Position numbers and translations under genes: made by a program
Shown: piece after piece, positions 1-64,000 of the stretch
How the letters are laid out: every line of letters starts with the position of its first letter
Numbering within the stretch: position 1 is the stretch's first letter
Assembly: GCA_964430885.1 (NCBI GenBank)
Contig: CAYSHM010000004.1
Coordinates: 23,770-87,769 of the forward strand
DNA length: 64,000 nt
Direction: 5' to 3'
From: an uncultured archaeon
GTDB taxonomy: Archaea > Thermoplasmatota > Penumbrarchaeia > JASLWR01
Notes under the pieces: generated by a model
The model's database searches: none
What the model was told of the DNA's origin: nothing
What the model saw: only the letters and a program-made list of their open reading frames with translations

Positions 1-413
1 TATTCCCATTCTGCTTCTGTTGGCAACCCATATAAAAAATTAGGATTTATAAAATTAAGTTCAGAAATAAAGGTTTGACATTCTTCCCAGGAAACTTCTT
101 CTACTGGATTATTATCTCCCTTGTTGCGGCTAGGATTGCTGCCCATGACTTTTCCCCATTGACCCTGGGTCACCTCGTACTTCAACATGTGGAAGCTATC
201 GGATATAGTTACCTGATGCCGAGGATGTTCGTCATCCTCTCCATTGGAATCTATACTTCCCATCATAAAAGTACCTGACGGAATATCGACCCATTGGAAG
301 TCCAGTTCATGAAAGGCGATCTTTTTTTCCTCATTATTATTCAAGCAACCAGCCAATAAATTACTACCTATGAATACAAGGCAAATCATTGAAATGATTT
401 CAATTTTATTCAC
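1..413 (-). CDS. FGE-sulfatase (SUMF1/formylglycine-generating-enzyme family) domain lipoprotein, N-terminal part only; gene runs off the left edge
   Basis: Absent from the supplied ORF track (no stop inside the window). My own translation of the minus strand from GTG at 413 (GGTGA 7 nt upstream; alternative ATG at 389) gives NKIEIISMICLVFIGSNLLAGCLNNNEEKKIAFHELDFQWVDIPSGTFMMGSIDSNGEDDEHPRHQVTISDSFHMLKYEVTQGQWGKVMGSNPSRNKGDNNPVEEVSWEECQTFISELN..YGLPTEAEWE. It has a signal peptide with an LAGC lipobox-like Cys, followed by the HP-H-V, Y-VT--QW, NPS, PVE-VSW and LPTEAEWE motif series typical of the FGE-sulfatase domain. Confidence 0.7.
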   Translation of the reverse strand, partial: MNKIEIISMICLVFIGSNLLAGCLNNNEEKKIAFHELDFQWVDIPSGTFMMGSIDSNGEDDEHPRHQVTISDSFHMLKYEVTQGQWGKVMGSNPSRNKGDNNPVEEVSWEECQTFISELNFINPNFLYGLPTEAEWE

Positions 414-726
414 TGTTTTTCACCTCACATTGTTCCCTCATTTAATTTGATGAAATCAATAAATTGTCTCCTTATGGTTCCAGTTACCTGCCGGGGCTTC
501 GTTAAAAATATTCATCTAATCATCCCACATCATACTGGTTGCTCCTCTGACGGTTTTATCAGATATTTTCTTTATCATGGTATCACTTAATTGATGGATT
601 TTTATCTATAATAAATTAACACTGTAATATCTGGCTTGCCTGTCAAACTATAAGTTACATAAGGTTTAAATCAGCGGTTGTACCTGTAGTTTCAATATAA
701 CAAATAATATCAACGGAGTTAATCAC

Positions 727-2160
727 ATGAGAAGCCCTGAGGATTACAAGGAGAGCCTCAAAAAGATGAGGCCTAACATATACAAGTTCGGAGAACTTAT
801 TGAGGATATCACAACCCATCCAGCCACAAAACGAACAATTGAGGGCCATTCCAGGCTCTTTGCAGCCGCTCTTGATCCTGAAACTTCCGAGATGTACACG
901 ACGACCTCATCCATTACTGGAAAGAAGGTCAACCGATATCTTTCCATCATCACTTCGCCCGAGGACATGTATGCTAACTGCAAGTTCAAGAGAAGATCAT
1001 TCAATATCACAGGTACATGCACCGGCGGGAGGTGCGTAGGATTCACGTCCATAAACGCTATGTTCGCTGCCACCTATGATATGGATGAAAAATTGGGAAC
1101 TGATTATCACCAACGTCTCTTCAAATGGCTCGAGAACGCCCAGAAAGGGGATATCACCTGTGCCGGGGCATTGACAGATCCCAAGGGCGACAGGACCAAA
1201 ACACCCCACCAGCAGGATGACCCGGATATGAGCCTCCACATTGTTGAGAAACGTGAGGACGGCATTGTGGTAAGGGGCGCAAAGGTTATGATATGCGGTG
1301 TTGCAGCTGCCAATGAGATTTTCGTTTTGCCAGGTACAGGTTACAAGGAAGAAGACGCGGATTATGCCGTTTCTTTTGTGGTGCCCAGAGATGTTGAGAA
1401 TCTCACCATCGTAGAGGCCCGGCATCCGTCGGATAAGAGATGCTATGAGGAAGGATTCGACAACCCCGTCGCCTGCGGAGGAATTACCCAAGCTTATCTT
1501 CTATTCGATAATGTCTTTATACCCAATGATCGTGTATTCATGGCCGGAGAATGGCAGTTTTCGCTTTCTGCAGTCCTTAACTTCATCACCGCTTACAGAT
1601 CAGCCATAGGAGGCTGTGTTGCAGGACAAGGCGATGTAATGCGGGGAGCCGCAGTTCTTATGGCCAGGATCAACGGTCTTAATGAAAAGACCTTCAATGA
1701 CAAACTTGTGCAGATGTCAATCAATAATGAGACCACCTTTGCAATGGGTATAGCCGCAGCTGCTTTAGGCCATGAACATCCTTCTGGTGCCTGGATATGC
1801 GACCCCCTCCTAGCCAATGTGAACAAGGTTCATGTCGGGACCCTACCCTACGAGACCAAGAGATTGGTCCAGGATATTGCAGGGGGAATAGCCGAAACCG
1901 GGTGTATTCCATCCTATGAGGATCTGGGAAATTCCGAATACGGTGAAAAGCTTAAAAAATATCTAAAGGCAGCTGGACCGGCTGAGGAACGAATCAAGAT
2001 AGCCCGGCTGATCGAATGGCTTACCATAGGTGAGGGGGTTCCAGGGTGCATGCATGGAGGGGGTTCGCCTGACGGAGCCAAACTTTTGATACGCTTCAAA
2101 GGCGGGCTCAAGGAACACATAGAATACGCCAAGAAGCTGGCCGGCATAACTGATTGGTGA
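727..2160 (+). CDS. abfD: 4-hydroxybutyryl-CoA dehydratase / vinylacetyl-CoA isomerase family protein (HpaB-like fold)
   Basis: 477-aa ORF, close to colinear with my recollection of Clostridium aminobutyricum AbfD: TDPKGDR, IVEKREDGIVVRGAK, DYAVSF, FDNVFIPNDR, HGGGSP. The Cys pair CTGGRC lies where the Fe-S ligands sit. Family membership is firm; the exact substrate is not. Confidence 0.85.
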   Translation: MRSPEDYKESLKKMRPNIYKFGELIEDITTHPATKRTIEGHSRLFAAALDPETSEMYTTTSSITGKKVNRYLSIITSPEDMYANCKFKRRSFNITGTCTGGRCVGFTSINAMFAATYDMDEKLGTDYHQRLFKWLENAQKGDITCAGALTDPKGDRTKTPHQQDDPDMSLHIVEKREDGIVVRGAKVMICGVAAANEIFVLPGTGYKEEDADYAVSFVVPRDVENLTIVEARHPSDKRCYEEGFDNPVACGGITQAYLLFDNVFIPNDRVFMAGEWQFSLSAVLNFITAYRSAIGGCVAGQGDVMRGAAVLMARINGLNEKTFNDKLVQMSINNETTFAMGIAAAALGHEHPSGAWICDPLLANVNKVHVGTLPYETKRLVQDIAGGIAETGCIPSYEDLGNSEYGEKLKKYLKAAGPAEERIKIARLIEWLTIGEGVPGCMHGGGSPDGAKLLIRFKGGLKEHIEYAKKLAGITDW

Positions 2161-2474
2161 GTATCTTTATGAATGAAGTTGGATTTGAAGAGCAGTCCAT
2201 TCGTACAGATGGAGAATCACTTTTTTAGCAACGTAATTGTGATAAGGCTATTCCAATACTACTGAACAATTTCCTGAACCAGAACTTCCCTGGTGGAAAA
2301 AGGGTGATGCACTATGGAGACTGGATAGATTGGATGAAGCTCACCAATAAGATCGGAAGCATGATGAACGGAGTTCTCATTTTTACATGAGGGGCCGCCG
2401 ACGGCGAAAGGATTTCCATTAGCTAGGAATCCGTTGCCGTGCAGAGATAATATTACACAAGTCGAGGAAGCTGG

Positions 2475-4127
2475 TTGAGAATGATATGTGAGGACTACAA
2501 AGGTGGCACTGTTGCAGGCAGTTACTTTGATCTTGAGACTGCCCTTAAGGATCCAGAAAATGTACTGTCCCTTGATTGTGAGCCGGATGAAATCTCCGGT
2601 CTTCCCCCCATGACAGACCTCCCCCCCGCCATCGGGCAGATGACTAACCTGGAGAATCTAGATCTGAGCGGACATCATCTGACCGATCTTCCTGAGGAAA
2701 TTGGCAGTCTGAAAAACCTTCATTCTCTGGTGCTTGAGGACAACCGCTTTTCGACCGTTCCGGATATTGTATTCCACCTCTCTTCTCTTCGGGTGTTGAG
2801 CCTGCGCCGTCTTCGTATTTCGAGCATACCTCCGGCGATCAAGAGATTATCAAATCTGGAGACACTGATCCTCTCCGGGACCGGATTGACGTCTTTGCCC
2901 GAGAAATTGACCTGCCTTGAGAATCTTCGAGAGCTGGATCTGGGTTTCAATAAATTCAGAGCAGTACCCCCGCAGATATTTCAATTACCCGCTCTTACAA
3001 AACTTGAACTTTCCGGGATGGATCTTCAAAACCTCTCGCAGGATATCGACGGCCTGGCCCGTCTCAGGGACCTTATTCTATTCGGTAATCGCCTAAAAAG
3101 CCTTCCAATTCAACTCTGTAACCTGAAAGACCTTCGTACCCTGGACCTTGAAAATAATCTTCTCTCTATGATCCCCCCTGAAATAGGGAATCTCTCGAAA
3201 TTGACCGAATTGAACCTTGCGCGTAACAAACTCTCAGATCTCCCGGACTCTTTCAGTGAGTTGACCAACCTGAAAAAGCTGGATATTTCTCACAATGAGC
3301 TAACCGATCTGCCGGATCTCTCCCGTCTGCTGGACCTGGTCCATCTGGATATGAGGGGGAACAAACTAAAAGAATTGCCTCCCGGCATCGGAAATGCAAC
3401 CAAACTTCCGGAACTTTTGGCTGAAGGCAATCCGCTTGAGAGACTCTCCGCCGAGATCGGAGGTATGGTTGGTCTCAGTGAACTGCGTCTTGAGAAACTC
3501 CCGCTGCATTCCCTGCCACCGGAGATCGGGCGGCTGCGTGGGCTCCGTCAATTGAGGTGTTCGGACTGCTGCATTTCTCACCTTCCCGCGGAGATAGGAC
3601 AGCTTGAAGAGCTTTACTCGCTTTTTATTGTAAATACACTTATTGAAGTTCTGCCCGCGGATATCGGCAGACTGAAAAAATTGGTGCATCTCACCCTGTC
3701 ATCCAACCGACTAGCAACTCTCCCAGAAGAGATCGGTGAACTAACCGCTCTTCATTCTCTGCTCATTTCGAACAATCCTCTCGAAAAGATACCCCGCGAG
3801 CTGGGACACATGAATTCGTTGACGGATCTCAGGCTTTCCGGAACCAATTTGAGTTCTCTTCCCGAAGAGCTTGCCCACTTGGATAATCTAAGAAGTCTAT
3901 GGCTTGACAGATTACCCCTGAAGGACCTGGCAGGAGCACTGGGAACCATTGGCGAACTTCCCCGTTTGGAAACCCTGAAATTAAGGGGGAACGGGCTTGA
4001 AACACTCCCCGAGGAGATGATGAATGTTTCGGGCCTGCGATACCTGTTCCTGAACGATAATTCCTTTTCTTCCGACGAGGTACGGAATATTCGATTGATG
4101 CTGCCTGGGGTTCATATCTATTTTTAA
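2475..4127 (+). CDS. Cytoplasmic leucine-rich-repeat protein (21 tandem 23-residue LRRs, SHOC2/Roco-type consensus)
   Basis: After a roughly 50-aa cap there are 21 consecutive units matching LP--IG-L--L--L-L--N-L-- (for example LPEEIGSLKNLHSLVLEDNRFST, LPEEIGELTALHSLLISNNPLEK). No signal peptide and no additional domain. The track start is TTG 2475; the first ATG is at 2481. Confidence 0.85.
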   Translation: MRMICEDYKGGTVAGSYFDLETALKDPENVLSLDCEPDEISGLPPMTDLPPAIGQMTNLENLDLSGHHLTDLPEEIGSLKNLHSLVLEDNRFSTVPDIVFHLSSLRVLSLRRLRISSIPPAIKRLSNLETLILSGTGLTSLPEKLTCLENLRELDLGFNKFRAVPPQIFQLPALTKLELSGMDLQNLSQDIDGLARLRDLILFGNRLKSLPIQLCNLKDLRTLDLENNLLSMIPPEIGNLSKLTELNLARNKLSDLPDSFSELTNLKKLDISHNELTDLPDLSRLLDLVHLDMRGNKLKELPPGIGNATKLPELLAEGNPLERLSAEIGGMVGLSELRLEKLPLHSLPPEIGRLRGLRQLRCSDCCISHLPAEIGQLEELYSLFIVNTLIEVLPADIGRLKKLVHLTLSSNRLATLPEEIGELTALHSLLISNNPLEKIPRELGHMNSLTDLRLSGTNLSSLPEELAHLDNLRSLWLDRLPLKDLAGALGTIGELPRLETLKLRGNGLETLPEEMMNVSGLRYLFLNDNSFSSDEVRNIRLMLPGVHIYF

Positions 4128-4253
4128 GATTCCTTCTCCCCCTCGTTTTTAATAAAGTTCCAGTTTTTGATTATGTTTTGATAAAGGCAATCGTTATATC
4201 TCAAAAGTTTCCTATCATCATAATCCATGGTTCATGGCCAGGGAGGGATGTGA

Positions 4254-4592
4254 ATGTTCGAAGAAGCAGAGTTAGAAGAGATAGTAAATAAAATAATTGC
4301 GCAGGATGAAAATCTGGGCGATCAGGCGGGAAGCAGCGGCCATCTTGGCAATGTCAGTTGTGAGATCAAAGAGATAGGCACAGCGAAGAAAGTGGAATCG
4401 GACAATGGTGACAAATGGGAGATCACCTATACCTATACTATCGTGGTCGTGACCGAATTCACCATCTATCCGGACAATCCACCTCACGAGAACACCTATC
4501 GAAAGAAGATCATCATCGATGAAAAAGGAGAACTGATTTCCGAATCTCCAAGAGAATTTATCGCCTCGGATATGCCCATTTACGAGCTTTGA
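4254..4592 (+). CDS. Hypothetical small acidic protein
   Basis: 112-aa ORF with no motif I recognise. Its TGA stop overlaps the TTG start of the next ORF (TTGA at 4589-4592), and it lies on the same strand as its neighbours. Confidence 0.4.
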   Translation: MFEEAELEEIVNKIIAQDENLGDQAGSSGHLGNVSCEIKEIGTAKKVESDNGDKWEITYTYTIVVVTEFTIYPDNPPHENTYRKKIIIDEKGELISESPREFIASDMPIYEL

Positions 4593-5719
4593 GCTTCAAG
4601 GAACGGGAGATGGAACTTGAGGTGATGATATTGAGACTGAAACATTTGTTTTTGATTATTATTCTGGTCCTGGCCGTTTTTATTACAGGATGCATTGGTG
4701 GTAATAACGAGGATAAGGACCCTGTTACTGATGTTAACAATGGAAATGGGGAAAACAACGGACTTGATTCTTTTGAATATCTTAACCTATCCATGAATGA
4801 ACTTTTAGAAAATCCAGAAGGTTACCTGGGAAAGCCAGTAGAGATAACTGATGCAATGGTTACTGCACGGCTCACAGGCAATAGATATATAATAAACGAC
4901 AACACAACTAATTATTCGATAATTCTTTCATATACATTAGCTGGTGAAATGTTCCAGATTGAAAACATACTTCATGTTAAGGGCATATTTGAGCAGCACC
5001 ACCAGGGTTATTGGCAAGTTAGGGTCAGAAACATAACCACAGATACAGCTAATTACATGGGAACCTGGACTACTGGAGCTTTGCACCAGGTTTCAAATAT
5101 GTGCTCATTGTTTGAAGCTATGGGTTTGACTTCTCAGCAGTTCATTGAGCAGCTTCAAGCAGCTTTCGGAGAAACAGGAATGAACAACAATGGTCAGTCC
5201 ACTTTTATTGATGAGGATATTGGTACAATTGTTCTATCCAATTTGGTAGGCGTTTCAATCGAGGAAGGAGATACAGTGGAGGCTCGAGGAATACTCAGAT
5301 ACAATCCAAAGGGTGATTACTGGGATATGGAAATAAGGAACGATACCGGCGATTATATCAAGATAGTATCTAAAGCTCCGTTTTTAAATTATACAATCGT
5401 AGTTTTAACAGACCTTTTATCTGATGCAGATACTTTTAATGGTTCGAATGTAGAGATTTTCAACGTAAGCATTCTAAAAATTGAACAGATACAAGGCGGA
5501 TTGAAGCTTAATATCACTGATACGTCCTCTGCAGATGATCTGATACTTTTAATTCCTGAAGGTACAGATTCACCCAATGATCTATCTGAAAACGATACGG
5601 TCAATATCAGGGGACATTTCAGGAATGACCAAGGCGGTTGGCACATATATATTAGAGACAATGAAGTGGATTGGGTTAAAAAAAACTTTCAAACAGAAAT
5701 CATTCTAATTAATGAATAG
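4589..5719 (+). CDS. Putative secreted lipoprotein with three internal ~100-aa repeats
   Basis: Signal peptide LKHLFLIIILVLAVFITGCIGG (lipobox-like Cys). Three related modules end in HVKGIFEQHHQGYWQVRVRNITTD, VEARGILRYNPKGDYWDMEIRNDTGD and VNIRGHFRNDQGGWHIYIRDNEVD. The real start is more likely ATG 4610 or 4625. Confidence 0.6.
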   Translation: MSFKEREMELEVMILRLKHLFLIIILVLAVFITGCIGGNNEDKDPVTDVNNGNGENNGLDSFEYLNLSMNELLENPEGYLGKPVEITDAMVTARLTGNRYIINDNTTNYSIILSYTLAGEMFQIENILHVKGIFEQHHQGYWQVRVRNITTDTANYMGTWTTGALHQVSNMCSLFEAMGLTSQQFIEQLQAAFGETGMNNNGQSTFIDEDIGTIVLSNLVGVSIEEGDTVEARGILRYNPKGDYWDMEIRNDTGDYIKIVSKAPFLNYTIVVLTDLLSDADTFNGSNVEIFNVSILKIEQIQGGLKLNITDTSSADDLILLIPEGTDSPNDLSENDTVNIRGHFRNDQGGWHIYIRDNEVDWVKKNFQTEIILINE

Positions 5720-5743
5720 GCGGTTGAATGATTTTTTATTGGT

Positions 5744-6289
5744 TTAGGGCAATAGGATTAGCAATTTATTTTTAATATGTTTCGCCCATTCTTTGGCTTT
5801 CAGGATCTCTTTTTTCTTGTCACCGCGGGTTAGGTTCCAGAAATCCTTTTTTCCAATAATTATGTTTCCCTTTGACACCTGATCCGCCATCTTGTTCAGT
5901 GTTTTCCTCGGTCCTCCTTCGTGAGTGCAGAAAAGAGCAATTTTTTTTCCTTTCAGGGGGATTTCACCGAAAAAAGTTCTCAATGGAGGTGTGAACGTAT
6001 ATGCCCAGACAGGTGTTCCTATCACAAGAACATCATAATCCAGCGGATTTTTCTTTAAAGGCTTTAGTTCGGGTTTCTTTTTTAACACAACCTGTCTTCC
6101 GCCCCATAGAAATTTAGTGAATCCTTTGGAAGTCATTTCCTTTACCGGTTTTAGAAATAGTACATCAGCATTAAGTTTGTTTGCAATGACCTTTGCTATT
6201 TGTTCAGTGTTTCCTTCGTATGAGTAATAGATTACTAGTATGCTAAAGGTATTTTCTCTTTCCTTTTCCACCATGGGATTCACATCCAT
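5744..6289 (-). CDS. Flavodoxin-family protein
   Basis: The N-terminal ILVIYYSYEGNTEQIAKVIA FMN-phosphate loop, VLVIGTPVW and the length (about 180 aa) fit the flavodoxin-like fold. Confidence 0.75.
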   Translation of the reverse strand: MDVNPMVEKERENTFSILVIYYSYEGNTEQIAKVIANKLNADVLFLKPVKEMTSKGFTKFLWGGRQVVLKKKPELKPLKKNPLDYDVLVIGTPVWAYTFTPPLRTFFGEIPLKGKKIALFCTHEGGPRKTLNKMADQVSKGNIIIGKKDFWNLTRGDKKKEILKAKEWAKHIKNKLLILLP

Positions 6290-6305
6290 AATTTAAACAA
6301 CATTC

Positions 6306-9300
6306 TTATTCCAAAACCCATTCTTCATACTTGCTCCAATCCTCCTCCTCGATATCATCAGCTCCTTCGTCCGATAGATCTGAATCCCAAATATCGACAT
6401 CATCCCAGCTCTCCTCATTTCTGTTTTCATCTTTCCTGTCACTTTCAACACTGAAGAACGGGACATCATCGCTCTCATTTACTTCCTCCGCCTCTTCATC
6501 TCTTTCAAGATCCTTATCTTTCTTTTTTCTCTTTCCGGCGGCACCCTTTTTCCTACTCGATCCTTTCTTGGATCCTGCAGTTTTCTCAGCCTTCCCACTT
6601 CTATCTTTCTTGGGGGTTTTCGATTTATAGTTATCCGCCTTCTTCTTCTCCCCGTCTGCCTCATCTTCCTTCCTTCTTTTTCTGGCAACCAATAAAGCTA
6701 CAACAATAATAAAGATGATAAGTGCCAGACCCAGAGCTAGCCACAGGGTATTACTGCCTTTCATGTTCAATTGAGGTAAGATCCCATCTTCGCTTCCACC
6801 TTTATTTTTGTCATCATCACCTCCAGTTCCGTTTGGATTACCGGGCCCTTCACCATTTCCGTCGTCATCGTTATCATCGTCGCCAATGACCTTCGGCAGT
6901 ATATTAACCATGATGGTGGTGGAGTTCCACCCGCCGAATAAGTCTGTAACATTCAGGGTCAGGCTGTGTTGTCCAACGGTCAGATTGAGAAGTATGTTCG
7001 TATCGCTTTCAATATATTCCCTGTCAACGTACCAGTTGAAGCTTAAAATGTCGCCGTGGATTAGGTCTGGATCGTCACCCTTCCCTGCAGCAGTGAATGG
7101 AGTGCCTTCGGTGTGTTCGGTCTTAGCTACTATCTCCACATCATGCGGGATATCGTTGGTATTGTTCACCTTTATAATAAAATATACCCAGTCCTTTCCG
7201 CCTTTTCCGTCCTCTAATGTGACATTTACGGTCCAGTTGCCTACATGGTAGTTGTTCGGCGTCCCGCTTAAAAGTCCAGTATCCCTGTCGAATTTGAGGA
7301 AGGGAGCATTGGTATAGCAGGTCCAGACCAAGGTATCATTTACTGGATCGACGTCAAAACCTTTGAAAACTGCATTGTAGAGTTCTTCCTCCTGACAAAA
7401 TGTATCCGGAACCGTCTCGATAACAGGATCGTCGTTCTCATTCATCACCTCAAGGCTGAAGTTCTGCCAATCGGTTCCGTTGTTTCCATCGTTTACAGTG
7501 ATGTTCACCCACCATATTCCCACATCTTTGTTCTCGGGCGAGCAAGTGAGGTTTCCAGTGGTAGCATTCATTTCAATGAACTCAGCCTTGGTGTGCAGTT
7601 TCCATGTCAGAGTATCGTTGGTTGGGTCCATGTCTTCAGCTTCATAGACGTGATAGAAATCCAGATCCTCCCGCAGTATATACGGCACATATTCAATGAT
7701 TTCCGGAGCGTCATTGTCATTCAGGACAATTATCTGTAGATCAAGAAAGTCGGATCCTTGAGAGTTCTCGATGCTTATGTTCACCGTCCAATTCCCGACA
7801 TGCTGGTTTAGAGGTTCGCCGACGAGTGTTCCATTGGTATGGAGGGTGAGGAAAGTAGCATTTGTCTCCATTGCCCATACAACGGGTTCATTCGTGTTCC
7901 TCGCGGACAAGTTGAGCTGATAGTATTCGTCCTCTTCAGCCTCCAGGCCCCCCTCCCTTGCCAGAAGGGGAATGCCCCACGGTCCCACAAGGGGATTGTT
8001 ATCCATGCAGCCGGCACTTCCGCCTATGGCATAGGGCGAGTCGCATATGCCGTTTTGGTCTTCATCAATGATATTATTATCACTCCAGTAGTTCCCGCTG
8101 TCGCCGTTGTCGAATCGATTCCCGTATCCGTCATCTCGTGCTTGTTCGCCAGATCTGGTTTGACTGTTGTTGAGGAAATTATTGTGGACTATCAGATTCC
8201 CTGTTCCGTCTAGGACCTTAAGGCCGCATTTTCTGTTGTTGCGGTATTCGTTATCTGTAAGATAATTATTATTTCCGGAAATGATAGTACCTATTGTGTT
8301 ATTGGAGAATGTTGAATTGGAGATGGAGCAGCCATTGGAATTGTAAAGGACTACTGGCGACCATAATCCCCCTCCAGTAAAATCCGATATGGTGGAATTT
8401 GTGCAGTTTACCAGAACTAACTGTCCATAATCTTCTCTCAGCATGATTTCTGTGTAATTTACAGCGTACTTGAGCTTACCGCCTTGGACCGTATTGGAGG
8501 AATCTATAGTATGAGAATTCCAGTTTTGATCATGTTCTCCATGGATCCTAATCCCGCTTTCAAAGTGGTTGTCGTAAACAGTAGCATCCCTTACTTCGGA
8601 TAACAAAACGGAACCTGCACACTGGCGGATAACGCAGTTCTGCACTCTAACCCCGTCCCCGTAAACAGCGATCCCTGGAGCCCTGTTCACCTTGTTACCT
8701 GTAATGTTGATGCCCGAAATATAACAGTTATCAGCATTGACAATGATTGCAGGCATTTCATTTTTGAAGGTGGTCAATATGGTTGGGTCGTTGTGTACAG
8801 CAGTTAGAATTACGCTTTTATTGAGGTAGATTGTCTCAGTGTAGTTTCCAGGGGATAGAAAGACAGTTCCGCCTTTCTTGACCCTGTGAACAGCTCTGGC
8901 AGGATCAGCAAAGCTTGTCCATCCGAAACCCGGGGTGTCGGTACCATAATCGTCATCCACATACACCATATCAGGTTCAAAAAGTATCAGGGACGGGTCT
9001 CCCAGTATGACCATTCCGTAATACCAGCTGATATCGTTATATCCGCCAGGATCATCGGAATAAGGATACTGGACCTCGAACCATTCCCTAAGTGCCTCGC
9101 CGAATGAATTGCCTCTTCCTAGCGAATCATAGAACCATGAAAAACCAAGCATTGATCCCGTTTTTGTGCTCCCCAAAGATATTAGGGAATCGGTCCCGGT
9201 ATTCATTACATAGGCATGACCCAGACAGTTATTGCTGGTGAATCTTGCCCCAGAACAGCAGAATAGGTTATAGAATAGCGCTTCAGGAGGAGCTGCCCGA

Positions 9301-10331
9301 AGGTTATTGCTGTTGGTGTTTCCGCCGGTATGGAAGTAATGAGTAGTTGCTCCTGAATGGCAGGATAGCTGAATGAACTCATAGGAAGCATTGGGAACCC
9401 GGTTGGACATATAATCGTTCTTATTAACTGGATTGTCGGTATCACTCCACCACATGGCATCGTAATCGTCGTAAGCGTTACCTATACCGTGCCTGAAATC
9501 ATTTCCTCCCGCCCAGTCGTGATCAGTGTAGGTGAGCCCGTACCTGGTCCTGTTCATCTGTCCTGTCCAGTACCTGTGGACCTTCCCGAAGTAGCTCTTG
9601 AGAACCTCGATCTCTACCCCTGGCACTCTCGAAGCGTCGATTCGGCCGGTGAATATTTCCGGTGCAGTATCGCCCACCCCGTCAGTGTGCGACTCGTACT
9701 TGTTATCGCTATTTGCATCTGTCCAGTTCCCGTCCATGTCCATGTAGTATAGGTCGCATGGGAAAGAGGACGGGTTTCCGTCGAAATCGTTCACATGATA
9801 GAACCAGGGAACGGGAAGATCGCCTACAAGTACAGCTCCGACAACGTGATAATTTGGGTCGTTATAATAGCTTAGTATAGTGTTCTTAATATCTACGTGG
9901 TTTCCTCCGGAGACCGTAAGCTTGACAGGAGTATAGCCGGCATTCTGAAGATCGGCAATATAGGTATCCAGCTCAGAGGTCAGGAGGACTCCCAGAGACT
10001 GCTGAACGAAAACCAGCATGGTTGAGGGATGAAATTCCGGATCTCTGGACCTGGTCAATTCCGGATCCGGTGAGATATGGAAGGGGAGGTTAGGTCTGAT
10101 TGATATATAGTCCTCATATGTATCCACTGGACCTATGGTTCTCATGCTCTGGTTAAGAAGAAGTGAATATTGATCAGAATCCACGGCCCAAGAAGGTCTA
10201 TTGCTGATATCAGAATTATTTCCTTTGTCATCATACTTTATGCTGAAATAGGCCGAAGCCGAGGTGGAAGTAAGAATTATAATTAGAATAGCTAAGCATA
10301 TAAGCGGTATGGATGAGCCACTCTTTGCCAT
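6306..10331 (-). CDS. Giant surface protein: signal peptide, C25/gingipain-like (clan CD) domain, right-handed beta-helix, 4 cadherin-like domains, PKD, TM, 125-aa charged cytoplasmic tail
   Basis: Signal peptide ICLAILIIILTSTSASA. VLVGDLPVPWFY, FPCDLYYMDMDGNW, LSCHSGATTH and LFCCSGARF resemble the peptidase C25 His/Cys dyad region. PbH1-like repeats follow (GINITGN, GIAVYGDGVRVQNCVIRQC, TVYDNHFES). Cadherin linker motifs are present: LNDNDAPEI, MNENDDPVI, NNTNDIPHD. A PKD-like segment reads HGDILSFNWYVD...LTLNVTDLFGG. The TM helix is LWLALGLALIIFIIVVALLVA, followed by a Lys-rich then acidic tail. Confidence 0.8.
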   Translation of the reverse strand: MAKSGSSIPLICLAILIIILTSTSASAYFSIKYDDKGNNSDISNRPSWAVDSDQYSLLLNQSMRTIGPVDTYEDYISIRPNLPFHISPDPELTRSRDPEFHPSTMLVFVQQSLGVLLTSELDTYIADLQNAGYTPVKLTVSGGNHVDIKNTILSYYNDPNYHVVGAVLVGDLPVPWFYHVNDFDGNPSSFPCDLYYMDMDGNWTDANSDNKYESHTDGVGDTAPEIFTGRIDASRVPGVEIEVLKSYFGKVHRYWTGQMNRTRYGLTYTDHDWAGGNDFRHGIGNAYDDYDAMWWSDTDNPVNKNDYMSNRVPNASYEFIQLSCHSGATTHYFHTGGNTNSNNLRAAPPEALFYNLFCCSGARFTSNNCLGHAYVMNTGTDSLISLGSTKTGSMLGFSWFYDSLGRGNSFGEALREWFEVQYPYSDDPGGYNDISWYYGMVILGDPSLILFEPDMVYVDDDYGTDTPGFGWTSFADPARAVHRVKKGGTVFLSPGNYTETIYLNKSVILTAVHNDPTILTTFKNEMPAIIVNADNCYISGINITGNKVNRAPGIAVYGDGVRVQNCVIRQCAGSVLLSEVRDATVYDNHFESGIRIHGEHDQNWNSHTIDSSNTVQGGKLKYAVNYTEIMLREDYGQLVLVNCTNSTISDFTGGGLWSPVVLYNSNGCSISNSTFSNNTIGTIISGNNNYLTDNEYRNNRKCGLKVLDGTGNLIVHNNFLNNSQTRSGEQARDDGYGNRFDNGDSGNYWSDNNIIDEDQNGICDSPYAIGGSAGCMDNNPLVGPWGIPLLAREGGLEAEEDEYYQLNLSARNTNEPVVWAMETNATFLTLHTNGTLVGEPLNQHVGNWTVNISIENSQGSDFLDLQIIVLNDNDAPEIIEYVPYILREDLDFYHVYEAEDMDPTNDTLTWKLHTKAEFIEMNATTGNLTCSPENKDVGIWWVNITVNDGNNGTDWQNFSLEVMNENDDPVIETVPDTFCQEEELYNAVFKGFDVDPVNDTLVWTCYTNAPFLKFDRDTGLLSGTPNNYHVGNWTVNVTLEDGKGGKDWVYFIIKVNNTNDIPHDVEIVAKTEHTEGTPFTAAGKGDDPDLIHGDILSFNWYVDREYIESDTNILLNLTVGQHSLTLNVTDLFGGWNSTTIMVNILPKVIGDDDNDDDGNGEGPGNPNGTGGDDDKNKGGSEDGILPQLNMKGSNTLWLALGLALIIFIIVVALLVARKRRKEDEADGEKKKADNYKSKTPKKDRSGKAEKTAGSKKGSSRKKGAAGKRKKKDKDLERDEEAEEVNESDDVPFFSVESDRKDENRNEESWDDVDIWDSDLSDEGADDIEEEDWSKYEEWVLE

Positions 10332-10424
10332 GATTACAATAACGCGAAGTTGATATTTAACCGTTCTTACCTGTTCTGTTCACTGGTAAAAATATGTTAA
10401 TAACGGAGTTATATGACCTAACAT

Positions 10425-11171
10425 TCACCGATCAATATCGGTGATGACGATGACTTTTCCCGCTCCGAGGGCAATTTTTGCAGGGCATCTTTTGCAGTCA
10501 ATATTCTCATCCATGAACATATCCAATGCCTTTCTTTTACCTTCACCGAAAAAGAGAAGCAGGCAAAGGTCGACATCTATTATAACCCTAGGTCCAATGG
10601 TCATCCGGAGTGAGGGCGGTTTTGGAGAATCCTCAATGATAAAAAACGGCTGCTCTTCATCTTCAAGCGCAGGATGTCCCGGAAACAGTGAAGCGATATG
10701 CCCGTCCTCTCCAACTCCCAGGACCAGAATTGTGCTAATTCCTGCATTATCTTTGGACTTCACCTCATTGTAGATGCATTCATATCTATCTAGAAGCATC
10801 TGATAGATAGCAGGCAATTTGAGGGCACCTTCGTCCCTATATCCTGATGTAATAAAGGGATGGATCATTTTTTGAGTTAATATTTCCTTCTTCAGCAGAT
10901 CATCAAAAAATTGTTCCTTTGCCAGTCTGAAGTTACTCATTTCGTGTTCCCAGGGTACCAGCCTCTCATCGGCCCAGAAAAAATGGATGCAGCTCCATGG
11001 TATGGAGGTATTGCCAACCTTATTGAAATTATCGAACAAAGGAATTATACTTCTGCCGCCAGGAATAAAAAGCATTACAGTATCAAGATTCCCTACGGAT
11101 CCGTTGAACTCAGATACAATATCCGCCGCTATTTCACCAGCTTTTTCCATTTTGCATCTGATCATATCCAA
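10425..11171 (-). CDS. pgl: 6-phosphogluconolactonase (NagB/Pgl sugar-phosphate isomerase family)
   Basis: The LGVGEDGHIASLFPGHP signature is of the ASLFP type seen in 6PGL rather than NagB, and FFWADERLVP is also present. Confidence 0.75.
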   Translation of the reverse strand: MDMIRCKMEKAGEIAADIVSEFNGSVGNLDTVMLFIPGGRSIIPLFDNFNKVGNTSIPWSCIHFFWADERLVPWEHEMSNFRLAKEQFFDDLLKKEILTQKMIHPFITSGYRDEGALKLPAIYQMLLDRYECIYNEVKSKDNAGISTILVLGVGEDGHIASLFPGHPALEDEEQPFFIIEDSPKPPSLRMTIGPRVIIDVDLCLLLFFGEGKRKALDMFMDENIDCKRCPAKIALGAGKVIVITDIDR

Positions 11172-11218
11172 AATATCACCTTAGATCATATAATTTAAAA
11201 ATTTGATAAAAAACGGAT

Positions 11219-12355
11219 TCAGCTAACAGGTAGGCCGATAGTGAATTCAGTTCCTTCTCCGGGTTCGCTGACGACCTTCACACTGCCGCCCCCTCTTTCT
11301 ACAACAGAGCTAACCAAGTAGAGTCCTAGTCCAGTCCCCTCCCCTGCATCCTTTGTGGTATAGAATGGATCGAATATCTCGGACAATTCTTCCTGGGTTA
11401 TTCCCCTGCCTTCATCTGAAACAGATATTTTGATAAATCCATCATCAACCCATGTTTTTATCTCTATCAAACCGCCTTCGGGGGAGGCTTCCACAGCATT
11501 GATTATTAGGTTGACCAGACTCTGTTTCAGATCACCTGAGCCGATAGTTACACCCGGTAGTTCATTCAATTCCGTTTCAATTTTATATTTGTTTATATCG
11601 AATGAGTAACTTGCGATGTTCAAGCTTTCTTCAACGATCTGGTTGACTTTATCTCCTACCGGTAGATCATTCCTCAAGTCATTGGAATACTTGCTCAATC
11701 CCCGGACAATATTCTTTATCCTCTCTCCCGCCTTAATCACTTCGCCGATATCTTCGTGAATTTCCTCAATCTTATCTGAGTCCAGTATGATCTCCGATAG
11801 TCCGGTGATTATCTGAAGGGGATTGGAAATCTCATGGGCTACACCGGTGGCAAGGTTTCCAAGTCCGGCAGCCCTGCTGGTCCTTACAAGTTTGGCCTGA
11901 GCTTCTTTCAGCTTGGTAATATCCCTGAAAACACCGGTTGTCCCACTGAATTCTCCATCCTTGAACTGGGCATTAAGATTTCCTTCTACATAGATCTCCT
12001 TTCCATCCTTCGTCACGAAAATTGTCTCTACGTTATCAAGAGCCATCCCTTTCATGAGAAGCCCGAACATCTCCTGGCATTTTTCTAGATGATGGGAATG
12101 GATGATCTTCCAGACCTTCATTCCCAAAGCTTCTTCCCTGCTGTATCCGAGCTTTTCCAGCCATTTCTTATTCACGAAAAGTATATTCCCTTCTATGTCA
12201 ACGCTCTGGATGAGATCGTTTGCGCTCTCGATGATATTTTTATATAAATATAGTTCAGAACCGTGACGTGCATTCAAAACCATCACCTGAAAAAAATTTG
12301 CCGATAGTGGGAAAAATTGAATATCAAATGGAATATGAGTAGTTGATAATTCCAA
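11219..12355 (-). CDS. Soluble PAS-domain sensor histidine kinase
   Basis: PAS region (LIQSVDIEGNILFVNKKWLEKLGYSREEALG), H-box GVAHEISNPL, N-box LVNLIINAVEA, and G-boxes DEGRGI and GTGLGLYLV. No TM segment and no adjacent response regulator. Confidence 0.85.
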   Translation of the reverse strand: MELSTTHIPFDIQFFPLSANFFQVMVLNARHGSELYLYKNIIESANDLIQSVDIEGNILFVNKKWLEKLGYSREEALGMKVWKIIHSHHLEKCQEMFGLLMKGMALDNVETIFVTKDGKEIYVEGNLNAQFKDGEFSGTTGVFRDITKLKEAQAKLVRTSRAAGLGNLATGVAHEISNPLQIITGLSEIILDSDKIEEIHEDIGEVIKAGERIKNIVRGLSKYSNDLRNDLPVGDKVNQIVEESLNIASYSFDINKYKIETELNELPGVTIGSGDLKQSLVNLIINAVEASPEGGLIEIKTWVDDGFIKISVSDEGRGITQEELSEIFDPFYTTKDAGEGTGLGLYLVSSVVERGGGSVKVVSEPGEGTEFTIGLPVS

Positions 12356-12375
12356 TTATTTTATAGATTTGCCTG

Positions 12376-14718
12376 TTAATTTTTATTCTTCTCAATAGCC
12401 TTGAGTATCTTCTCAGCTGTGAAAGGACCTTTCGTCAGCCTTACCCCCACGGCGTCGTAGATGGCGTTGGATATGGCCGGCAGAGCTCCGTTTATACAGA
12501 GCTCGGCCACAGATTTTGCACCGTAGGGTCCAGTGGGTTCGTGTGTCTCTACAAGGAAGGAGTTAACTTCTGGAAGGTCAGATGTACGGTATATCTTATA
12601 GTTCTTGAAGTTAGGATTGAGCATTTTACCTTTCTCATCAAAGATGTATTCCTCCACAAGTGCATATGAAAGTCCATTCAGCAGGGCGCCTTCAGTCTGC
12701 CCTTCTGCCAGTGTGGGATTGATTGCCCGTCCGCAGTCGGTTCCGGCAACATACTTCCTGCATTTGATCTCGCCGGTTTCGGTATCTATATCTACCATTA
12801 CAAAGTGTGCTGAGAAGGGAGGGGGTGATTTTTCAGTTATATGTGATGCATGTCCCATTATCTGGAACTGGTCGTGCTGATAGAGTGAGCGTAAAGCAAC
12901 ATCCCTGAAGGTTACCCTTTTGTCGCCGCTACATGAAACCACTTCTTTTTTGCCAAGCTTCAGTTCAGAAACGGGGATATCCAGCATATCTGAGGCCACT
13001 TTCATGATCTGCCCCCTTACTTCCTTTGCAGCCTTTTTAACTGCCATTCCAGTCAAATATGTAGTGGATGATGCATAAGCACCAACATCGAAGGGCGTGA
13101 GGTCGGTATCAGACGAATAGACGATCATATCCTCTAGATAGCAGTGGAGCTGTTCTGCTGCTATCTGCCCCATTATTGTGTCCGACCCCGTACCAATATC
13201 CGTAGCACCAAGAAGCAGGTTGAATGAACCGTCATCGTTCATCTTCATGCTGGCGGCTCCCATGTCCACCTTTGGAATTGAAGAACCTTGCATAAGACAC
13301 GCTTCTCCGAAACCTCTTTTTATTGGGCCCTTAACCTGTTTTTTCAATTCTTCCCGTTTGTCCCATCCGATGAGTTCCCGGCCCCTGTCGATACACTCAT
13401 CTAATCCGCAGCTCTCGATGGATTGGGGAACGCCCTCTCCACCTTCTCCAAGTGCCTTGAATATTGGTGAGGTCTCCCCAACCTTAATATGGTTCATTTT
13501 ACGCATTTCCAAGGGATCCATACCAATCTCATTCGCCATCCTTGTGACGTTGCATTCCATGGCAAAGGCGGCCTGGGTCGCCCCGTAGCCCCGGTAGGCT
13601 CCGGGAACGGGCAGGTTGGTATAGACCACATCAGCCTTGAATCTCACATTATCGCATCTGTATAGAGGCAGCACCTTGGACCCGCAGTTGCATACCACAG
13701 TAAGTCCATGGGAGCCGTATGCTCCGGTGTTGCTAAGGCAGAACATATCTATAGCAGTGATTGTCCCGTCCTTTTTGCATCCTGTTCTTAGAATGGTTTT
13801 TATAGGGTGTCTTGTCCTAGCTGATACGAACTCTTCTTTCCTGGTGAATTCTAGAAGTGCAGGTCGCCCGGTTTTCTCGGTGACCATTGCAACTACAGGT
13901 TCCAGAAGTACTTCCTGTTTTGTACCGAATCCTCCACCGATACGAGGTTTTATTACCCTAATCCTTTTTACAGGTACATCCAGTACCTGAGCGGTTATCC
14001 TTCTGGCATGAAAGGGGACCTGGGTTGATGAAACAATAGTGATCCTTCCATCGCCTTCTGGCATTGCCAGGGCGATATGAGGTTCTATTGGACAGTGCTG
14101 GCCGTAATGTGCGTAATACGCGTCCTCGACGATGACATCAGCCTCTTCAAATCCCTTATCGAGATCACCGATCTCCATATCAACGCTGGCGGCGAGGTTT
14201 CTCTTTGGTTCGTAAGGTACTGGAATTATTACCTTTGCATCCTCCTCGTCATGAATTACGGGGGCGCCTTCTTCAAGTGCCTCCCCCATATCAAGAACCG
14301 CAGGCAGTAAGTCATACTCCACCTCTACTGCATCTGCAGCTTTTTTTGCAGTTTCTAGGTCTTCAGCAGCGACTATGGCCACTCTGTCGCCTACATACCT
14401 CACCTTGCAGTCCAGGAGATATGAATCATAGGGTGAGGGCTCCGGGTAACCTTGACCAGCTGTTGTGTGAGGAATGCGGGGAACGTTCTCGTGGGTTAAT
14501 ATTATTGCGACACCAGGGATATCCATGGCTTTTGAGGTATCTATCTTCTTAATCCTGGCATGTGCATGGGGTGAACGGAGCACCTTCACATGAAGGGGTT
14601 CTTTGACATCCCAATCAGCTACGAACTTTGACATTCCGGTAGCCAATGACATACCGTCAACTTTGGTTTCCCTCTTCCCTACAACCTCCAGTCCCCCATG
14701 TTTTTCCCCGCAGCTCAT
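12376..14718 (-). CDS. Molybdopterin-binding large subunit of a xanthine dehydrogenase/aldehyde oxidoreductase/CoxL-family hydroxylase
   Basis: 780 aa, with VGKRETKVDG..KFVADW at the N-terminus and the motifs GGGFG(T)K, PGAYRGYG and AKSVAE. It overlaps the upstream Fe-S subunit gene by 4 nt. Confidence 0.85.
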   Translation of the reverse strand: MSCGEKHGGLEVVGKRETKVDGMSLATGMSKFVADWDVKEPLHVKVLRSPHAHARIKKIDTSKAMDIPGVAIILTHENVPRIPHTTAGQGYPEPSPYDSYLLDCKVRYVGDRVAIVAAEDLETAKKAADAVEVEYDLLPAVLDMGEALEEGAPVIHDEEDAKVIIPVPYEPKRNLAASVDMEIGDLDKGFEEADVIVEDAYYAHYGQHCPIEPHIALAMPEGDGRITIVSSTQVPFHARRITAQVLDVPVKRIRVIKPRIGGGFGTKQEVLLEPVVAMVTEKTGRPALLEFTRKEEFVSARTRHPIKTILRTGCKKDGTITAIDMFCLSNTGAYGSHGLTVVCNCGSKVLPLYRCDNVRFKADVVYTNLPVPGAYRGYGATQAAFAMECNVTRMANEIGMDPLEMRKMNHIKVGETSPIFKALGEGGEGVPQSIESCGLDECIDRGRELIGWDKREELKKQVKGPIKRGFGEACLMQGSSIPKVDMGAASMKMNDDGSFNLLLGATDIGTGSDTIMGQIAAEQLHCYLEDMIVYSSDTDLTPFDVGAYASSTTYLTGMAVKKAAKEVRGQIMKVASDMLDIPVSELKLGKKEVVSCSGDKRVTFRDVALRSLYQHDQFQIMGHASHITEKSPPPFSAHFVMVDIDTETGEIKCRKYVAGTDCGRAINPTLAEGQTEGALLNGLSYALVEEYIFDEKGKMLNPNFKNYKIYRTSDLPEVNSFLVETHEPTGPYGAKSVAELCINGALPAISNAIYDAVGVRLTKGPFTAEKILKAIEKNKN

Positions 14719-15185
14719 GCATCTTCCTCCCTGATCTTTTCCGCAGCTTGTTTCACAGCATCAATTATCTTGATATAACCTGTACATCTGCATAGGTTTC
14801 CATCCAGAGCAGTTTTGATATCATCTTCTGTTGGATTAGGATTTTTGTCCAGCAGAGCCTTGGTTGCAAGTATCATTCCGGGGGTGCAGAATCCGCACTG
14901 TATGGCTCCGGCATCCACAAAACATTTCTGAATAATACTGGGTTTCTTGGGGGTTCCCATACCTTCAATGGTGAGTATTGTCTTTCCGTCTATCGACGGC
15001 GCAGGAACGATACATGAATTTATAAGCTTGCCATCAATTAGAACTGCACACGCTCCGCAGTCTCCTTTCTGACAGCCTTTCTTTACTCCTTTGAATCCTG
15101 ATCTTCTAAGCAGATCGGTCAGCATTTCCCCGCCGTGTGTATCCAAGACCATATTTTTCCCGTTGATATTTACACTGATGTTCAT
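14715..15185 (-). CDS. [2Fe-2S]-binding small subunit of the Mo-hydroxylase (CoxS/XdhC-type)
   Basis: The two cluster motifs are CQKGDCGACAV and CGFCTPGM...CRCTGY. 156 aa, with 4-nt overlaps on both sides. Confidence 0.9.
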   Translation of the reverse strand: MNISVNINGKNMVLDTHGGEMLTDLLRRSGFKGVKKGCQKGDCGACAVLIDGKLINSCIVPAPSIDGKTILTIEGMGTPKKPSIIQKCFVDAGAIQCGFCTPGMILATKALLDKNPNPTEDDIKTALDGNLCRCTGYIKIIDAVKQAAEKIREEDA

Positions 15186-16033
15186 GATTTCACCTCCTCT
15201 AGGAAGGATGATATGTCAATTTGAATGGACCTTCTGACCATAACCTTTAACACTTTTTCAAGGTAGTTTTTGCTGTATTTGAAGTCCCTTCCAGATATGG
15301 TAAAGTTCCATTTTTTAATGATCTCCGAAACGGAGGATTCCTCCGGTTCCTTTCCTTCTAGCTCCTCCTCCAGCAAACTCACTCGTTTGGGTAATGGATA
15401 AACGCCTGAAACGGCGATATGCAGGTTTATCATACTTCCGTATTCATCGAGCTTGTAACTGCAGGCCACATCCATGGCTGCAAAGTCGCCCTGGCTCTTA
15501 TTGAAAGTAAGGAAAGCAGCTTTTCTTCCTTCCACCTTTTTGATCTTAATTCCGGTGAGTATTTCTCCTTTTTCAATAAGTGATATAGGTTGCTTGTCAT
15601 AATATTCTTCAGTAGAATATGAATATGTTTCTCCGTCCAGATAGGTTTTCATTTCAGCATCGAGACAGAGCATGACAACTGGGAGGTCCGACCACGGATA
15701 GATCATTGTGACATTGCCACCTAGGCTGACCTGATTTCTTATAGGGGTTGTACCTATGTTCTCGGCAGCTATTCCCAGAATATCAAGAGACGATTCTTTA
15801 TTCTTGTAACCCACAAGTTGGGATATTTTCATGGAAGGCCCCAGAAGTATATGTCCCCCTTCCTCTTTGATATTTTTATCAAGTAAACGGCTCACATCAA
15901 CCATTCCATCGTATCTGTCAAGGTTTCTGAACTTGACTGAAGATGCACCATTTATGAGAAGATTTCTTTGATTTTTCAATAGCTTACAGGCCGAGTCCAT
16001 GTTCTCGGGATAATAATATTTTATATCGGTCAT
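15182..16033 (-). CDS. FAD-binding medium subunit of the Mo-hydroxylase (CoxM-type)
   Basis: Starts MTDIKYYYPENMDSACKLLKN, has GGNV within SLGGNVTMIYPWSDL, and is the right length and position for this subunit. The track ORF extends to 16084. ATG 16033 (AGAGG upstream) matches the usual family N-terminus better. Confidence 0.8.
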   Translation of the reverse strand: MTDIKYYYPENMDSACKLLKNQRNLLINGASSVKFRNLDRYDGMVDVSRLLDKNIKEEGGHILLGPSMKISQLVGYKNKESSLDILGIAAENIGTTPIRNQVSLGGNVTMIYPWSDLPVVMLCLDAEMKTYLDGETYSYSTEEYYDKQPISLIEKGEILTGIKIKKVEGRKAAFLTFNKSQGDFAAMDVACSYKLDEYGSMINLHIAVSGVYPLPKRVSLLEEELEGKEPEESSVSEIIKKWNFTISGRDFKYSKNYLEKVLKVMVRRSIQIDISSFLEEVKS

Positions 16034-16298
16034 GGTAATGCCTCTTTGGATGAAGAAATCAACATTCTTCATATCAATTTTCAAGTAAATTTTTCACTTA
16101 TTTATGTCTAATAATACTGCTGGATACAAGTAGAGCAATGATCAAAGCAATATTCAGCCTTAATAAATTATTATGTTTTATTAGTTGTTCCCCCTGTGTT
16201 TATTCCCAGGATAATGCTGTAAAGGGATATTTCAGAGCTAAATTATTATTATCATCAATTGAATAAGGAATTTGATTAAAAAACGGGGATAAATTGGT

Positions 16299-17078
16299 AT
16301 GAAATCGTGTGTTCTTGGAAGTGGAAGCAAGGGAAACAGTATTTTTGTAAAGACCAGGGAATTGAAACTGCTCGTTGATGCAGGTCTTTCCTGCAGACAG
16401 CTGGAACTCCGTTTGAAAAAGATCGGTCAGGATCCCTCTGATATCGATCTGATTCTGGTAACCCACGAGCACAGCGATCATGTGGGGGGAATATCCCGAT
16501 TTGTGAAGCTTCATGGGCCCAAGGTATATGCCAATAACGGAACCCTAACTGCCATGAAAACCGAACCGCATGTGAAGCATAATCACATTCCATTTGTAAC
16601 CGGGCAGACCTTCACAATAGAGGATACAGAGATCACGCCTCTGCCGGTGTCCCACAATGCAGCCGACCCCGTATGCTTTCATATTGAGTCCAATGGTAAG
16701 AAATTAGGAATTCTCACTGATCTGGGTTTCGTTTCAAATAACCTCATTAATACCTTCAATGACCTGGATGTTCTTTTTATTGAGAGCAATTACGACCCTG
16801 ACATTCTTCTTGGAAGCAGATATCCGGTTTTCCTGAAAAAACGTATTAGCGGATTGTCAGGGCATCTTTCAAATGCGTCCGCTGCAGAGGCGATCTTGAA
16901 AATAAATCCTTCTCCTAAAACCCATCTGGTGCTAACTCATTTAAGCCAGAACAATAATCATCCAGATATTGCATATTCCTGCGTCAGAGAGCTTATGGAG
17001 ACCAACGGGATATCGGGAAAGAACCTGTCCGTCAGTTCACAGGATGAACCCACTCGGCCTTTCAGTGTATGGGATTGA
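16299..17078 (+). CDS. MBL-fold metallo-hydrolase (YycJ/PhnP-like)
   Basis: LGSGSKGNS, LVDAGLS and the LVTHEHSDHVGG metal-binding motif. Transcribed divergently from the Mo-hydroxylase operon. Confidence 0.8.
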   Translation: MKSCVLGSGSKGNSIFVKTRELKLLVDAGLSCRQLELRLKKIGQDPSDIDLILVTHEHSDHVGGISRFVKLHGPKVYANNGTLTAMKTEPHVKHNHIPFVTGQTFTIEDTEITPLPVSHNAADPVCFHIESNGKKLGILTDLGFVSNNLINTFNDLDVLFIESNYDPDILLGSRYPVFLKKRISGLSGHLSNASAAEAILKINPSPKTHLVLTHLSQNNNHPDIAYSCVRELMETNGISGKNLSVSSQDEPTRPFSVWD

Positions 17079-17169
17079 TTTTGGTATCTGATAACTCATG
17101 ATTATATATAGGTCTCAATACCACCGCCATCATAAAATAATATCCCGCCGCTAACCGCAGGTTGATATC

Positions 17170-19233
17170 ATGGGTCAAGTTTTTTTAGGTAAAATGAGCC
17201 TACGCTGGTGTGATCATTGCGATCTTCCAATTTTGGAGAAGAAAGAATGCCAGCTCTGTTCCGGGCCCACCCGCAAAGTTGATTACACTCCTCCAGGCGA
17301 TGTAAGGCCGGCATTCGAGAGGGATGTCCGCCAGATCAGGAATATAATAGCTGAACAGTTTGGAAAGGATGCTTCGGAAAGCATATTTGCCGAAGATTCC
17401 TTGGTACTTCTGAACGGTGTACCTTCACTTGACAGAATGGACGAGGTTGTGGTTCATGGCAGGGCAATTGGAAATTTGAAATATCTGCCGATTGCAGAAA
17501 AATATGTGTTCATACCCCGGCAGTTCGGGCTCCAATTATTTCAGGGACATATCGAATCAAATTTTATTGTAGCTGATGACGGAGCAATACCTTTCATAAA
17601 AAAGGGGGCAAATTGTCTTGCCCCTGGAGTCCTTGACGCTGTTGGAGATTTCAGGGTGGGCGACGAGGTGATAGTGATTGACAAAACCGGTAATATTCTC
17701 ATGTCCGGTAAGGCCAGGATGGGCCCAGGTGAGATGATTGAGGCCAAAAGAGGGGAAGCGGTGAAAGCTAGAAGAAGACTGAAGGATAAGACAGTTGCAT
17801 TGACCGAACCTGAAATTAAGCCGACCTGGGATCGTGCGGTCCAGGCCAATAAGGATTATCTCAAAGGGAGAATTGCAGGATCAAAGAAGTTCATAAACAA
17901 GGTAATAAAGGCGAATAATCTTCCCTTCACAGTATCATACAGCGGGGGTAAGGATTCCTTGGCCACATTACTTCTCGTACTGGATGCCGACCTAAAACCG
18001 CCAATTATGTTCGTGGATACGGGTCTTGAGTTTCCCGAAACTGTAGAAAATGTTCACCAGGTGGTAAAGAGGTACGGGTTGGAATTAATAGAGTACAAGG
18101 TTGGAGATTCCTTCTATGATTCATTGGAGCATTTCGGTCCCCCTGCCAAGGATTTTCGGTGGTGTTGCAAGATATGTAAACTCGGACCAACAACAATGTT
18201 GATTGATGACCGATTCCCTGAAGGTGTTCTCTCATTCATAGGTCAGCGACAATATGAATCCACCCAGCGGATGGAGAAGGGAGATATTTGGGACAATCCA
18301 TGGGTGCCCAATCAGAAGGGAGCTTCGCCGATCCAGAGGTGGGATGCCTTGACGGTTTGGTTATATATATTTTACAAGAAAGCAACCTATAATCCATGGT
18401 ATGAAAGGGGATTGGACCGAATCGGATGTTGGTGCTGTCCCGCTTCAAGCCAGGCCGAGCTCAAGGAAATAAAAGAACATTTTCCCCAAAGCAGCCGATT
18501 CTTCGGTATGCTCAAGGATTGGGCGGAAAAGAAAAAATTCTCCCAGGAATGGTATGAACTTGGACTCTGGAAGTGGAGAAAATATCCGGGGAGCGTTCAG
18601 GAGATAATGCAGAGATCAGGATTCAACGCTGAAAGAATATTCGGTGATGATGACCCTGAAGAGAGATGGAAGGCGGCACTTGTGGATTTCAAGGATGTTG
18701 AGTGGAAGTTCATAGGCCAGGGGCCTAATGGTATTGATGAGATGGAAATGATTGAGGTGAAAGCCGATTTTACCAGAAATGTTGATATCAGTTCAGTCGT
18801 ACCCTTGCTTCCTATATTGGGGGAGATTTCCTTTAAACCGTCTGAAATTTGCAAATCAGGAACTAATATAGGCGATTCAGCTGGAGACGATCCGGGAAAT
18901 GCAGTGATTATGACCCCCAAAGGCGATATTATCACCTTGCACTCTAGAGGCGTTGAGCTAATAACGCCTGGCGATGATGAAATAGTTGTGCTTCCCAGAA
19001 GGGTGCACCATGAATTGGATAATATCATAGGGGTAATAAAACGGGCTCTGTTCTGCCAGGCCTGTGGGGTTTGTACTGGGAGATGCCCTCAGGATGCAAT
19101 TGCTTGGCGGGATTTAAGAGGCAGGAGAATGATAGTAATAGACCCGGAGAGATGTATATCATGCCGGAACTGTCTCGGCCCGTGTCCTGTGGTGAACTTC
19201 GATCCCGATGAAGAATACAGGATGGCTAAATAG
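17170..19233 (+). CDS. Fusion protein: N-terminal Zn-ribbon + PUA domain + PP-loop PAPS-reductase-family domain + C-terminal 2x[4Fe-4S] ferredoxin domain
   Basis: CDHCDLP..CQLCSG at the N-terminus; PUA-like GDEVIVIDKTGNILMSGKA; PP-loop SYSGGKDS; WCCKICK and CWCCP cysteine pairs; C-terminal CQACGVCTGRCP and CISCRNCLGPCP. Confidence 0.75.
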   Translation: MGQVFLGKMSLRWCDHCDLPILEKKECQLCSGPTRKVDYTPPGDVRPAFERDVRQIRNIIAEQFGKDASESIFAEDSLVLLNGVPSLDRMDEVVVHGRAIGNLKYLPIAEKYVFIPRQFGLQLFQGHIESNFIVADDGAIPFIKKGANCLAPGVLDAVGDFRVGDEVIVIDKTGNILMSGKARMGPGEMIEAKRGEAVKARRRLKDKTVALTEPEIKPTWDRAVQANKDYLKGRIAGSKKFINKVIKANNLPFTVSYSGGKDSLATLLLVLDADLKPPIMFVDTGLEFPETVENVHQVVKRYGLELIEYKVGDSFYDSLEHFGPPAKDFRWCCKICKLGPTTMLIDDRFPEGVLSFIGQRQYESTQRMEKGDIWDNPWVPNQKGASPIQRWDALTVWLYIFYKKATYNPWYERGLDRIGCWCCPASSQAELKEIKEHFPQSSRFFGMLKDWAEKKKFSQEWYELGLWKWRKYPGSVQEIMQRSGFNAERIFGDDDPEERWKAALVDFKDVEWKFIGQGPNGIDEMEMIEVKADFTRNVDISSVVPLLPILGEISFKPSEICKSGTNIGDSAGDDPGNAVIMTPKGDIITLHSRGVELITPGDDEIVVLPRRVHHELDNIIGVIKRALFCQACGVCTGRCPQDAIAWRDLRGRRMIVIDPERCISCRNCLGPCPVVNFDPDEEYRMAK

Positions 19234-19252
19234 AAAACCACTGGTTTTTCAA

Positions 19253-20422
19253 TTACATATCGAGTGGAGCAAACCTTCTTGTTCTTTCAAGTGCCCTGAG
19301 CTTCTCCTTGTCGCCTGCCCTGCTTGCGGTTACGGCATCATTATAGAGGTGAATGATCTCATCGTAAACTTCCCGGTTCACCGGGAATGGCACCCCGTCC
19401 TTTCCGCCTACGGCATAGGAGAATTTAACAGGATCCGACCAGGATGCTTTCTCGCCGTATATCACTTCCGCAACCAAGGAAAGGGCCCTGATGGTCTTAG
19501 GCCCCAAACCCCCGATAAGAAGCATTTGCTCATATCCCTTAGGCTGTATCTCGTAAGCCGACGAAAGGGCCTTCCAGTTGGTCAGCTTGGGCATGTTCAA
19601 AATTGGGAGATTCTCAGGGATATCTGCAGTCATTTTTTGGGACAGAATACTTTGAGGTTCAATTATTTCAGTATAGCTGTTCAAAGTAGCCTGTTCTTTT
19701 GGCAATTTCCTTTTTATTTCTGCAGTCCTGAGAAGGTTTATGTCCCTTTTCAGATGGCCTAGACCGTCCTTTACCAGATCTAACTGGACATTGCGGTTGT
19801 CCTTTGAATCTTTGGCACTTAGATCAAGCACTTCTTTGGGATTAAGATCTGATAGAATGGATTTGTGGGGATCATTGAGATAATTCTCCCCGATATCCGA
19901 ATGCCAATGATATCTTCTTGCATAGCCGTATCTGTCGCTCATACCCTGCTGGAGCACTGCCCAGTCTCCCCCTTCAGCCAGGAACATTGAGTGAAGGTAG
20001 AGCTGATAGCCGTCCTGAAGGGCGGTATTATCCACTTTTGCCACCAGACGGGAAGTGTCAGCAAGTTTATCACCGGGCAGATCAAATTCCCTGCAGATCT
20101 GTTCAATTTCTTTTGGTGCACCCTTAGAATGCCCGCCCTTACCGCCCGTACCTCTCACCGGGGCCGAAATGTTTGATAATGCCTTTTTCAGTGCATAACA
20201 GGTTACCGTGGTAGTACCGGAGGAATGCCAATCAAATCCAAGAACGCACGACAGCGCTTGGAACCAGAAGGGATTGCATATATGTCTGATGAAATCCTCT
20301 GCCCCCCTTTCCTCGATAAAAACCCCTGAGATGCTCTCGGCAAGCTCCACCATACGGGAGAACAGCCATCTCGGGGCTTTTCCTCCATGGAGGGGAAGAT
20401 ATGCAGTCCCGCTTCGTTTCAT
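19253..20422 (-). CDS. DUF763-family protein
   Basis: LPLHGGKAPRWLF, PFWFQALSCVLGFDWHSSGTTT matches my recollection of the conserved DUF763 N-terminus. Function unknown. Confidence 0.65.
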   Translation of the reverse strand: MKRSGTAYLPLHGGKAPRWLFSRMVELAESISGVFIEERGAEDFIRHICNPFWFQALSCVLGFDWHSSGTTTVTCYALKKALSNISAPVRGTGGKGGHSKGAPKEIEQICREFDLPGDKLADTSRLVAKVDNTALQDGYQLYLHSMFLAEGGDWAVLQQGMSDRYGYARRYHWHSDIGENYLNDPHKSILSDLNPKEVLDLSAKDSKDNRNVQLDLVKDGLGHLKRDINLLRTAEIKRKLPKEQATLNSYTEIIEPQSILSQKMTADIPENLPILNMPKLTNWKALSSAYEIQPKGYEQMLLIGGLGPKTIRALSLVAEVIYGEKASWSDPVKFSYAVGGKDGVPFPVNREVYDEIIHLYNDAVTASRAGDKEKLRALERTRRFAPLDM

Positions 20423-20645
20423 AGAGATCTGGCCTCTCTGGTGGCGTGAAAGCTTTTACAGAAGAATTGGCCCAATAGATTGAGTAACGTCATGATTATT
20501 ATGTTTATTTTGATATTTATTGGATTTTTCATTGGGTGAGTAAAAGTGTTCTTGCTCTCGATAGTATTTTCATCATTTTTTGTCATGTTACAAATATGCC
20601 CTTTTTATACCAAATGCCGTTAATTATGAAGTCAAGGTGATATTA

Positions 20646-20849
20646 ATGAAACTGAAATGGGAGACGATATTCGGCGAAGCGATTTACTACAAGACCGAGA
20701 AGGATTTTCATACCAATGAGATCCGAAAGGTCCCTATGGACATTGAATATGACATCCGTCGGGCCAAGATACCCGGTGGCTGGCTTGTGGGTAAGGTTGG
20801 TTCGGACAGCATTACTTTTGTTCCTGATGAAAAACAGGAATGGAAGTAA
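20646..20849 (+). CDS. Hypothetical small protein (68 aa)
   Basis: ATG 20646 is preceded by AGGTGA at about -8 to -13. The track ORF begins earlier (20580) without such a signal. No recognisable motif. Confidence 0.4.
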   Translation: MKLKWETIFGEAIYYKTEKDFHTNEIRKVPMDIEYDIRRAKIPGGWLVGKVGSDSITFVPDEKQEWK

Positions 20850-20887
20850 TGGAACTAAGGCAAAAAAGTGGCGTATCCATCTTGCAG

Positions 20888-21205
20888 TTATTCCTCACTT
20901 TCAATTGGTACATATACCTCGTACTTGCCCGATAAAACATCCTCGGCTACTTCGGATAGTTTTACAAATTGATGGTGGATGAAAAATAAGAAGGCCCCCG
21001 AAAGAATGAATATTCCTCCTATTGAGAGTATTGCGGGGATGGTCTTCCAGGCGGGATCATCGATGATCTGCCAGTTGCTTTCAGCATACACGATTTTGGA
21101 TAGGAAGAACAGGATCAAAAAGGTCACTAGGAAAAAAATACCGGTGATTATTAAGCCTTTTCCGATCATACCAAAATCTAGATATTTTTTTTTCACTAAG
21201 AGCAC
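20888..21205 (-). CDS. Hypothetical small membrane protein (2 predicted TM helices)
   Basis: Two hydrophobic segments: LIITGIFFLVTFLILFFL and IPAILSIGGIFILSGAFLFFI. No family recognised. Confidence 0.45.
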   Translation of the reverse strand: MLLVKKKYLDFGMIGKGLIITGIFFLVTFLILFFLSKIVYAESNWQIIDDPAWKTIPAILSIGGIFILSGAFLFFIHHQFVKLSEVAEDVLSGKYEVYVPIESEE

Positions 21206-21403
21206 CTTGTTCTTTTTCTTTTAGCCCACGTATGAAAAGCGCTTTAATTAATATGGGATTCATACGTATATAAATTATTCCTTAAAACATTTTTATCGGA
21301 ATCAGTTCATTATCCTGGGATTTTTATTTGGTCCAATACGTTTAAATCGATTCTGATTATTATCTGAAACTCTGAACAGGTATGGAATAGAGGTGAATGG
21401 TAA

Positions 21404-22084
21404 ATGTATCTCAACAGGTTTTGTCATGCAATCGTATCTCTTATTATTGTTATGGTGTTGGTAACTGTAAGTATTCCATATACTTCAGCCGAGGAAAACC
21501 CGGTAATTGTCCTGGAGACGAATTACGGTAAAATCAAGGTGGAGCTATATCCTGATTCAGCTCCAAAGACTGTGGAGAACTTCCTGAAATATGTCGAGAG
21601 CGGTTTTTTTGATGGACTTATCTTTCATAGGATAATTGCTGATTTCATGATCCAGGGCGGTGGATTCAATAAGGAAATGACTAAAAAAAATCCATCCTAT
21701 GCACCAATAATCAATGAAGCCTCAACTGCTCAGATCCGTAACAACAGAGGTACTATAGCCATGGCCAGGACTAACGATCCGAATTCGGCAACAAACCAAT
21801 TCTTTATTAACGTGGTAGATAACAATTTCCTTGATTGGGATACCAGTGCTGATGGTTACGGTTATTGTGCTTTCGGCAGGGTTACCAAGGGTATGGATGT
21901 GGTAGACGATATTGCTTCAGTAAAGACTGGTAATCAAAATGGATATTCCGACGTACCTAACGAGGACGTGATAATTGAAGAAACTTACGTGAAAGAAATG
22001 GAAGCATCTCCTGGTTTTAGAGTGACTCCCCTACTGATAGCTCTCGGTATTCCAGCAGTGCTTTTTTACTTCAGACGTAGGTAG
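21404..22084 (+). CDS. ppiB: Secreted cyclophilin-type peptidyl-prolyl isomerase with PGF-CTERM archaeosortase sorting signal
   Basis: Signal peptide IVSLIIVMVLVTVSIPYTSA. Cyclophilin motifs FHRIIADFMIQGGGF, GTIAMAR and NQFFIN. The C-terminus is SPGFRVTPLLIALGIPAVLFYFRRR followed by the stop, that is PGF + TM + Arg cluster. Confidence 0.85.
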   Translation: MYLNRFCHAIVSLIIVMVLVTVSIPYTSAEENPVIVLETNYGKIKVELYPDSAPKTVENFLKYVESGFFDGLIFHRIIADFMIQGGGFNKEMTKKNPSYAPIINEASTAQIRNNRGTIAMARTNDPNSATNQFFINVVDNNFLDWDTSADGYGYCAFGRVTKGMDVVDDIASVKTGNQNGYSDVPNEDVIIEETYVKEMEASPGFRVTPLLIALGIPAVLFYFRRR

Positions 22085-22107
22085 TGCTAACAATAAGTAT
22101 CAGAGTA

Positions 22108-25100
22108 TCAATCCATGTATCTCTCCCAATCTATTTCGATCTCGTTGGAAGGCAGTTCGTCCTCCCATGGTTCCTGCTCTCCCATGGCGTTCCTTCTTTT
22201 TGTGTAAAGCGCAATAACGACGACTATGGCCAGAACTACAGCTAATATTATTATTATCAGTATGGCGAATCCAGAACCGCTAGTGGTCGGAGTTCCAGTG
22301 TCGCTGTGCTGCTCTGCCATTGGAGCGAAGATGGTGAAATGGGTGACATTGGCATAGATAACATTGTTCTCAGTATCGATCCAGGTTTCCTCAGCCACCT
22401 GCCATCCGTTGCTGTTCTCGTCCCAGTAGTACACCTTGAGACTATCTTCGCTGATCCCATAAGGCAGATCATCCTCTGAATAATCGATCATCATCCAGTA
22501 CCAATTTATCTGCCCAGTTATATCTGCCTGATATGTGTCCCCAATAAGATATTTATCTGTCGGCAGATCATCCTGTGCCTTCTGAGGCAAACCTGTGAGG
22601 TCCTTTAGCTTCCAGGATACTGTCCCCTCACCGAAGAACTTGGCCTTGACCAGTCTTCTACCCAGTTCATCAAGGAAATCCACCTCCTTTACTGAATCAA
22701 GTGTCAGCGGGATCTCGGCTCTTTTGTCATATCCTGCAGTGAATCTGATGCGACCATCCACAATCTCAGGGATAATTATTTGACCGCCTAGAGGTATGAA
22801 CATGTTATTGGAGGCCGAAAAGCTGCTGCCGTGTTCAATCTTGTAGGCCGCAGGATAAATAAAGCCACCCTCCATCAATAGAGCATTGAACTCGCCTTCA
22901 TGTTCTGAATCCAGGGTGAACCAGTTAGGTCTCTTTTCCAACCTTTTTGTATCAAGGATGTAGTAATGCACAGGGACCTTTAAAGGATCATTGGAGGTAT
23001 CATTCTTCCAGATAAAGGCATGTGAGTCCCAGCGGAATTTTCCAATGTCCTGCCAGTTATCCTTGAAATATAGTCCATTATCCCCTGCTTCGCCCTTTTT
23101 CTCAATAAGACCCCAATAATCGATGTCCAGAAATATCTCAAGTTCCCTGAGTTTTTCCATAATTTGCTCGAACAGGGTTTCATTTATGCCGGAAATGTCC
23201 GCATTCTTTACGGCCCAGTAAATTATATAATAAAGATCTTCTTCCGAAAGGGTTTTGTTCTCATATCCTTTGATCAAAGCTGCCAAAAACAGGGCCAAGT
23301 CTGCATGGGCCAGGTCCTGTTTTGATATCAGATTAGATAAGATGATTTTGGCTATGATGTCACGGCCGATATGGTCTTTCTCTCTCAATGCCATAAGTAA
23401 TCTGATGAGTTCATAACCCTCTATGGATCCATGTTCATACAGCCATTTAACTATGCCAGTCAGGTTTTCCTCTTCGAATATTCCGTTTTCTCCCAGCATT
23501 TCTATGATGTGGGCAGTATCATCGATGGTGATGACCGATGAATCCAGGCACATTCCCAGAAGCTCACCCAGGTGGGTTCTGTTGATCTCCTCACTGAGCA
23601 AACTTACCAACAGCAGTTCCGTGAACTCATCCAGGTCGAGTTCACCAGTGTAGTAGGCCTGACCTATGATCCATTTCACATCTTCCAATGTCAATTCGTT
23701 TTCCTTGAATGCCATGAACAGGATCCATCTGACATCATCCAAAGTCAATTCCCCTTCCTCATAAGCATTGATCAGTATCCATTTCAAAATTGGTTTTGTC
23801 AAGAGCTCTTCATTGTAAGCGTGGATAATTATCCATTTCATATCCTTTCGGGTCAATTTTCCTTCATTGTAGGCATGAACGATAAGCCATTTCACATCCT
23901 CTTTTGTAAGTTCTCCCTCATCATAAGCCTTGAAGATGATCCATTTCACATCCTCTCTTGTCAATTCCCCCTCCCCATAGGCATGGAAGATAAGCCATCT
24001 CAGATCGCTTCTTTCCAGTTCATCCTCGGAATACATCATAACAGCCAGATACCAAAGGTCATCCCTTGTAAGCTCTCCTACCTTGTATGCGTGGAAAATG
24101 AGCCATCTCAGATCATCCCTTGTGAGATTTCCCTCCTCATATGAGGAGTGAAGCAGCCATTTCAGCTCATCTCTTGTCAGCATTCCATCATCATATAGAA
24201 GCACCAGCAGTTTTTTTACATGGGTCCTGTTCAGACCATTTTCCTTGTAGAGCATTACTATGATCCATTTCAGTTCGTGCTTGCTGAAATCACCGCTGGC
24301 ATGAATATCCTTTATTATTCTCCGGATATCCTCGTGGGTGAGTTCCCCATTTCTGTAGAATAGCGATAACAGCGTTTTGAGTTCTTCGAGTTCAATGTTG
24401 CCATCCATATAGGCTTTGGATATGGCCCTTTTAAGATGGGTGATGTTGATAAGACCGTCATCAAAGGCCCTTTTCAGAAGAATGTGAATATTTTCCAGTT
24501 CAAATACATCTTCCATCTGAGCCCTGAAAAGGATGACTGTGAGATCGTCAATGGATATCTTTCCCTGATGCATGGCCCTGAAAAGGATATCATGTATGTC
24601 GTTGATGGATAGGTCGCTCTTATGGTAGGAGAGAACAAAGAAATCATAGAGTTCGTCAGTGGAGATCACTTCGTTCAAGAATGCATCCATGATCAGATCC
24701 CGCATCTCTGAAAAAGTGATGAATCCCTCGTCATAACCCCCTATGACCAGCCACGCATAGGTCCCGACTTCATCATCGATTGTGTGGTTGTAATGACCAA
24801 GGAATGCAACTGACAGCTCAAGTAGGTCCTGGTAACTTATTTCTCCTCTATTATAGGATTGGAAAAGGGCTAGCCTGATTTCATTCTCCTCGTCCTCATG
24901 ATTTTTAAAAGCATTCATAATATTATCTATTACATTCCCCATCTCCGTGTTGTCATTCTCAAGTATGCTCATATTGTTCTGGGCTGAATCGTAGACCGGG
25001 GGCTCGTTTGTTGTATCGTTGGAGTGCTGATCGTTCGCTACATTCTCATTCTGCAGTTCTCCAAGAAGCTCATCGGTGCCGTTCTCGTCAATCTTTTCAG

Positions 25101-28068
25101 ATAGGAAAGCCATTTGAAGTAGGCTGCCTATATCTGCATTGCTGAGATCACTGCTGCCGTGAAGATGAACAAGAGTGCCGTTGATGTCTGTAAGGGAGAA
25201 CCCGATCCTTTTGTGAAGGTCAAACAGCATTATGCGTAGATCGTCCAGGTCCATAAATGCATTATCGTCAGTATTAAGGCCAGCTTCGTTGCTCACCTTT
25301 GTTTCAGAATACAATCCGGCTATCACCAAGGCCATTCTATTATAACTCAAATGCTGATCTAGATGTACAAATATATCAGTTATATCCCGTCTTGTCAATC
25401 TATTCTCACTGAATGCTATGGTGAACAGCTGAACAAGCATTTCTTCATCCAGATAACTCTCGTTTATTCCGTGGGAAATGAATCTGATCCACGCCTCCAA
25501 TTTCACACCGTCAATGTGGTAAGTATCTATTAGATGGTGGAGCAAAATTTCAGGTTCGAGTTCGTGAATTTCCTTAGTCCAGAATACCAGGCCGATCCAT
25601 GTTCCCTCATCTATTACGCCTTTCTCGTAAACAGCCTGAAGAAAACTAAGCCAAACCTGGTGCTCCATTATATCATCAAAATATAAATATTGAATAATTT
25701 CTTTTATCATATCCGAATCCAGATGGCCGTCCCTCTTGGCATGAGATAATATCTGAGCAATATCATCGAGTTGGATGTATCCATGGAGGTAACCGATATG
25801 CAGAAGTTCGGTCCATCTCTCCCATCCAAGCAGTTTCTGGTCGTAGACCATTTTCAATAGTTCCAGGTACTCATCACGGCCTATTTTCTCCTCGGAATGC
25901 ATATCGAACAGTACCAAAAGCAGATCATGCTCGCTTATCATCTCAAGATCCAGAAGGGATTCCAGTATGTATAGGAAATCTCTTTTATCAAGGGCGCCGT
26001 GCTCGTATAGGACCTGCAGAACATCATAGAGCAGATCGAGGTGTACATCGCCGTGTATGAACTTCTCTATAATAATATCAACAATATCGTTCTTCTCGAT
26101 CAGTCCTTCATTGTATCCGTGAAGTACCAGGTCGGCCCAATTCTCAGTTGTTATTACTTCTTTATCATGTATGAGGGTATAGATGTCCTTCCAGTAAAGG
26201 TTTTTATCATGGTAGGAAAGTTTTTTCAGATAGGTCAATAGCTCTTCACAATCCAAATAACCTTCTGCGTGGGCCCATAGGAATATCTCCACAAGTTCTT
26301 CGGAAAGAATGATATCGTAACCATTCTCAATGTATCTGTGCATCAGTTCCATTAGCTCGTACGCGTCCAGATCCAACTCCTTTTCTACCTTTATCAATAT
26401 CCATATTATATCATGAGCATCAATGATGCCATATCCATCTGCTTTGATCAGTATTAGCACCATATCGCTTTTGGTTATTATTCCCCTGTTATGGAGCACT
26501 ATCAGCGTTTCCTTGATATGTTCCAGGGATAAACCCCTGTCCCTGAAGGCCTCGACCAGTGCAAGTATGTATTCGTCTATGGCCCCTTCACCCTTCTGTA
26601 GTTCGTTGATAGCTTCATCAAATTCAATTTCTTCATGAGAGTATATAACAGCCGATCCTGCTTCATCTTCCCCTTCTCGCCCGTCCAATTCTTTCTCCAT
26701 TGCATATTCATCAAGATAATTAGCATCCCCGTCTCCTTCTATGCTCTCAAGCACCTCCTCCTTCAGCCAGGCAGGAACATAGGGTGATATGTGATTTCCC
26801 AGTAGTGTAAAACTTTTCATAAAAAGAGATGTATCCTTGAATCCCTCACTATTTGAGGCTGTTTCCTCATTAACTGGTTCCACATCCCAACCTATAATGC
26901 TCTTGCTGTAGCTGAACCTCAATTCTATCAATACTCCTGTGCCGCCGTTTTCATAGCCCATTTTACTGCTGAATCCATCATCGGATACCTCGAAGTCATA
27001 TGATGGGACCCTGTCAAGTGGAACTTCCTTTATAACAAGCTCCATTTCAAAATCAAGCTGGAAGGAGTCGAGGACCTCCTCTGGTTGGTTGTATTCCTCT
27101 CGCGTCTTATCCTCCACAGCTCCTGGTGAAGCAGCATATTCATTTTCACCGTTGCCTGTTCCATTATCTTCATAGGTCTTGTATCCAATATTTTCTCTTG
27201 TAAGAGTGAATCCCCATACTTTCTTTTCGTGATCGCTATTCTTATCAATTGTCTTGGATAGGGTCCATGCCCCTTCCAGGTTGACACTTCTCAGCAGCTC
27301 GTGCATCTCACTTTCCTCACTACTGGGATATTCGTCCCCTTCCCTTGTCCTGGGACTTTCCGTTCCATCACTTTCCTCATAGGACCAGGTATCGTCATCC
27401 TCAAACTCATCGGGGTCAATATCATCATGCACAGGTTCGTAGTAATCCTCTTTGAACTCGTAGATGCTGTCGAGTCTCTGGGAGAAAATTGTCTGGACAG
27501 GTATTCCGACCCCTTCTTCATCCAAATAATCATCTGACCCCTCGATATCAGCCACTCCCGCATATCTGGTGTACATTGATACCAGGGTTATGGCGTTGGG
27601 GTTTTCCTCCGTGCCGTAGATGACTGCAAAGAAGGTATCCTTGTCCATATTGATACCTACATAGTTGCCGCCTCCCAGATAATCAGTGCGACCAGTATCC
27701 AGTATTATATCGGCAATATCCGGAAGTTCGGGAGATTTAATAATTCCTTCATTATTTGAATTGTCATCCTTTTCATCCTGGCTCGAATCTTCCTTTTTGT
27801 TACTTGCACCTTCGTCACCGCCGCCTTTCTCATCATTTTTGTTACTGGGTTCCACTTCATTGTCCGGTTTTTCCTCTCCTTCGGAATATTCCTCGTTTGC
27901 ACCTCCATGCTCACTGCCGGACGAATCGACTCCTCCGGCACTGCTGTTACCATCCTCCTCTATCATCAATGCCAGTACATTGCTTCCTATTCCAGCGGTA
28001 AGGAGCATCAACATCCCCAAAACGCAGATAATCCCTCTTAATTTGTCAGTTTTCATAAATATCACCAT
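22108..28068 (-). CDS. Giant (1986 aa) single-pass membrane protein dominated by an 18-residue helical tandem repeat; family unknown
   Basis: Long uninterrupted ORF. N-terminal signal/TM GIICVLGMLMLLTAGIGS, an acidic low-complexity region, two repeat blocks, a beta-rich C-terminal domain (VYYWDENSNGWQV...ANVTHFTIFAP), the TM helix FAILIIIILAVVLAIVVVIALY, and a 32-aa acidic tail. Confidence 0.8.
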   Translation of the reverse strand: MVIFMKTDKLRGIICVLGMLMLLTAGIGSNVLALMIEEDGNSSAGGVDSSGSEHGGANEEYSEGEEKPDNEVEPSNKNDEKGGGDEGASNKKEDSSQDEKDDNSNNEGIIKSPELPDIADIILDTGRTDYLGGGNYVGINMDKDTFFAVIYGTEENPNAITLVSMYTRYAGVADIEGSDDYLDEEGVGIPVQTIFSQRLDSIYEFKEDYYEPVHDDIDPDEFEDDDTWSYEESDGTESPRTREGDEYPSSEESEMHELLRSVNLEGAWTLSKTIDKNSDHEKKVWGFTLTRENIGYKTYEDNGTGNGENEYAASPGAVEDKTREEYNQPEEVLDSFQLDFEMELVIKEVPLDRVPSYDFEVSDDGFSSKMGYENGGTGVLIELRFSYSKSIIGWDVEPVNEETASNSEGFKDTSLFMKSFTLLGNHISPYVPAWLKEEVLESIEGDGDANYLDEYAMEKELDGREGEDEAGSAVIYSHEEIEFDEAINELQKGEGAIDEYILALVEAFRDRGLSLEHIKETLIVLHNRGIITKSDMVLILIKADGYGIIDAHDIIWILIKVEKELDLDAYELMELMHRYIENGYDIILSEELVEIFLWAHAEGYLDCEELLTYLKKLSYHDKNLYWKDIYTLIHDKEVITTENWADLVLHGYNEGLIEKNDIVDIIIEKFIHGDVHLDLLYDVLQVLYEHGALDKRDFLYILESLLDLEMISEHDLLLVLFDMHSEEKIGRDEYLELLKMVYDQKLLGWERWTELLHIGYLHGYIQLDDIAQILSHAKRDGHLDSDMIKEIIQYLYFDDIMEHQVWLSFLQAVYEKGVIDEGTWIGLVFWTKEIHELEPEILLHHLIDTYHIDGVKLEAWIRFISHGINESYLDEEMLVQLFTIAFSENRLTRRDITDIFVHLDQHLSYNRMALVIAGLYSETKVSNEAGLNTDDNAFMDLDDLRIMLFDLHKRIGFSLTDINGTLVHLHGSSDLSNADIGSLLQMAFLSEKIDENGTDELLGELQNENVANDQHSNDTTNEPPVYDSAQNNMSILENDNTEMGNVIDNIMNAFKNHEDEENEIRLALFQSYNRGEISYQDLLELSVAFLGHYNHTIDDEVGTYAWLVIGGYDEGFITFSEMRDLIMDAFLNEVISTDELYDFFVLSYHKSDLSINDIHDILFRAMHQGKISIDDLTVILFRAQMEDVFELENIHILLKRAFDDGLINITHLKRAISKAYMDGNIELEELKTLLSLFYRNGELTHEDIRRIIKDIHASGDFSKHELKWIIVMLYKENGLNRTHVKKLLVLLYDDGMLTRDELKWLLHSSYEEGNLTRDDLRWLIFHAYKVGELTRDDLWYLAVMMYSEDELERSDLRWLIFHAYGEGELTREDVKWIIFKAYDEGELTKEDVKWLIVHAYNEGKLTRKDMKWIIIHAYNEELLTKPILKWILINAYEEGELTLDDVRWILFMAFKENELTLEDVKWIIGQAYYTGELDLDEFTELLLVSLLSEEINRTHLGELLGMCLDSSVITIDDTAHIIEMLGENGIFEEENLTGIVKWLYEHGSIEGYELIRLLMALREKDHIGRDIIAKIILSNLISKQDLAHADLALFLAALIKGYENKTLSEEDLYYIIYWAVKNADISGINETLFEQIMEKLRELEIFLDIDYWGLIEKKGEAGDNGLYFKDNWQDIGKFRWDSHAFIWKNDTSNDPLKVPVHYYILDTKRLEKRPNWFTLDSEHEGEFNALLMEGGFIYPAAYKIEHGSSFSASNNMFIPLGGQIIIPEIVDGRIRFTAGYDKRAEIPLTLDSVKEVDFLDELGRRLVKAKFFGEGTVSWKLKDLTGLPQKAQDDLPTDKYLIGDTYQADITGQINWYWMMIDYSEDDLPYGISEDSLKVYYWDENSNGWQVAEETWIDTENNVIYANVTHFTIFAPMAEQHSDTGTPTTSGSGFAILIIIILAVVLAIVVVIALYTKRRNAMGEQEPWEDELPSNEIEIDWERYMD
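23150..26520 (-). repeat. In-frame 54-nt (18-codon) tandem repeat array, roughly 50-60 units in two blocks; best conserved at 23640-24290
   Basis: Protein units stay in phase, for example DLSINDIHDILFRAMHQG, ELTHEDIRRIIKDIHASG, NLTRDDLRWLIFHAYKVG, ELTREDVKWIIFKAYDEG, ELTKEDVKWLIVHAYNEG, ELTLEDVKWIIGQAYYTG. On the + strand, CCATTTCACATC-like words recur at 23671, 23725, 23779, 23833, 23887, 23941, 23995, 24103 and 24157 (spacing 54 nt). Block boundaries are approximate. Confidence 0.75.
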
Positions 28069-28230
28069 CCGTTTTCAAGACGATTATAGAATAAAAAGTT
28101 CATGAGTAGTATATAAACTGTTTTGGTATATATGCGTGAGATATATCATGCTTCTTATAACGTGGGAACAGTTTATAGCTTGTAACTTAAGAGAAAATTC
28201 CACATAACTAAAGGAAAGAATGCACGAATT

Positions 28231-31050
28231 CTAAAGTAGTTCAATAGTTCTTTGGATTGCTTTAAGTGCTCCTTTTGATAACAGGGGATTTTCATCCTGG
28301 AATGCGACCAATTTTTCTTTAGCTTCTTTCCCTTTGTCCATAAGTTTGAGCAGTCTGGCTTGAATAATGTGCCCTTCAGATAGAATATCCATATTATCTG
28401 CGGAATTTCCCAATTCGATTAACTCATAGGTACAACCCAAGGACTCTTGAATGTCATTTTTAAACCAATTCATACCGCATTTTAAAAGGAGAAGTTCCCG
28501 TTTCAGATTGATCATCCGAGGATCAAGTATGTCCTTACCCACGAATTTGGACAGTCTCCCTGCCTTATTTTCCTGCTTCTTGATAATTGCCAATCCACTG
28601 TCTATCTTTATTATGAGCTTGTCCAAAGGTATCTCGTTCAAATCCACTGGATCCGATTGTTTAAGGAAGGATGTCCTGAAAACCCTGTTCAGTATTCCAA
28701 GATGGGCGAGTTCGCATTTCACCTCATTATAGATGATATCTGATATAACATGAGGCATTTGATAGGTTTCCAGGAGTCCTCTTGCTTTGGCAAATAATTT
28801 TTTAGCCTTTAGGTATTCGCCTTTGGAATATAGACTCTCAGCAATCAATCTATTGAAGAGGGCTGTGAGATGGTCGTCCCTTCTTCCAGACTGGTTAAGT
28901 GCCTTTTTAGCCAGTTTTTCAGCTTTTTCCGGCAGGCCACAATCAATATAGGTTTTGATAAGGCCCAAATAGATCCTCCCTGCTCTGGCAAATCCGCCGT
29001 CTTCATTTGATGATATGCATTTTTCGATCTCATTTTCAGCCTTTTTGAACCATTTGGACGCTTCATTATGATCCTGAAGAGATACCTGTTTGGCTATCTC
29101 CGTACAAACCCTAGCTTTTTCGAAGCTGTCATTTGATGTGTACAGGCCTTTTTCAAGTTCTATGACCTTGGCATTCATGATATCGTGTTGGCGGACCTTC
29201 CGCTGCATCTCTTTTAGGGCTTGATATACTGATTTTTTGGATATACTTCCCAATTTTCCTTTTCCCCAATAGTCCCATTTATTTTCCTTCAATAATCTTT
29301 CAGCCCTTTTCAGATGCTTTTTTGATCTTCTAATGTCCTTTTCCTGGTATGATATTTCAGACATGTAGACCTCAATGGAAGGGTGGGATTCCCCGATTTT
29401 TTTTCTGATCCTTGATAAGAACTCCTTGAGGACCTGTGAATGAGGTCCGCGGGTAAGCCATAGGTCCGTCTCGGAAAGAGCTATAAGGGCCTTTTCAGCC
29501 GATCCAAGACTGATAAGATGATGCATATATTCCAGAAAATATATGTCCAGATCCTCAATAATTGATTTTGGGAGGTAATCGCCCTCCTTTTCCCGCTGAA
29601 ATATCTCCTGAAGGTATTCCCCAAGGTAGTTGAGAAGTTCTTTCCGCTCCCTGTAGCCGATTTCCTTGGTAATGATCTCAGCTATATGATCATGTACTAT
29701 ATACAGTCCGCCTTCAGTACGGTCAACCAGAAGGATCGAGTTCAATTTCTCCATTAATTCAGTACCATTTGGTATAATATCTTCTTCCACAGGGACCGTG
29801 CACAGAGAAAGAGTTTTCAATAATTTGGTTGTGTCTTTTTCCAATCCGGCAAGAACCTCTCTTCCTAGTGAACCTTCCTTTCTTGCGGCGATATTTCCTG
29901 TCAGCACCTCTTCTTTCCTCAATAATTCCACCTGCAACGGTATCCCACCAGTGGCTTTAAGGATCATATTACCCATCTTTTCATCCAATTTATCAGCCCT
30001 GCCAAAGATCCTGAGGGAAGCAAGCTGACAGCATTCAATTTGGGTCAATGGATTAAGCACTATCTTATTCACCCTTTCACCAAGCTTCAATGTGGAATAA
30101 TCCATTTTTTTTGTTTTTCCCCTTGAAAGAAGCAAAAAAACTATGTGGCCGCAGCTGCTTGAGACAGTAAGGATCTCTTTTAGCATTTCCTCTAGGCCAT
30201 CTGGTGCATTGTGCAGGTCGTCAAGGACAATCAATATTTTTTTCAGCGATTCGCTGCGCCTGAGCGTTTCGGATAGTTTATCAGATTCAGACCTGTCGAG
30301 GAATTCAATCAATTCTTTTCTTAAGGACTCCAATCCATACCATTTTCTGAACCTTGCATAGAATATATTGTGGCTGGATTTCATTGATCTTATGATTTCA
30401 CTGGCTAAGGCACTCTTGCCCATTCCGGCCATGCCGTACACCCTAAAGCATCGGAAGCCTCCTTTAATCAAGAAGCTAATAATTTTCTTTATTGCGCTCT
30501 TTCTTCCAATGAATTCCCCTGTATTAACCAGATCCGATAAATGGTGTTTTTTTCTAGATTCCTCCGAACTGCAAGTGGCCCCCCTATCATCCAAAAGATC
30601 TGGCAGTTGAGTAAGGTCAATAGTACTGTTTTTATTAGTCAATATATCAATAAGATGGAAATAAGATACATTTGGATTTATCTTCCTAGCCTCCCTGAAA
30701 ACATTTAGTATTTTCATTCTTTTCTGTGCATCGGCTATGATTACAAGGACGGATTCCCTTTCAATAAAATCAATTATCTTTTTCCCCTGTTCACATCCTG
30801 AAGATGACAGTCGATATGCTTTCATCTTTCTTTTCTGCCCTTTGAAATGGCTGTTCTTAGTCTCCAAAACACCATTTTTTTCCAATTCCTTAAGAGCTCG
30901 GGAAACATTGGACTGGGCCATGTTCAGGGCTTGGGATATCCCCTTCTGGGACACCTGGAGCGGCTGGACGAATTCTTCTCTAAGAGATCGGTATCTCATC
31001 AGCCAAAGAATAATTTTTTCTATGATGGATAGATTGATATTCAAGTTCAA
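28231..31050 (-). CDS. wHTH + STAND (NB-ARC/archaeal-ATPase-like) NTPase + TPR-like helical repeat protein, probable signal-sensing transcription regulator
   Basis: The N-terminal VSQKGISQALNMAQSNVSRALKELEKNGVLE reads as a MarR/TrmB-like winged helix. Walker A is GMAGMGKSALA and Walker B is KILIVLDDLH. ATGGIPLQV is a GxP/GLPL-like motif. About 450 C-terminal residues are amphipathic helical pairs. TTG start 31050 overlaps the upstream stop (TTGA); the first ATG is 17 codons in. Confidence 0.75.
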   Translation of the reverse strand: MNLNINLSIIEKIILWLMRYRSLREEFVQPLQVSQKGISQALNMAQSNVSRALKELEKNGVLETKNSHFKGQKRKMKAYRLSSSGCEQGKKIIDFIERESVLVIIADAQKRMKILNVFREARKINPNVSYFHLIDILTNKNSTIDLTQLPDLLDDRGATCSSEESRKKHHLSDLVNTGEFIGRKSAIKKIISFLIKGGFRCFRVYGMAGMGKSALASEIIRSMKSSHNIFYARFRKWYGLESLRKELIEFLDRSESDKLSETLRRSESLKKILIVLDDLHNAPDGLEEMLKEILTVSSSCGHIVFLLLSRGKTKKMDYSTLKLGERVNKIVLNPLTQIECCQLASLRIFGRADKLDEKMGNMILKATGGIPLQVELLRKEEVLTGNIAARKEGSLGREVLAGLEKDTTKLLKTLSLCTVPVEEDIIPNGTELMEKLNSILLVDRTEGGLYIVHDHIAEIITKEIGYRERKELLNYLGEYLQEIFQREKEGDYLPKSIIEDLDIYFLEYMHHLISLGSAEKALIALSETDLWLTRGPHSQVLKEFLSRIRKKIGESHPSIEVYMSEISYQEKDIRRSKKHLKRAERLLKENKWDYWGKGKLGSISKKSVYQALKEMQRKVRQHDIMNAKVIELEKGLYTSNDSFEKARVCTEIAKQVSLQDHNEASKWFKKAENEIEKCISSNEDGGFARAGRIYLGLIKTYIDCGLPEKAEKLAKKALNQSGRRDDHLTALFNRLIAESLYSKGEYLKAKKLFAKARGLLETYQMPHVISDIIYNEVKCELAHLGILNRVFRTSFLKQSDPVDLNEIPLDKLIIKIDSGLAIIKKQENKAGRLSKFVGKDILDPRMINLKRELLLLKCGMNWFKNDIQESLGCTYELIELGNSADNMDILSEGHIIQARLLKLMDKGKEAKEKLVAFQDENPLLSKGALKAIQRTIELL

Positions 31051-31799
31051 ACCTCAATTCCGCATTTCCTGCACTTGCTGGATAGCATGACATTAACCTT
31101 GGATTTGCATCTTAGGCATAGGTATTCTGCTCGGCAAGATATACACTTGGTAGCCATCAATGGCATGGGTTGGCTGCATTCAATACATCTGTACTTTTTA
31201 CCGCAGAACCTGCAGTTCAATGAAAAACCTGAAATGAACTTGCTGCATTGGGGACATTGAACCTTGAAATTTCCTTTACATGTCCTGCATCGCCCGCTTC
31301 CCCTGCAAATTTTGCACGGTCTTCTAAGCAAACCTCTTTTCCCTTTACCGGAACATTTTCTGCATTTAAGGGTATTCTTGCAGTCCGGGCAGAAAATTCC
31401 ATATTCCTTTCTATTCCTCTTAACCTCTTTAAGCTGTTTTCCGGCCATTCTTTCCAGCTCTTCCTTTGATACCTCCTCAACATTCTCTTTTTCCTTATCG
31501 TAATATTTGTGTCCGTCATGATCTATCTCATGGATCCCATCCACTCCAACCACCTTGACATTGTCCATTGTTATAACCTTTTCGTCTCTGCTCCAATCAT
31601 ATTCCTTGCTCACGCTGGACATGTCCCATTCCTTCACCTCTTCCTTCTGGTAGGCCACGAGGTCTACATCTTTGTAGTCTTTTACCTCATTCTTAGCTTC
31701 GTGATCTACGATTAGATGTGTTCCATCCATCCAGCCTTTTTCCTTTCCATCGTCTTTTTCATCCTTTCTCTTATTGTCTTTTTCCGACATACTGAACAA
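31047..31799 (-). CDS. Multi-zinc-ribbon protein (10 CxxC pairs, two DnaJ-type CxxCxGxG) with acidic/Lys-rich N-terminal half
   Basis: The C-terminal 120 aa contain CPDC, CRKCSGKG, CKICRGSG, CRTC, CPQC, CRFC, CIEC, CISC, CLRC and CRKC. The stop overlaps the start of the STAND gene. Confidence 0.65.
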   Translation of the reverse strand: MFSMSEKDNKRKDEKDDGKEKGWMDGTHLIVDHEAKNEVKDYKDVDLVAYQKEEVKEWDMSSVSKEYDWSRDEKVITMDNVKVVGVDGIHEIDHDGHKYYDKEKENVEEVSKEELERMAGKQLKEVKRNRKEYGIFCPDCKNTLKCRKCSGKGKRGLLRRPCKICRGSGRCRTCKGNFKVQCPQCSKFISGFSLNCRFCGKKYRCIECSQPMPLMATKCISCRAEYLCLRCKSKVNVMLSSKCRKCGIEV

Positions 31800-31969
31800 T
31801 TATAGACCTTTCTTAATATAAACCAATTTTGTGTAGAAAATATCTTATTCAAATAGTATTTCAATGAGAATAATATATTTCATTCCTCAGGGCAGTATCA
31901 TATTTATAAAGCTTGGATTACATACCGATTAAACGCAGTGAATTTAGATTATATGGAGGATGTAAATCT

Positions 31970-32536
31970 ATGGTTCGGAGGATATTGGTAGGGATAACCG
32001 GAGCCAGCGGGGTCAGGTACGGAGCGGCCTTGGTAAGGGCACTCAGTTCAGCATATATGCCATTAGATCTCATTGTTTCTAAATATGGTATGGAGGTTCT
32101 CGAGGACGAGGCTCCTGATGCAATTACTGAAATAAAGGAACAGGTGAACAATCTGTATTCAAATGAGGATATGTTCAAACCGCCAGCATCTGGTGGGGCG
32201 GATTATTCAGCCATGGTAATAATGCCGTGCACCCTCAATACCGCAGGCAAGATATGCAATTGTCTAGCGGATAATCTCATCACACGGTCTGCTCAGGTCA
32301 TGATGAAAGAAAGAAGAAAATTGATCATAGTTCCACGGGAAACGCCACTTTCCACCCTCCATCTAAAAATGTTCTATGAGCTTTCAAAGAATGGTGTGAC
32401 TGTTGTCCCAGCATGCCCGGGATTCTATCATTTCCCCAGGAGCCTCAACGATCTTGATACATTTATGGTGCAGAAGATACTTAATTTACTGGACATTCCT
32501 CATGAACTGATGGAACCTTATAAAGGGCGGGAATAA
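31970..32536 (+). CDS. ubiX: Flavin prenyltransferase UbiX/Pad1 family
   Basis: MVRRILVGITGASGVRYGAALVRAL, MVIMPCTLNTAGKI and RETPLS. ATG 31970 has GGAGGA 9 nt upstream; the track ORF starts at TTG 31913. Confidence 0.85.
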   Translation: MVRRILVGITGASGVRYGAALVRALSSAYMPLDLIVSKYGMEVLEDEAPDAITEIKEQVNNLYSNEDMFKPPASGGADYSAMVIMPCTLNTAGKICNCLADNLITRSAQVMMKERRKLIIVPRETPLSTLHLKMFYELSKNGVTVVPACPGFYHFPRSLNDLDTFMVQKILNLLDIPHELMEPYKGRE

Positions 32537-32727
32537 GAAGAAACGGGAATCCTAAGGATTCATGTTATTACTGTGTAATTATGTTTAAAGGAATAATTGG
32601 GGATAAATAAGTTATATTAAAATATATAATTTGCCGGAAGGTATTGACTTGATATACCTTAACATAACCAATTATTATAATTGTTAATTTCATTACGCGA
32701 ATCTAAAATATTTGCAGGGGCGAGAAA

Positions 32728-32994
32728 ATGAAGTTCAGTGAGAAGATAAATCAGATAGTAGCGGTCTTGGACGATTTGGCAGAAGATAATTCAGTACCTA
32801 GGAACATTCGTAAGGGCGCAAAGGATTCCAAGGCATTGATTCTAAATCAGGATGAGGAAAAGGATGTAAGAATGGCCAGCGCGATTTTCATACTCGATGA
32901 ACTTGCTAATGATCCCAATATTCCACTTCATGGGCGGACCCGAATCTGGAATATTATTTCCCAATTGGAAACCGTGGCGGAACTGGAAGATTGA
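32728..32994 (+). CDS. UPF0147-family small archaeal protein
   Basis: VPRNIRKGAKDSK, DVRMASAIFILDELANDPNIPLHGRTRIWNIISQLE matches the conserved UPF0147 core as I recall it. Confidence 0.75.
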   Translation: MKFSEKINQIVAVLDDLAEDNSVPRNIRKGAKDSKALILNQDEEKDVRMASAIFILDELANDPNIPLHGRTRIWNIISQLETVAELED

Positions 32995-33066
32995 TTATCA
33001 CTAGATTAGGTGAAAATTTATCATTTCAATGATCTCCTTCTGCTTTATTTAGGGGATCAGGCGAAT

Positions 33067-33903
33067 TCAATTTGTATCTATTGACCGATCATTTTTATTA
33101 ATGTGCAGTAGATTTGAGATTTCTACATAGTCCTTTATACTTAGCTCTTCAGCTCTTTTATCTAGAAATTCTTTCATTTCGGGGATGATCAAGGACTGAT
33201 TCAGATATGATTCTTCAGCATTTTTAAAGGCATTAGCTAGTTTTTTCCTCCTGTATTTGAAAGCTTCCCTTACAACACTTAGGAATATGGAATGATCCAG
33301 AAGATTTTCCTTATTATCACGTTTTCTTAACCTGACCAATGCGGAGTTGACCTTGGGTGCCGGGTAAAAAACATTCTTTGAGACCTTTTTTATTATCTCA
33401 ATATCGTAATAATATTGGCTCACCACACTAATACGGGAATAGGAACCGCTTCCCAATCTAGCTGACAATCGTTCTGCAAATATGTCCTGATACATTAATA
33501 CGGCAAGATCTACATTCCTCTCTGAAAGCTGGAGGGTCAGAGGTGTTGAAAGATTATAGGGCGGATTTGAAACAATTTTATTGAACCCTGTCAAATTCAC
33601 CTTCATTATGTCATCAGATATCAGTTCCAGATTGGGATATCTCGGTAACAATTTATTTTTGAGGTATTCGAAAATCTTTTTATCCTTCTCCACAGCAATT
33701 ACTTTTGATCCCCTGAGGAGCAGTTTTTCAGTAAGAAAACCCAACCCTGGTCCAACTTCCAGAATGACATCTTTCTCGGAGATATCGGCAGTTTGGACCT
33801 CTATTCGTAGGATATTATCATCCATTAAAAAGTTTTGACCCAATCCTTTCTTTGCCCTAATGCCCAGCCCCATTAAAATTTCCTTTACCTTCTGGACCTT
33901 CAT
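33067..33903 (-). CDS. ksgA: 16S rRNA (adenine-N6,N6)-dimethyltransferase KsgA/Dim1
   Basis: GQNFLMDDNIL, the SAM motif ILEVGPGLGFLT, and VSNPPYNLSTP. Confidence 0.9.
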   Translation of the reverse strand: MKVQKVKEILMGLGIRAKKGLGQNFLMDDNILRIEVQTADISEKDVILEVGPGLGFLTEKLLLRGSKVIAVEKDKKIFEYLKNKLLPRYPNLELISDDIMKVNLTGFNKIVSNPPYNLSTPLTLQLSERNVDLAVLMYQDIFAERLSARLGSGSYSRISVVSQYYYDIEIIKKVSKNVFYPAPKVNSALVRLRKRDNKENLLDHSIFLSVVREAFKYRRKKLANAFKNAEESYLNQSLIIPEMKEFLDKRAEELSIKDYVEISNLLHINKNDRSIDTN

Positions 33904-33928
33904 GAACTAACCACATCTAAAAAAAGCA

Positions 33929-35194
33929 TCAAACCCCTGCGAGAGTGAGGTCCTTATCGCACAAAGACATTTCCTGTTCTTCCCTTATCACCTTGCCGAG
34001 TCTTTTAATACCTTCCTCAATATTTTCATTGGTTGAATAGGAGAAGTTCAGTCTGAATGTTTCCTTTTGAGCTCCATCGGAGAAAAAAGCATCTCCAACA
34101 ACATAGGCCACCTGGTTTGAAATCGCTCTTTTAAACATGGATCTGGCATTCATCCCTGCTGGGAGGGTGACCCATAGAAACATTCCTCCTTTTGGAATGG
34201 TCCATTTTACATCATCGGGGAAATGTTCGTTGATAGCATTGAGCATGATCTTCTGTTTTTCACTATATAATTCAATGGTCTTTTTTAGCTGTTCATCAAG
34301 GTATCCGCCATTGATGTATTTGAAGGCAACATATTGTCCGAAACTGTTGGAGCAGAGGTCCATAGATTGTTTAACCAAGCAAAATTTGTTCAATAATCGA
34401 TCGGAGGCAATTATCCAAGCCAGCCTAAATCCAGGGGCGAGTATTTTTGAAAAGGTTCCCAAATAGATGACCCTTCCCTTTGTATCAAAGGTTTTTATTG
34501 AAGGGGGCGCTTCACCATCAAAGGTAAGTTCTCCGTAGGGATCGTCCTCGACTATGAGCATATCATAGGCCGAAGCGACATCAAGTAGGTTCTTTCTTTT
34601 ATTGACGGACATGGTAATGCCGGATGGATTCTGGTATGTGGGGACGGTATAGATGAACTTGGGATGTATCCCATTCCTTTTCAGCCGCTTGATATTTCTT
34701 ATGAGTCTCTCAATGTTGAATCCGTCCATCTCAAGGGGAATGGATTCACATTTTGCCTCGTATGCCCGGAAAGATTGAATGGCCCCTAGATATGTGGGTG
34801 CCCCAACAATTATGGTATCGCCTGGATCGATAAGGGCATGAGAAATCAGCGATAATCCCTGCTGAGATCCGTGTGTGATAAGAATGTTATCCTTTGTGCA
34901 ATCAATATTCTTTATCCTTCTCATTCTATTGGCAATTTCGGCACGGAGGGACGGTAGACCTTCAGTGGTCCCATACTGAAGAGCTTGAGCAATATCATTT
35001 TCAAATATATCATCAATACATTTCTTCATGGCCTTCACTGGAAAGCTTTTCGGATTCGGCAGTCCGCCGGCAAGAGATATCATGCCCGGTACTTGTGTTA
35101 TCTTTAAAAGCTCTCTGATCTCTGAAGCCTTCAGTTTTTCGCTTCTCGCTGAAAATAATCTGTCAAGATTGACTACCATATGATTACGCTCCAA
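33929..35194 (-). CDS. PLP-dependent aminotransferase, class I/II (Aro8/LysN-like)
   Basis: ISLAGGLPNP, YGTTEGLPSLRAEIA, the catalytic-Lys region GTFSKILAPGFRLAW, and FRLNFS near the C-terminus. Confidence 0.85.
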   Translation of the reverse strand: MERNHMVVNLDRLFSARSEKLKASEIRELLKITQVPGMISLAGGLPNPKSFPVKAMKKCIDDIFENDIAQALQYGTTEGLPSLRAEIANRMRRIKNIDCTKDNILITHGSQQGLSLISHALIDPGDTIIVGAPTYLGAIQSFRAYEAKCESIPLEMDGFNIERLIRNIKRLKRNGIHPKFIYTVPTYQNPSGITMSVNKRKNLLDVASAYDMLIVEDDPYGELTFDGEAPPSIKTFDTKGRVIYLGTFSKILAPGFRLAWIIASDRLLNKFCLVKQSMDLCSNSFGQYVAFKYINGGYLDEQLKKTIELYSEKQKIMLNAINEHFPDDVKWTIPKGGMFLWVTLPAGMNARSMFKRAISNQVAYVVGDAFFSDGAQKETFRLNFSYSTNENIEEGIKRLGKVIREEQEMSLCDKDLTLAGV

Positions 35195-35328
35195 AGCAAT
35201 CTATGATCTAATATTGAATTATTCGAAATTGGGGAATTAACTGACAATGACTGGATTGTTACAACAACTGGAATATAATATTTTATATTTTGCGGAGAAT
35301 TATTCTGCTTGTGCGAATTCACCCATAT

Positions 35329-35916
35329 TTATACTCTCCAGAGATGCAGCAGAAAATCAATTTCCTCTTCAACTATCAAAGAATGACTCTTTTGTTGGGC
35401 AGTGAAAATGTTTAGAGAATTTTTAAAATATTCATCAGGTCCAATATCGGAAATTTCCAAAATGGTATTTCCGAGACTGCATTGAATACTATAATGAAAT
35501 ATTCTTATTCTGCTTCCGTTGCCAAATGTATATGAGGTCAGATTGTCTAGAACATATTCGATAGGCCTTTCTATACCCATCACGAGACTATTTTCATCCA
35601 CCCTGCTGATGTTATCGCGAAGCAAAAGGTCCTCAGTAATAAGCTGAAATACATTCCTATTGATTAATTCCACATTGACAAACTCACCGTCATTGTTCTT
35701 GGTGTAATTGGTTCTTTGAATCGTACACTCTAAAAGCGTGTCTAGAGTATCTCTGCAGTAGTTAGCATCATCTCGGAGCAGTACCGTTCTCTCTACATTT
35801 TGGACAAATGACACATTGAGAAAAACCGATCCGATGATCATGATAAAAAAGAAAAGCATAGCATCAATAAGTGCCGATTGCCCATCCCCATCACTTCCGA
35901 AAACCTTCATGACCAT
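35329..35916 (-). CDS. Hypothetical protein with class-III (type IV pilin/TadE-like) N-terminal signal
   Basis: The N-terminus KVFGSDGDG/QSALIDAMLFFFIMIIGSVFL resembles the G / xxx(V)E(F)A hydrophobic segment of TadE/pilin-like proteins. Overlaps the upstream ORF by 10 nt. Confidence 0.5.
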   Translation of the reverse strand: MVMKVFGSDGDGQSALIDAMLFFFIMIIGSVFLNVSFVQNVERTVLLRDDANYCRDTLDTLLECTIQRTNYTKNNDGEFVNVELINRNVFQLITEDLLLRDNISRVDENSLVMGIERPIEYVLDNLTSYTFGNGSRIRIFHYSIQCSLGNTILEISDIGPDEYFKNSLNIFTAQQKSHSLIVEEEIDFLLHLWRV

Positions 35917-36422
35917 ACCTCCACCTTTAATTGTCCCGGTCTAATATGCTCTTCATCGACCCAGATGTTCACAGGAGAAGTTAAAACATATCTATGCTCC
36001 AAAACGTTCATATCCTTTTGATCAGCCGCATTGGTGATAGAGAGGTTGTAATATTCGATTGAATTAGATAGGTCTTTCAATTCAATATTATAGTGTTTGA
36101 AGGGAGCGGTATTCAGATACCCAGTAAAGTTTTCATGGTTCAGGGTCAATATTTTTTGGTAATGGAACATTCCATTCCTACCATTATAGGTTAGTATAGG
36201 TGAGTTTCGGATATTTTTTATAATCCTTTCTGAATTGCCATAATCTCCGATGTCATCCTTTTGATTACCGTAGTTTTCATATACTCTAATAGCAGAATGG
36301 AAGAAGATGAACAATGATATTACAACAACGAAGAATACGACCATCTCATCATAGAAACCAGCGATCCCATCGGATTCTTTTTCTTTCCCCCATCTTTTTC
36401 TGTTGAATTTCAATTCATGCAC
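35907..36422 (-). CDS. Hypothetical protein with class-III (type IV pilin/TadE-like) N-terminal signal
   Basis: Basic N-terminus KFNRKRWGKEKESDG/IAGFYDEMVVFFVVVISLFIFF, followed by a roughly 120-aa beta-rich domain. Lies 76 nt downstream of the 1057-aa surface protein gene on the same strand. Confidence 0.5.
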   Translation of the reverse strand: MHELKFNRKRWGKEKESDGIAGFYDEMVVFFVVVISLFIFFHSAIRVYENYGNQKDDIGDYGNSERIIKNIRNSPILTYNGRNGMFHYQKILTLNHENFTGYLNTAPFKHYNIELKDLSNSIEYYNLSITNAADQKDMNVLEHRYVLTSPVNIWVDEEHIRPGQLKVEVWS

Positions 36423-36498
36423 CTGATGTCAGTTTAATAGATGTTTCCTAGGAAATCACCCAAATTCAGATGATTAAATTATAAATAAATCCGATTAG

Positions 36499-39400
36499 TT
36501 ACATCCAATCCTCATCTTCCTCCAGGAAAAGTTCATCGTCTGATTCATCATCACCTTCTCTTCCTTGAGGCAAAGCAAGTGTATTATCATCTTTTGGTCC
36601 CCCAGTATGAAGGCTGAGGGGTTTTTCATCTTCCTCATCACCGGATAATATCGGTCCGCCGGAAGTGAAGGAAACCGCATTCTCTTCCTCTTCAACCTCA
36701 CCCTGAAATACAATAGTGTCTTCTTCAGGTTCTTCATTCTCATCCTCCCATTCATCCGGCGCAAATATGTCATCATGATAATCTTCTTCTTCCTCTTTAT
36801 TGTGTTTTCTCTGTCTTAGGGCCAAGAATACCAGTATTATTATTATTAATGCAATTATTAGAAGCCCCACAATAAGTAAACTGTCCCTTCCTTCGGAGGA
36901 TTGTCTTACAAAATCAGAATATGTGTCGAGGTTGTCTTTAATCCAAGAAAATGGTTTTTCCTTTGAGTCATCATTATAATCCAAAGTGATCATGGTATCA
37001 TCGGCCAGTTCTGAACCGAAGTCTATTTCGAATGTGACGCTTCCCGAGTCGTCTGTGGTCCCTGAATATTTCCTCCCATCCAATTCAAAGGAAATACTGA
37101 TGCCGGGAATGTTGTTTCCGTTGGAATCTCTGAAAGGTCCAATTGTAACTTCTTCGGTAATTCCTAATAATACAATCAAGTATCCTCTGATATCTTTGGA
37201 AATGTTCATTGTCGTAGTAAAATCCTTGTATCCTTCCTTTTTGCCAAGTATTTCATAGGTTCCAGTAATCAGTCTCATAGTGAAATTTCCATTGAATGTT
37301 TCGATGAGAGTTCCATCAATAAAAATGTCTGCATCAACAGGAACTATCGAGCCTGAAAATGTGTGGTTGTAATCCAATATGTCCTCAATATTTTCTTCTA
37401 AAGTGATTAAAGCCGTACTAGTGAACTCCTTTTTAAAAAATACGCTGGTAGCCGCTGGATCATAAATTGTCCGATTGATTACCGTATCGTGACTGCCTTT
37501 CCTAGAGAATGTTCCATAACCATATTCATATTCCTCCAATTCGGCATGAATCTTCCAGTAACCTGTTGTTGCGGATTGAGGGAGATCCTCCCTGTCCTCC
37601 CGGTAGGTTTTTAGTCCGGTCTGGGGATATGCCTCTATCTCGGTATTTGATAAGGGAATGTCCAGGAAGTAGAACTTTCCCTCATCATCGGTAACGGCAG
37701 TTAAGTTATACCAAGTCCTGTTGGTAACGTTTATCAAGGATTTTTTGACGACCCCGGCAATAGTAATATCCACCATCATTGAGTCCTTTTCATCAACAAA
37801 TACGATTAATTCAATTGAAACGCCTTCCAAATAATTGCCAACAGTGTCATTTACCGACCCATTCAGTTGTGCGGGGGAGGGAATGGTCTTCTTTATGATG
37901 ATAAAGTTCTGGGTAATCGGGAATGTGTCCAAATTTAATTCCAATTTGATCATGCGCTGGGATGGATAACCTTGTGGATATCCGTCTTCATATCCGTTTT
38001 CAACTATCCAGTCCCAATCCAATTTGGCAATATAATCTTTCATTGGAAGGTTTATGGAATAAAAACCGGACGAATCTGATGTAATGTTGTAATAATTCCC
38101 CCCGTCGTAAATGACAATAGTGGCACCTTCAACAGGCATACCTTCCTGATCTATCACCTTCCCGCTGATAGAGCCGTCATCTGGTGGAAGTACCAACAAA
38201 GAATAATTAAGTCCGTTATTGGTATAATTTCTCCCATTACCCTGATCATCTTCGGTATAGAAGCTGTAATAATGTTCCTGACCTATATGATAAGGATCGG
38301 ATTCCTCATCCCATGTTGCAATCCATTGAAACTGGAAATTCACGATATCGTTCCACTGATTGCCCTGGGGTTCCATTTGATGCTGAACGCCGTCAATAAT
38401 AATATTCACAATTCCCTGGTCATTGTCTATATCACTATAGTTCAAATTAAAGGTTACGGTGTCCCCGGCAGTGATGGAATCGTATGGCATATGCGTTATA
38501 TTGTTCAGAGCTGGAGGTTGGTTGGGGAATGAATCCACATATATCGTGGATGTATTGACCGTTCCAGTAGTTGTTTCTTCCATTTCAATAACATATTCTC
38601 CTTCTTCTTCGATCACGATCCCCTTGTAAGATAGTTCTATGGGATGTCCAGACATGCTTATTGGCGGAATGTTCCTATCGGTGGTATTGATATGTGTAGA
38701 GTCACCGGGATTGTTCGAGGGATAATATGAGAGTACCAATTCTGCCTGAAGCAGACTGTTGCCAGTATTTTCCACAAATACTGATAGCGCAAATTCATAG
38801 CCAGCAAAGACATTTGGAGGTTCGGTTTCTGAAATGTTGAGTTCCACAGCACTGATATTTTGAATGATTATCTGAAAAGTGGTGGAATTGGTTGTGGCAT
38901 TCGGTCTCGTCAAGAAATCATTGGATATGGTAAAGGTGACTTGAAATGTATCTTCGTGGGTAGGCGTCCATCGGAAGTTATTTAATATTGGCTGATCAAC
39001 AGTATCCAGATAGTCAATATCTACAGTGTCACCATCTATGGTTTGATCATTTTGATTGCTGTCTTCTATTTCAAGTTTCAGCTGATAATTACTTGCCGGA
39101 ATGTTGCCAGTATTATTGATAATGCAATTAAGGCTAGTTGTACTTTTGGAGTAGACTCCATTATCGTCACCAATACCGTAAATCTCATAGTTCAAACTGA
39201 ACTGAACAATGTTTCTGAACTCAATATATCGAATTATTTGATCATTGACCATACTGCCAGCAATAGTAGACCATCCTTCAATAATGACTGTTATCTCATA
39301 CCAGCCCTCCTCCTGAAAATTCAATCCGAGCTGTGAATTATGCCTTCCATTCTGGAGATCCCCGTTTCCAGTATCATTATTATCAGTATAGGTTTGATTG

Positions 39401-39672
39401 GCATTATCTATAGCGACAGATGTGTTGACGTTAAGAATATTTTCAGCAAGAGTAAAAGATATTCCTAAAACATGAGGTGTGTTCGAAAATACACCATTCA
39501 CATTCGGATCACCCTTTATTTCCAATGAATTGATTGTTATTTCACCAGCCCGGCCGGAACGGTTTTCACTTCTTTCATTATATTCTCCAAAAATATTTGG
39601 ACTGAGACTGTTTATTAATATCACAACTAGGGCAAAATATAGGTATTTCAATAACGATTTTTTGTTTTTCAT
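36499..39672 (-). CDS. Large surface protein: signal peptide, CARDB-like and CarboxypepD_reg/PEGA-like beta-sandwich domains, TM, 105-aa acidic cytoplasmic tail
   Basis: Signal peptide LYFALVVILINSLSPNIFG. CARDB-like NNTGNIPASNYQLKLEI and ENTGNSLLQAELVLSYY. Regulatory-domain-like ISGKVIDQEGMPVEGATIVIYDG...SDSSGFYSINLP. The TM helix is LLIVGLLIIALIIIILVFLAL, and the tail ends EEDEDWM. Confidence 0.75.
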   Translation of the reverse strand: MKNKKSLLKYLYFALVVILINSLSPNIFGEYNERSENRSGRAGEITINSLEIKGDPNVNGVFSNTPHVLGISFTLAENILNVNTSVAIDNANQTYTDNNDTGNGDLQNGRHNSQLGLNFQEEGWYEITVIIEGWSTIAGSMVNDQIIRYIEFRNIVQFSLNYEIYGIGDDNGVYSKSTTSLNCIINNTGNIPASNYQLKLEIEDSNQNDQTIDGDTVDIDYLDTVDQPILNNFRWTPTHEDTFQVTFTISNDFLTRPNATTNSTTFQIIIQNISAVELNISETEPPNVFAGYEFALSVFVENTGNSLLQAELVLSYYPSNNPGDSTHINTTDRNIPPISMSGHPIELSYKGIVIEEEGEYVIEMEETTTGTVNTSTIYVDSFPNQPPALNNITHMPYDSITAGDTVTFNLNYSDIDNDQGIVNIIIDGVQHQMEPQGNQWNDIVNFQFQWIATWDEESDPYHIGQEHYYSFYTEDDQGNGRNYTNNGLNYSLLVLPPDDGSISGKVIDQEGMPVEGATIVIYDGGNYYNITSDSSGFYSINLPMKDYIAKLDWDWIVENGYEDGYPQGYPSQRMIKLELNLDTFPITQNFIIIKKTIPSPAQLNGSVNDTVGNYLEGVSIELIVFVDEKDSMMVDITIAGVVKKSLINVTNRTWYNLTAVTDDEGKFYFLDIPLSNTEIEAYPQTGLKTYREDREDLPQSATTGYWKIHAELEEYEYGYGTFSRKGSHDTVINRTIYDPAATSVFFKKEFTSTALITLEENIEDILDYNHTFSGSIVPVDADIFIDGTLIETFNGNFTMRLITGTYEILGKKEGYKDFTTTMNISKDIRGYLIVLLGITEEVTIGPFRDSNGNNIPGISISFELDGRKYSGTTDDSGSVTFEIDFGSELADDTMITLDYNDDSKEKPFSWIKDNLDTYSDFVRQSSEGRDSLLIVGLLIIALIIIILVFLALRQRKHNKEEEEDYHDDIFAPDEWEDENEEPEEDTIVFQGEVEEEENAVSFTSGGPILSGDEEDEKPLSLHTGGPKDDNTLALPQGREGDDESDDELFLEEDEDWM

Positions 39673-40109
39673 GGACCTTCCCCTTTTTTGGTTTATCCAT
39701 CTGAATTTTAAGGATTACTATAAGGTGTTGCCTTTATAATCGTTTATTCATAATTATGTTGAAGAAATCTAATATCGGCAATCTTGAACCTGCTTGCTAT
39801 GTATAAGAATATATATAATATTTTTCAACAAGGTATGCGCACCTACTTGTATTATTGCGTCTTGCTTAGCAAACTGTATTAAGTAAGAATGATTTTGCTA
39901 TTGGATATAAATATAATATTAACTCTAAAACCTCAAATAAAAAAGTTAAATTAATATATCATATTTCGATGTAGGAGAAAAATTGAGGAAAAAAAGTAAT
40001 AATGTTTATTAAGGTAGTTCCCTCTACGCCGTAAGGAGCATTTCAAATATTCATTAATAAATATTATCGTTTGAAATAAAAAAGTTCGTAGAGTCTTAAC
40101 AGGGCATAT

Positions 40110-41306
40110 ATGGTTCACATGAAGGAGGATCCTTTGATGAGAAACTTGGTAGATGATATATTAAAGAGAAGGAAGTCTAAGAATAAGGAAACAGTCACAC
40201 CGAAAAAAACATTCACCCCGGAAAAAAAACCGCCGGTTAGGAGGCCTGAACCACAGATGGTCTCTGACCCTCAGGAAGGTATTAGCGATGCAGCGCTAAA
40301 AGCTATTGCTGACAAGATAAAACCTGCAATCAAGATAGTTGGCTGTGGCGGTGCTGGCTGTAATACTATCAATAGGTGCAATGAAGAGATCACCAATGTT
40401 GATATGTATGCTCTAAATACGGATGCTGCTCATTTATATAAAATCAAATCCCCCAACAAACTCCTTATTGGAGAGCATGTTACCAGGGGATTGGGGGCTG
40501 GTGCAAAACCTCAGATAGGTGAGAGAGCCGCCCAGGAAGTAGAACATAAGATAAATGAACTTCTGATGGATGCCAAGATGGTCTTTATAACATGCGGAAT
40601 GGGAGGTGGAACCGGAACCGGATCTGCTCCATATGTTGCCAAACTTGCGAGGGATATGGGTAAAGCTATGACCTTGGCAATAGTGACCTATCCATTTGAA
40701 GCGGAAGGCCTTGCCAGAAGGCAGAATGCACTATGGGGTATTAACAAGCTGAAATCCGTTGCCAATACGGTAATTGTGATCAAGAACGACAAACTCCTAG
40801 AATTGGTACCACGTTTGCCGCTTGATTCGGCTTTCAGGGTAGCTGATGAAATACTCATGAGGTCAATTAAATCCCTTACTGCAATAATCACTGAACCTGG
40901 TCTTATTAATTTGGATTACAACGATGTGGCAAAGGTTATTGTTGACGGTGGCGGATTGGCTATGATAGGAATGGGTAAATCCGATGGTGATGACAGAGTT
41001 ACTGAAGCTGTTGATGAAGCCATAAATTCTCCACTTCTGGATATGGACATCTCAAACGCCAGGAGCTGTTTGATAAATGTTGTAGGCGGTCCAGGAATGA
41101 CTGTAGAGGAAGCAAATGGAGCAGCCGAAATGGTTCAGCAGAAGATAGATCCCAATGCTGAGGTGATATTGGGAGCCCGGATAGATCCGACACTGGAAGG
41201 GGCTTTGGAAATAATGATAGTCCTTACAGGTGTAGTATCTAAAGATATCGATAAAGCTCAAATGAATGATCCATTCGGGGCTTCCAACATACCGTATATT
41301 GAATAG
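40110..41306 (+). CDS. ftsZ: Cell division GTPase FtsZ
   Basis: [14 protein letters not shown] and the tubulin signature [15 protein letters not shown]. There is a roughly 60-aa basic/Pro-rich N-terminal extension. An alternative start is ATG 40137, preceded by GGAGGA. Confidence 0.92.
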
Positions 41307-41383
41307 ATATATTTGTTCATGCAGTGCTGCAACCGATGAGACATCCGTTTTTGGTGTGATAACAATAGGGGTAGGCGATTTTT

Positions 41384-41623
41384 ATGGATATAATGGAAAA
41401 AACATTTTATTTACAGAAACGATTAGAAGGGCGAACTAAGAATCTGGGAAAGGGGAAATACGGCAGGGTATTGCGAATGGCTAGGAAGCCAGGTAAGGAA
41501 GAATACGTTAAGACTCTGCAGATAACGGGTGCGGGATTGGCCCTCATAGGTGCACTTGGTTTTGTCATATTCCTATTTTGGAAAGAAGGCCTTCCATTTT
41601 TGGGCGACCTTCTGGGATTGTAA
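41384..41623 (+). CDS. secE: Protein translocase subunit SecE/Sec61-gamma
   Basis: 79 aa with RMARKPGKEEYVKTLQITGAGLALIGALGFVIFLF (single C-terminal TM). Sits in the canonical position upstream of spt5. Confidence 0.8.
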   Translation: MDIMEKTFYLQKRLEGRTKNLGKGKYGRVLRMARKPGKEEYVKTLQITGAGLALIGALGFVIFLFWKEGLPFLGDLLGL

Positions 41624-41747
41624 GGCGGTTTTTTAATCAAATCAATTGCCCATGGGGAAAATCTTGCTGATTCAGGAATATAAAAGAAAATGAGTTTCTG
41701 TTCTTTGAATTATTACTGTTTAAAAAGATGAATTATGTGGTGGAATA

Positions 41748-42404
41748 ATGTTTGAAAATGAATTTGATATAGTGGAAGAATCCATGGATACGGAGGATTA
41801 TATCAGCCTCAAAAAGCTGGAGGATAAGGCGAGGTTCATAATAGCAATAAAAACTACAATTGGCCGGGAAAAAGATGTGGTTGTCAGCCTCCGGCATAGG
41901 GTCAAGAGTAAGAATAGAGCTAGTTCGGAGATTTTTTCTCTTTTAGCTCCTGGTCGGCTTAGGGGATACGTAATGGTGGAATTTGGATTAAATTATCAAC
42001 AGATCGAGGATATGATAACTGACCCCCATTACCGAGAGGAAGTATTGGAGGAGCTTAACGATCATAAGTTAATAGGCAACGAAAACTCCGTGGTGGGCAG
42101 AATAATCAAAGATAAAATGGATGTGCTCATCAAAGGTTTGAAATATGCTAAAGGTGTTGTAAGGGGAATAACTACTATCGATGAAATTGAGCATTTCCTT
42201 TCACCGCCGCCGCTAGTAAGAGGTATAGATGTAGGAGATATTGTTGAGATTATCAAGGGACCATTCAAGGGTGAAAAGGCGAAGATATCACATAAGGATG
42301 AGTCCAAAGAAAAGGTGACAGTAGAACTGCTTGATGCCATGGTTACCATTCCATTGACAATTAAGGCAGGCCATGTAAGAGTAATTGAAAAGGAGAGGGA
42401 GTAA
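41748..42404 (+). CDS. spt5: Transcription elongation factor Spt5 (NusG homologue), enlarged form
   Basis: NGN core (FIIAIKTTIGREKDV, LRGYVMVEF) and KOW (GDIVEIIKGPFKGEKAKI). 218 aa, with an acidic N-terminal extension and an internal insertion. The stop abuts the rpl11 start. Confidence 0.85.
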   Translation: MFENEFDIVEESMDTEDYISLKKLEDKARFIIAIKTTIGREKDVVVSLRHRVKSKNRASSEIFSLLAPGRLRGYVMVEFGLNYQQIEDMITDPHYREEVLEELNDHKLIGNENSVVGRIIKDKMDVLIKGLKYAKGVVRGITTIDEIEHFLSPPPLVRGIDVGDIVEIIKGPFKGEKAKISHKDESKEKVTVELLDAMVTIPLTIKAGHVRVIEKERE

Positions 42405-42881
42405 ATGCCAGAAACTACAGTAGAAGCTTTAGTAGAGGGCGGCAAAGCAACAGCCGGACCACCCATAGGTCCTGCGCTCGGCCCCCTTGGAGTAAACATA
42501 ATGCAGGTCATTAAGAAGATAAATGAGAGAACAAAATCCTTTAAAGGTATGAGCGTCCCAGTAAAAATAATAGTGGATGATAAGACCAAGGAATTCAGGA
42601 TAACCGTGGGTACGCCCCCCACTTCCTCGCTCATTAAGACGGAACTAGGTATATCATCGGCATCAAAAGAACCAGGAAATGAAATGGTTGGAAACATTAC
42701 TATTGAACAGGCAAAGAAAATAGCGGATATGAAGGACGATGTCATGTATGGAAAAGATCTCAAGAACAAGGTAAAGGTGGTGTTGGGAACATGCGTTTCC
42801 ATGGGAATCACATGTGAAGGTAAACATCCGAAAGAGGTCTGCGAAGAAATATCTAAAGGTTTGCATGATGATAAGTTCTAG
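42405..42881 (+). CDS. rpl11: 50S ribosomal protein L11 (uL11)
   Basis: [21 protein letters not shown] is the uL11 hallmark. GGAGAGGGAG lies upstream. Confidence 0.95.
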
Positions 42882-43132
42882 ATGCCGGGAATAATTTAAC
42901 TGAAAAGGATAGATTTGGAAAAATGATAAATAAATCAAATCGAAACATCTGTCAAATCAATTATAAAATATTATAATGAGAACTTCAAACCGTATAATAT
43001 ATAATTAAAGAGGTATTTTCCCCAAGAGAAATCAAAGGATGATATGATATTGAACCATTAAAATGGTCATATATCATTGAATCCTTAATATAATATCAAT
43101 ATCATATATAAATCCTGAACTGGATTGCCTGA

Positions 43133-43161
43133 TGTAGGAGGATCATATCCGTTTAACTACA
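43133..43161 (+). promoter_or_regulatory. Candidate L1 autoregulatory operator (23S rRNA L1-stalk mimic) in the rpl1 leader
   Basis: UGUAG-GA-GGAU(CAU)AUCC-GUUUAA-CUACA folds as a 5-bp helix, an asymmetric GA/GUUUAA internal loop and a 4-bp hairpin. This is the same layout as the Methanococcus L1 mRNA operator as I recall it (GUGAAG-GA-GGCU...AGCC-GAGAAA-CUUCAC). It lies immediately 5' of the rpl1 SD/start. Hypothesis only. Confidence 0.3.
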
Positions 43162-43168
43162 CAGGGAG

Positions 43169-43822
43169 GTGATTCAAATCGTTACTGAAGATAATCTGTA
43201 TGTGGAAGAGATTAAAAAAGCAATAGAAGATGCACCAAAAAGGAATTTTATTGAAAGTGTGGATCTTGCTATAAACTTGACTGATGTGGACATGAAAATC
43301 CCCACCAAGAGGATTAAGGAAGAGATTATTTTACCTAAAGGTAGGGGTAAAACGGTCAAAGTGGCAGTATTTGGTTCTGGTGAATTCGGTCTGAAAGCCA
43401 AAGAGGCAGCGGATCTAGTTATTGAACCTGAGGAAATAGAGGAATTAGCCAAGGACACCCGTAAGGCTCGATTGATTGCGGATGATCATGCTTTCTTTAT
43501 TGCCGAAATACCTTTGATGCCCGTGATAGGTAAAAGCCTGGGTATTGTTTTAGGCCCCAGAGGTAAGATGCCTCAACCGCTCCCCCCTCAGGCCGATCCT
43601 GCGCCCATCATCAATTCTCTGAAGAACAAGGTGAGGATACGGTCCAAAGACAGGCTGACTTTTCATGTCCCAGTTGGAACTCTTCAGATGTCTGCCGAGG
43701 ACATTGCATCAAACAGTCGAGAGGTGCTTATTAGAATAGAATCCCGATTGGAAAGGGGCAAAATGAACATAAAGAGCGTTTTTGTCAAGACCACCATGGG
43801 TCCTTCTGTTAAGTTGATGTGA
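43169..43822 (+). CDS. rpl1: 50S ribosomal protein L1 (uL1)
   Basis: APKRNFIESVDLAINL, LPKGRGK and GPRGKMP. The start is uncertain: the track uses GTG 43169, which lies inside a GGGAGGTGAT anti-16S-like motif. Confidence 0.92.
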   Translation: MIQIVTEDNLYVEEIKKAIEDAPKRNFIESVDLAINLTDVDMKIPTKRIKEEIILPKGRGKTVKVAVFGSGEFGLKAKEAADLVIEPEEIEELAKDTRKARLIADDHAFFIAEIPLMPVIGKSLGIVLGPRGKMPQPLPPQADPAPIINSLKNKVRIRSKDRLTFHVPVGTLQMSAEDIASNSREVLIRIESRLERGKMNIKSVFVKTTMGPSVKLM

Positions 43823-43831
43823 GGTGTTCAA

Positions 43832-44842
43832 ATGGCGTACGTTGCAAAATGGAAAAAAGAAGAGGTTGGAAATCTCACCAAATTAATGGATGATAATGGT
43901 TTGATCGCCTTGGCGGATATCAGAGGCATTGCAGCCCCTCAGATGCAGCAGATGAGGGCTGTGCTCAGGGAAAGAATGAATGTCCGGGTGGTCAAGAACA
44001 CTTTATTGAAACTAGCGATTGAGAATTCAAAGAAGGATAATATCGAGGAATTGATGGATTATATAGATGGTCAAGTTGCCTTGATCACTTCCCAGGAAAA
44101 TCCATTTCAGCTTTATCAGACACTGAAACAAAGGAGGACAAAAGCCCCGGCCAAAGGCGGAGAGATATCTCCCAGCGACATTGTTGTTGAAAAAGGTCCT
44201 ACATCCTTCAATCCAGGTCCAATAATCTCGGATCTCCAGAGAGCAGGTTTCCCAGCTTCTATCCAAGGCGGTAAAGTTGTTTTCAGGAAGAAAGAGACAA
44301 TAATAAAGGAAGGAGAGGTCATCCCTGAGAATGTGGCGAAGCTATTGACCAAACTTGAGATATATCCTATAGAAGTAGGATTGATGCCTGCTGCGGTATA
44401 TGAGGACGGCTTGGTCTATATGCCGAAGGATCTGGATGTTGACATGGATCAATTCCGTGCTGATTTTCAAAGTGCGGCTGGAAGGGCATTCAGTCTTGCG
44501 TTATCGATTGCTTACATGACCGATGTGACCACGGTCCCTTTACTGCAGAAGGCTCATATGGAAGCACTCTACTTAGCAGTATCCCAGGGCATTGTAAATT
44601 CATCTACTGTAACTCATGTCATGGGGAGAGCACATTCACAGATGCTTTCCTTGGCCTCAAAAGTGACTTCCGAGGGTTTGGATGGAGATCTTCAGACCAT
44701 GTTGGATTCATCAGCTCAAGTTTCATCAGCAAATGTCACAGTCCGAGAGGATGTTAAAGTGGAAGAAAACGATGAAGAGGATGAGGAAGAGGAGATAAGT
44801 GAAGATGATGCCGTGGGAGGTCTCGGAGCCCTTTTCGGTTGA
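43832..44842 (+). CDS. rpl10: 50S ribosomal protein L10 / acidic stalk protein P0 (uL10)
   Basis: Archaeal P0 length (336 aa). KWKKEEV at the N-terminus and an acidic C-terminus ending DDAVGGLGALFG. Confidence 0.92.
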   Translation: MAYVAKWKKEEVGNLTKLMDDNGLIALADIRGIAAPQMQQMRAVLRERMNVRVVKNTLLKLAIENSKKDNIEELMDYIDGQVALITSQENPFQLYQTLKQRRTKAPAKGGEISPSDIVVEKGPTSFNPGPIISDLQRAGFPASIQGGKVVFRKKETIIKEGEVIPENVAKLLTKLEIYPIEVGLMPAAVYEDGLVYMPKDLDVDMDQFRADFQSAAGRAFSLALSIAYMTDVTTVPLLQKAHMEALYLAVSQGIVNSSTVTHVMGRAHSQMLSLASKVTSEGLDGDLQTMLDSSAQVSSANVTVREDVKVEENDEEDEEEEISEDDAVGGLGALFG

Positions 44843-44904
44843 TGATGAAAGATTGAATTAAATTAAAATTAACATTAATAAAAATTAATTAGGAGGGAAT
44901 AAAA

Positions 44905-45222
44905 ATGGAATACGTATACGGAGCAATGCTGCTTCATTCAGCTGGCAAGAAGGTCAGTGAAGATACCTTGAAAAAGATCCTGCAGGCTGCAGGAGTAAAA
45001 GTTGATTCAGCCAGAATAAAGGCATTGGTTTCCTCACTTGAAGGAGTTGATATTGAAGACGCCATCAAGAACGCTTCCTTTGCTGCGCCCGCCGCCGGAA
45101 GCGCTGGAGGTGCTTCTGTCGCCGCACCCGCTGCCGAAGCAGCAGAAGAGGAAGAAGAGGAAGAAGAAGATGCAGCAAGTGAAGAAGATGCAGTAGAAGG
45201 ACTCGGAGCACTTTTCGGTTAA
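44905..45222 (+). CDS. rpl12: 50S ribosomal stalk protein P1 (archaeal L12)
   Basis: [15 protein letters not shown] at the N-terminus, an Ala/Glu-rich hinge, and the C-terminal EGLGALFG. Confidence 0.92.
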
Positions 45223-45327
45223 ACTTTTAATGGGTTTTAGTACTCATTAAAGGCATACTAGCATTTAAATAGGGTCCAATCCGTTCATATTATGATCGTG
45301 ATTGGGTCCTATGCATCATTTAATTGA

Positions 45328-45795
45328 TTGGAGGTATGCCGTATCATAGAAGTTACCGTTGGTATGATCCTGATAATTGTCGGAGTTATTCTATTAATCG
45401 CAGAGGTCATAATACCTGGATTCTTCGTAGGGGTTGTAGCTACAGCCTTTTTGTTCGTAGGAATAATCAGTCTAATCTTTGAAGAAGTATTATCCAATCC
45501 GGCGATTCTAATTGGAGTCGCAATAGTTGGATTGGCCATTGGAATGACAATATCAATTTTATTCTATAAGAAGCTTGGCAAAGAGCAAAAACCCATAACC
45601 TCCACAGGTGAAAGCCTTGTTGGTAGAACGGGGATAATAACTGTTCCGACGGAACCTCACCACCCCACAAAGGGCAAGGTAAGATTGGGTAGTGAAATTT
45701 GGTCTGCAGAGGCGGATAAAATTATTACTGAGGGTGCCAAGGTCGAAGTTGTTGATTCCATAGGTGCCCATGTCAAGGTTGTAGAGATGAAATGA
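45328..45795 (+). CDS. nfeD: NfeD-family membrane protein (short form, C-terminal OB domain)
   Basis: Three N-terminal TM segments followed by GRTGIITVPTEP...KGKVRLGSEIWSAEAD...GAKVEVVDSIGAHVKV. Paired with the downstream stomatin gene. Start uncertain (TTG 45328 or ATG 45364). Confidence 0.8.
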   Translation: MEVCRIIEVTVGMILIIVGVILLIAEVIIPGFFVGVVATAFLFVGIISLIFEEVLSNPAILIGVAIVGLAIGMTISILFYKKLGKEQKPITSTGESLVGRTGIITVPTEPHHPTKGKVRLGSEIWSAEADKIITEGAKVEVVDSIGAHVKVVEMK

Positions 45796-45824
45796 TTTTG
45801 ATATAATCCATAGAAAAAAGGAAG

Positions 45825-46937
45825 GTGTTGTATGTGATTGAAGCTTGTCTGATATCCGGTGCAATAATTGTGGTTATTGCTTTAATAATGGTCCTGATGA
45901 CTGGTGTGAAGATTATACGGCCCTATGAACAGGGACTTCAGGAGGTTTTGGGAAGTTTTAAGAGGAGACTGAATCCTGGATTTAATTTCGTCATACCCCT
46001 GGTTTCACGTGTTATGAAAATAGACTTGAGAACTCAGACTCTGGATGTTCCTAAACAGGAAGTGATCACCAAGGATAACTCCCCTACATTTGTGGATGCT
46101 GTAATATATATCAAGGTCAATGATGCCAAGAAGGCTTATTATGAAGTAGACGATTTTAAAAAAGCGACCATTTACCTCGCCCAAACGACACTTAGGAGCG
46201 TTATTGGTGATATGGAGCTTGATGATGTTCTTTCCAATAGAGATAAAGTAAATTTGTCCCTCAGGGATATACTTGACAACTCCACGGATCCGTGGGGAGT
46301 AAAGGTTGTTTCAGTAGAGATAAGAGAAGTGGATCCAGCTAGAGAAGTTAAGAGAGCAATGGAGCATCAGACCTCGGCCGAAAGGGAGAAGAGGGCCACT
46401 ATCCTGAGAGCGGAGGGAAGTAAGAGGGGTGCAATCTTGAGTGCCGAGGGCTCCCGGCAATCCAAGATACTTACGGCAGAAGGTATTCGACAATCCAAAA
46501 TACTAGTGGCGGAAGGTGAGAGGACCGCCCGTATGTTGGAGGCCCAGGGTGAGGCGCAGAAATTGAGAATATTGTCCTTGGGTTCCGCCACACTGGATCA
46601 GAAATCATTAACTGTTCTTTCACTTGATGCAGTAAAGAGTCTTGCAGAGGGACAGGCCACAAAGATAGTATTGCCTTTCGAGATTACACGATTGCTTGAG
46701 GGAGTTTCAGAATATATTGGCAGTAGCAGGAAGATCCCTGAGCACAAGCTGACGGATCTAGACATGCTGCAAAAGAGGTTAGGCAATGTTGAGAAGGTAC
46801 TGGGGGACATACCGTCCTCAACGGATCTTATAAAAGATGCAAAAAATAGTATTGAGAACATTTCATCTGATAAGCCTTCGGTCCCTCTGCCGCCAAGCTC
46901 CAAAGGTCATGTCAGAAAGATAGTTAAACCTATATGA
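45825..46937 (+). CDS. SPFH/band-7 (stomatin/prohibitin-like) membrane protein
   Basis: N-terminal TM, then IIRPYEQGLQEVLGSFKRRLNPGFNFVIP, VDAVIYIKV, TLRSVIGDMELDDVLSNRD, and an AEGE-repeat coiled coil. The likely start is GTG 45834, after AAGGAAGGTG. Confidence 0.88.
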   Translation: MLYVIEACLISGAIIVVIALIMVLMTGVKIIRPYEQGLQEVLGSFKRRLNPGFNFVIPLVSRVMKIDLRTQTLDVPKQEVITKDNSPTFVDAVIYIKVNDAKKAYYEVDDFKKATIYLAQTTLRSVIGDMELDDVLSNRDKVNLSLRDILDNSTDPWGVKVVSVEIREVDPAREVKRAMEHQTSAEREKRATILRAEGSKRGAILSAEGSRQSKILTAEGIRQSKILVAEGERTARMLEAQGEAQKLRILSLGSATLDQKSLTVLSLDAVKSLAEGQATKIVLPFEITRLLEGVSEYIGSSRKIPEHKLTDLDMLQKRLGNVEKVLGDIPSSTDLIKDAKNSIENISSDKPSVPLPPSSKGHVRKIVKPI

Positions 46938-47092
46938 AGGAAATATTGATGTACGATAGAATATAAAATAGACGCTGGTGAAATCAAGCCAATGGATAGT
47001 TTTGTTGGCTTACATGAACAAAAGTTACTTAAATAAGAAATACTATCATCAACGTCATTCCTATTTACTACTAATAATCTTATATAGATGAT

Positions 47093-49948
47093 ATGCGTGG
47101 AGTGAGTTCAATGGGTTTTTGTCAAGCTTGTGGTAAACCTACAGTGGGAGATTTCCCTTACTGTTCGGAGTGTGCTTCTAGGATGGGTTCTTCCATTAAG
47201 GGCAGCGATGCATATGGTTCCAGCTATGGTTCCTCAGATCAACCAAAGGCCGTCGTCCTGTATGAAAAGGTGAAGACGGAGATAGATAATCTTAAGGATT
47301 CTATAGATACTACGGAAGCTGAGAATCTATTAAAAAAGGTCAAGTTGGCCATAGATATCAAAGATTATTCATCTGCTGAGGAGAACGCCAAAGAGTGTGT
47401 GAAGAAGAGCCATTCACTAAAAAAGATATATGAAGATGCTGCAGAGTCCCTTAAGACTGCTTGGCCCGAGGTGAAGGAGGCCAGGGATGATGGTAGGGAT
47501 GTGTCTCGGTCCGATGAACTTATTAAAGAGGCCCGAAGGGCTTTAAGGTCAAAGCAACCAGAAAAGAGTAAACAGTTGTCCACTTTAGCAGTTGATCTTC
47601 TGCTCACCCCTACAGAGAGAAAGAGGAAAAAGTGTGAAGAGGTCCGTAAAAAAGCCTCAGCTACACTTGAGGCCGTATCGGCCTTTGGAGAGATCAAAGG
47701 AGTAGGCCTATTACTGGTACATGAGGCGGAGAGTCTTATCAGCAAGGGTGAGCGGTCCTATGCCAAGGAAGATTATGATACTGCTACCCAGCTTTATAAG
47801 AAATCTGATAAATCCTTGAATCAGTTAAAGGAACAGTATCTTTACAGGCAAGCATCCGATATCTATCAGAAGGTCGCTAGGATGGTGGAGGATCTGGAGA
47901 AAAAAGGTAAGGCGATCCCAGGTACCTCGGTAGCATTGATGAAGGCCAAGGATGCATTGGAATATGAGAACTACGACGAAGTGATTTTCCAGGCCATCGA
48001 TATCAAGAAAAAGATAGATGAGTGGGAGGAGGAGAAATCCGATGAAGCTGCCATTCAGATAATTACTAAGGCTCAATTCCTTCTCGCGGATCTGAGGAAA
48101 ACAGGGGAGGAAATATCTCATTTTGAGATCAAGTTTGAAAGAGCCAAGAAAGCCCTGGAGACCGATGATTATCAAAAGGCGGAAGAATTGGGTATAGAGG
48201 TGAACGAAGAGGTTCAAAAACTGCTAGATGAGATCAACAGAAGGAAGGCGGCAGAATTCGTCCGTGAAGTTGAACATGAGCTGGCGGAATTAAGGACCAC
48301 TGATATCAGTACAACCAGGTTCGAGAACGATCTTGATCTGGCTAAGAGATCATTGGCTCAAGGTAATTTCAAGGATTCATCACAGCTTCTTAGAAAGGTC
48401 CTCAGCCGTATGAACAAGGCTAGGAAGAATGCTATTGCGCCCATGATGCAGAAATCCATAGATGATGCCGATAAGGATATCAAGAAAGCTAAAAGGGAAG
48501 GCTTGGATGTTCTGGAACCTGAAGATTGCTTAAGGCGGTCCCGTTTTGCTTATGAGACCAAGAGCTATGAAGAGGTCACAAAACTCATTAAGAATATTGA
48601 GATTTTTCTCAAAAAGGAGCGATCCAAAAGCGGAAAGAAAATTGTAGAGTACAAGAAATTGATACCCGAGGCAATGAAGGCAGTCCAGCGTCTAAAAGAA
48701 CAGAAATGGAACGTTGATAGACTGGTCAGTGACCTCAAGAAAGCCCCTGTACTTCTGAAAACCAAGAAATATGCTGAATTGGAAAGGGTTACAGTGAATG
48801 TTAAGACAAGGTCTATAGCTATTTTGAAGGATGAGATTATTCTTCCTGCGAAGGACAGGCTGGATGAGGCAACCACGGCACTGAAGGAAGCCAAGAAGGA
48901 AGGCGTTGATGTGAAGGAACTTGTGAAGGAACTGAACGAGGCCATGAAACTCTTCACTAGCAAGGAATATTACAAGGTTTCTCCCAAGGTTGATTCCATT
49001 TTCAAATATATTGAAGAGCTTAAGGAAAAGGCATCTCTCCAGCGTTCTCAGATAATAATAGAATATTCTGAAAAACTCATAAAGGCTTACAAGATGTGGA
49101 AGATCAAGGTCAAGGACCTTGAAAATATCATCAAGCAAGCTAACAAAGCTATTAACGACGGGGATGTTTCAGGAGCTACAAAATTGACCCGTAAGCTTGA
49201 AAAGGAATTGAACGAACATCGGCAGGAATTCTTGAAGGAACAGACTGATATTGCTTACAAGAAGGCAAAGAAGTTCATTAATACCGCTGATTCAGATGAT
49301 AAGGATCAGGCGCTGATCCATCTGCGTCAGGCGCAGGATAAATTGGAGAAAGGAGAATATATCAAGGGCTGGGAAATTATCCTGGACAGCAATAAGGAAG
49401 CAGGAATGGATGAGCAAAAATACTACAGACTTAAGTGTGATATGGCGGAAACAATAGTTATTCCGCGCATGAGCTATCTGAAGGACTACGATATCGATTT
49501 CGAAGCCGTTGACGGAGAGTTCAAGTCCTACAAGGAATTATATAAGAATGGGGAGGACTTTGAGGAGGCATACGATAAAATTTCGGAGGTGGCAAGTACA
49601 ACCCATAATCTTGAAGAATTAACAATTACCAACAGAGCTTTGGGGTGGGTAGATGAAATTTCAAAAACCTACGTTGAAGATGGATATGTTTCGGATGATA
49701 TGGGTGAACTTCTTGAACAAAGCCGTTCACAGATAGAGGACCAGATGTACATTGATGCACTTAAGACAATGGATGAAGTTATGAATCTGGCCATGGCGTC
49801 TTTGGATAAGGTAGGTGAATCATACAAGGTTGATGAGGTTGATTGTCCTTCATGCGATTACAGTGTTTTCTCCATAGTTGAGGAGGAAAGCTCGACATTG
49901 GACTGCCCTGTATGCGGCAATGCCTTCATACCAAACTTCGAGGAATGA
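47093..49948 (+). CDS. Zn-ribbon-bracketed all-helical repeat protein (951 aa), family unknown
   Basis: N-terminal CQACGKP..CSEC and C-terminal CPSCDY...CPVCGN. Between them is roughly 850 aa of charged helices with a recurring motif: (G-DV)...AK-AL----Y--A. No TM segment. Confidence 0.65.
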   Translation: MRGVSSMGFCQACGKPTVGDFPYCSECASRMGSSIKGSDAYGSSYGSSDQPKAVVLYEKVKTEIDNLKDSIDTTEAENLLKKVKLAIDIKDYSSAEENAKECVKKSHSLKKIYEDAAESLKTAWPEVKEARDDGRDVSRSDELIKEARRALRSKQPEKSKQLSTLAVDLLLTPTERKRKKCEEVRKKASATLEAVSAFGEIKGVGLLLVHEAESLISKGERSYAKEDYDTATQLYKKSDKSLNQLKEQYLYRQASDIYQKVARMVEDLEKKGKAIPGTSVALMKAKDALEYENYDEVIFQAIDIKKKIDEWEEEKSDEAAIQIITKAQFLLADLRKTGEEISHFEIKFERAKKALETDDYQKAEELGIEVNEEVQKLLDEINRRKAAEFVREVEHELAELRTTDISTTRFENDLDLAKRSLAQGNFKDSSQLLRKVLSRMNKARKNAIAPMMQKSIDDADKDIKKAKREGLDVLEPEDCLRRSRFAYETKSYEEVTKLIKNIEIFLKKERSKSGKKIVEYKKLIPEAMKAVQRLKEQKWNVDRLVSDLKKAPVLLKTKKYAELERVTVNVKTRSIAILKDEIILPAKDRLDEATTALKEAKKEGVDVKELVKELNEAMKLFTSKEYYKVSPKVDSIFKYIEELKEKASLQRSQIIIEYSEKLIKAYKMWKIKVKDLENIIKQANKAINDGDVSGATKLTRKLEKELNEHRQEFLKEQTDIAYKKAKKFINTADSDDKDQALIHLRQAQDKLEKGEYIKGWEIILDSNKEAGMDEQKYYRLKCDMAETIVIPRMSYLKDYDIDFEAVDGEFKSYKELYKNGEDFEEAYDKISEVASTTHNLEELTITNRALGWVDEISKTYVEDGYVSDDMGELLEQSRSQIEDQMYIDALKTMDEVMNLAMASLDKVGESYKVDEVDCPSCDYSVFSIVEEESSTLDCPVCGNAFIPNFEE

Positions 49949-49978
49949 GCAAAAATAAGTTATTTATCCCTCGCTCCA

Positions 49979-49993
49979 TTTTTTCTTTTTTTT
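49979..49993 (+). terminator. Oligo-T tract, candidate archaeal intrinsic terminator
   Basis: TTTTTTCTTTTTTTT lies about 30 nt after the stop of the 951-aa gene. Archaeal RNA polymerase terminates at T-runs. Confidence 0.3.
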
Positions 49994-50235
49994 CAGGTCT
50001 ACCACTCAGTTTATTACTTTTATCTGAGAAATTTCTTGTTCGGAATGCTTTTTCTCAACTGCATTACACTTCCAAATACGGTGGTTTTCTTTGAAATGTG
50101 TGCTAAAACTTAATAAAGCAGTTGTTGTAAAATACCCTTTGACAATGAGAAATATTACTAACCAAAGGACCTTACATGGTTTGTATTGGCATAGAATATA
50201 ATAAATTGCTCAAATGAATAATAATAATTGGAGAG

Positions 50236-50406
50236 ATGATGCTTATGGGTTTCAAGTTTACATGCGACATTTGTGAATCTGAGGTCGGCAGTCCAAAACA
50301 TATCACCGGATTGAAGTCAGGTCTTCTAACTGTGTGTGAAGATTGTAAGAACCACCTTAGAAAATATGCATCTCACTTAAGGAAGAAGGCAAAATCAGGA
50401 AAATAA
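50236..50406 (+). CDS. Small zinc-ribbon protein (56 aa), below the ORF-track length cut-off
   Basis: My own translation gives MMLMGFKFTCDICESEVGSPKHITGLKSGLLTVCEDCKNHLRKYASHLRKKAKSGK. It has two CxxC pairs and a basic tail. GGAGAG at 50230-50235 is 9 nt before the ATG at 50245 (codon 4). Confidence 0.5.
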   Translation: MMLMGFKFTCDICESEVGSPKHITGLKSGLLTVCEDCKNHLRKYASHLRKKAKSGK

Positions 50407-50687
50407 TCTGAAAAATGATTGGCAGTTCAATTTAAAATACCCTGATTCATAATTCATGTTTCAGTTTGATATCTGCCCAAAGGTTTGTGTGCACTTTTAA
50501 ATTAACCATTTAAGAAGTAGCGGTTTCACGATTGGAATATGAATATCATCGTTAGTCACCGTTCATGTCCCACCCCAGTGCTGATAACGTTAATCTATTC
50601 TTTTCAGTCAAATAACTTTCTAAAAAGATTTTTTATACTTTCCCCTATTTTTGAGACACAATTTCATTAATGATGATATAAATCTGA

Positions 50688-52025
<1,338 letters not shown>

Positions 52026-52281
52026 TGAAATTAAGTGTCATTAACAATCATTATGCAAATAATCCGGTAGATATGCATGCCGGCTAAATGTTATTGATCA
52101 TTCACTAGATTTGAATCTATTTATTCCGAATAATCCAATCACTACATTTTTTATTTCAATAGCAATATATATATTCGGTTAGCAATTGGAAATTTTAATG
52201 GAATTGCCTGCCAATTTATGTTTCAAATCTGTAAGACAAAATCTGTTTGTGGTCGGAATGTGACCGGAACCGGGTGTTACC

Positions 52282-55200
52282 ATGAGAGGTAAACTATTCA
52301 TTGTACTGATATGTATTGTACTGATACTGACTGCTATTCCGTATATCGCTATTTTTCCCCAGAAGGAATCCGGTCATGAGAAATATTCGGACACATCTCC
52401 TGATACTATTATTCCAGGTGTTGACAGTGACGGTGACGGCCTCCAGGACGGCGAGGAGGACTATAATGATGATGGAATACTAGATCCTCTTGAAACAGAT
52501 CCCTTCGATGCAGATACCGATAGCGATCTTCTTGAAGATGGAATTGAGTACGGATATTGGGAGAACAAAATGGCTCAGGTTGCTCAGGATGGAATTCCCG
52601 TTTGGGTCCAGGATGCCTATTTGAACGAATCTCCTGCTGACATGGAGAAAAGGTTTGGGCCTGTTGCAGATCTGGATGATGATGGAGCGGTGAATATCAG
52701 AGATCCAGATTCAGATAATGACGGTCTTATGGATGGCCATGAGTTAGACATAGGAACTGACCCTGCAAATCCTGATACAGATGGTGACGGCATACCTGAT
52801 GGTCAGGATGAGCAGGCTACGGACAGCAGGGATGTGGACGGCGACGGCATACCCGATGATTGGGAGGATCATTATGATGTCGATGACCCTGATGCCGACC
52901 CGGACAATGACGGCAAGACCAATAAAGAGGAGTTCGAGGAAGGGACGGATCCCACCCATCCAGGAGAGGGCGAATCGGAACTGGGTACCGACATGGTGCT
53001 CTCGGATATGGGTTTTCACCCGGGAGACCCTGAGAAGATATTATTCTACGTAACCCCTGATGATCCTCTTGAACCCCCTTCTTACTGGCGTCTTAGAACC
53101 TATGATCGATATACTCTTAACGGCTGGACCAACAATTATGATAACAGCGCCCCGTATTCCGGTGAGGAGATAGATACTGAAGTTACTTTTGGGGTGAATG
53201 TCACCTATAAGAAGTTCCAAATAGTGTTCTGGGGAAGTTCCAAGGGATTTCTTCCAACCGCTCTTCATACCAACATATTGTATGATGTAATATACAATCA
53301 ATCAGTCCAGAACACATCAGCTCCCCTGGTGAGGTATGACACAGGGGAGTTTTATTCTAGCATTCTTGTGAAGTCATATTATTTCTCCCATGATTCATAT
53401 TATTTCTCCCCCGCGAACCTCCATAATGCCACGGTACCCGCCAGGGTTGAAATGCCTCTCATGTACGAAATTCCCAATTCAACTTTCAATTTCGTATCCG
53501 ATATTGCGTCGGATATACCCGGCTTGGACGCCCCTGCTCCTTACCAGAGGGCACTGAATATAATGCAGTACCTGGATGAGAACTGCGAATACAACATATC
53601 AACAACAATGGATCCGGATCAGGATTGGGTTATAGATTTCTTAGGAAACAAAACTACAGGCAAATGCATAGATTTCGCCACAGCCTTTGTGGTACTGGCT
53701 AGAATGGGTGATCTTCCTGCAAGATTGGTCACTGGCTACAGCCCTGGTGTCATGGTCAATGGGCAGCGCGTTGTAAAGGCCGGGCATAAGCACGCTTGGG
53801 CCGAGGTATATTTCAATGATCTGGGTTGGGTTCAGTTCGAGGTCACGCCCTACAATAACGGCCGGGAGGGCGGCACTGGTGTTGATACCAACGGGAGCGA
53901 TCCGTCGGTTCACACTTGGGATGGCTCTCCAGCAGACGGTCACGGCACTAACAATGGCAAGGTGGAAAACAAGACAAGGGATAGTGATGGTGACGGTTTG
54001 ACTGACTGGGAGGAGAACAACGTTTTCAATACCGATCCTCTAAACGTTGATACTGACGGCGACGGTCTGAACGACAGCGCTGAATTATTTGATTTCTTCA
54101 CCGATCCTCTGGATTACGATACGGACAAGGATAATCTTACAGATTACGAGGAGATAATAATCCACAACACCAGTGCCCGTTCGCCCGATACCGACAATGA
54201 CGGTCTGAACGATGGAGCAGAGGTCCAGATATATTTTACAAATCCCCGAAATCCCGATACTGATGATGATGATATTGATGATCTCAGGGAGATAAAATAC
54301 TATCATACTGATCCAAGATTGAAAGATACTGATGATGATGGTATAGATGACAATGAAGAGGTCCTTTGGGGAAAAGATGGACAGGTATCCGATCCAACGT
54401 CCGCCGATAGCGACGGCGACGGTTTGAGCGACGGAGCTGAGATTAATGAGAATGGGACCGATCCGGCCCAGATGGACAGCGATTACGACCAGCTTATAGA
54501 TGGCGATGAGGTTTACCAATATCATACTGACCCAACCTTGCCAGATACCGATGGTGACGGCCTCATGGATGGATTGGAAGTACTGCAGTTCAATACCGAT
54601 CCCAACGAAAGGGACACGGACGGCGATGGTGTAGAGGATGGAATGGAGATATGGACCGGAACCGATCCGCTGGAGGCGACCAGGGCTTCCTACCAGACCG
54701 ACGAGGACGGTGATGGCCTACAGGAATTCATGGAGGGTCTTTTCGGGACGAATTCTTCTATGATGGACACTGATAATGACGGGCTCTCGGATGCCTCTGA
54801 GCTGTTTGCCTTCTTCACCAATCCTTCTTCCAATGATACGGATATGGACGGTATAGAGGATAATGTTGAGCTGTTCCAGACATTTACTTCCCCTCGGCTT
54901 TCCGATTCCGATTCCGATGGTTTGTCAGATTTAATGGAGATTGATGAATTGGGTACTAATCCCCGCTCTGTTGATTCGGATCATGATGGCCTCTCTGATG
55001 GAGCTGAAATTGATAATGGCACTTCACCTAAGGATTGGGATTCCGATGGAGGTGGTCTGTCGGATGGTTATGAATTGGGGAATTCATTGGACCCGCTTGA
55101 ACCCGGGGATGATAATTCCCTTATGGACAGTGACGGTGATGGCCTAAGCGATGCCGATGAATTGAACCGCGCTACAGATCCTGCTTTCTGGGATTCTGAT

Positions 55201-58200
55201 GGCGATGGCATTTCCGATGGTCAGGAAGTTTTCTTCCTGAAGTCAGATCCTTTATCAAATGATACGGATAATGACGGTCTTTTGGATAGATTTGAAGCTT
55301 TCAATACTGGTTTATCCCCCATTAAGAACGATACAGATAGTGATGGATTGGATGATTGGCAGGAGAGAGAGGTATATCACACGAGCCCTGTTTTCCCTGA
55401 CACCGATACCGACGGCATAAACGATTATGCCGAAACCCAGGATGCAAGAATATCTCCTCTTGATTTGGATACAGACCGCGATGGTTTGGCAGATGGTGTA
55501 GAGGTACTGCATTTATGTGATCCGGGCAACCCCGATACTGATGGTGGTGGAGCATTGGATGGTGTAGAGATATTTGCAGGAGGTCATGATCCGCTGGTTC
55601 CTGCTGATGATGTGGATCTTATAGATACTGATAGGGACGGTCTCAATGATTACCAGGAAATGAATGTATATGGAACTGACCCCAATGATCCTGACAGCGA
55701 TAATGACACTATATGGGATGGTATGGAGATCGAAGATATTGGATCAGATGCCCTTGACAATGACACGGACAATGATACAATACTGGACGGTATGGAGGTT
55801 TTTACATACGGTACGAATCCTCTTTCAAATGATACTGACATGGATAATCTGACTGATGATGCCGAGATCAATACCTATCAGACCAGCGCCACCAGTAACG
55901 ATACTGACATGGATAATCTAAATGATTGGATGGAGATCTTCATTTATCAGACCAGTCCTCTGACGAGCGATACTGACAGTGATGGTCTTACGGATAGCGA
56001 AGAACTGTTCATACAGAACACCAATCCTTTGGATGAAGATACGGATATGGACGGTGTTCTTGACGGATGGGAGGTTTTTTATGGTTTTGATCCTCTGAAC
56101 GGAACCGATGTTTTCACTGATGAGGATGCCGACGGTCTTACTACCATAGAGGAATTTTTAAATGGAACGGATCCCACCTTGAACGATACTGATGCCGATG
56201 GTATCAGTGATGGTCAGGAAGTGTTAAATTATGGGACCGACCCCTTGGACACTGATACAGATTCCGATACGATTGATGACTGGGATGAGATTTTCACTTA
56301 TGGGACGGATCCCCTTCTCGTGGATAGCGACGGTGACAATATGACCGATGGATGGGAGGTAGTGAACAATCTGAATCCAAATAGCCCCATCGATAGAGGT
56401 GAGGATCCTGACGCTGATGGTATGACTAATATTGGCGAATTCTACAATGACACTGATCCCTGGTCAAATGATACTGATGCCGATGGCCTTTTGGATGGTA
56501 ATGAGCTGAGTCTAGGATGCAATCCCCTTCATAATGATACTGATGCCGATGGCCTTTTGGACGGCGAGGAGGTTTTTGTATACTCCACCGATCCATTGAG
56601 CGGCGATAGCGATCTAGATGGATTGGATGATTGGGATGAAATATTTGATCATCTAACGAATCCCATTAGCAATGATACGGATGGTGACGGCCTTCTGGAC
56701 GGCGAGGAGGTGGATGATTATTCCACTTCACCTCTCTTGAACGATACAGATACAGATAATCTGACGGATTACCAAGAGATAAAAATTTACTTCACTGATC
56801 CCTTGGAATCCGATTCAGACAGTGACGGCCTGACCGATTACGATGAGATTATCTTCCATAATACGTTGCCCTTGGAGCCTGATACAGATCAGGGCGGTTT
56901 GGATGACGGAACTGAAGTGCTTCTGGGCCGTGACCCCTTAAATCCAGACGACGACGAGGACCCTGTTTCAGAGATACCTTCTCTTCCAACTTTCCTTAAG
57001 ATCGATTATTATCCTGAGAACCTTACAAAGCTGGAGACAGGAGAATTCATAGTGAGAGGAACTGTGGTCGATATGAACGGGACACCACTTCTCGGTATTC
57101 ACGTGGATGTACTCATGAACCGAACCCTGAATGAGACCGGCATCAGCATTGGATCGGCCACGTCTGATTCCCAGGGTCATTTCGAAGCTGAATGTGAATT
57201 GGAGCCTGGGTTGGCGGTAGGCATTAATTTCCTCAGGACCCATTCCGTTACCCGCCGGATCGGGAATTATCTCTATAAAGGTGCCTGGGATGGTGGTGAT
57301 TCAACGATTTCTATTTCTTCCCCAACGATATTGAGATTTATCAGCCCCTCTCCTGGAGCTCAGGTGCCTCATGGCAGAAAGTTCAACGGTACGGTGGTTC
57401 TGAAGGATGGAGATGGAATATCCCTTTCCGATCAGCCCCTCTCAATCTTTTGGGAAGGAGGCCAAAGACAGGATATCCGTACGGATTCCGAAGGTCTTGC
57501 AAGATTTACCTTTACGGCACCTGAAACGTTGGGTAAATATAATCTGTATGGTGAATACTTTGGATCCCGATTCCTTTTCACCTCGAATGCCACTATTGAG
57601 ATCATAGTATCCGCTTTTGGTGTGGATATATTCCTTGATAACATCACTGATACCAATCCATCCGACGTTTTCATGTGTGACGGATCCATAAATATATCCG
57701 GTAGGGTATTGGCTGTGAATGGAACTCCGGTCCCCAACGGAAGGGTACAAGTAACACTCAAGGGCCGGGAGATAAATAATGTTCAGATATTTGACCGGTT
57801 CGAGCTTATCACAGATGCTGCAGGCAGCTATTCCAAGAACTATGAACTTATAGCTGATGTTTGGAGAGCTGGTAGATATGAGCTGTATGCTTCTTTCATG
57901 GGCAGTATATATTATCCGGCAAGCTCTGCTCCAACCGATGAACAGTTCATATATATTACTGGCAAGACCTATTTTACCTACACGTCTTTGGAGGTTGACC
58001 GGGGCAGTTCAGTTACTTTCACCAGCGTTCTTACCGATAACACAGGTCAGGGACTGTCCGGCGAGGAAGTCAATATCACCTATTTAGGGAGCACTCTGCC
58101 TCCCAAAATAACTGATTATAACGGGCAGGTATCATTTGAATTCGAGGTTCGCGCTGATTTTCCTCTAGGCCCTGTGAATGTTTTCCTTTATTATCCCGGC

Positions 58201-59340
58201 AGATATCATGACGGGAAGGAAAAATTCCTGTCCTCATCCGGGACTGGGAGAATAGTAGTATCCACCGATACCCAGGTGGAGCTTTACGGGGAACCGGGCA
58301 ATGTTACGAGAGGTGAAGGGGTCACCATATCCGGAAGAATACTAAATGATAAGGGTGAGCAGATATATCCTTCCCCGGACCTTGATGAGGAAGACTATTT
58401 GCTTCTAGTTCATTTTTTCATAAATGAGAAAGAGATACAGAACACTACGGTTGATATCGACGGGACTTTCATTGATAATCTAATGGTCCCTCTAAGCGCT
58501 GACAGAGGTAAGGCGATCCTTAAAGTGGTCTTTAACGGATACGGTAATGGCTACCGGCAGAGCCAGACTGAAATGCCGTTCTATATATATGCAAATACCC
58601 ATCTCAACATCATTGTTGATGAGGACCAGGAAATACTGCCTGGTTCTCTGGTCAATGTCAAGGTTAGGCTATTGGGTGATAGAGGTCAGGGATTAGGGGA
58701 AAAACCCGTGGAAGTGAAGCACGGGGATATTACCCGTAATATGTTCACTGATTATTTCGGCCGGTTGAACTTCACTCTGGAGTTCCCCACGGATCAGAAA
58801 GAAATGAGTATTAGGGCCATTTATCCCGGCTCCCGAATATCCTTCTACGAATCTGCGGATGATAGACTTACTGTGGAATTATCGGAAGAGGGTAAGAAAA
58901 CACTATCCTCCTCCTCTGAATCTGATATGGGAGGATATCTACCTATTCTTGTAAGTATCTGTCTTATAGCAATAATACTTTTCGCATGGTATAAATGGCG
59001 AAAACGGCACGTTAAAGAGATGAAGACCCTATTCGAGGAAGCCTTGGAACTCTTGGAGACCAGTGATGAGATCAGAAACGTGATCTACCTTACATACATA
59101 GAGATGATGGAGATATTGAGGAAATACGGTTTCATGCGTAAGAAACACCAGACGCCCATGGAGTTCTATATGATAGTATCAAGGATGGTCCCTTCAATAA
59201 GCTCCCGCAATATCTATAGGCTCACTGACCTTTTCCAGGAAGCAAGATACTCCGAACATGAATTCGAAGAAAAGGAAAAATTCAGGGCTAAGAAATATTT
59301 CAGGATGTTCAGCCGGGGACTTGACAGTCAAGGTGAATAG
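52282..59340 (+). CDS. Giant (2352 aa) surface transglutaminase-like protein: signal peptide, 7 TSP3 repeats, transglutaminase core, about 42 TSP3 repeats, Ig-like/CarboxypepD_reg-like domains, TM, cytoplasmic DUF4129
   Basis: Signal peptide FIVLICIVLILTAIPYIA. Transglutaminase core: GKCIDFATAFVVLARMGDLPARLVTGY, HAWAEVYF, GWVQFEVTP. The TM helix is LPILVSICLIAIILFAWY. The DUF4129-like C-terminus reads HQTPMEFYMIVS...LTDLFQEARYSEHEF. Confidence 0.85.
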   Translation: MRGKLFIVLICIVLILTAIPYIAIFPQKESGHEKYSDTSPDTIIPGVDSDGDGLQDGEEDYNDDGILDPLETDPFDADTDSDLLEDGIEYGYWENKMAQVAQDGIPVWVQDAYLNESPADMEKRFGPVADLDDDGAVNIRDPDSDNDGLMDGHELDIGTDPANPDTDGDGIPDGQDEQATDSRDVDGDGIPDDWEDHYDVDDPDADPDNDGKTNKEEFEEGTDPTHPGEGESELGTDMVLSDMGFHPGDPEKILFYVTPDDPLEPPSYWRLRTYDRYTLNGWTNNYDNSAPYSGEEIDTEVTFGVNVTYKKFQIVFWGSSKGFLPTALHTNILYDVIYNQSVQNTSAPLVRYDTGEFYSSILVKSYYFSHDSYYFSPANLHNATVPARVEMPLMYEIPNSTFNFVSDIASDIPGLDAPAPYQRALNIMQYLDENCEYNISTTMDPDQDWVIDFLGNKTTGKCIDFATAFVVLARMGDLPARLVTGYSPGVMVNGQRVVKAGHKHAWAEVYFNDLGWVQFEVTPYNNGREGGTGVDTNGSDPSVHTWDGSPADGHGTNNGKVENKTRDSDGDGLTDWEENNVFNTDPLNVDTDGDGLNDSAELFDFFTDPLDYDTDKDNLTDYEEIIIHNTSARSPDTDNDGLNDGAEVQIYFTNPRNPDTDDDDIDDLREIKYYHTDPRLKDTDDDGIDDNEEVLWGKDGQVSDPTSADSDGDGLSDGAEINENGTDPAQMDSDYDQLIDGDEVYQYHTDPTLPDTDGDGLMDGLEVLQFNTDPNERDTDGDGVEDGMEIWTGTDPLEATRASYQTDEDGDGLQEFMEGLFGTNSSMMDTDNDGLSDASELFAFFTNPSSNDTDMDGIEDNVELFQTFTSPRLSDSDSDGLSDLMEIDELGTNPRSVDSDHDGLSDGAEIDNGTSPKDWDSDGGGLSDGYELGNSLDPLEPGDDNSLMDSDGDGLSDADELNRATDPAFWDSDGDGISDGQEVFFLKSDPLSNDTDNDGLLDRFEAFNTGLSPIKNDTDSDGLDDWQEREVYHTSPVFPDTDTDGINDYAETQDARISPLDLDTDRDGLADGVEVLHLCDPGNPDTDGGGALDGVEIFAGGHDPLVPADDVDLIDTDRDGLNDYQEMNVYGTDPNDPDSDNDTIWDGMEIEDIGSDALDNDTDNDTILDGMEVFTYGTNPLSNDTDMDNLTDDAEINTYQTSATSNDTDMDNLNDWMEIFIYQTSPLTSDTDSDGLTDSEELFIQNTNPLDEDTDMDGVLDGWEVFYGFDPLNGTDVFTDEDADGLTTIEEFLNGTDPTLNDTDADGISDGQEVLNYGTDPLDTDTDSDTIDDWDEIFTYGTDPLLVDSDGDNMTDGWEVVNNLNPNSPIDRGEDPDADGMTNIGEFYNDTDPWSNDTDADGLLDGNELSLGCNPLHNDTDADGLLDGEEVFVYSTDPLSGDSDLDGLDDWDEIFDHLTNPISNDTDGDGLLDGEEVDDYSTSPLLNDTDTDNLTDYQEIKIYFTDPLESDSDSDGLTDYDEIIFHNTLPLEPDTDQGGLDDGTEVLLGRDPLNPDDDEDPVSEIPSLPTFLKIDYYPENLTKLETGEFIVRGTVVDMNGTPLLGIHVDVLMNRTLNETGISIGSATSDSQGHFEAECELEPGLAVGINFLRTHSVTRRIGNYLYKGAWDGGDSTISISSPTILRFISPSPGAQVPHGRKFNGTVVLKDGDGISLSDQPLSIFWEGGQRQDIRTDSEGLARFTFTAPETLGKYNLYGEYFGSRFLFTSNATIEIIVSAFGVDIFLDNITDTNPSDVFMCDGSINISGRVLAVNGTPVPNGRVQVTLKGREINNVQIFDRFELITDAAGSYSKNYELIADVWRAGRYELYASFMGSIYYPASSAPTDEQFIYITGKTYFTYTSLEVDRGSSVTFTSVLTDNTGQGLSGEEVNITYLGSTLPPKITDYNGQVSFEFEVRADFPLGPVNVFLYYPGRYHDGKEKFLSSSGTGRIVVSTDTQVELYGEPGNVTRGEGVTISGRILNDKGEQIYPSPDLDEEDYLLLVHFFINEKEIQNTTVDIDGTFIDNLMVPLSADRGKAILKVVFNGYGNGYRQSQTEMPFYIYANTHLNIIVDEDQEILPGSLVNVKVRLLGDRGQGLGEKPVEVKHGDITRNMFTDYFGRLNFTLEFPTDQKEMSIRAIYPGSRISFYESADDRLTVELSEEGKKTLSSSSESDMGGYLPILVSICLIAIILFAWYKWRKRHVKEMKTLFEEALELLETSDEIRNVIYLTYIEMMEILRKYGFMRKKHQTPMEFYMIVSRMVPSISSRNIYRLTDLFQEARYSEHEFEEKEKFRAKKYFRMFSRGLDSQGE
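53980..56965 (+). repeat. In-frame array of about 42 thrombospondin-type-3-like calcium-binding repeats (about 23 aa each); 7 further copies at 52419-52960
   Basis: Units follow D[TS]D-DG[LI]-D--E + h----T-P, for example DTDGDGLNDSAE, DSDGDGLSDGAE, DTDADGLLDGEE, DSDSDGLTDYDE. My manual count is 42 after and 7 before the transglutaminase core. Confidence 0.85.
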
Positions 59341-59384
59341 ATTGAACTCGGTTACGCTTATGCAGATTCCTCAAAAAGTCCCTT

Positions 59385-62264
59385 TCAAAGAGGGGGCGGA
59401 GGGATGTTCCTGGGCGGATCATTAATTTTTTGATCCGGCTCAGTTGGTAATTTGGCTTTGGCGGTTCGCACTTCAAAATTCAGCTCTTCCATATTCTTGC
59501 TCATTTCTCCGTTATTATCTTCATTGGACAACATACTATTTTCCGATTGGTCATACTGATAGGGCATGCCTTGGTTGTCCATGTTTGCTCCAGGATCTGG
59601 CAAGGTGTAATGATGCTGAGGCTTCAAGCTTCTTTTAATGCAGGTATCTCTTTCTGATTCCCCCACCCTCTCCATTTCCACATGCCCCTCAAGACTGCCG
59701 TTCGGTTTATCTTTTCTTTTTTTCATAAATACCAGCAATATGATTGCCGTTATGATGATTATTATAATTATGATAATCAGGCTGACCAATCCGCTGCTAA
59801 ATCCAGCCTTTTCCTTTTTTCCGTTTGGTTCCCCATCGCTCCTCGGTTTCTCATCACCCGCCACCGTATCATTATCGTCATCATCCTCCATTTGGACGAC
59901 GGGTGCGATTACCGTTATGTTCTTTGTTGAGATGCTATAAAGTCCGGCGGAATCGGAAACAGTAAGGGTGACAGTATAATTACCGCTTTGGGCGTATGTA
60001 TGGTTGACCAATAGCCCTTCTTCGTCATTTTTTATTCCGTCCCTTGAATCAAAATCCCATGAATAGGTGAGCATATCGCCGTGGATCAGATCGGGATCCT
60101 GTGCATCCTCATTGGAGAAAGATACAGTTAGGTTTTCTTTTACGGTAGTATTACCCTGTGCATCTATAATCTTCACAGTAATGTTCCCTGAAACCGGAGG
60201 GTCGTTGACATTGATCACATTAATTGTAGTATTGAACCAGTCAGCTCCATCATATTCGTCTTTTACGGAGAAGTTTACTCTATATGTGCCGATATCATCA
60301 TTATCAGGTTTAAAGGTGAAGTTACCGGTTTCTTCATTCAGCGACCATTTATCAGAACTTATTCCATTTTGGCTGAAATTTGTTGCAAAAGTTAGTTTCT
60401 CGTAGGGGTCATGGGGAAGGTCAGGGTCAGCCGTTTTAAGGCTGAAATTCAGCCACTGTTTCTCTAAAACCTCCATTTCTTCCATTTCACTAATTATTGG
60501 TTCATCATTTGTGTTTACTATCGATATATTGAGGAAGTATGAACTTTGAAGTGCGTTCTGGGCCGACCCGTTCATGTCATTGATCATCAGGGAGAAGTTA
60601 ATGTTTCCAATATGATGATCGTCAGGTTCGATCGTCAGGTTTACTGCAAGGGGGTTATTGTTGTCAGGAAGCAGTTCAAGTATTTCGGAATATGAAAAAT
60701 GGTCTTTCAGTGTTACAAGAGGGATATCCCCGTCTACATCACCTGCCAGGAATTTAAAGTAATTGATCTGTCCTTCCTTTGCTTCCAAATTGATGTCCGT
60801 TTGCTCTCCATCAATCTCAGTTCCGTTAATCGATAGGAAATGCGGAGGATCATTTGTGGGAATTACAGTGACCATAAATGGCTCTGTTCCGACCGATAAT
60901 CCCTCTACATCTTCGGCTGATAACACAAAGAGAAGTTCTCCGAAATAGTCTTTTTCAGTTCTGAAATCCACATGCATAGTGGATAGATTTACCCCTGCTG
61001 TGATTTTCGATGTATTACCAGTTATATGAAAGGTTAGATTATCAAACGGTTCATCATCTCTGAAGTGATCCCGCAGGTCAATCAGGCCGATGCCTTGGTT
61101 GGAGTCCTCATGAAAACTATACATGCTGTTATCGATATCAAGTATCAATTCAGGCGGTTGGTTGGGATAGATAACCTGATAATCAATGGATAGATTGTTT
61201 AATCTCAGTATTCCCGGTGAGTCAGCAAAGAGCGTTAGAGGAATATTTACAACCGCATCATCGGTATTGCTATTGACGCATTCCTGAAGTTTTTCTTTGA
61301 ATGAATGCTGGTCGTTGATGGTTACCTTTTCGCGGTATTCCCCTTGATACTCCCATTCGGTATCCCCTGCATTGTTCACGTTCAGGGAAGGGTCCCAGGG
61401 ATAGGAGGATATGTTGCCTCTGAACTCTACATTGACAAAATCGGTCATGATCTCGGTGGTGCTTCCGTTGCCTGGGAGCGGTGTAGTAGCTATGAGATGT
61501 AATTTTTCATTGATGTCAAAAAACCTTTCGGGATTTGGATAGTATTCCCTTTCGAGTATTTTAATTGCTACAAATCCGCCCATGCTGAAGGTCTCTACCA
61601 GGTCCCAATCTGAAGTATCGTTGTTGTATATGTAAATACTTCCGCAACATATACCTTGCCCATATGGGAAATTCCTAAATCCACTTCCTTTCCATTTGAC
61701 TATTATTGAATCAAATTCCCAATCCACCTTAGAAAATGAAAAATGGTGGTAAACGAACTTGTTCATCTCACTGACTGATGAGAAAAGATCGTTGTTGTCG
61801 TCATTTATCTTCATATAATCCATGTTCCCGAAAGGAGTATCAGTATATTGCGATGGTTCATCTACGGGTATGGAATCGGAATTCCCCCACCAGGCTGAAT
61901 TGTTGATAGTATCTGTAAAATTTCTGTTTTCGGAAATGCTCTCATTTAGAAATAATCCTTGGATGTCCATTGATGCGGATATTAATTCAGTATATTGCGG
62001 AAGATCAATGCTGGCCGAATGGTTATACCCACCTTCAAGGAACTCGGAATCGATTGCTTCATTTCCGTTGCTGAATGTGTTCATTGTATGGCGCGTTCCG
62101 AGGACATCAATATTGTTCCAGTCATCCTTATCAATATTGAAAATATCTTTTGATGATGAGGCGTGTTCAGTTAATATTCGGTTCAAACCCAATTGAGCGT
62201 TCATTGCGAGCAATGCAAATATCATCAATGTAATTATTAAAATCCTTTTTTTCATTATAAACAC
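59385..62264 (-). CDS. Surface adhesin-like protein: signal peptide, N-terminal beta-rich region, cadherin-like domains, PKD domain, TM, 112-aa cytoplasmic tail ending PPPPL
   Basis: Signal peptide ILIITLMIFALLAMNA. Cadherin linkers PTNDPPHF, VNTNDEPI and VNVNDPPV. The PKD segment is DLIHGDMLTYSWDFDSRDG...HTYAQSGNYTVTLTVSDSAGL. A poly-Ile TM helix is followed by a Y/P/Q/N-rich tail. Confidence 0.75.
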   Translation of the reverse strand: MFIMKKRILIITLMIFALLAMNAQLGLNRILTEHASSSKDIFNIDKDDWNNIDVLGTRHTMNTFSNGNEAIDSEFLEGGYNHSASIDLPQYTELISASMDIQGLFLNESISENRNFTDTINNSAWWGNSDSIPVDEPSQYTDTPFGNMDYMKINDDNNDLFSSVSEMNKFVYHHFSFSKVDWEFDSIIVKWKGSGFRNFPYGQGICCGSIYIYNNDTSDWDLVETFSMGGFVAIKILEREYYPNPERFFDINEKLHLIATTPLPGNGSTTEIMTDFVNVEFRGNISSYPWDPSLNVNNAGDTEWEYQGEYREKVTINDQHSFKEKLQECVNSNTDDAVVNIPLTLFADSPGILRLNNLSIDYQVIYPNQPPELILDIDNSMYSFHEDSNQGIGLIDLRDHFRDDEPFDNLTFHITGNTSKITAGVNLSTMHVDFRTEKDYFGELLFVLSAEDVEGLSVGTEPFMVTVIPTNDPPHFLSINGTEIDGEQTDINLEAKEGQINYFKFLAGDVDGDIPLVTLKDHFSYSEILELLPDNNNPLAVNLTIEPDDHHIGNINFSLMINDMNGSAQNALQSSYFLNISIVNTNDEPIISEMEEMEVLEKQWLNFSLKTADPDLPHDPYEKLTFATNFSQNGISSDKWSLNEETGNFTFKPDNDDIGTYRVNFSVKDEYDGADWFNTTINVINVNDPPVSGNITVKIIDAQGNTTVKENLTVSFSNEDAQDPDLIHGDMLTYSWDFDSRDGIKNDEEGLLVNHTYAQSGNYTVTLTVSDSAGLYSISTKNITVIAPVVQMEDDDDNDTVAGDEKPRSDGEPNGKKEKAGFSSGLVSLIIIIIIIIITAIILLVFMKKRKDKPNGSLEGHVEMERVGESERDTCIKRSLKPQHHYTLPDPGANMDNQGMPYQYDQSENSMLSNEDNNGEMSKNMEELNFEVRTAKAKLPTEPDQKINDPPRNIPPPPL

Positions 62265-62396
62265 CGGCCCAATAGAAACTCAATCTTCGTTATAAGTATG
62301 TTTTGGAACGATGGTCGAAATGATTCCCGCTTAAGATTTGTTATTTCGATCCTTTCTGACTTAATAAACATCCCCTCCCCACTCTTCTCCTCTCCT

Positions 62397-64000
62397 TTAT
62401 ATTGGCGGAGGCGGGGGATAGTAAGGTTTTTCTTGAAGATTCTCATACTTGTGATTCTGGTGAGTTATGTATTTTGGCGCGGACTGTAGGGGATGCGGTG
62501 GTGCCAAGCTCTGCTCAGAAACTGAAGGCGAAATATCTTTATTTATCATATTTTGGTCATAGTAAGGATAATAAGCCTCGTTCTGGCGAATGTTGCTTTC
62601 AGGGTTGTTTTGGGTGGAATATGGATCATATTCCTGCGGTTCATAATTCGGAAAGCGATCAAGTTCTTCTCCATCTTTATTTTCACCGCCTTCTGCCGGG
62701 ATTATTTCTTCTTCACTAGCTCTCTTCCTTACCTTTGCAATGAATCCAATGATCACAAGAACGGCAATAAGGATTATAATGGAAAAAATAATTAAAAGCC
62801 AAATTCCGGCACTCAGCCCTTTTTTTCCAAACCCGCTTCCCCCAGTTTCATCATCCGGGCTATTGTCAATACCTGTATCATCGTTATCATTGTCATCCGG
62901 CAAGATGGGAGCAATCACTACAATATTGCCGGATGAAAGGTTGCTCATCCCATTTGAATCGATAACAATCAACGTTACTCCATAAGTGCCGCCTTCAGCA
63001 TAGGTATGATTGACCTGCCGCCCCACCGCTTCTTTATCTATTCCATCCTTCGCATCGAAATCCCATGAATAGGTAAGAGTGTCGCCGTGTATCAGATCTG
63101 GATCTTGCCCTTCTTCAGTGGAAAACGATATTGTTAGGTTTTCCTTTTCCGTTGTATTGCTCAGGGCGTCTTCAATAGTTACAATTATTTCCCCGGCAGT
63201 GGGGGGATCGTTAACATTCAGCACTTCGATAGTGGTATTGAACCAGTCCTTACCATCATATTGATCCTCCACGGAGAAATTGACAGTATATAGGCCTACA
63301 TCATCATTGTCGGGTTTAAAGGAGAAATTACCCGTTTGTCCATCCAATGACCATTTATCGGATCCTATGTTCCATTGGCTGAAATTTGTATGATAGATAA
63401 GCCTTTCAGAAATATCGCAGTCCGTATCTATATCATCCGCATCTAATGTGAAATTAAGCCATTGGTCCTCCAAAACATCCATCCCTTCCATTTCAATGAT
63501 CACCGGAGCATCGTTAGTATTGGAAACTGAAATATTTATTGTATATAATCTCATCATCGAGTTCTGAGCAGAACCGTTCACATCATTGATGCTGATGTTG
63601 AAAATGACTGAACCAATATTCTGGTCTTCAGGTTCAACTGCCAGCGAACCTACCAAAGAGTTGTTGTTATCCGATAGGAGATAAAGAATGTCTGAATATT
63701 GATAATGATCGTTCAAAGTCAGCAAAGGTACATCACCGTCAACATCTTCCGTCAGGAAAGGGTATGAATTGATCTTGCCTTCCATTGCTTCAATCTTAAT
63801 TTCATTATCTTCAGGTCTGATTTCAATTCCGTTGAAAAAACTGAATGAAGGTGCATCGTTTGTTGGGGTGACACTCACCCAAAACGGATCCGTCTCGATA
63901 TATAATCCTTCATTATCCTCGGCCTTGATCCTGAATCTTTCCTTTCCGAAATAGTTTTTATTGCTGACGAAGTCAATGCTATTGGTGCTAGTGTTGATGA
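62397..64000 (-). CDS. Paralogous adhesin-like protein (cadherin-like + PKD + TM + 112-aa tail ending PPPPPI); N-terminus lies beyond the right edge
   Basis: The track starts it at GTG 63878. However, the frame stays open to 64000 and my translation (..IDFVSNKNYFGKERFRIKAEDNEGLYIETDPFWVSVTPTNDAPSF) aligns with the middle of the 959-aa neighbour (..VDFRTEKDYFGELLFVLSAEDVEGLSVGTEPFMVTVIPTNDPPHF). The PKD segment is DLIHGDTLTYSWDFDAKDG...HTYAEGGTYGVTLIVIDSNGM. Confidence 0.75.
   Translation of the reverse strand, partial: INTSTNSIDFVSNKNYFGKERFRIKAEDNEGLYIETDPFWVSVTPTNDAPSFSFFNGIEIRPEDNEIKIEAMEGKINSYPFLTEDVDGDVPLLTLNDHYQYSDILYLLSDNNNSLVGSLAVEPEDQNIGSVIFNISINDVNGSAQNSMMRLYTINISVSNTNDAPVIIEMEGMDVLEDQWLNFTLDADDIDTDCDISERLIYHTNFSQWNIGSDKWSLDGQTGNFSFKPDNDDVGLYTVNFSVEDQYDGKDWFNTTIEVLNVNDPPTAGEIIVTIEDALSNTTEKENLTISFSTEEGQDPDLIHGDTLTYSWDFDAKDGIDKEAVGRQVNHTYAEGGTYGVTLIVIDSNGMSNLSSGNIVVIAPILPDDNDNDDTGIDNSPDDETGGSGFGKKGLSAGIWLLIIFSIIILIAVLVIIGFIAKVRKRASEEEIIPAEGGENKDGEELDRFPNYEPQEYDPYSTQNNPESNIRQNEAYYPYYDQNMINKDISPSVSEQSLAPPHPLQSAPKYITHQNHKYENLQEKPYYPPPPPI

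Follow-up and report, generated by a model that had tools for sequence, protein, structure and literature searches.

The array gene and its surroundings

The window analysed here, a 64,000-nucleotide stretch of DNA from a marine Thermoplasmatota archaeon, carries on its minus strand an ORF of 1986 aa at positions 22108 to 28068 (stop codon included). A sequence-only reading made earlier had reported this ORF at the same length and position without giving its strand. The true start is more likely the second ATG, at 28056 (MKTDKL..., 1982 aa). This codon is preceded by a Shine-Dalgarno-like site, GGTGAT, at 28066 to 28061, just inside the longer ORF, and agrees with both the public gene call P0001 and the start of the orthologue described below. 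The identical protein was recovered on several independent public contigs, and no paralogues were found within the window. An antisense ORF of 190 aa stays open within the repeat region. The intergenic region upstream of the gene, read from the sequence, spans 162 bp (28069 to 28230, minus strand) and contains a TATA-like TTTATATA at approximately 28117 to 28110; the array gene probably has its own promoter. Scanning the locus for bacterial σ70 promoters and terminators was uninformative, the models being bacterial and the host archaeal.

The genes upstream encode one STAND protein with a wHTH-NB-ARC-TPR arrangement and a Cys-rich zinc-ribbon protein, rather than the pair of STAND regulators that had been proposed. 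The orthologous locus, although otherwise syntenic, lacks the STAND gene, so no functional link between that gene and the array gene can be drawn. A defense-system reading was also rejected: PADLOC, run on the STAND, zinc-ribbon and array proteins, found no resemblance beyond a wHTH-level one to Csa3. Other surface proteins of the PKD, CARDB and Big_2 types are encoded in the same window. At 4.4, the pI of the array protein resembles that of these other surface proteins, while cytoplasmic proteins reach pI 9. A salt-in halophilic lifestyle was rejected as the cause of the acidity, since many proteins of the window have pI values of 8 to 9.8.

Kyte-Doolittle windows identified a hydrophobic segment preceded by K/R at residues 9 to 37 (27958 to 28044; minus strand, as are all features below), which may represent a signal peptide or an uncleaved signal anchor. 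A single C-terminal transmembrane (TM) helix was identified in the same way at residues 1926 to 1959 (22192 to 22293), followed by YTKRRN and a short, acidic, predicted cytoplasmic tail at residues 1960 to 1986 (22111 to 22191), the end of which (LPxNE...DW[ED]RY) is kept in the orthologue. The layout proposed earlier, with an N-terminal signal or TM segment, one C-terminal TM helix and an acidic tail, was thereby confirmed. The N-terminal segment leads into an acidic low-complexity region rich in G, S, E, D and N (residues 36 to 130, net charge −21; 27679 to 27963) and a β-rich "head" domain at residues 131 to 475 (26644 to 27678). The head is 37% identical to that of the orthologue and carries an acidic insert at approximately residues 208 to 255; it had no Pfam match, no homologue by word-based search and no assignment to a known family, and an AF2 model built from a two-sequence alignment reached a pLDDT of only 43 and was discarded.

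Two repeat blocks make up the central part of the protein. Block 1 (residues 494 to 1000; 25069 to 26589) consists of ∼28 degenerate helix-turn units, and block 2 (residues 1062 to 1620; 23209 to 24885) of ∼30 to 31 units, with a near-consensus core at residues 1296 to 1475 (ELTRDDLRWLIFHAYxEG). An N/D/E-rich linker or hinge separates them (residues 1001 to 1061; 24886 to 25068). Block 2 is followed by a second β-rich domain at residues 1656 to 1790 (22699 to 23103), common only to this protein and its orthologue (30% identity), and by a membrane-proximal "pre-anchor" domain at residues 1791 to 1925 (22294 to 22698), which includes ...YYWDENSNGWQ...NVTHFTIFAPMAE. The pre-anchor domain is 52% identical to that of the orthologue and is common to hundreds of archaeal surface proteins.

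The 18-residue unit and its relatives

BLOSUM62 autocorrelation gave peaks at offsets of 18, 36, 54 and 72 residues in each of the two blocks, but not in the rest of the protein. When compared with the highest value at any offset from 5 to 59 in 1,000 shuffles, the periodicity had a z-score of 14.5 for residues 494 to 1000 and of 38 for residues 1062 to 1620; by the same shuffle test, the N- and C-terminal domains had no 18-residue periodicity. In-register printing placed block 2 in a single phase from residue 1062 to approximately 1600 (30 units) and block 1 in a single phase from 494 to approximately 1000, except for a local +2/−2 shift at residues 584 to 637. In total, 58 in-phase units were counted across the two blocks, in line with the 50 to 60 estimated earlier. 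The consensus has L/I at position 2, T/S/D/E at position 3, D/E at positions 5 and 6, L/I/V at positions 7, 10 and 11, W at position 9 (in block 2), A/L at position 14, Y/F at position 15 and G at position 18, which essentially equals the motif that the sequence-only reading had written down. Up to five acidic residues occur in each turn, at positions 16, 17, 1, 5 and 6. At the DNA level, adjacent units are only 73 to 76% identical, so the array is no recent or assembly-generated tandem duplication.

The first inspection had noted no arrays of this kind elsewhere. That view did not hold: the 18-residue unit was found in 17 GTDB archaeal species, in a full-length orthologue and in shorter exported proteins. 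The family was revealed by an exhaustive phmmer scan, as word-indexed searching was insensitive for this protein; with the latter, the whole protein found only itself, the array core only two short relatives, and the N-terminal domain nothing. No relatives were identified when viral contigs were scanned with the array profile. With no viral relatives, a link to viruses or to the Borg elements of Methanoperedens was dropped; a remark on solenoids in the Borg paper is unrelated.

The collinear orthologue (MDP6156191.1), of 2,004 aa, is encoded in another marine Thermoplasmatota metagenome-assembled genome (MAG), which stems from marine oxygen-deficient-zone samples, and shares 31% identity with the array protein. 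Over more than 1,000 array residues, the two proteins align with 1 to 2% gaps at 24 to 33% identity, and the number and phase of units, as well as the lengths of the two arms, are kept. Identity is 0.38 to 0.45 at positions 2, 7, 10, 11, 14, 15 and 18 and 0.11 to 0.28 at predicted surface positions. Within the core, one-to-one orthology of units could not be resolved, consensus-like units matching many partners.

The shorter relatives are exported proteins of 600 to 930 aa with 7 to 15 units, found in "Ca. Methanoperedens" and in a small number of other archaea (e.g., NOZ76257.1 and MBU3966007.1) and all annotated as hypothetical. Their in-phase unit, ELTRDDVKWLIxQAYKxG, is 41 to 45% identical to the core units of the array protein. 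They share its signal-like N terminus but end in a different, helical C-terminal domain and lack the TM anchor, the N-terminal β head and the pre-anchor domain. Their arrays are also near neutral: net charge per unit is about −1.6 to −2.2 in the array protein, −0.2 to −1.1 in the orthologue and ∼0 in the Methanoperedens proteins. Trp-containing and Trp-less units alternate in the Methanoperedens relatives, giving a 36-residue hairpin period, and in six Methanoperedens-type relatives this super-period outweighs that of 18 residues. Of the earlier claim that the unit is shorter than those of TPR-type repeats, the 18-residue unit itself stands, whereas a wholly new architecture does not, given the hairpin period in the relatives.

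Predicted fold, location and role

A single-sequence AF2 model of the array contained 33 regular helices of ∼13 residues each, joined by 5-residue turns, with a mean pLDDT of 68 that rose to 80 to 87 over model residues 100 to 200. The top PDB matches returned by Foldseek were all α-α solenoids (designed repeat proteins, Ctr9/TPR, HAT, PPR and Sel1), with designed helical repeat proteins foremost; E values ranged from 1.7e−6 to 1e−3 with probabilities of up to 1.0, but TM-scores were low (0.07 to 0.24). This structural check, one of those called for when the array was first noted, thus returned regular helices and generic α-α solenoid matches only. The array is accordingly modelled as an α-α solenoid of stacked antiparallel helices, in which each unit would contribute one ∼13-residue helix and a 5-residue turn. 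The G18-x-[LI]2-[TS]3-x-x-[DE]6 segment can be read as a Gly C-cap, a hydrophobic staple and an N-capping box, and positions 7, 10, 11, 14 and 15 would supply the core between helices. Two successive units would then form one 36-residue α-hairpin of the TPR/PPR/Sel1-like class, with homologous A and B helices.

As first proposed, the best reading places the array outside the cell, judging from several features of the protein and its relatives. Charge layout points this way at both ends, with the N-terminal hydrophobic segment at one and the TM helix followed by KRR at the other. A signal-like N-terminal segment occurs in every family member with a complete N terminus. The pre-anchor domain and TM helix are also found in proteins with PKD, CARDB, Big_2 and CarboxypepD_reg domains, and a weak TSP3 Ca-binding motif lies close to the N terminus of the orthologue. 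The acidic pI that the array protein has in common with the other surface proteins of the window fits as well.

The best explanation, held with modest confidence, is a surface protein in which two α-solenoid rods serve as a structural stalk or spacer of fixed length. Export would proceed via the signal-like segment at the N terminus of the protein and anchoring through the one C-terminal helix, with a short tail left in the cytoplasm. The two rods, of ∼28 and ∼30 helices with a polar hinge between them, would account for most of the ectodomain; they would hold the β-rich head away from the membrane and so take the role that falls to Ig-like domains in the genome's other surface proteins. Identity at helix-core and capping positions, together with the conserved unit number, points to a structural rod or spacer. 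The collinearity of the arrays, the identity at core positions and the lack of charge conservation across the family likewise favor a structural over a ligand-specific role. The head could conceivably carry an adhesive or binding tip.

That the solenoids instead form a binding surface is unlikely. Such a protein would be an extracellular scaffold for an extended ligand (a peptide, a polysaccharide or another surface protein) or would bind multivalent cations through its acidic turns. Sel1, TPR and PPR solenoids, among which Foldseek places the model, bind ligands along their concave face, and a fixed unit number would suit a defined scaffold. For cations, the high acidity of the turns is suggestive, and G-x-[IL]-[TS]-x-x-[DE] is also the second half of EF-hand loops. 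However, conservation between the orthologues is lowest at the predicted surface positions, and array charge ranges across the family from strongly acidic to neutral or basic. The Dx[DN]x[DN]G calcium loop was not found in the array, which has only the G-x-L-T-x-x-D half; only 2 to 3 residues separate the Gly from the end of the helix, and the Asp-rich first half of the EF-hand loop is absent. Matches to EF-hand_6, EF-hand_7 and EF-hand_8 in relatives all fell below the Pfam cutoffs.

It is improbable that both ends are embedded in the membrane, with an uncleaved signal anchor and two near-equal solenoid arms meeting at the hinge to form a giant arch or hairpin. At ∼23 residues (∼25 in the orthologue), the N-terminal h-region is long, and the order of parts is near symmetric: anchor, β domain, ∼28 helices, hinge, ∼30 helices, β domain, anchor. 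Conservation of arm lengths in the orthologue also fits an arch. Against this, the h-region of the orthologue is followed by a plausible signal-peptidase site (VVA|AF), and in the Methanoperedens relatives the signal peptide is short and ordinary and no TM segment occurs besides it.

The opposite topology, in which the array would consist of cytoplasmic, membrane-associating SHOCT-like bihelical modules, is disfavored and very improbable. SHOCT-like domains are predicted intracellular membrane tethers in bacteria (PMC11237479), and the SHOCT-like family DUF1707 (PF08044) was the Pfam family most often matched by array segments, spanning ∼34 residues, or two units (profile positions 7 to 41). 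It was matched by 7 of 10 segments at an E value of ≤0.01 (best, 3e−8), which makes the SHOCT resemblance remarked on earlier the most consistent weak signal, and it exceeded its cutoff in relatives P0005 (32.1 bits) and P0009 (28.3 bits), mainly through summed weak repeats. The array protein itself scored 17.4 bits against a cutoff of 27.6, and its segments matched many unrelated helical families alongside DUF1707, including CAMSAP CH, Glycos_trans_3N and EF-hand. Positively charged residues precede the N-terminal segment and follow the C-terminal TM helix, and both the signal-like N termini of the relatives and the company of the pre-anchor domain speak for the outside.

Although misassembly can yield long repeat-containing ORFs and an antisense ORF is open in the repeat region, the notion that the ORF is no real gene or an assembly artefact of repetitive DNA is effectively refuted by the independent contigs carrying the identical protein, the collinear orthologue with conserved synteny in another genome, the divergence of the DNA repeats and a conservation pattern that tracks helix-core positions.

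Returning to the stalk reading, a broader proposal is put forward tentatively: the ELTRDDVKWLIxxAYKxG unit may define an undescribed, archaea-restricted family of extracellular α-solenoids with the single helix-turn as evolutionary unit, and in two marine Thermoplasmatota lineages a constant count of ∼58 units may make the protein a surface ruler or tether of fixed length. The constant unit number turns the fixed-length stalk into a concrete, testable hypothesis. If confirmed, the array would extend the known α-solenoids by a new helical repeat that is very short, very regular and, unusually, extracellular, and would warrant a dedicated family model. Export of helical-repeat proteins by uncultivated marine Thermoplasmatota and Methanoperedens-type archaea would also mean that the surface of these organisms is not only β-rich. 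Protein engineers may take an interest in the near-idealized core at residues 1296 to 1475, a naturally occurring equivalent of designed helical repeat proteins. The array finding alone does not open a long-standing question.

Comparison with known repeat families and surface proteins

The array is judged to be an undescribed α-solenoid repeat family, as the sequence-only reading had suspected; Pfam, NCBIfam and PDB searches gave only borderline, summed matches. DUF7229 (PF23875), which appears in the public precomputed annotation of the protein, scored 27.3 bits for the whole protein against a cutoff of 27.0, without any individually significant stretch and with matches limited to approximately positions 53 to 88 of the 90-position profile; relative P0007 scored 31.1 bits. 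No function has been described for this family, its model does not represent an array of 18-residue units, and a literature search found no paper mentioning it. Literature on DUF7229, DUF1707, 18-residue repeats and SHOCT-like repeats yielded no description of such arrays. PDB sequence searches with the whole protein or the array profile gave no credible match; one to BlaI (E value, 0.001) spanned scattered helices and was rejected as spurious. Scattered borderline matches to DUF7229, DUF1707 and EF-hand, among others, could mislead automatic annotation.

SHOCT and DUF1707 domains comprise two short amphipathic helices with a G-x-[IL]-[TS]-x-x-[DE] turn between them, and the array consensus and AF2 model share these features. 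The SHOCT model itself (PF09851) had no match in the array protein. A SHOCT domain usually occurs once, at a protein terminus, and the highest reported copy number is 8, in a Naegleria protein (PMC3581485); the array, by contrast, runs to ∼58 contiguous in-phase internal copies and makes up most of a protein that is exported and anchored at its C terminus. The common motif reads as a generic helix cap and staple and could have arisen convergently.

With TPR, Sel1, PPR and HAT repeats, the array shares stacked antiparallel helices, and two of its units span 36 residues, within the 34- to 36-residue range of those repeats. It differs in its consensus and in what is repeated, one 18-residue helix-turn being the evolutionary unit where those families have a differentiated pair of helices. 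None of the TPR, Sel1, PPR, HEAT, ANK and LRR Pfam models matched the protein at an E value of ≤1, and none was among the 25 listed of the 33 families matched by array segments.

At the C terminus, no Pfam or NCBIfam match to the PGF-CTERM/archaeosortase signature was found; in place of that layout, the protein has SGSGF, the TM helix and YTKRRN, followed by a further conserved tail of 21 residues. In overall layout the protein resembles fibrillar adhesins, with an export signal, a repeated stalk and a C-terminal anchor. No tip domain of the adhesin kind was recognized in its head, which had neither a Pfam match nor a confident model. The number of units, variable in fibrillar adhesins, is constant between the array orthologues, and the stalk is predicted to be α-helical where theirs is built of Ig-like β-sandwich repeats. 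If the stalk reading is true, the array would be a solution mechanically and architecturally unlike the Ig-like stalks predominant among surface proteins of prokaryotes.

The giant repeat gene and its encoded architecture

The ORF identified at 22108 to 28068 by the sequence-only reading is real and yields 1986 aa on translation, but it lies on the minus strand, and a product of 1982 aa is the likelier one. A start at the second ATG, at 28056, is favored because this codon follows GGTGAT, a complement of the 3′ end of archaeal 16S, and agrees with the public gene call (P0001; 1982 aa) as well as with the N-terminus of the orthologue (MDP6156191.1). Neighboring repeat units share only 73 to 76% DNA identity and the gene is present on several independent contigs; thus, recent duplication and an assembly artefact are both ruled out. 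A 190-aa ORF antisense to the consensus-like repeat core (23572 to 24144, plus strand) most likely arises from the repetitive codon pattern rather than being a gene.

Hydropathy windows placed a hydrophobic N-terminal segment preceded by K/R residues at residues 9 to 37 and a single strong C-terminal transmembrane segment (TM), followed by YTKRRN, at residues 1926 to 1959. Between them lie an acidic low-complexity stretch (residues 36 to 130), a beta-rich domain (the head; 131 to 475), repeat block 1 (494 to 1000), an N/D/E-rich hinge (1001 to 1061), repeat block 2 (1062 to 1620), a beta-rich region (1656 to 1790) and a membrane-proximal pre-anchor domain (1791 to 1925; 22294 to 22698, minus strand). 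The last 27 residues form an acidic, putatively cytoplasmic tail (1960 to 1986; 22111 to 22191, minus strand). No family match in Pfam and no homologue in a word-indexed protein search, which was blind to the family of the target, were found for the head.

BLOSUM62 self-correlation peaked at offsets of 18, 36, 54 and 72 in residues 515 to 1010 and 1090 to 1640 and nowhere else in the protein. Relative to the best offset of each of 1000 shuffles, periodicity z was 14.5 in block 1 and 38 in block 2. When the sequence was set out at 18 residues per line, block 2 kept one phase through 30 units, as did block 1 save for a local +2/−2 slip at residues 584 to 637. The 58 units counted agree with the about 50 to 60 in-phase copies first proposed. 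Units are hydrophobic at positions 2, 7, 10, 11, 14 and 15, with T/S/D/E at 3, D/E at 5 to 6 and Gly at 18; position 9 is Trp in block 2.

Relatives of the array and genomic neighborhood

An exhaustive phmmer scan of residues 1062 to 1986 against 1.84 billion representatives (E ≤ 1e−3) gave 639 matches in two classes, relatives of the array and relatives of the pre-anchor domain. Only about eleven representatives matched the array. One array cluster included the full-length MDP6156191.1 (2004 aa) from the Thermoplasmatota MAG GCA_030740765.1 (isolate ETNP2_MAG_1), which is collinear with the target end to end (31% identity). The remaining array relatives are 600 to 930 aa long and carry a signal-like N-terminus, 7 to 15 in-phase units (consensus ELTRDDVKWLIxQAYKxG; 41 to 45% identity to the target core) and an unrelated, helical C-terminal domain. 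In a scan that took a single genome for each GTDB species, 17 species carried the array, all of them archaeal (17/17) and mostly “Ca. Methanoperedens” or Methanoperedenaceae, the others including one Aenigmatarchaeota, one Hydrothermarchaeota and the Thermoplasmatota MAG; none of the viral contigs scanned carries one. The initial statement that no arrays like this one were known is overturned by these species and the collinear orthologue. A unit HMM run on the 150 best matches detected the repeat in no further protein, and several other giant proteins among them (up to ∼7000 aa) had only the C-terminal domain in common with the target. The target and each of its relatives carry a hypothetical-protein annotation.

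Units with and without Trp alternate in the Methanoperedens proteins, where correlation is stronger at 36 residues than at 18, so two units behave as one A/B hairpin. The helical C-terminal domain encoded at two such loci, L005 (8001 to 10591) and L006 (5824 to 8009), conserves ...LYKFAL.P.EKHRIGME..IGYV..., and downstream of each array gene comes a short ORF (73 to 85 aa) with a 4-bp overlap with the array stop codon. In L005 the array gene is directly preceded by a MarR-type wHTH gene.

A STAND regulator pair had been described upstream of the target gene. One STAND gene is present (28231 to 31050, minus strand; 939-aa wHTH-NB-ARC-TPR protein), and its start overlaps the end of the second gene (31047 to 31799, minus strand), which instead encodes a 250-aa Cys-rich multi-zinc-ribbon protein with many CxxC pairs and no family match over the Pfam cut-off. 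This protein is 51% identical to a 294-aa protein whose gene immediately precedes the giant gene of the orthologous locus. Synteny is preserved there (aminotransferase, KsgA, UPF0147, flavoprotein, zinc-ribbon protein, then giant gene), and the zinc-ribbon gene is the sole non-housekeeping neighbor conserved beside the giant gene. This syntenic locus lacks the STAND gene, which was thus either acquired by one lineage or lost from the other. Given this absence, and a TATA-like box in the 162-bp gap upstream of the target gene, STAND adjacency is no evidence of a functional link. PADLOC identified no defence system, the STAND protein having only wHTH-level similarity to Csa3.

Probable cell-surface placement and a proposed stalk model

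The predicted placement of the array outside the cell, as originally suggested, is supported by several features. The distribution of charge and hydropathy is consistent with an outside position. All family members whose N-terminus is complete show a signal-like segment there, and the pre-anchor domain is found together with classic extracellular domains. A weak TSP3 Ca-binding motif is present in the N-terminal region of the orthologue, and the target pI of 4.4 matches that of other surface proteins in the window. Cytoplasmic proteins of the window range up to pI 9.8, ruling out a salt-in halophile. The thrombospondin type-3-like motif (DSDGDGFSDGLEKESGTDPYNEAD) lies at residues ∼78 to 105, in the N-terminal acidic region of the orthologue (P0151; L002/L003, 10001 to 16015), and is absent from the target. 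Giant acidic surface proteins are unusually numerous in the window (including 6306 to 10331, 36499 to 39672, 59385 to 62264 and 62397 to 63878); the window also carries a 2352-aa ORF with a transglutaminase core, 10 TSP3 repeats, Ig-like domains and DUF4129 (52282 to 59340, plus strand) and a 951-aa ORF with no Pfam family at all (47093 to 49948, plus strand).

Pre-anchor relatives, the majority of the 639 representative clusters, matched over residues ∼1790 to 1960 (...YYWDxxxxxW...NVTHFTIFAPMAE, then the TM). The domain, which has no model in Pfam or NCBIfam, is found, sometimes in several copies, at the C-terminus of proteins with PKD, CARDB, Big_2 and CarboxypepD_reg domains. The tail ends in LPSNEIEIDWERYMD in the target and LPINEDDADWDRYQE in the orthologue. 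In other pre-anchor proteins the tails are long and acidic and contain the motif [DE]W[DEG][DE] repeatedly, the commonest Trp contexts being DWD, DWG and DWE (roughly twice expectation); this motif could serve in cytoplasmic docking.

Global alignment of the target and orthologue showed gaps of 1 to 2% and identity of 24 to 33% over both arrays, and therefore unit number and phase are conserved. Identity by unit position was 0.38 to 0.45 at positions 2, 7, 10, 11, 14, 15 and 18 and 0.11 to 0.28 at predicted surface positions. Charge per unit (∼−2 in the target, ∼−0.2 to −1 in the orthologue and ∼0 in Methanoperedens proteins) is not conserved across the family. As the core is conserved while surface and charge vary, we lean towards the array serving a structural role as a stalk or spacer of defined length, over a sequence-specific binding surface or cation-binding array. 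The best conserved parts, the pre-anchor domain (52%) and the head (37%), fit a layout in which the head would be held off the membrane at a set distance. An array acting as a binding scaffold is unlikely, as the predicted surface positions are the least conserved. Somewhat less probable again is an arch with both ends in the membrane, which draws on the long h-region, through which the N-terminus may stay in the membrane. A cytoplasmic SHOCT-like array is highly improbable given the signal-like N-termini and the extracellular company of the pre-anchor domain.

Predicted fold and comparison with known repeat families

A single-sequence AlphaFold2 model of residues 1062 to 1660 contained 33 helices of ∼13 residues with 5-residue turns between them (mean pLDDT, 68; 80 to 87 across model residues 100 to 200), in keeping with the regular solenoid anticipated earlier. 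Foldseek against the PDB returned alpha-alpha solenoids only (designed helical repeat proteins, Ctr9/TPR, HAT, PPR and Sel1), with E values of 1e−6 to 1e−3 but TM-scores of ≤0.24, which fits the alpha-alpha solenoid architectural class with other superhelical parameters. Read against established helix-capping rules, the predicted helix register would make T/S3 and D/E6 an N-capping box, L/I2 a hydrophobic staple and G18 a C-cap.

Pfam models for TPR, Sel1, HEAT, ANK, PPR and LRR gave no match to the target even at E ≤ 1, in line with the sequence-only reading, and NCBIfam and PDB sequence searches were empty. With the whole target, DUF7229 scored 27.3 bits (cut-off, 27.0), with no single stretch significant and only profile positions 59 to 88 of 90 covered. 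The resemblance to SHOCT noted previously is the best family link, although SHOCT-like DUF1707 scored below its cut-off in the target (17.4 versus 27.6 bits) and homology is not established. Ten 126-residue array segments from the family matched DUF1707 (7/10) and DUF7229 (6/10), and also unrelated helical families, including CAMSAP CH, Glycos_trans_3N, EF-hand and Sigma70_r1_1; we read these as summed matches to a generic helix-G-x-L-T-x-x-D/E-helix junction. Distant homology may nonetheless underlie the SHOCT link.

No paper on DUF7229 or on such arrays was found in a literature search, and the Pfam, NCBIfam and PDB copies used hold no dedicated model for the repeat. The repeat constitutes a new, well-defined family whose structural hypothesis can be tested, although no long-standing question depends on the target. 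SHOCT domains normally occur singly at a terminus, with up to eight copies in one Naegleria protein (PMC3581485), and SHOCT-like domains are predicted to be intracellular membrane tethers (PMC11237479); a 58-copy, apparently exported array fits neither description. As modelled, the array belongs structurally to the known alpha-hairpin solenoid class, and what we rate as new is its single-helix, 18-residue evolutionary unit, predicted to be extracellular, restricted to archaea and present in ∼58 copies of conserved count.
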